IMG/VR virus record: IMGVR_UViG_3300045988_116329
Reading direction: 5' to 3' (one strand)
DNA from: a virus
DNA: 16,945 nucleotides
The position numbers and the translations under genes are program-made. The notes below the pieces were generated by a model. The model did no database searches, was not told where the DNA came from, and was given only the letters and a program-made list of their open reading frames with translations. Of this stretch, positions 1 to 16,945 are shown one piece after another (within the stretch, counting starts at the first letter, position 1; the number at the start of each line of letters is the position of its first letter).

Positions 1-286
1 TAGCGCGGTACAAAGAATGCACGAAGTTAGTTGCGTCTAACTTGGGACTATAGTAGGCATACCATTTCAAAAAAAACGTCGACAGTCTTGTACCCCATTC
101 GAGGTACGAGACTGCACGTTATTTGAATATGTTATTCTATTTTAATATAAAATAATATGATGGGGGTCGTTTCGAACGTCGAGATTTTTGGTACACCCCA
201 TGCACTTCACAGTGGTACAGCATTAGCGCGTTAGCGCGGTACAAAGAATGCACGAAGTTAGTTGCGTCTAACTTGGGACTATAGTA
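1..286. repeat. Left inverted terminal repeat (ITR) of a linear protein-primed genome
   Basis: Positions 1-286 are the exact reverse complement of 16660-16945. This was checked segment by segment, including the A8 run at 69-76 and C115. Pairing breaks at 287/16659. A terminal protein gene and a protein-primed polymerase gene are present in the window. Confidence 0.9.
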
Positions 287-392
287 GGCATACCATTTCA
301 AAAAAACGTCGACAGTCTTGTACCCCATTCGAGGTACGAGACTGTACGTTATTTGAATATGTTATTCTATTTTAATATAAAATAATATGATG
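232..392 (+). repeat. Internal direct copy (A') of the terminal 162 bp
   Basis: 232-392 repeats 1-162 in direct orientation with only two differences: A7 at 300-306 versus A8 at 69-76, and T345 versus C115. The first 54 bp (232-285) lie inside the ITR. The last 26 nt (367-392) are the final 8 codons plus stop of the tailspike CDS. Confidence 0.9.
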
Positions 393-2034
393 TAGCGTTA
401 TCAGCTTCCGTTATTGTTAGTGTTAATGGACCGAATTCTGTATTCGATATCTTGTTCCTTTGTCCTCCTTTACCGCCATAGCATATCAAGGTTAATGGAT
501 AATTTGATGGATATGGTGACTGCTCTGATAATGTGACATTTGAAGTATTATTCGATGTAACATATACTGTGCCATAATATTTTACACCTTGAAACTGAAT
601 ATCAACATTGCTATTGTTAACGCCGTAAATAAATCCATTTAAGTAGCTTGATACTCTTATAAAAGGCGAATTGCAATTATTTAATTCAATTATTTTTATT
701 CTATTAGGATATTCGCTTTTATCTATCTTTAAAGATAGACCATATAAGTATCCCTCTTTTAAATTACACTTAAAAGCCATACCATCACTGTCACGTGACG
801 AAAAATTACCAGTGATTTTTAAGTTTTTTATATTGCCATTGCCAACAATACTTATACCCATTTTATTTAAAACAAACGACATATTATCAAGTATAATGTC
901 ATTATATAATTTAGGCTTGTTTGTGTTAAACAGGAAAGCTATAGTAGACCAATTATTAATGTCACATCTAGTCATATAGATAAATTGACCATTGTTATAC
1001 ACAACACCATTACCACTATTTGAATAAACACCACTAATATTGCAATCATTAAAATACACATATTCCGTGTTGTCAGTGTTAGTTACTGTTTCTAAGGTTT
1101 CATCTGTTCCAATGCTAACGCAATATTTAAAATTGATATCATTTGAACCATACCATGTGCAGTTATTGAAATAAAGGTAGCCTGTTTTACATGCAATATT
1201 TGTGCCTTTTAAGAAGTCTGTAAACCAACATTTTCTAAAGTACACATATGAAACATGTGAGTCATTGCCTCGTTTAAAAAGTATTCCGTTATTTCTGTTA
1301 TTACCACAAAAATATATATTTTCAAAATTGCAGTGAAAAAGGTTAGCTGAAAATTCAAACATATAACTATTACCATTATATAATAATTTAGTACCTCTAT
1401 TAGCGTATAACTCATTTTCGCCCTTGAAAGTAATGCATGTCATGAAATAATTCACTATGATAGGTTCATTAATTAAATATGTGCCACTAGGAAAAAACAA
1501 TGTTCCACCCTTTGTTTTTAGGCACTCAATACCTTTTATAATATAATTGTAGTCATCATTAACGCCATCACCATATGCACCTAATGCTTTGATATTTAAC
1601 TCATTTTCAAATATTAATGTTGCATATAATTCACCTGAAAGAGTTTCATAATAAGCGTTAGGCTGTATATCTGTAATGTAATAATAAGCACCTCCGTTAT
1701 CGTTTATTTGTCTGTAACCTAAAGTTTTTACTTTCATGTTCTTTTTTAATATTTTGCTCTGCTTCATTTCTGTTACTGTTGCAAAACATAAAATATTTTC
1801 TTTTGCTATTGAGGTATACTCAGCAATCTGTGCATTGAAATTGCCTGTATTTACCCAGTAATTTTCATCTTCAATATCAATATTCGATGGAACAGGAATT
1901 TTACTTGTAAAGCTATTTCCCACGTGAGTAACTACGCTCAATGCTTCATACTGTAAAGCCTTATTCCACTCACCCATAATCTTCGGCACATACCTAGCAC
2001 CAACATACTGTCTGTTAATTAATTCATTACTCAT
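367..2034 (-). CDS. Tailspike / pre-neck appendage-like protein with right-handed beta-helix (pectate-lyase-fold) domain
   Basis: 555-aa ORF with SD GAGAGG upstream. It carries the motif GAYGDGVNDDYNYIIKGIECLKTKGGTLFFPSGTYLINEPI, typical of the pectate_lyase_3 / phage tailspike N-cap. Many N/C/F-rich pseudo-repeats follow, as in beta-helix coils. It is the last gene of the late operon, where phi29 places gp12. Confidence 0.75.
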   Translation of the reverse strand: MSNELINRQYVGARYVPKIMGEWNKALQYEALSVVTHVGNSFTSKIPVPSNIDIEDENYWVNTGNFNAQIAEYTSIAKENILCFATVTEMKQSKILKKNMKVKTLGYRQINDNGGAYYYITDIQPNAYYETLSGELYATLIFENELNIKALGAYGDGVNDDYNYIIKGIECLKTKGGTLFFPSGTYLINEPIIVNYFMTCITFKGENELYANRGTKLLYNGNSYMFEFSANLFHCNFENIYFCGNNRNNGILFKRGNDSHVSYVYFRKCWFTDFLKGTNIACKTGYLYFNNCTWYGSNDINFKYCVSIGTDETLETVTNTDNTEYVYFNDCNISGVYSNSGNGVVYNNGQFIYMTRCDINNWSTIAFLFNTNKPKLYNDIILDNMSFVLNKMGISIVGNGNIKNLKITGNFSSRDSDGMAFKCNLKEGYLYGLSLKIDKSEYPNRIKIIELNNCNSPFIRVSSYLNGFIYGVNNSNVDIQFQGVKYYGTVYVTSNNTSNVTLSEQSPYPSNYPLTLICYGGKGGQRNKISNTEFGPLTLTITEADNATSYYFILK

Positions 2035-2054
2035 ATCACTTTTACCTCTCTTTC

Positions 2055-2465
2055 TTAATAACTTAATACTAAATGTCCATAGTCATAGTTACCAACACCG
2101 ATATTATTTTCAATATCTAACCCAGTAGTATTAAATGTAATATTCTTCCAATTAGCAGGAATATTATAAACAATATATCCACTGTCACTAATAGTAACAA
2201 ATATCATAGTTGCAAGATACTCTCTAATAATACTTTCTGCAAAACTAGTATCATAGTTATTAATCCATTCCTGCACCTTTTTCATTTCCTGCTTTAACTG
2301 TTCAACATCATTACTAATAGCTTTATCATTCTCAATCAAGTTATTAATATATTCAACGCATTTGCAGATAACTTCATAATAGCTTAATTCATCATCATAT
2401 ACTAATGGTAACACTTTAAAGCACCAAAACCTAAACTCTGTTAAGTCTCTATAATTTGCGTTCAT
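2055..2465 (-). CDS. Hypothetical virion/tail-associated protein (N-terminal VLPLVYDDELSYYE motif plus coiled coil)
   Basis: 136-aa ORF with SD GAGAGGT 5 nt upstream of the ATG, tightly packed between the lower collar and tailspike genes. The heptad-like segment is NNLIENDKAISNDVEQLKQEMKKVQEW. The function is inferred from position only. Confidence 0.6.
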   Translation of the reverse strand: MNANYRDLTEFRFWCFKVLPLVYDDELSYYEVICKCVEYINNLIENDKAISNDVEQLKQEMKKVQEWINNYDTSFAESIIREYLATMIFVTISDSGYIVYNIPANWKNITFNTTGLDIENNIGVGNYDYGHLVLSY

Positions 2466-2483
2466 TATTACCTCTCTTTCTCT

Positions 2484-3245
2484 TTACCATAAAGTAAAGA
2501 AGCAATCACTGCAATCCTCAATTATTCGCATATCAATATTGAGAAAAGTCTCTCTAAATTTCTTTAATAAACTACTATAATTTTCTGTACCTTGTTTGCC
2601 TTTTACTGTCTCAATATACTTATCAGTATTATTAATATTTTCTGTACCACTTCCAATTTTATTGTCATCCCTTGTCAAAGTATCTGTACTTTCATTAGTA
2701 GTCGTATTATCTTCATTCACCTTAGTAACTGTGGTCAATGGTACACTATCAACAATACCTTGAGTATCCATACTATTCTGTGGTGTATCACTAAATCTAT
2801 TCAAGGTATTAGTATTACTTGTACCGCCACCACTACTAACATTTTTACTTGTACCACTATTAGTTTCTGTGTTATTACTTGTCCTATTACTTGTACCGCT
2901 ACCCTCTCTACTCCTAGTCAAATCAACATCATAAAAAGGATTAAACTCAAGCAACTCACTTTTATACAACTGATTGTAATAAGGCATAATTTCATTGAGC
3001 TTAGCATTTAACGCTAGTTTCCACCTGCCTACAGTTTCATGTGCAATCTCTCTTGTATAATAATGCTTTAATATTTTCCTGCATAAAACTTGTCTATAGT
3101 TTTCATCAAATATAGGAAAGTCAAAATTAAAAATCTTATTCCAACATTTATCTAAAATGCTATCAACATTGTCTGCACCATCACTCTCATTCAAGCCTGC
3201 ACTGTTTTCGCAAATAAATCTTACCTCTGTTGTGTACTTACTCAT
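2484..3245 (-). CDS. Lower collar (phi29 gp11-like) protein
   Basis: The ORF-track start at 3257 is a GTG. The ATG at 3245 (MSKYTTEVRF...) follows SD AAAGGTGGTGA. The gene overlaps the portal stop by 8 nt and sits immediately downstream of the portal, as gp11 does in phi29. The call rests on synteny plus a conserved-looking N-terminal half; the middle is S/T/N/G-rich and low in complexity. Confidence 0.6.
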   Translation of the reverse strand: MSKYTTEVRFICENSAGLNESDGADNVDSILDKCWNKIFNFDFPIFDENYRQVLCRKILKHYYTREIAHETVGRWKLALNAKLNEIMPYYNQLYKSELLEFNPFYDVDLTRSREGSGTSNRTSNNTETNSGTSKNVSSGGGTSNTNTLNRFSDTPQNSMDTQGIVDSVPLTTVTKVNEDNTTTNESTDTLTRDDNKIGSGTENINNTDKYIETVKGKQGTENYSSLLKKFRETFLNIDMRIIEDCSDCFFTLW

Positions 3246-4137
3246 TGTTATCACCACCTTTACCTATGTCAATCTCATTACTTAAGTTAGCTTCACTAGC
3301 GTCAAACGTATCAAGTACCTCCATATCCTCTCTATAATCAACACTAATGTTCAATCCAAACATTTTGTTAATCTGCTCACAAGCCTGCTGTCTCATATAC
3401 AATCTTGAGTACCTACTAGCAATAGTACCACCTAAATTCCTTTGTACTTCATCAGTTATCATTCTCTCTTTCTTCACAGTATTAACATTACTAATGCCTA
3501 AATATGTCAATGCTTCATTCCAGTACTGTGTCTTTAAATCATATAACTTATCAGCAATATAAGGACTCGTAGTATCTAAAGTTTTAATACCGGTTAAGTC
3601 TAAATTCTTATCACCGAAAATAAATGGTTCATTTCCCATATACTGTGCATAGAGATTTTTCATAACTAATCTCTGATTTTCAGTACAAGTAATAATCTTA
3701 GGTGTTTTCTGTTGTATCACATTAACATCAATAGTTCTCTGTATCTCATACAACCTTTTACTCTTTTCCTGCACATCAAGTATACTGTTAGTGTGAAGCA
3801 TGTTATTAAAAATAATAACACTGTTGCTAGGGTCAAGTTTCATTTGATACCCATTTTGTGCAAAAGCTGTCCTAGTAATAGGTATTCTATAAACATCAAG
3901 TGCACCACCAATCATAACCTGTAGTCCTAAATAGCCCATGACTTCATCCTTAAAAAATACTGCCATTCCGTCATTGAAAAGAGCTAACTCTAAAAACCTT
4001 GCATCAATAGTATCGGGCAGATTCTGCCAATCAAACATTGAAATGCTTAATTCTGTCAGTTTATTAATGTACTGCAAGTATGTTCTTTGATTCTGTAGGA
4101 AAGCTTCTGATTGTGTTTTTCTTCCTCTTCTTCCCAT
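3238..4137 (-). CDS. Portal / upper collar connector protein (phi29 gp10-like)
   Basis: 299 aa. It aligns colinearly with the recalled phi29 gp10. Matches include [26 protein letters not shown] versus [33 protein letters not shown] versus NQNAQKTPVLI, and [10 protein letters not shown] versus KKERMVTDEV, plus a similar C-terminal region ([11 protein letters not shown] versus INELYGLNVKV). Confidence 0.93.
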   Translation of the reverse strand: [299 protein letters not shown]

Positions 4138-4152
4138 TGTCTCACCTCTTTT

Positions 4153-5712
4153 TTAATTAGGACTGTTATCTAATGAATAGTTACCTATTTCACTAGCATT
4201 TTTCCAAAACGTTATACCATTGTCAAAGATATTTTTTATAGCTGTCACATCATTATTATTGCAATTATTTGAAATTACATTACATCCAATAGTTTTAGTA
4301 TAGTTCCAATGAGGTCTACTTGATATATTAGGTGTCTTGACTCTTTTAGTTGCATAGCCATATAAATCAAAATAGTCATCAATAACTCTTGCATATTGCT
4401 CCTTTAAGTGTATTTGAAAATAATAAAAATCCTGTGTACTTCTTACAATTCCTACACCACTGCCTGCATTTCCTTTTACATAATTAGGTAATAATTCATG
4501 TTGTTTATATTCTGCTACGCTTTCTTTTATTTTATCAACTACTCTTATTTCACCTAATGGTGCAGTAGCAGGATTTAATATTGCAAGACTGCCTGCATTA
4601 CTAATAGTACGTTTTACACTGCTAGTCATTGTAACTTTATTTTGCGCCCACCATATTTTGAAAGTATCACTATCAAAACTACATAATGGTAAATTATCCA
4701 TTGTTAAAGCATTTTGATTGGCACTTATACCACCATTGTAATTAATAGGTGTGCATACAAAAGTTAAAGTGTTGGGGTCACAATCTACATCAAAATGGCA
4801 ATATTCATCATTATTAGTAAAATACTCATATTTATAATTTGCTATTTGACTACCACCGTCACTCATACCTATCATACAAAATGGTGACGTTAATAGTTTT
4901 TTATTACGTGGAACATAATTTCCATTTTGCGCAGGTTTTGTTATGCTAAAATTTTTTCTTATTGCAGTATTAGGCATATTTATCGTGCCGTCAGTTGGTC
5001 CAAATTTTTTAGGAAACATAGATATTGAAACTATGCTATCTGTGTAACCTTTTTCATTCATACCGGCAAGCCATGTTGCAAGTTCTTTTTCTTTGTCTTT
5101 TCCTTGTTGAAATACATTGTCATATAAAAGAAAAGCAACGCAACCACTTGACACACCCTCATACTTGTTACCACCACTGTATTGCTGATTGATAGTATAT
5201 GGTGATTGAACTAAAATACCCCATTCATCAAATAATCCAGTATTATGTTTGTTACCATAACTGTACTCACCTAGCTCTAAATTTTCTGCAATAATATTAT
5301 CACCAACATTGTCTGTAATACTATGCTCTCTTTCAACAAAACTTTCTTTAAGAGTGCAATCAAATAGAAACCAAGTTTGCATAACATCAATAGTAAAATA
5401 AACATTACTAACTTTATCATTGACATACTCAATATTAGTAATAAAAGCATAAAACCATTTAGTGCTATAATTAGTATTCTGAAACATCATATAGTTACAA
5501 TTATAAATACTTTCAGCACTAGCACTCATTCTTACAACGCCTTGCTGTCCATTTATTCTCTGAAAGCTAGCCTTATCCATAGTCCTGCTAACTTTACTTT
5601 CAAAATATTCTTTCTGCGCACTTCTGTTTGCAAAATAAATAGTATCTTTATAACTGCTATCTATCGGTACACCACTACACAATTTGATAACACTATTAGG
5701 CTGTATCTGCAT
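4153..5712 (-). CDS. Tail knob / distal tube protein (phi29 gp9-like)
   Basis: The preferred start is the ATG at 5712 (MQIQPNS...), preceded by SD AAAGGTGGTGA; the track start at 5745 lacks an SD. YMMFQNTNYSTKWFYAFITNIEYVNDKVSNVYFTIDVMQTWFLF matches phi29 gp9 YIMFQNADYGNKWFYAFVTELEF...FEIDVLQTWMF. C-terminal IFDNGITFWKNASEIGNYSLDN matches IFDNGITLWHTDNIGNYSVEN. Confidence 0.92.
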   Translation of the reverse strand: MQIQPNSVIKLCSGVPIDSSYKDTIYFANRSAQKEYFESKVSRTMDKASFQRINGQQGVVRMSASAESIYNCNYMMFQNTNYSTKWFYAFITNIEYVNDKVSNVYFTIDVMQTWFLFDCTLKESFVEREHSITDNVGDNIIAENLELGEYSYGNKHNTGLFDEWGILVQSPYTINQQYSGGNKYEGVSSGCVAFLLYDNVFQQGKDKEKELATWLAGMNEKGYTDSIVSISMFPKKFGPTDGTINMPNTAIRKNFSITKPAQNGNYVPRNKKLLTSPFCMIGMSDGGSQIANYKYEYFTNNDEYCHFDVDCDPNTLTFVCTPINYNGGISANQNALTMDNLPLCSFDSDTFKIWWAQNKVTMTSSVKRTISNAGSLAILNPATAPLGEIRVVDKIKESVAEYKQHELLPNYVKGNAGSGVGIVRSTQDFYYFQIHLKEQYARVIDDYFDLYGYATKRVKTPNISSRPHWNYTKTIGCNVISNNCNNNDVTAIKNIFDNGITFWKNASEIGNYSLDNSPN

Positions 5713-5768
5713 ATCTTCACCACCTTTACAATAGCAGGAAAGCACTTAAGCTCTCCTGCCATACTATA

Positions 5769-7136
5769 TCACGCAACTGTGATAGTTGCTTCACCAACCT
5801 TAGTACTGTCAAACGTGCTAGTAGCTTTAACAGTAATAGTTCCTGCTGTAGCATCGTTATTAATCTTAAGCATACCAGTACTTGAAATACTAGCCTTAGC
5901 GCCCTCTTCTGCAATGCTCCAAACAACACTCTGTGGTGCGTAGTTATCAGTATTAACAGTAACATTCATCTGTAACTGACCGCCTGCACTAACAGTAGCT
6001 TCACTAGGTGTAACTGTAACTGTATTAACCGCAGGCGTGCCTGCAACAAACAATGCATTATTAGAGAACGGAGAAACGCTAAATGTTTTCCATACATGAT
6101 ACCAGTAGTTCCAATACAGACCCTCGCCATTATACTGCTCTGTAAAGTTCTGATAGTTGTCAAAAATCATAAACCAATCTTTGTCAACCATAACACAAGG
6201 AATAGCATCAAGTGCTTCAAGTTCTGCTGTATCAATCTCTACATAAGTAGGGTCATCAGCAAAGAGGATATTTAATCTCTCTATGTCTAAATCACCGAAG
6301 CTATCTACAAGTACATGGTGTCCGTCAAATTCTGCTCTATCCATGTTAAATGCTGTCGCAAGTACTTCAACATTCATAGTAGCGTCAAACTGCGAATTAA
6401 CTAACAAATACTGCTCCATTTTTGGTGTATGGTTCATAACACCCGCAAGGTTATTTTTTGAGTTAAGGAATGTAAGTTTATTTGATACACCCTTAATAGT
6501 ACTAACAATGCTATTCATGTTTGCAGTATTGATAGCAGGAATTGTAACTGGGTTCATCAAGCCCTTTAAAATATGTCTTGCAAGCATATACTTCATAGTC
6601 TGAAACTCATCATAGTTAGCACCAGTATACATAGCATCTACAATTTTAGCAATTAAATCTGTAATGCCGTCAATTGACAGAAAAGCCTGCCTTAACTGGT
6701 CATTTGAGATTGTAGCTTTGTAAAATTTCTGGTAGTTCATAATGTGGAACGCACTACGAACATCCGGTATCTCACGCTTGAATACGTTAGACTCTGCTAC
6801 CTGTGGGTCAAACTGGAATGGCTTTGCAATATTAACAAATACCTCTTCGATAGACTCACCAAACTCGAGCATGCCTTTTTTAAACATAGCCCACGGGTTG
6901 TCATAAGATTTACTTGTTAAAATTACTCTACCTATTCTGTTTACAAGAGCTGATAAAAACTCATTCTGTAAAGCAGGGTAGTCCATAATTACTGCACCGA
7001 TTTCTCTGATTGAGTCAGAGTCAGCCGTAGCCTGCGGTACATAATCTTTGTAGTTTGTACTAGCGTTATTTCTTATTGCATTTAAGATGTCAACGCTTGA
7101 ATTTGTAAGTGTTTTAATTTTTGGTTTTACAGCCAT
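5769..7136 (-). CDS. Major capsid protein (phi29 gp8-like) with C-terminal Ig-like Big_2 domain
   Basis: 455 aa. [22 protein letters not shown] matches phi29 gp8 [33 protein letters not shown] and [17 protein letters not shown] match VDKDWFMVYDN and GLYWNYYYHVWQTLSVS. The C-terminal [20 protein letters not shown]...TITVKATS...GEATITVA is a typical Big_2 fold signature. Confidence 0.93.
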   Translation of the reverse strand: [455 protein letters not shown]

Positions 7137-7141
7137 AATTA

Positions 7142-7462
7142 CTAGCCCTCTCTTTCTTTAAATAAATCATCAAAGGAAATGTCTTTATCGTCATCAATAA
7201 TATCTTCCTTTTGGTCTCTCATTACATCCGTAGGTGTTGTACCTGCGTCACCCTTAAAAAATCGTGCCTTGTATTTTTCTCTCCACTCATTGTCATTCTG
7301 CTCATATTTTGACTTCCAATCTGTGGTATCATTTGCACGTGTTTCAAGGTCATTGAATGTATCAGTAAAATTCTCAATCATAGTAAGGGTATTATCATCA
7401 GCATTATCCCCTGCTAATCCTCTTACTGCTTTCATAAAATCATCATGTGAAAGTACTGCCAT
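7142..7462 (-). CDS. Putative scaffolding protein (phi29 gp7 position)
   Basis: The ATG at 7462 (MAVLSHDD...) follows SD GAGGTG; the track start at 7471 is a GTG. The protein is small (106 aa), highly charged and predicted helical, with an acidic C-terminus. It lies directly upstream of the capsid gene. The call rests on synteny and composition. Confidence 0.55.
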   Translation of the reverse strand: MAVLSHDDFMKAVRGLAGDNADDNTLTMIENFTDTFNDLETRANDTTDWKSKYEQNDNEWREKYKARFFKGDAGTTPTDVMRDQKEDIIDDDKDISFDDLFKEREG

Positions 7463-7481
7463 ATTTCTCACCTCTTTTCGA

Positions 7482-8072
7482 TTAAAATATTGGTCTGCAC
7501 ATCATCCAAATTGGCATACCTTTGCGCTTTGTTGGTGTAGGTGTTGGTGGGGTGGGTGGTGTGGGTGGTGTAACACCAGTTAAGTATTTATACCAGTTAC
7601 TTGCATAAGTTAATCTTTTGGTAAGAGCTTCTACTCCTGCTCGTTCTCTTTCATAGAGATAAGCCTTGCAGGCTTCTGAGACATCTGTTAGCCGTGAAAA
7701 TTCTTCACCAGTATAATTATAACCTAGCGCAGGTTTATGTATCCATTGACCACCATATCCGTTTATTATTTCATCCCACATTAACTGTGTTTGTATTTCA
7801 CCAGTAGCCCAGTCAGAACCTTGCGCACTTGCGTAGTCTGTTAAGTTACTACTAGGTGTCCATTGAATTAAACCCCAGCCGCTTGAAGTACTTGCGGTTT
7901 GTTTCATTCCTGGGTTTATATTAGACTCTTGTTGAAGATTACCTAACATACCTGCTACACTCTCAATGGTAAAACCTTTATTATTAAAGTAGCCATAAAA
8001 CTCTGTAGCGTTGTTTTCCATTTCAGACTGTGTTAAATATGCACTTACGCCAACTTTAACTATCCATGCCAT
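7482..8072 (-). CDS. Phage tail lysozyme-family peptidoglycan hydrolase with Pro/Thr linker and short hydrophobic C-terminal tail
   Basis: 196 aa. VAGMLGNLQQESNINPG...GWGLIQWTPSSNL resembles the signature of the phage tail (tip) lysozyme family. It is followed by TPPTPPTPPTPTPT and then KRKGMPIWMMCRPIF. Confidence 0.7.
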   Translation of the reverse strand: MAWIVKVGVSAYLTQSEMENNATEFYGYFNNKGFTIESVAGMLGNLQQESNINPGMKQTASTSSGWGLIQWTPSSNLTDYASAQGSDWATGEIQTQLMWDEIINGYGGQWIHKPALGYNYTGEEFSRLTDVSEACKAYLYERERAGVEALTKRLTYASNWYKYLTGVTPPTPPTPPTPTPTKRKGMPIWMMCRPIF

Positions 8073-8738
8073 TTATCTAATCCCTAAACTAAAAAGTTTA
8101 TTCCATGTATTTTTGCCACATTGCCCGTCAACAGTTAGACCATATTTTGTTTGAAAGTTTCTGCAAGCTGACTCGCACACTTTGCCATATGTCGTGTCAA
8201 TACTGCCACTGTAAAAACCTAACTTTGACAAAAGTATTTCAAATACTGTTACGTCATTATTTTTTGAACCTCTCTTTAATAAATCCATATTATAACTTGC
8301 ACTTCCTTTACTAGTCTCATTATAACGTAAATGATAACTCCAACCATAACTTGGTATGTAATATTTTCTTATACAGATTTCTTTACCAGTTTGGTCTCCT
8401 GCTTTGCGCCCTTTTGTAGTTCCTTTTTCGTCAATGCTTGCATGAACTATGTGTTCACTATCGGATGATACACAAACATGATGCCCTACTGCTAAATGAA
8501 TGTCACCTTTTTCCCAAGGTTCGTTGCAAGTAGTGAAACCACAACGTTTCAACTGTTCATACAAATTTCTTGTTGTACTGTTGGGATTTACATTAAATCC
8601 TGCTTTAGATAAAGCGTGTCCAACTAATGAACTACAATCAAAGTCAGGATTTCCATTTCTGTTAATTTGTGAATATCCGTGACTATCGTCATTTGCTATT
8701 GCAATCATATAGTTTGTGTAAGTATCAACTTTACTCAT
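8073..8738 (-). CDS. Endolysin: papain-fold cysteine peptidoglycan hydrolase (NlpC/P60-CHAP-Amidase_5 clan) plus PG_binding_1 domain
   Basis: The ATG at 8738 (MSKVDTY...) overlaps the holin stop by 8 nt; the track start is a GTG. The candidate catalytic Cys is in NPDFDCSSLVGHAL, with His candidates in GDIHLAVGHHVCV / HIVHAS. C-terminal LSKLGFYSGSIDTTYGKVCESACRNFQTKYGLTVDGQCGKNTWNKL is a classic PG_binding_1 repeat. Confidence 0.8.
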   Translation of the reverse strand: MSKVDTYTNYMIAIANDDSHGYSQINRNGNPDFDCSSLVGHALSKAGFNVNPNSTTRNLYEQLKRCGFTTCNEPWEKGDIHLAVGHHVCVSSDSEHIVHASIDEKGTTKGRKAGDQTGKEICIRKYYIPSYGWSYHLRYNETSKGSASYNMDLLKRGSKNNDVTVFEILLSKLGFYSGSIDTTYGKVCESACRNFQTKYGLTVDGQCGKNTWNKLFSLGIR

Positions 8739-8940
8739 TCTTATCACTTCTTTCTACATTCAGAATGTCACATAATTTCTGCAAAATCAATGTGTTATCA
8801 TTTAGTGCTGTAGTAAACTTGTCTGTTTCTGCCTTGTGACTTTCATTTAGTTTCATACAGTACCACGCTAAACACAAACACATTACTATAGGAAAGCCTA
8901 CTGTTGTGATAGCCTGCAAAATAGCCTGCATTGTTTCCAT
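8731..8940 (-). CDS. Putative holin (BhlA/UviB-like: one N-terminal TM helix plus charged coiled tail)
   Basis: 69 aa with strong SD AAAGGTGGTGA. A single hydrophobic helix (ILQAITTVGFPIVMCLCLAWYCM) is followed by a charged helical tail. The gene lies immediately upstream of, and overlaps, the endolysin gene. Confidence 0.55.
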   Translation of the reverse strand: METMQAILQAITTVGFPIVMCLCLAWYCMKLNESHKAETDKFTTALNDNTLILQKLCDILNVERSDKNE

Positions 8941-8972
8941 ACCCTCACCACCTTTCTTTTATTCTCTTTTTA

Positions 8973-9001
8973 ATTATATCATATTACTTGAAATTTTGCA
9001 A
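8973..9001 (-). promoter_or_regulatory. Candidate sigma-A-type promoter for the late (lysis plus structural) operon
   Basis: Minus strand reads TTGCAA (8996-9001), a 17-nt spacer, then TATAAT (8973-8978) with TGn extended -10 (TGATATAAT). It lies about 30 nt upstream of the holin SD. Confidence 0.5.
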
Positions 9002-9016
9002 TAATTATGTTATAAT
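8988..9016 (+). promoter_or_regulatory. Candidate sigma-A-type promoter for the packaging ATPase unit
   Basis: Plus strand reads TTGAAA (8988-8993), a 17-nt spacer, then TATAAT (9011-9016) with extended -10 (TGTTATAAT). It lies 45 nt upstream of the ATPase ATG. Confidence 0.55.
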
Positions 9017-9061
9017 AAATTGAGATAATTATAGGCAAATTTAAGAAAAGAGTACAACAAT

Positions 9062-10102
9062 ATGAGTGAAAATAAATACTATGACGGAACTAAACTATTG
9101 TCAATGAAAGACATAAATGGATTAAAGCCTGAACTGTTTATATGTACTACTAATAGAAGTGGTGGTAAGACAACTTATTTTGGTAGATTAGAAGTCAACA
9201 GATTTTTAAAATATAATAAAAAATTCTGTCTGATTTATAGATATAACTATGAGCTTGATGATGTATCTAATAAGTTCTTCAAGGATTTACAAACTTTATT
9301 CTTTAGAAATTACACAATGGAAAGTGAACGCTGTGCAAGTGGTATTTATCATAGTTTGTTTTTGAATGAACAACATTGCGGTTATGCTATAAGTTTAAAT
9401 AGCGCAGACCAGTTAAAGAAATATAGTCACCTGCTTAGTGATACTGATAGTATGCTATTTGATGAATTCCAAAGTGAAACCAATCATTATTGTAGCGATG
9501 AAATAAGAAAATTTATTAGTGTGCATACTAGTATTGCAAGAGGTAATGGAGAGCAGGCGCGTTATTTACCAGTATATATGTTAAGTAATGCAGTCAGTAT
9601 TATTAATCCTTATTATGTGGAACTGGGGATATCTGAAAGACTAAACAGTGAAACTAATTTCTTAAAGGGTGACGGATTTGTACTGGAAAGTGGTTTTATA
9701 GAAACTGCAAGCAAAGCGCAGAAAGAAAGTGGTTTCAATAGAGCGTTTAAGAATAATGAGTATGTTGCATATTCAAGTGAGAACGTGTACTTGAATGATA
9801 ACACTGCTTTTATTGATACACCAGTAGGAAAAGGAAAATATATTGCAACCTTGCGGTACATGAACCATGATTATGCAGTAAAGCAATTTAGTGAGCAGGG
9901 ATTTTTATATATTGATGATAAAGCAGATAGCACATTTAGAAGTAAAATAAGTGTCACTGTTAATGACCATGACATTAATTATGTCATGTTAAAACAAAAT
10001 GATTTATTTATTAGTCAGTTGAGATATTACTTTGAAAAAGGTTGTTTTAGATTTAAGAACCTTAAGTGTAAAGAAGTATTGTTTAAGACTATCAGTTATT
10101 AG
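9062..10102 (+). CDS. DNA encapsidation ATPase (phi29 gp16-like)
   Basis: 346 aa and the only plus-strand gene. Walker A is TNRSGGKTTY and Walker B is SMLFDEF. VNRFLKYNKKFCLIYRYNYEL matches phi29 gp16 INRFIKYGEQFIYVRRYKPEL. LSNAVSIINPYY matches LSNAVSVVNPYF. Confidence 0.93.
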   Translation: MSENKYYDGTKLLSMKDINGLKPELFICTTNRSGGKTTYFGRLEVNRFLKYNKKFCLIYRYNYELDDVSNKFFKDLQTLFFRNYTMESERCASGIYHSLFLNEQHCGYAISLNSADQLKKYSHLLSDTDSMLFDEFQSETNHYCSDEIRKFISVHTSIARGNGEQARYLPVYMLSNAVSIINPYYVELGISERLNSETNFLKGDGFVLESGFIETASKAQKESGFNRAFKNNEYVAYSSENVYLNDNTAFIDTPVGKGKYIATLRYMNHDYAVKQFSEQGFLYIDDKADSTFRSKISVTVNDHDINYVMLKQNDLFISQLRYYFEKGCFRFKNLKCKEVLFKTISY

Positions 10103-10220
10103 GTATCTGCTATTGTACGTACACTTGATACTGCTAGGTAGCACGTTTGGAAGATAACGCTAGTATGTATTGTCGTAAATGCTGTGCGCTTGTGTTCTGC
10201 AATGGTTATAGATATAGAAA
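10103..10220 (+). ncRNA. Candidate structured RNA in the ATPase 3' region (possible pRNA-like packaging RNA); hypothesis only
   Basis: The segment has no ORF. Hand count gives 46/115 G+C (40%) over 10103-10217 in an AT-rich genome. Its ends pair: 10103-10108 with 10210-10215 (6 bp), 10110-10117 with 10198-10205 (8 bp), and 10121-10124 with 10192-10195. Three of these pairs are G-U, valid only in the plus-sense RNA. Internal stems are possible at 10128-10132/10162-10166 and 10144-10147/10156-10159. The terminator follows directly. Confidence 0.35.
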
Positions 10221-10249
10221 AGGCAAGAGTTTTATACTCCTGCCTTTTT
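10218..10249. terminator. Bidirectional rho-independent terminator between the convergent ATPase unit and replication operon
   Basis: Stem AGGCAAGAG (10221-10229) pairs with CTCCTGCCT (10237-10245), with one mismatch and a 7-nt loop. It is flanked by AAA upstream and TTTT downstream, so either strand yields a hairpin followed by a U-run. Confidence 0.65.
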
Positions 10250-10252
10250 GCT

Positions 10253-10513
10253 TTATTTGTAAATATTTATTAATAGTTCATTTAAATCAATTTTAGCTTG
10301 TTCAATGATTTCTAATATAGACTTATTAATGTCGATACGTATTCTTAGCTCATATTCATTGTCATTTATTTTAAGATAGTAAATTATTGAAGCTCTGTTA
10401 TATTTCTCTTCAATTTTATAACTGTTAAAATTAATTTTTGTATAAATCTCATTTAAACTCTCTTTTATAAAATCAGCAAAATGATTGTATTTTTTCAAAT
10501 AATATTTATCCAT
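10253..10513 (-). CDS. Hypothetical protein (last gene of replication operon)
   Basis: 86-aa ORF with SD AAGGAGAA 7 nt upstream of the ATG. It ends just before the terminator. I recognise no motif. Confidence 0.65.
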   Translation of the reverse strand: MDKYYLKKYNHFADFIKESLNEIYTKINFNSYKIEEKYNRASIIYYLKINDNEYELRIRIDINKSILEIIEQAKIDLNELLINIYK

Positions 10514-10528
10514 ATTTTAATTCTCCTT

Positions 10529-10762
10529 TTATTTATAAAAATGATTGTGTATATCTGTTGCAATTATTATATTTAATGAAAGTACAATTTCTCTTGTATC
10601 TTTTTGCTTTACATAGTCATATGATAATAGCTTTGATAAGTATAAACCATTCAAACAATATTCTATTTTATACTGTTCTGTGCAAGGTACATCATAAAAC
10701 TCGATTGAACCTTTAAATCTTTTACGCAGTTCCTGCACTACTTGTTCCATTTTTGTATTCAT
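10529..10762 (-). CDS. Hypothetical protein
   Basis: 77-aa ORF with SD AAAGGAGAG that overlaps the stop of the upstream micro-ORF. I recognise no motif. Confidence 0.65.
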   Translation of the reverse strand: MNTKMEQVVQELRKRFKGSIEFYDVPCTEQYKIEYCLNGLYLSKLLSYDYVKQKDTREIVLSLNIIIATDIHNHFYK

Positions 10763-10765
10763 AGA

Positions 10766-10891
10766 TTATCTCTCCTTTGTAAAATAATCACAATCATATT
10801 TGCAATCACAGAAACAACACATATGATTGCAAGTTTTTTCCTTTTTCTTTGCCTTGTGTCTATAATATAAATCTACTAACCATGTTATCAT
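10766..10891 (-). CDS. Cys-rich 41-aa micro-protein (not in ORF track)
   Basis: My own translation gives MITWLVDLYYRHKAKKKEKTCNHMCCFCDCKYDCDYFTKER. SD GAGGTG lies 9 nt upstream and overlaps the polymerase stop. Its stop sits inside the SD of the next gene, so it exactly fills an otherwise unexplained 137-nt gap. Confidence 0.5.
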   Translation of the reverse strand: MITWLVDLYYRHKAKKKEKTCNHMCCFCDCKYDCDYFTKER

Positions 10892-10899
10892 AATATTTT

Positions 10900-12843
10900 T
10901 CACCTCATTTCATATGTCGTGTCAACCAGTAATACTCCACCCTTAATTCTCTTTGGAAGTAATTTTCCGGGAACACATAAACCAACTTTAAAATCGCTGT
11001 AATCTCTTTTTGTTGCTAAAAATTTTAATTCACTTTGTGTATAATCGTCACTCTCCTTTGCTTCATAACCCTGCATAGATTTATTAAATAAGTCTTTGCA
11101 TTTCTGTGGCATACCTGCACACTTAATATCATTGTATGGTTCATCAACTGGAATTAAATCATTATGTGTAATGTGTTCTATATATGTTTTCTGTCTTGTA
11201 AAAATAGCTGTATCCCAACTACTCTCCAATTTCCAACAACAAAACTTTACAGGGTCTACTGTTATGCCATTTACTTTATCAGCAGGCAAGTCACAATGTA
11301 TACTATCCGTATCTGCATATATAAACCCTGCTTTGTCTACACCATAGTAATTTTGTTGAGCCGCTGTGATTGTAAAGTTTCTTGCGTATGATGTTATTGC
11401 ACTGCCAGTTGCTATGTGACCCACCTTTTTATTGTTAGCAGGAACTATATAAAAGCCTATACTTTCATCTTCTTTAACATACGCAACCTTGAAACTACTA
11501 TTAGAACTACTGGCAAGCTTGCCATATAGATTATTGAGAAATAGTTTAGCTTCCGTACGCTTTGCTCCTTTGCTTTTCATTTTTATTTCTGCATAATGAT
11601 TGATGTAGTTATCAAAGATACCTATGTCAGAATAAAACCAACATCCGTCAAGGATTTCAAAGTCAATCAGTTCATAGTGCTTTAACATTAGCTTGTAATC
11701 TGTCATTGTTATTGTCATTATTTGTGCAGTATCTTTTATGTTTCCATTTATGTCTTTATAGTATCTGTTATAGTTTTCGTTTTTGTCTAACACATCACTA
11801 GTTGTCAATGACTCAGTTCCTTTATATAAATGATTACCTTTTATTTGAATAAATGGTAACATATTTTCTTTAATATAAAAGCGTGTTTTTATTCTTAAAA
11901 AGTAATACTTATTTTCTCCTATGGCTTCATTAGGTATTATATTACCACTCCAAAAATAAGGTCTACCTATTGGAAAATAGTTCCCACTTTGAGAGTGCAT
12001 CATACTAGGATATAAAGAGTTTACGTCAGCGGTCACACCATTATGTCTAATAATATTTTCTTTTCCTTTTACTAGATAGCACCAACCCCCTCTATAACTA
12101 TGTCTTATATATTCGTCAGCATTGGATGAACCATATATATTTTTATCAATTGTAAATTCATCAAGCGCAGGGAATAAATCGTTATAATCATAAGCGCCTA
12201 ATGAGTTTTTGTATTCAGCTACACAACATGAGCCTATTGTTAATTTATCGTGTCCGTCATTAAATAACTGTTCAAGTGCTTCTTTAACTACTAAAACGTC
12301 ATTAGCTATATACTGTTTCTCTTCATCAGTTATAACGCAACCTGCATATCTATATCCGGTATATTCCATATCTAATTTTTGATGCTTTGTTTTAAAAGAT
12401 TTACCTATTTGTTTTACTGAAAATGGTAATAACTTTAAGCTATCTCTTAATTCTATAAAATGGTTATTAACTTTAATAGTTAACATATACCATTGACCCA
12501 TAGAAGATATTGTGTATCTGAATGTATTATTTTTCATATATCTTTCTTTAATAAATTCGCCTTGTGTACCCTCTTCATTATATTTTTCATATGCCTGCTC
12601 ATACTTTAGCTTTGTTAATAAATATGACAACCAAAAATTACCGTCAAATTTTAAATTATGATAGTATGCTATAATGTCGCAATCTAATGACTTAAAATAA
12701 TTATATTGTTCATCAATAGAATGAAAAATCTGCACGTTTTCTGTATATAATTCTACGCTTGCACTTGCCCATACTTCTGTAAATGTTTGACCCTTATATA
12801 CTGTTGTTTCAAAATCACACATAAATTTACGATAATTTCTCAT
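10900..12843 (-). CDS. Protein-primed family-B DNA polymerase (phi29 gp2-like)
   Basis: 647 aa. All signature motifs are present: ExoI CDFETT; ExoII YYHNLKFDGNF; ExoIII YIANDVLVV; motif A DVNSLYPSMM; motif B KLFLNNLYGKLAS; motif C YADTDSIH; KxY RQKTYIE. The start overlaps the TP stop (ATGA). Confidence 0.97.
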   Translation of the reverse strand: MRNYRKFMCDFETTVYKGQTFTEVWASASVELYTENVQIFHSIDEQYNYFKSLDCDIIAYYHNLKFDGNFWLSYLLTKLKYEQAYEKYNEEGTQGEFIKERYMKNNTFRYTISSMGQWYMLTIKVNNHFIELRDSLKLLPFSVKQIGKSFKTKHQKLDMEYTGYRYAGCVITDEEKQYIANDVLVVKEALEQLFNDGHDKLTIGSCCVAEYKNSLGAYDYNDLFPALDEFTIDKNIYGSSNADEYIRHSYRGGWCYLVKGKENIIRHNGVTADVNSLYPSMMHSQSGNYFPIGRPYFWSGNIIPNEAIGENKYYFLRIKTRFYIKENMLPFIQIKGNHLYKGTESLTTSDVLDKNENYNRYYKDINGNIKDTAQIMTITMTDYKLMLKHYELIDFEILDGCWFYSDIGIFDNYINHYAEIKMKSKGAKRTEAKLFLNNLYGKLASSSNSSFKVAYVKEDESIGFYIVPANNKKVGHIATGSAITSYARNFTITAAQQNYYGVDKAGFIYADTDSIHCDLPADKVNGITVDPVKFCCWKLESSWDTAIFTRQKTYIEHITHNDLIPVDEPYNDIKCAGMPQKCKDLFNKSMQGYEAKESDDYTQSELKFLATKRDYSDFKVGLCVPGKLLPKRIKGGVLLVDTTYEMR

Positions 12844-13376
12844 ATATTATCTAAATCAGTAAATCCAAAATATTCATTAATATCATTTGATTGTGTAGCC
12901 ATTACGCGCGACATATCGTGATTTGATAACAAGGGAATTAAATCTTCTGTTTTTGCTTGTACTACTTCGGAATAAACGCTTTCATTAATACTATCTATTG
13001 CAGATATAATTTCTTCTTCATTCTGTTGTAAATATTGTTCATATTGCTCCTCGCCAAAATCCTCTTGCATTTGTTTGATAATACCTAGAACAGTATAATA
13101 AAAATTTTCAAGGTTATAATCTATTGCTTCACCACCATGCGTATATGCTTGTTTTTTACTAGGTAAAGCCTGCAACCTTGAAATAATAGAGTCTGTAACT
13201 GTGTAAGTTTCTGCATGTTCTCTTTGTGATATTTCTGATTGTAAATCCTGCAAAATGTCTTGTGTTATTTTCTTAGGAAAAGCTTTTAAACCACTTATAT
13301 CAATTCCTTGTTGAGTTGCTTTATCCAAAATAGATTGATATGCTTGCTGATTTTTCGTCAAACGTTTCTTTGCCAT
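12840..13376 (-). CDS. Putative terminal protein (TP)
   Basis: 178-aa ORF with SD GAGAGGAGA. It lies immediately upstream of, and is translationally coupled to, the polymerase gene, as phi29 gene 3 is. It has a basic N-terminus (MAKKRLTKNQ) and an acidic C-terminus. The genome has ITRs. Assignment is by synteny and composition only. Confidence 0.6.
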   Translation of the reverse strand: MAKKRLTKNQQAYQSILDKATQQGIDISGLKAFPKKITQDILQDLQSEISQREHAETYTVTDSIISRLQALPSKKQAYTHGGEAIDYNLENFYYTVLGIIKQMQEDFGEEQYEQYLQQNEEEIISAIDSINESVYSEVVQAKTEDLIPLLSNHDMSRVMATQSNDINEYFGFTDLDNI

Positions 13377-13407
13377 AGTTTCTTATCTCCTCTCTAAATT
13401 AATACGA

Positions 13408-13431
13408 CCCCTGCTAACTTAATAGCAAGGG
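13408..13431 (-). promoter_or_regulatory. GC-rich intergenic hairpin between the SSB and TP genes (attenuator or processing site candidate)
   Basis: Minus-sense CCCUUGCUA-uuaagu-UAGCAGGGG forms a 9-bp stem with one G-U. It lies in the 74-nt gap between the two genes. The following tract (UCGUAUUAAUUU) is only weakly U-rich. Confidence 0.4.
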
Positions 13432-13450
13432 CCAGCAGTAAGATAAAATT

Positions 13451-13804
13451 TTAGTTTACTGATTTTACATCAAGGGTACAGTCGATATAAGGTCTGCCTG
13501 CCTTTGTTGTACCACTAATTTTAATAACGTTGAATGGCTTATCATGCATGATATTTACTATGTTATCAAAACTACGCTTGAATGTAGCAGACTGACAAGA
13601 GAATACCTCATTATCTGGTGTAATGATTGATAAAATATCAACATCACCATTGTCCTTTTCATCCGTAAATGTAAGATATCCTGCTACTGGAATAGAAGTA
13701 TCGTCCTCGACATTTTTAAGAGATACGATAGCTCTATCTAATGTCATTAAATATTGCTCAACTTCATTAAAATCTTTTGATTGTGTGTTAATTCTAATTG
13801 CCAT
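13451..13804 (-). CDS. Putative ssDNA-binding protein (phi29 p5-like)
   Basis: 117 aa with SD AAAGGAGAA. The C-terminal half ILSIITPDNEVFSCQSATFKRSFDNIVNIM...IKISGTTKAGRPYIDCTL parallels the recalled phi29 p5 TTIFAADGSLYSAISKTVAEAASDLIDLV...VVQGTSSKGNVFFSLQL. The gene order p6-p5-TP-pol is preserved. Confidence 0.5.
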   Translation of the reverse strand: MAIRINTQSKDFNEVEQYLMTLDRAIVSLKNVEDDTSIPVAGYLTFTDEKDNGDVDILSIITPDNEVFSCQSATFKRSFDNIVNIMHDKPFNVIKISGTTKAGRPYIDCTLDVKSVN

Positions 13805-13827
13805 AATGTATGTTCTCCTTTACTTTG

Positions 13828-14157
13828 TTATTCTGCGTCTCTCTGCTCTTTTGCCTTTGTTACTGTATCTGCTTCAATTGCTTTACGTGTTACAGGGTCA
13901 AGTATTACTGCTCCTGCAATAAAATCTGTTTCACTCATACCATAGAGTGCTTCAATTGGTGAAAGTTCTCTAACTGCTACACATGTGCAAACATCTGTGT
14001 TGTAATCCTTTGATACTTTCTTTAAGGCTTTTGCCTTGTCCTCAATCTTACCACTAAGTGTGAAGACCCTCTCGGTTGTTTCGGCAGTCTGCGTATTTAC
14101 GCAAAGTGCAGTTACTTTTGTTGAAATAATTGTTCTTGTTACCATTTGTTTACGCAT
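13828..14157 (-). CDS. p6-like histone-like dsDNA-binding protein, paralog 2
   Basis: 109 aa with SD AAGGAGA. It shares MRK..TRTI..T...DYN...LYG.SE.DF..AV.LD with ORF 16132-16413. Both resemble the recalled phi29 p6 (REITKTTVNV...MKRKY...VYELPVEKFLEVATV). It is the first gene of the replication operon, as gene 6 is in phi29. Confidence 0.5.
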   Translation of the reverse strand: MRKQMVTRTIISTKVTALCVNTQTAETTERVFTLSGKIEDKAKALKKVSKDYNTDVCTCVAVRELSPIEALYGMSETDFIAGAVILDPVTRKAIEADTVTKAKEQRDAE

Positions 14158-14258
14158 AATCTTGTCTCCTTTTCTTTGTATTATGATTTATAAAATTGCA
14201 ACACCAACAATGGTGTATTAGTCAAGTTGATTTTTGCAATCTGTTTACTGATAGCTTG

Positions 14259-14429
14259 CTATCTCTTGACTATCAAGCAGGATAAAAAATCGTCTACTTT
14301 ATGTCGAATAATGATTTTACAATCGTCTCGGTATATAGTTTCTGTTGTTACGTTGCGTTTATCCGTTCTGCATAAGACCTTTAATGTGCTAGGGTCTGTT
14401 ATAAGTTGTGCGTATAATGTTTCTATCAT
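14259..14429 (-). CDS. Hypothetical 56-aa protein (uncertain)
   Basis: ATG at 14429 (MIETLYAQL...) has an SD-like AAAGGCGGTGA upstream. The segment is relatively GC-rich. It is the only plausible minus-strand ORF in the 14158-14659 gap, and coding status is unproven. Confidence 0.35.
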   Translation of the reverse strand: MIETLYAQLITDPSTLKVLCRTDKRNVTTETIYRDDCKIIIRHKVDDFLSCLIVKR

Positions 14430-14452
14430 ATGTTCACCGCCTTTTGAGGAGA

Positions 14453-14491
14453 CCACACTAGCGAGTGTCGTATTGACTAGCGCTAGTGTGG
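14453..14491. promoter_or_regulatory. Perfect 11-bp inverted repeat (hairpin or operator)
   Basis: CCACACTAGCG (14453-14463) and CGCTAGTGTGG (14481-14491) are separated by 17 nt. An inner 3-bp stem (GTC/GAC) sits in that spacer. ACTAGCG also occurs as a direct repeat (14457 and 14476). No U-run follows on either strand, so this is not a canonical terminator. Confidence 0.5.
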
Positions 14492-14582
14492 GTATGCTAT
14501 TGCAAAACGTAATTTGTAAGAGATGTAATACCTCTTTACATATTATATAATATAGTAGGAATGTAAATACAGTATGTCATAA

Positions 14583-14604
14583 TTATGAACATTTTATGAA
14601 CTTT
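14583..14604. repeat. Tandem 11-bp direct repeat
   Basis: TTATGAACATT followed by TTATGAACTTT, which is 10/11 identical, in the intergenic control region. Confidence 0.6.
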
Positions 14605-14624
14605 TCCACAATTCAATTTTCTGC

Positions 14625-14654
14625 AATTTACGAAAATTTACGAAAATTTGTACA
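14625..14654. repeat. Tandem 10-bp repeats / helically phased AATTT tracts
   Basis: AATTTACGAA AATTTACGAA AATTTGTACA. AATT(T) tracts recur at 14615, 14625, 14635, 14645 and 14655, which is a 10-bp phase. Confidence 0.6.
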
Positions 14655-14659
14655 AATTA

Positions 14660-14905
14660 TCAATAAATATGTTGTACCATTTTATGATAATAATGCATAT
14701 AAAATATATTACATTGTTTCATAAATACTTTTTCTTCATTATCTATTCTTTTTGTAATATATAAATATTCTATTTTATACTTTATTAAATTAAATAACTG
14801 TGTTATTATTCTCATACTATTATTTTTACCAATTAACATTGTTTCAAATTGACTATATTCCTTGTGAATTATTCGCTCTAATTTATGTTTTCTTTTATTT
14901 GTCAT
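14660..14905 (-). CDS. Hypothetical early protein
   Basis: 81-aa ORF with an SD-like AGGGG 10 nt upstream. It is tightly packed behind the preceding ORF. I recognise no motif. Confidence 0.6.
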   Translation of the reverse strand: MTNKRKHKLERIIHKEYSQFETMLIGKNNSMRIITQLFNLIKYKIEYLYITKRIDNEEKVFMKQCNIFYMHYYHKMVQHIY

Positions 14906-14908
14906 TTT

Positions 14909-15169
14909 TTAAAAACCCCTATAATTAATTTCTAATTTAATACGTTTATACATTTCATCAATACACATTGTTGCATAATATTCATCTAAGTTTAATAAAC
15001 ACTCATATTCGCCATATACCATGTAAGTGTAAGAAGAAATTAAATTAATAAGTAACATAATATTGGCTCTAAAACTAACACAATCAACAAACTTAAATGT
15101 CCATATAATTTTTTTCAACAATCTGTATCTGCGATAAAGTATTTTAGCTTTGTTTTGATAAAAACTCAT
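14909..15169 (-). CDS. Hypothetical early protein
   Basis: 86-aa ORF whose start overlaps the upstream stop (ATGA), with SD AGAGG upstream. I recognise no motif. Confidence 0.6.
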   Translation of the reverse strand: MSFYQNKAKILYRRYRLLKKIIWTFKFVDCVSFRANIMLLINLISSYTYMVYGEYECLLNLDEYYATMCIDEMYKRIKLEINYRGF

Positions 15170-15462
15170 ATTATAAAAAACCTCTTTTCTATTAATTCGT
15201 GATAAAACTTGACTATGTTATCAGAAATTTCCGTTGATGGTACACCAGTCATCATATCGTAATCAAGCGTGTCAAGGAAAAACCACTTTTCGCCTAGTTC
15301 ACGTGTTTTGATTATGATGTACCACATATTTTCAATGGTAGCATATCCGTAAAAAACTTTTCCATTTACCTTTTTAGATACTTTTGTTGCTATCTCTATG
15401 ACAAAATCCTCATAAATATCGTCGATTTCTGTTATCGTATTCTTTCTATGTTTGTAAAACAT
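15166..15462 (-). CDS. Hypothetical early protein
   Basis: The preferred ATG at 15462 (MFYKHRKN...) follows SD AAAGGAGAA by 6 nt. The track start at 15492 would overlap the upstream gene. 98 aa, no recognised motif. Confidence 0.65.
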   Translation of the reverse strand: MFYKHRKNTITEIDDIYEDFVIEIATKVSKKVNGKVFYGYATIENMWYIIIKTRELGEKWFFLDTLDYDMMTGVPSTEISDNIVKFYHELIEKRFFII

Positions 15463-15478
15463 TGCACATTCTCCTTTT

Positions 15479-15676
15479 CTATTCTTCGACATTCACATAT
15501 AATAAATTTTTATTTAATATCTTAAAATTAATTACTTTCATTTTTTTAAGCTGTTTGTTTTTAATAATCTGTGATTTTACATAAATCTCAGATATATCGT
15601 ATTGAACATCATGCAAATAAAAAGTTGTGCTTTCACTATATTTTACAAGTGTTCCTAATTTGATGTTATTTGTCAT
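15479..15676 (-). CDS. Hypothetical early protein
   Basis: 65-aa ORF with SD AGAGGAGAA. It overlaps the upstream gene's end by 11 nt. Confidence 0.6.
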   Translation of the reverse strand: MTNNIKLGTLVKYSESTTFYLHDVQYDISEIYVKSQIIKNKQLKKMKVINFKILNKNLLYVNVEE

Positions 15677-15860
15677 TATTTCTCCTCTTTTCGTTGTTTG
15701 CGTACTCTCTTCTAATTTCTTTTAAGCAATCAGAACAATAACATCCCTCATAGCCCTCAATCTTATAGAAAAAGACCGCCCAATTCTTATTCCATTTTCC
15801 TTTTTCAAGACATCTCTTACAAGAAGCTTGCCCCTCTCCTACGAATTGTGTTACTTTCAT
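15666..15860 (-). CDS. Small putative zinc-ribbon protein
   Basis: ATG at 15860 (MKVTQFV...) follows SD AGAGAGGTGA; the track start is a GTG. Cys pairs CKRC ... CYCSDC are spaced like a 4-Cys zinc ribbon. The C-terminus is basic. Confidence 0.6.
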   Translation of the reverse strand: MKVTQFVGEGQASCKRCLEKGKWNKNWAVFFYKIEGYEGCYCSDCLKEIRREYANNEKRRNNDK

Positions 15861-15901
15861 TTTTATCACCTCTCTTCATTACTTGCTATATTTAATTGTA
15901 A

Positions 15902-15949
15902 AGCCTGCGCAGGGACTTGCACCCTGCTGTGCGCTTGGACGCTTAGGCT
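15902..15949 (-). promoter_or_regulatory. GC-rich compound stem-loop in the early operon intergenic gap
   Basis: An outer stem AGCCT (15902-15906) / AGGCT (15945-15949) encloses two hairpins. One is 15909-15927, with a 6-bp stem and 7-nt loop. The other is 15931-15942. The element lies between the stop of ORF 15948-16130 and the SD of the next gene. Confidence 0.45.
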
Positions 15950-16130
15950 ATTTTAAATTAATTATTATACAACTCTCTCCGCTATCTCCTACAGAATAAA
16001 TAGTATCTATCAAATAATCAAAGAATCTACATGGAATGTCTTTAGCTAAACCGCTCCACTGAACATAACTAGTATTAAGTATTACTTCTTCACTATCTAA
16101 CAAAATTCTAAATAAATCTTGAACTGTCAT
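15948..16130 (-). CDS. Hypothetical early protein
   Basis: 60-aa ORF with SD AGAGGTGAA 5 nt upstream. It starts 1 nt after the upstream stop. Confidence 0.6.
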   Translation of the reverse strand: MTVQDLFRILLDSEEVILNTSYVQWSGLAKDIPCRFFDYLIDTIYSVGDSGESCIIINLK

Positions 16131-16131
16131 A

Positions 16132-16413
16132 TTATTTCACCTCTTTTCTATTTTCGTCTAACTCAACAGCATACTCTAAAAAATCTTTTTCAGTAATGCC
16201 ATATAATTTTGATGACTTCTTAGCATTTACAAGCTTTAAGAATTTTGCACTATTGTTATAATCAGTCATAAATCTCTTTTCAATTTCCTTGTCACTCAAA
16301 TCTCCAATATATGTCTCATTCAATGTAATAACCTCATTGGTATCAAGGTTAAAAGCCATAATTTCAGCATTAGTTACTGTGATTGTTCTTGTAATTAACT
16401 TTTCTTTTCTCAT
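16132..16413 (-). CDS. p6-like histone-like dsDNA-binding protein, paralog 1
   Basis: 93 aa with SD AAAGGAGAA. KLITRTITVTNAEIMAFNLDTNEVITLNETYIGDLSDKEIEKRFMTDY ... KLYGITEKDFLEYAVEL aligns colinearly with the recalled phi29 p6 REITKTTVNVAQMVMVDGEVQVEQLPSETFVGNLTMEQAQWRMKRKY ... EVYELPVEKFLEVATV. It is the first sizeable gene inside the right ITR. Confidence 0.55.
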   Translation of the reverse strand: MRKEKLITRTITVTNAEIMAFNLDTNEVITLNETYIGDLSDKEIEKRFMTDYNNSAKFLKLVNAKKSSKLYGITEKDFLEYAVELDENRKEVK

Positions 16414-16469
16414 ATTGTTTCTCCTTTACTTGTTTGTGCTTGTTTAATTGTTACTTACTGATATGGTTA

Positions 16470-16559
16470 TCAGTGATACAAGTAAGTCGGAGTTGCACCG
16501 ACTCGACAGCTTTTAAACTGTCCAAAACTCCTGCCATTTATTATAATTTCTCTTTTCAT
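16470..16559 (-). CDS. Possible 29-aa leader micro-ORF (uncertain)
   Basis: My own translation gives MKREIIINGRSFGQFKSCRVGATPTYLYH, with SD AAAGGAG 10 nt upstream. The 16485-16503 hairpin lies inside its 3' half. The ORF is below the track's size cut-off. Confidence 0.25.
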   Translation of the reverse strand: MKREIIINGRSFGQFKSCRVGATPTYLYH

Positions 16560-16659
16560 TTTTATATATCTCCTTTCCTTTATCTTTAAGTACATTATAA
16601 CGGGCAGTTGTAAACAGCGTATGACCAAAATGTAAACAATTAGTGAACAAATTTAATAG

Positions 16660-16945
16660 TACTATAGTCCCAAGTTAGACGCAACTAACTTCGTGCATTC
16701 TTTGTACCGCGCTAACGCGCTAATGCTGTACCACTGTGAAGTGCATGGGGTGTACCAAAAATCTCGACGTTCGAAACGACCCCCATCATATTATTTTATA
16801 TTAAAATAGAATAACATATTCAAATAACGTGCAGTCTCGTACCTCGAATGGGGTACAAGACTGTCGACGTTTTTTTTGAAATGGTATGCCTACTATAGTC
16901 CCAAGTTAGACGCAACTAACTTCGTGCATTCTTTGTACCGCGCTA
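16660..16945. repeat. Right inverted terminal repeat (ITR)
   Basis: This is the exact reverse complement of 1-286. It contains the terminal 162-bp unit (16784-16945), the 69-bp B segment (16715-16783), and an internal second copy of the terminal 54 bp (16661-16714). Confidence 0.9.
16795..16823 (-). promoter_or_regulatory. Candidate inward-facing promoter carried in the repeat unit (right-ITR copy aimed at the early genes)
   Basis: TTGAAT, a 17-nt spacer, then TATAAA. The right-ITR copy is on the minus strand at 16818-16823 / 16795-16800. Identical copies on the plus strand lie at 123-128/146-151 and 353-358/376-381. AT-rich sequence makes chance matches plausible. Confidence 0.35.

Follow-up and report, generated by a model that had tools for sequence, protein, structure and literature searches.

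Nested inverted ends of a phi29-like gut phage contig: mainly an assembly-graph effect around a probably genuine terminal duplication

The phage and the arrangement of its contig ends

The window, that is the whole stretch of 16,945 bp analysed here, is from a phi29-like, protein-primed podovirus of the human gut. It shares with phi29, Cp-1 and PRD1 a protein-primed family-B polymerase, phi29-like structural and packaging genes and inverted terminal repeats (ITRs). The genes and signals needed for the discussion of the ends are the following:

367 to 2034, - strand: tail-fibre/pectate-lyase-like gene, 555 aa (PF12708, phrog_23059)
312 to 345, - strand: terminator hairpin of the tail-fibre gene (late operon), 13 pairs followed by a T7 tract on the - strand; 12 pairs in the outer copy at 83-114
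10900 to 12843, - strand: protein-primed family-B DNA polymerase (PF03175, 138 bits against a cutoff of 25.8; phrog_1907, E=4.5e-125)
12840 to 13376, - strand: candidate terminal protein (TP), proposed by position only, directly upstream of the polymerase as in the phi29 gene order

A gp16-type packaging ATPase was recognized by PF05894; located at 9062-10102 (+), it is the sole large gene on the + strand, as it is in phage CS229P1. The upper and lower collar, tail and major head proteins were matched by PHROGs, and PF25622, PF05352 and PF16838/PF20934, indicative of phi29-type capsid, connector and tail knob, were matched on identical proteins of a sibling contig, L021. The gene order agrees with that of the Clostridium symbiosum phages CS229P1-3, the only isolates found, which are distant. 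The window differs from phi29, Cp-1 and PRD1 in that a complete terminal sequence is embedded in its assembled end, and in that profile searches returned neither a TP homologue (ORF 12840-13376 had no match in PHROG or Pfam) nor a pRNA (the Rfam scan of the window gave no pRNA or other RNA family at the gathering threshold, at which divergent pRNAs are commonly missed). Exact look-ups of the tail fibre of the window and of the spurious junction-spanning ORF 137-328 found neither on record.

The arms 1-286 and 16660-16945 are 100% complementary and form a perfect ITR of 286 bp, the pairing ending at 286/287 and 16660/16659; for a perfect inverted repeat of 286 nt in 17 kb chance is no concern. 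The left end is composed of segments A (1-162), B (163-231, 69 nt, GGGGTCGTTTCGAACGTCGAG...) and A' (232-392). Positions 1-75 equal 232-306 and 70-162 show 99% identity to 300-392, A and A' differing by one indel and one SNP only: the A-run at 69-76 of the outer copy has 8 A and the inner run 7 A, and the outer copy has C115 where the inner one has T345. A short unit of 55 nt, T, recurs four times (1-55 = 232-286 = reverse complement of 16660-16714 = reverse complement of 16891-16945). An earlier sequence-only reading of this DNA had described the nested A-B-A' pattern within a 286-bp ITR, with one SNP and one indel between the copies, and this was reproduced in full. Its short repeat unit is also present, but with a length of 55 nt instead of 54 bp, and the tailspike 3' end which it located in A' does reach there with its stop codon (367-369), the coding part comprising seven complete codons (SYYFILK) and 2 nt of the eighth rather than eight codons. 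The elements of the ends are listed below.

1 to 55, + strand: outer copy of T, identical to 232-286
56 to 162, + strand: L107a, the outer and diverged version of the tail-fibre terminator, the last 7.7 codons and the stop (A8 run at 69-76, C115)
163 to 231, + strand: B, terminal sequence conserved throughout the clade (GGGGTCGTTTCGAACGTCGAGATTTTTGG...), presumed TP-primed origin, embedded in the contig; located at contig ends in the relatives and fused to adapter in ODYJ01001197.1
163 to 286, + strand: B+T, 124 bp, regarded as the real left ITR copy, 124/124 identical to the reverse complement of 16660-16783
232 to 392, + strand: A', inner and apparently original copy, T plus L107b (A7, T345), continuous with the tail-fibre gene
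16660 to 16783, - strand: T'+B', regarded as the real right ITR copy; position 16783 is the expected physical right end
16784 to 16945, - strand: A in mirror image, as assembled on the right of the contig

The tandem repeat finder TRF did not report the 231-bp period, which is present in 1.7 copies.

Contig boundaries and the assembly graph

The final k of SPAdes and metaSPAdes on short reads is 55, and SPAdes leaves a terminal overlap of k bp on circular contigs. The window contig was taken as a product of a SPAdes-type assembly with k=55, its sibling contigs bearing SPAdes NODE_ names. De Bruijn graphs with k=55 were built for four candidate genomes, one without a duplication and three in which the extra copy was placed left, right or on both sides. 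The only branching 55-mers in this simulation were 1-55/232-286 and, with an extra copy, 21-75/252-306, together with their reverse complements, and the graph was the same for the left-only, right-only and both-ends models. The window itself starts exactly 55 nt before the point of divergence of the arms.

One and the same phage was found to be deposited at four lengths, 16,483, 16,678, 16,726 and 16,945 bp. The contig ERZ1749120 NODE_1121_length_16483 (L031) starts at window position 232 and is 100% identical from there, and both ERZ1749357 NODE_934_length_16678 and ERZ28622153 scaffold_885 (16,726 bp) start at position 21 (L021 and L030), the latter being 99.98% identical to window 21 to 16745. 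In L021 the right end is without the outer copy. The sibling contigs have a low coverage of 5-8x. What lies at positions 1 and 232 is no terminus but the branching 55-mer vertex of the k=55 graph; position 1 marks where the contig starts. The 54-bp ITRs considered ancestral in the sequence-only reading correspond to this vertex, and the 16,483-bp genome which it expected from the inner copies does exist as a contig, although only as the main SPAdes edge with its two 55-mer vertices.

The appearance of the outer copy at both ends can be understood from the graph. L107a joined to B would close a loop of 231 bp, leading from B to T, on to L107a and back to B; the assembler would extend outward from either arm through the L107a edge and stop on meeting vertex T again. 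Since the only edge into B comes from L107a, the outer copy would appear at both contig ends as mirror images, the segment 16784-16945 being the product of this forced extension, and the walk through the loop would give a perfect 286-bp ITR without any reads attesting the copy at both ends. The nested ends are mainly such an assembly-graph effect, formed around a probably genuine terminal duplication with an embedded terminus. As in known k-mer artefacts at the ends of SPAdes contigs, the contig boundaries lie on branching k-mers (k=55), the length of the repeat equals k and different runs give differing combinations of edges. In contrast to the overlap of circular SPAdes contigs, the overlap here is inverted, the vertex is the inner end of the ITR, and the loop walked apparently derives from a real duplicated segment.

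It is very improbable that the contig is literally correct, with a virion DNA of 16,945 bp that begins with TAGCGCGG on either side and whose 286-bp ITR is genuine. The ITR is indeed perfect, and metagenomic contigs flanked by ITRs are as a rule regarded as complete; but the position of both ends exactly 55 nt outside the divergence of the arms would then be a coincidence, the siblings of the same phage end at other graph vertices, and such a genome would have abandoned the invariant terminal sequence of its clade, yet retained it intact 162 nt further in.

The terminal sequence of the clade

Exact matches to a 25-mer taken from B came from IMG/VR and from metagenome contigs some 16 kb long, nearly always at their extreme ends. 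The core of B lay at most 10 nt from the end of the contig at 17 contig ends and, at all loci surveyed, never deep in the genome, and the first 30 nt or so of B are invariant across the relatives. The exact T pattern and the exact pattern of the L107 hairpin had no match in IMG/VR, which indicates that no close relative is present there, and a search of the B pattern against 185k bacterial and archaeal genomes gave no match and hence no host or prophage clue.

In ODYJ01001197.1, a relative, both contig ends read ...ACACTCTTTCCCTACACGACGCTCTTCCGATCT, a single T and GGGTCGTTTCG, the Illumina TruSeq universal adapter being fused to T+GGGTCG. The adapter sequence, 50 nt at each end (positions 1-50 of L017 and the last 50 nt of L014), is a contamination, yet it marks the physical ends. 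Ligation of the adapter at the start of B indicates a physical DNA end that was abundant enough in the library to be co-assembled, an evidence which concerns this relative and not the window phage itself. In all relatives the homologue of T is internal and follows directly after B. Their ITRs, of 68, 89, 89, 132, 186 and about 200-222 bp, all begin at B and differ in their inner ends, and the core ITR of the window (163-286 versus 16660-16783) amounts to 124 bp. Across the clade the outer ITR boundary is fixed and the inner one moves. These long and variable repeats, from 68 to more than 200 bp, distinguish the clade from phi29 with its ITR of 6 bp.

The 5' start of B is GGGG (TGGG in ODYJ01001197.1), so that the terminal nucleotides are reiterated, and no such reiteration is found in the sequence at positions 1 and 232. 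In PRD1 initiation takes place on a 3'-CCCC template end, and the sliding-back mechanism needs a terminal reiteration (PMC4974454); the clade resembles PRD1 in the 5'-GGGG reiteration and in the 3'-CCCC template, and the terminal GGGG would fit a TP-primed origin of the PRD1 sliding-back type. Judged from these comparisons, B (GGGGTCG..., at window positions 163 and 16783) is the true terminal sequence and B+T, of 124 bp, the true ITR.

The earlier proposal can hardly be upheld. It set the ancestral ends at 232 and 16714 with ITRs of 54/55 bp, and assumed that a 231-bp A-B extension, in which B was an added 69-bp segment, was attached outside and homogenised to both ends, so that each end would have two TP-priming origins (positions 1 and 232). 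That A is a secondary copy is indeed shown by its tail-fibre remnant, and a 16,483-bp contig with 55-bp inverted ends exists; however, the length of 55 nt and this contig are exactly what the k=55 graph predicts, and TAGCGCGG is devoid of the terminal nucleotide reiteration. When the termini of the relatives were compared with the 54-bp core, as had been suggested, they were found to end at the start of B (163/16783 in the window) and none at the T homologue, with the adapters of ODYJ01001197.1 as proof of the terminus. B is instead the conserved terminal sequence of the clade, presumably its origin, and the only origin-like sequence embedded in the end is B at 163; phi29 origins placed away from a flush end are nearly inactive (PMC4150772).

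None of the four deposited lengths ends at the real terminus. Origins, ITR lengths and genome sizes of protein-primed phages that are read from such contigs would be misleading, the "55-bp ITR" being the k of the assembler. In the record of the isolate CS229P1 (OP172772.1, Clostridium phage, L001) 51 nt at 16423-16473 lie outside the right ITR copy and have no left counterpart; the termini of this record may be imprecise too. A Nextera adapter with index (CAAGCAGAAGACGGCATACGAGAT-TCGCCTTA-GTCTCGTGGGCTCGGAGATGTGTATAAGAGACAG) was seen assembled onto the last ~70 nt of L040 (IMGVR_UViG_3300045988_165158), and likewise onto both ends of L057 (095171). Logan unitigs of related strains break within the ITR and were uninformative on the ends. 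A sister group (L060, L063, L068, L045, L058, L062 and L067) ends in another terminus, (CCCTG)GTTACTCACTTCGGTTTTTTGGTAC, which has only TTTTTGGTAC in common with B.

The probable duplication, its possible origin and related joints

The junction 162/163 reads ATGATG/GGGGTCG, the loop of the graph requiring ...AATAATATGATG joined to GGGGTCG. A complete terminal sequence B is thereby internal in the window, its first nucleotide being joined to other viral DNA. In every assembly the copy attached to B has C115 together with A8 (window) or A9 (L021/L030), and the copy continuous with the tail-fibre gene has T345 and A7. The assemblies represent two strain variants, 2 SNPs apart and each assembled at least twice, which differ in one tail-fibre residue (P0001/P0006) and in one right-arm SNP; with k=55 and about 5x coverage the latter, as found in L021 (T17 = G), is uninformative on which end has the copy. 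A competing branch from L107a into the tail-fibre gene was seen in neither strain variant. The homology at the joint is 0-1 nt, i.e. no microhomology explains the junction. The carriers of the junction, all of them assembled contigs, belong to one phage (99.98% identical) and possibly to one cohort, for which reason two variants constitute a thin replication.

The two differences between the copies both fall in the terminator, where the SNP drops the closing A-T pair of the outer stem and the indel lengthens the T-tract. The T of the closing pair is present in the relatives L040 and L042. Since T345 closes the terminator stem and is also the state in the relatives, C115 appears to be a derived change in a redundant copy. 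The suggestion that the outer copy A is secondary was confirmed in this respect: its remnant of the tail-fibre 3' end and its derived SNP show that the tail-fibre end was the source of the copy, for which a switch of strand or template in the course of protein-primed replication is a plausible mechanism.

The junction is probably real, because the copies differ consistently in the two strain variants and no difference would be expected in a chimera that formed in vitro from the inner copy; a co-occurring strain carrying the outer variant is unlikely, as it would create a branch from L107a into the gene. The consistent differences also argue for inheritance. It is likely that the phage carries a heritable extra T-L107a on an intact B, which amounts to a 231-bp B-T-L107 duplication at one end. 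The best explanation of the whole, which we consider fairly probable, is that of a k=55 contig of a phage whose true end is B and in which one extra, diverged L107a is joined to an intact B and is inherited.

The possibility of a pure artefact should be weighed against this. The genome would then extend from 163 to 16783 (16,621 bp, with a 124-bp ITR), and L107a would be joined to B only in chimeric library molecules or through mis-joined k-mers. The ends of the contigs are demonstrably graph vertices, natural ends are very prone to ligation in such libraries, as seen from adapter assembled onto them, further IMG/VR contigs from the clade also contain adapters, and the coverage of the siblings is low, at 5-8x. 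Nevertheless, an artefact appears unlikely. A chimera formed from the inner copy would be identical with it, yet both the SNP and the homopolymer differ consistently across two strain variants; there is no branch from L107a into the tail-fibre gene to indicate a co-occurring strain; random ligation partners would not be expected within 250 nt of the terminus, in direct orientation, in 4/4 lineages; and there is no microhomology for PCR jumping.

Several particular mechanisms were rejected. Random ligation of fragments to the ends is contradicted by partners that are all near-terminal and in direct orientation, and PCR jumping primed by the ...CCCC-3' end by the absence of GGGG beside any donor site. 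Slippage between TAGCGCGT (224-231) and TAGCGTTA (393-400) would give a unit of about 169 bp and no complete start of B at the joint. The same SNP in two strain variants would remain unexplained if a 231-nt fragment had been circularised and amplified by rolling circle.

Under the preferred explanation, that of an inherited duplication, the molecule would most likely read [B-T-L107a][B-T-...] at one end, with B presumably outermost and the full former terminus embedded 231 bp inside. At the tail-fibre end this would be a tandem repeat, C115 being linked through B-T to GGCATACC; at the early-gene (right) end it would make a 231-bp imperfect ITR, C115 being linked through B-T to CTATTAAATT. The outermost B would show as a continuation from position 1, ...GCATTAGCGCGT followed by TAGCGCGG. 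A homologue of the terminator hairpin (window 77-116) occurs also at the early-gene end of L040 (1-54, and 71-124 of the reverse-complemented end) and L042 (1-62), where it is part of the ITR. By comparison with the relatives, in which the donor is the opposite end, a location of the extra copy at the early end may be mildly favoured.

The retention of the first nucleotide of B and the homology of 0-1 nt at the joints suggest that a physical 3' end was involved, and not homologous recombination. The duplication could have arisen by a polymerase event at a physical DNA end, the product of which was then inherited. In one version a short nascent strand (TP-B-T-L107) would leave its template and be extended on the 3' end of another template. 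In the other, the 3' end of a displaced strand would fold back near its own 5' end, be held there by pairing of the ITRs and be extended to the 5' terminus; the fold-back would automatically make the opposite end the donor. Template switching by phi29 polymerase is known to occur in vivo (Murthy 1998, as cited in PMC4974454). As phi29 origins that are not flush with the end are almost inactive (PMC4150772), the embedded B is more likely a fossil than a second origin.

The terminal duplication, if real, belongs with the known behaviour of protein-primed genomes with respect to ITRs and embedded origins. Adenovirus variants that have embedded ITRs or terminal reiterations, or whose right end bears a duplicate of the left one, have reportedly been described by Haj-Ahmad and Graham in 1986, Larsen and Tibbetts in 1985, and Brusca and Chinnadurai in 1983. 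In these variants, as presumably here, near-terminal DNA was added outside the old terminus of a protein-primed linear genome, the origin became internal and the ITRs were then re-equalised; however, they are laboratory mutants of a eukaryotic virus, whereas the present case concerns a natural lineage of gut phages with a structure inferred from short-read graphs alone. Subgenomic molecules of phi29 that arise when its DNA polymerase switches templates have been described (Murthy et al. 1998, cited in PMC4974454). Such molecules are reportedly palindromic (inverted), formed by a switch to the displaced strand and not inherited. They have in common with the window a switching of templates by the polymerase near the genome ends during protein-primed replication and differ from it in that the joint of the window is direct (head-to-tail) and apparently heritable.

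Joints of an intact B start to other near-terminal DNA were found in three further lineages, L005, L015 and L008. In L005 and L015 the early-end sequence stops in or just after a conserved TATAAT and is joined to the intact B at the tail-fibre end. The two phages come from two samples, and their breakpoints (L005 9540-9618, reverse complement, and L015 1-60) differ by 2 nt, which may reflect a hot spot or chance. An RNA-polymerase roadblock at the TATAAT was dropped as an explanation of these breakpoints because a sigma-70 scan called no promoter at either end. The contig start of L008 (1-190, IMGVR_UViG_3300045988_088566) consists of a block of 52 nt of B, 42 nt similar to T and GGTGAG, repeated at least twice; this is a further terminus of looped or duplicated kind, or else one that begins with GGTGAGGTCG.

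A version of such joints with microhomology is seen in ODYJ01001197.1 and 069413. At the tail-fibre end of the former (L014, reverse complement, about 230-290) [B-T-R'50] is followed by B from about its nt 36, with GTACAC as the microhomology of the joint, so that a nested, truncated inner B lies inside the adapter-proven ends; in 069413 (L043/L051) the analogous joint lies at ACTTAAAAAAG. In both the ITR is extended by early-end DNA joined to the old left end.

On comparison of these contigs the ends of the clade seem to exchange and grow repeatedly. One may tentatively go further, on the basis of the window lineage, L005, L015 and L008 and of the microhomology joints, and suppose that the ends grow by near-terminal copies added onto the intact terminus through fold-back or template switch, recurrently and with embedding of the old origins, and that the range of ITR lengths, 68 to more than 230 bp, has arisen in this way; such a natural, heritable "telomere addition" is conceivable, though we would hesitate to call it the probable course. 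If the joint of L107a to B is real, the clade records a lengthening of the ITR by appending to an intact end with the old origin left inside. To our knowledge, growth of ends with an embedded old origin has until now been seen mainly in engineered or mutant adenoviruses. With its fixed, adapter-marked outer boundary and its varying inner boundary the clade offers a convenient natural system for testing the growth of ITRs.

Some further repeats were observed. In L054 (12986-13525, IMGVR_UViG_3300045988_083996) there is a tandem duplication of 306 bp which comprises the early promoter region (ATGTTCACAATTTGTTTACA ... TTGACT-N17-TATAAT) and a small ORF. The window region 190-245 and the homologous ITR regions of the relatives were found by alignment to be made of short repeats containing GGTAC; L020 and 136612 have a unit of 23 nt in two copies, and in L015 a stretch between GGTAC copies is deleted. 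TAGCGCG occurs twice in the window, at 224-230 and 232-238. T carries a conserved hairpin, AAGTTAG-N7-CTAACTT (25-45, 256-276, and also 16670-16690 and 16901-16921), which may serve in the ITR as a structural element or as a site of protein binding; its stem is kept in L015, with another loop and in an extended form.

Follow-up and report, generated by a model that had tools for sequence, protein, structure and literature searches.

Directly behind the packaging ATPase gene of a phi29-like phage lies an element of 115 nt that is certainly, judging from the comparison of its sequences, a conserved structured RNA. We consider it probable that this element is a prohead (packaging) RNA, or pRNA, and that it represents a new pRNA family in a clade of phi29-like gut clostridial phages. 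The window, that is, the whole stretch of 16,945 nt that was analyzed, looks like a complete phi29-type phage genome of about 17 kb. A preliminary description of this DNA had proposed the region as a candidate pRNA, and the proposal finds support in the phi29-type genes of the window, in the predicted fold, in covariation among 52 sequences and in a covarying complementarity between a bulge equivalent to the CE loop and the D loop.

pRNA was first reported in 1987, and all descriptions since then come from phi29 and its relatives among the Bacillus phages. Full-text searches of the literature gave no report of a pRNA outside Bacillus phages, and a 2024 review is explicit that none has been reported outside this group (PMC11476376). 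A 2025 Infernal-based survey that used the phi29, GA1 and DLc1 pRNAs as seeds yielded, according to the accessible excerpts of it, 12 new pRNAs (PMC12670572). The phages BC-5, vB_BceP_LY3 and Bfsp1, which are named in those excerpts, are Bacillus or, in the case of Bfsp1, Cytobacillus phage records.

The ATPase gene and its proposed transcription unit

Pfam matches in the window include the gp16 ATPase, the gp10 connector, the phi29 major capsid protein, the gp9 tail knob and a type-B DNA polymerase (PolB). The gp16-type DNA-encapsidation ATPase gene (9062-10102, plus strand) encodes 346 aa and matches PF05894 Podovirus_Gp16 over residues 2-341 (E = 7e-31). Its product is about 25% identical to gp16 of phi29 and PZA, and 67.6% identical to the ATPase of Clostridium symbiosum phage CS229P2. 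This gene is the sole plus-strand ORF longer than 140 aa and is flanked on both sides by Pfam-matched genes of the minus strand. The PolB gene was located at 10900-12843 and a gp10-type connector (portal) gene at 3238-4137 (PF05352, E = 7e-63), both on the minus strand. The connector begins with MGRRGRKTQ, and this basic N-terminus (MGRRGRK) resembles the pRNA-binding RKR motif of phi29 gp10, an N-terminal motif (residues 3-5) that is needed for pRNA binding (PMC12084888). The gp10-type connector would be the presumed docking partner of the RNA.

A promoter-like site was detected on the plus strand at 8988-9016, with TTGAAA, a 17-nt spacer and TATAAT accompanied by a TG (11 of 12 consensus matches). 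It is the top-scoring site in 8700-10900 and lies 46 nt 5' of the ATPase start codon, its identification being a consensus match only. The ATPase-RNA transcription unit probably starts there. At the other end, a terminator-like hairpin, AAAAGGCAAGAG...CUCCUGCCUUUUU, occupies 10217-10250 of the plus strand (fold of 10102-10256, z = -2.5). The hairpin has an A-run 5' of the stem and a U-run 3' of it, so that it could terminate transcripts arriving from both directions. It was missed by a scan for consensus terminators, perhaps owing to a mismatch in the stem. A GC-rich hairpin followed by a T-run is found 3' of the element in nearly all of the relatives listed. The preliminary description had envisaged a single ATPase-RNA unit with its own promoter and terminator; the site at 8988-9016 and the hairpin with its U-run at 10217-10250 fit this arrangement, as does the position of the RNA, which is kept at the 3' end of the unit in 160 of the 161 loci compared below.

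The core of the RNA spans 10102-10216 of the plus strand (115 nt; 111.7 bits and E = 5e-24 with the covariance model R1, described below), and core and hairpin together make an RNA of about 150 nt. Its first base, G10102, doubles as the third base of the TAG stop codon of the ATPase gene (10100-10102), and the conserved element ends 3' at A10216. Two further statements of the preliminary description, that the region is free of ORFs and enriched in G+C, held on recalculation: from the ATPase stop codon to the hairpin (10217-10249) the only ORFs are trivial ones with TTG or GTG starts (49 aa or less), and the G+C content is 40% in 10102-10216 and 39% in 10103-10220, against 32% in the whole window and 18-25% in the downstream flank. 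A protein-coding reading of 10102-10216 was ruled out on the basis of the same ORFs, which have TTG/GTG starts only and do not exceed 49 aa. ARAGORN found no tRNA or tmRNA gene.

No conserved promoter was found directly before the RNA across the relatives examined. In the window, a promoter within the 3' end of the ATPase gene (TGTAAA, a 17-nt spacer and TATCAG, with a start at G10102) was considered and discarded, as it is weak and lacks conservation in the related loci L001, L002 and L003. Nor was a promoter-like site found 5' of the RNA in loci where small ORFs set it apart from the ATPase gene. Since the RNA adjoins the ATPase stop codon and lacks a conserved promoter, it probably forms the 3' end of the ATPase transcript. 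For the same reasons, its 5' end abutting or overlapping the stop codon, a discrete small RNA would need processing, which we assume.

Conservation and consensus structure

A BLAST search against phage records retrieved five relatives. Three of them, CS229P1-3, are cultured phages of Clostridium symbiosum, and in CS229P1 the element lies at 10552-10666 of OP172772 (2548-2662 of L002). Where the relatives were read through, the stretch after the ATPase gene opens with GGUAUC and closes with GAUAUA and a terminator. Two scans of IMG/VR with ATPase proteins added 157 loci, giving 161 loci in all with three GenBank records and the window. The covariance model R1, built on 27 diverse copies of the element, found exactly one copy per locus in 160 of these 161 loci, always on the ATPase strand, and in the one locus that was missed the ATPase match is truncated. 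Among the loci that carry the element, the ATPase identity to the scan query is as low as about 55%. The start of the element is mostly 30 nt or less from the ATPase stop codon. Three loci have small ORFs between the ATPase gene and the RNA, but even there the RNA comes last, ahead of the terminator. Its length is nearly constant (113-117 nt), and in one subclade (L003-type) the D arm is enlarged by an inserted hairpin of 20 nt.

The consensus structure is a three-way junction of a long end-paired helix A, a C-E arm and a hairpin D. The two strands of helix A lie at 10103-10127 and 10189-10215 of the plus strand and form 20 pairs. Segment 1 (10103-10108 with AGAUAU at 10210-10215) has a nearly invariant GUAUCU and is 99% paired in alignment A2, which comprises 52 diverse sequences; segment 2 (10110-10116/10199-10205) is 95% paired and segment 3 (10119-10124/10192-10197) 90% paired, and the junction is closed by G10127 and C10189. 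All 13 pairs of segments 2 and 3 show double changes, and every variable pair of the helix is compensated. On its 3' strand helix A has a conserved 4-nt bulge, UUAU (10206-10209), which reads UUA(N) in most of the 52 sequences. The C-E arm (10128-10170) consists of helix C (10128-10137/10160-10170), with compensatory changes at 8 of its 9 pairs, the 5' bulge loop GUAGCA (10138-10143), which is the equivalent of the CE loop and contains the kissing bases AGCA at 10140-10143, and hairpin E (10144-10147/10156-10159), with 4 of 4 pairs compensated. The E loop, UGGAAGAU (10148-10155), has the consensus UGaAAuAUa. A linker of 3 nt, UGU (10171-10173, consensus U-a-U), separates helices C and D, and hairpin D (10174-10188) has its stem at 10174-10177/10185-10188 and the loop AAUGCUG. 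The junction strands are thus 0, 3 and 0 nt long.

Covariation is present in every helix. RNAalifold, applied to 27 sequences that MAFFT had aligned without regard to structure, proposed 36 pairs, 30 of them with compensatory changes. On the MAFFT alignment the 41-pair structure proposed here is 91.8% paired, against 68% in shuffles and 27-44% with slid partners. In alignment A2, 93.9% of the cells are paired (65% in shuffles), double changes occur at 36 of the 41 pairs, and the covariation score is 0.716, a value reached by none of 500 shuffles, compared with 0.174. The preliminary description had called for RNAalifold and a search for compensatory changes in related genomes, and these are present in 30 of 36 pairs (n = 27) and in 36 of 41 pairs (n = 52). 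It had also paired the two ends of the element, and this pairing agrees both with the outer helix of the single-sequence minimum free energy (MFE) fold and with the consensus supported by covariation. The three G-U pairs that it placed in the terminal helices were recovered at 10103/10215, 10111/10204 and 10116/10199, the consensus fold having five in total. Its view that the fold is specific to the ATPase-sense transcript was likewise sustained: the G-U pairs fix the strand, and the antisense folds much worse (-14.6 kcal/mol, as opposed to -29.7 kcal/mol for the sense). The terminal pair is G-U in 39 of the 52 sequences, which points to an RNA of the ATPase-sense strand.

The folding energy of the window sequence is near chance (10103-10220, z = -0.67), and 50 of 200 shuffles fold equally well or better. 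Folding energy was therefore rejected as evidence, the more so as the interior of the MFE fold of the window differs from the consensus. In a nearest-neighbor model, which excludes kissing contacts and proteins, an alternative interior fold of the window sequence is favored by 4.2 kcal/mol and the consensus interior pairs have a probability of 2% or less; the MFE recovers at least 80% of the consensus pairs in only 22 of the 52 members. The fold is thus significant only because of the comparative data, energy alone being insufficient.

The single-stranded regions of the two arms are also complementary. In the window, UGCU of the D loop (10180-10183) can pair with AGCA of the bulge (10140-10143), and all 52 sequences have 3-5 contiguous Watson-Crick pairs between bulge and D loop. 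At least ten co-varying variants were found: AGCA/UGCU, AACC/GGUU, UGAC/GUCA, ACACA/UGUGU and GGCA/UGCC, and further AGUA/UACU, AGG/CCU, CGCA/UGCG, CUGUA/UACAG and UAACA/UGUUA. Loop-loop pair 55-106 is AU in 32 sequences, CG in 6, GC in 4, UA in 1 and UG in 1; pair 56-105 is GC in 40, AU in 5 and CG in 3; and pair 57-104 is CG in 47, GC in 2 and UA in 2. These three core pairs show either the common pair or double changes, with zero one-sided changes. In alignment A2 the loop-loop pairs have 26 double-change cells, against 2.9 expected, and are 90.5% paired, against 20-62% in slid controls; the MAFFT alignment agrees. As the loop-loop pairs are not part of the covariance model, A2 is not biased in their favor. 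In phi29-type pRNAs the bulge and the D loop pair and covary (PMC5066667), and the accessible part of PMC12670572 gives this pairing as extending over 3-4 nt and uses it, with its covariation, as a criterion for validating new pRNAs. The covarying complementarity predicted here between bulge and D loop is this "interlocking loop" hallmark of pRNA.

Comparison with Bacillus pRNAs and other phi29-like phages

The Rfam pRNA model, a check that the preliminary description had suggested, gave a negative outcome: RF00044 has no match in the window at its gathering threshold, nor one at E <=10 over 8900-10400. As a positive control, the PZA pRNA reached 144.7 bits with the same model, whose gathering score is 100 bits. 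No other family of Rfam 15, including ribozymes and riboswitches, exceeded its threshold in the window, and none gave a real match at E <=10 over 8900-10400. Weak matches to sRNA models, such as HrrF with 25.6 bits against a threshold of 77, were dismissed as chance matches driven by the terminator. In the opposite direction, R1 with default filters did not match PZA (L084). With filters off, its best match in a 701-nt PZA segment is the PZA pRNA, in register, with 9.1 bits and E = 0.1, which is not significant; the correspondence in register is suggestive. As the RF00044 model does not detect it, the element cannot be filed under RF00044; the sequences define a pRNA-like family and not a detectable member of that one.

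The consensus structure lines of R1 and RF00044, in contrast, match element by element and are nearly superimposable. The length is 115 nt in R1 and 118 nt in RF00044. Helix A is bulged and end-paired in both, helix C has 4+5 bp in R1 and 5+4 bp in RF00044, the 5' bulge has 6 and 9 nt, the E hairpin has 4 bp in both, and the linker has 3 nt in both (UaU and UUU). A D hairpin is present in both, although its helix has 4 bp here and 6 bp in the phi29 pRNA, and its loop is larger here. The setting is also alike: both are encoded by phi29-like podophages that use protein priming and have genes for a gp16 ATPase and a gp10 connector. Both also have a 3' extension, which is dispensable in the phi29 pRNA and is the terminator in the clostridial element. 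There are differences as well. Between the element and the pRNA groups of phi29, PZA, M2/Nf, B103, SF5, GA-1 and DLc1 (RF00044) there is no detectable similarity of sequence or covariance model, and the hosts are gut Clostridia (Lachnospiraceae-type) instead of Bacillus. The A-helix bulge is on the 3' strand, while the bulge of phi29 (18-CCA-20), unpaired in the Rfam consensus, is on the 5' strand, and the additional D-arm hairpin of the L003-type subclade is foreign to the phi29 pRNA. The phi29 pRNA gene has its own early promoter. It is a separate gene near the genome end (near the 5' end, bp 147-320 of the phi29 record; PMC11476376), unlike the element, which is located mid-genome and starts at the ATPase stop codon.

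R1 with default filters has no match in CI55P2, CPS2, phiZP2, MT835826, MT835873, OP549880, Enterococcus CUB-FM or Staphylococcus Andhra, and the family that it defines by sequence does not extend beyond one ATPase clade. One of these related phages, MT835826, carries a pistol ribozyme. In distant clostridial phi29-like phages (ATPase about 24% identical) we noticed two RNAs that are unrelated in sequence and have the same architecture. They were found by eye in a handful of non-coding gaps and have little sequence diversity, and we regard them as leads, that is, as candidate RNAs. The CI55P2-type candidate occupies a 150-nt gap between the PolB and ATPase genes, upstream of the latter; its fold shows an A helix, a three-way junction, a helix C that leads to the bulge AUACCAC and an E hairpin, and a D hairpin with the loop CUGGUAA, bulge and loop being complementary (UACCA/UGGUA). 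Across 14 sequences, 9 of its 39 pairs are compensated. The other candidate is found in C. perfringens phages (phiZP2, CPS2 and 15 other records), in a GC-rich non-coding region upstream of the scaffold-capsid operon; it has the same fold, with a bulge CGCCA and a D loop UUGGCU (GCCA/UGGC), and its own promoter-like site upstream. One C. perfringens phage record has a 40-aa protein annotated over this region. In Enterococcus CUB-FM the region 4575-4745 folds into a three-way junction in which complementarity of bulge and loop was not seen, and the gap 7298-7408 of Staphylococcus Andhra contains nothing pRNA-like. That the two clostridial candidates have this architecture at other places in the genome speaks for a common trans-acting role and against a cis role tied to one position.

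Possible role in the packaging motor

In phi29 a ring on the prohead is closed by pairing between molecules, in which the CE (right-hand) loop of one joins the D (left-hand) loop of another (PMC5066667), and the A helix scaffolds the ATPase, according to the accessible excerpts of PMC3479190. By analogy, we infer the following course for transcription and processing of the RNA, for the ring between molecules and for binding to connector and ATPase. The RNA would be transcribed with the ATPase gene from a promoter near 9000, the transcript ending at the hairpin at 10217-10250. From the 3' end of this transcript a stable RNA of about 115-150 nt may be released by trimming; it would fold into the three-way junction. 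Its C-E arm and D hairpin would then pair with neighboring copies, the bulge AGCA with the D loop UGCU, and the ring closed in this way would sit at the prohead vertex, where the connector presents its narrow, basic end. The A helix, with its invariant UAUC/GAUA end pairs and its UUA bulge, would point outward and dock the gp16 ATPase, which would translocate the terminal-protein-linked genome. The proposed closed ring would be an assembly of the same kind as those of the natural homo-oligomeric RNAs ROOL, GOLLD and OLE (PMC12286853), although these are several hundred nt long, form RNA-only cages and have no link to a packaging ATPase.

The location of the RNA could also be explained by a cis-acting element in the 3'-UTR of the ATPase mRNA, in which bulge and D loop form a pseudoknot that stabilizes the transcript or tunes ATPase expression, without any part in the motor. 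We consider this unlikely, even though the RNA always comes last in the transcription unit of the ATPase, overlaps the stop codon with its 5' end and has no promoter of its own. The loop-loop covariation fits an intramolecular contact equally well, and sequence alone cannot separate it from an intermolecular one. The geometry, however, would argue against such a contact, the D hairpin having only 4 bp and the bulge lying about 10 bp up helix C; in the phi29 pRNA, with an identical geometry, the contact is intermolecular (PMC5066667). Moreover, a length of 115 nt, an invariant end helix, a conserved E loop and a three-way junction built like that of pRNA are more than a stabilizer needs. The candidates that share this architecture stand upstream of the ATPase gene in CI55P2-type phages and of the late operon in C. 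perfringens phages, so that the position relative to the gene varies while the shape is kept.

A trans-acting regulatory sRNA derived from the 3'-UTR, which would base-pair with phage or host mRNAs, seems far less plausible still. The size of about 115-150 nt, the 3' terminator and the 3'-UTR origin are typical of such RNAs, and bacterial 3'-UTR-derived sRNAs likewise sit at an mRNA end, use the terminator of the mRNA and require processing for their own 5' end; the weak matches to Rfam sRNA models could be added, although they are driven by the terminator. These sRNAs, however, conserve a target-binding seed, whereas the element conserves a self-complementary loop pair and a three-way junction. 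Its conserved single-stranded segments pair with each other and are not free to act as a seed, its loops vary freely as long as each remains complementary to the other, the reverse of what a conserved seed for target binding would show, and no Rfam family reaches its threshold. Least likely of all is that the element is catalytic, for example a self-cleaving ribozyme, and processes the transcript of the ATPase gene. Some cleavage is required by a 5' end that abuts the stop codon, ribozymes are known in related phages (the pistol ribozyme of MT835826), and a three-way junction with a tertiary loop contact is reminiscent of the hammerhead. Nevertheless, no Rfam 15 ribozyme family matches even at E <=10, there is no conserved unpaired core, and junction strands of 0, 3 and 0 nt are too short for a hammerhead core. 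The hammerhead-like reading of the junction was rejected for its short strands and the lack of a model match.

If the element is a pRNA, as we favor, it would have several consequences. RNA nanotechnology, which now relies on a handful of Bacillus pRNAs, would gain from the 160 of 161 loci at least ten complementary loop pairs (52 diverse members) and many variants of the three-way junction. Genome annotation would improve, for instance where the 40-aa protein is annotated over the candidate RNA of a C. perfringens phage. The need for RNA in other phi29-like motors would become directly testable, as the cultured Clostridium symbiosum phages CS229P1-3 carry the element, and the ancestry of the RNA-dependent motor could be followed from family to family. 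A motor RNA that is coupled to the mRNA of the ATPase would exemplify a new mode of expression. A broader idea, which we put forward tentatively and with less confidence than the assignment of the element itself, is that pRNA is an ancestral and nearly universal part of phi29-like motors whose sequence has drifted past recognition; in the clade described here it would have become the 3' end of the ATPase mRNA, so that one transcript gives both the motor protein and its RNA, and the CI55P2-type and C. perfringens candidates would be further members.

The RNA locus and its surroundings

Upstream of the ATPase gene there are two back-to-back promoter-like sites, each with an extended TG: TTGAAA/TATAAT on the plus strand (8988-9016) and TTGCAA/TATAAT on the minus strand (9001-8973). 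The pair makes up a compact control region of divergent layout (8973-9016), which separates the lysis and structural genes on the minus strand from the ATPase gene on the plus strand. The first codons of the connector gene (3238-4137, minus strand) encode MGRRGRKTQ, a basic patch resembling the pRNA-binding RKR (residues 3-5) of phi29 gp10.

The locus of the pRNA-like element varies among related phages. Three relatives, L055 (3035-3271), L168 (2247-2487) and L162, have an insertion of one or two small ORFs that separates the RNA from the ATPase stop codon. The ORFs of L168 resemble membrane peptides and are very hydrophobic; the stop codon of the last one falls within the 5' strand of the RNA. 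Despite these insertions, the RNA remains the final element before the terminator in all three. In one subclade, comprising the relative L003 (2486-2620) and L093-L135, the D arm is enlarged by an additional hairpin, about 20 nt long, adjoining the hairpin that retains the UUGC loop. The loop of the extra hairpin, GUAACA, is constant, while its stem covaries (ACC/GGU, AGC/GCU, GCC/GGC).

Candidate RNAs in other phi29-like phages

A second, candidate pRNA-like RNA was detected by its fold and loop complementarity in Clostridium phage CI55P2 (OP172760, ~4709-4816, plus strand) and is also present in L170-L182. It lies in the gap that runs from the PolB stop codon to the ATPase start codon, is immediately followed by a U-run, and is unrelated in sequence to the element of the window. 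Its ends pair into a helix, and the fold further comprises a three-way junction, an E hairpin, a 5' bulge (AUACCAC) and a D loop (CUGGUAA) in which UGGUA is complementary to UACCA of the bulge. Among 14 sequences, 9 of the 39 pairs are compensated and the bulge/D-loop pair does not vary.

In C. perfringens phages, a GC-rich non-coding region with a pRNA-like fold was found upstream of the scaffold/capsid operon (phiZP2, NC_018084, 16545-16675, minus strand; CPS2, 1355-1490, plus strand). This candidate is preceded by a promoter-like TTGCAA, an 18-nt spacer and TATATT, and the region is 97-99% conserved across 15 other phage records. The bulge (CGCCA) and the D loop (UUGGCU) are complementary as GCCA/UGGC; the comparison covered only two divergent sequences. 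A 40-aa CDS (gp05) is annotated over it in CPS2.

Enterococcus phage CUB-FM carries a structured region with a terminator (4575-4745, plus strand), flanked by the PolB gene on one side and the late genes on the other, and preceded by a promoter-like TTTACA, a 17-nt spacer and TAAAAT. A three-way junction is predicted (z = -1.7), and no bulge/loop complementarity was seen in the folded region. Two short annotated CDSs overlay it.

A ribozyme and a recurrent palindrome

MT835826, a distant phi29-like gut phage of human faecal origin, carries a pistol ribozyme (RF02679, 16259-16334, minus strand), which scores 55 bits where the gathering threshold is 34.5.

A palindrome, TGTTTCACGTGAAACA, recurs exactly or nearly so in the non-coding DNA of phi29-like phages that are otherwise distant from one another and have Clostridium symbiosum, C. 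perfringens and Enterococcus as hosts. Copies were located in L002, a locus of CS229P1 (positions 2524-2539 of that locus), in phiZP2 (~10320-10340), CPS2 (~7686-7701) and CUB-FM (~4745-4765), and 3' of the RNA in L062 and L003. The palindrome may serve as a site bound by a regulator, or it may be a small hairpin that is mobile.
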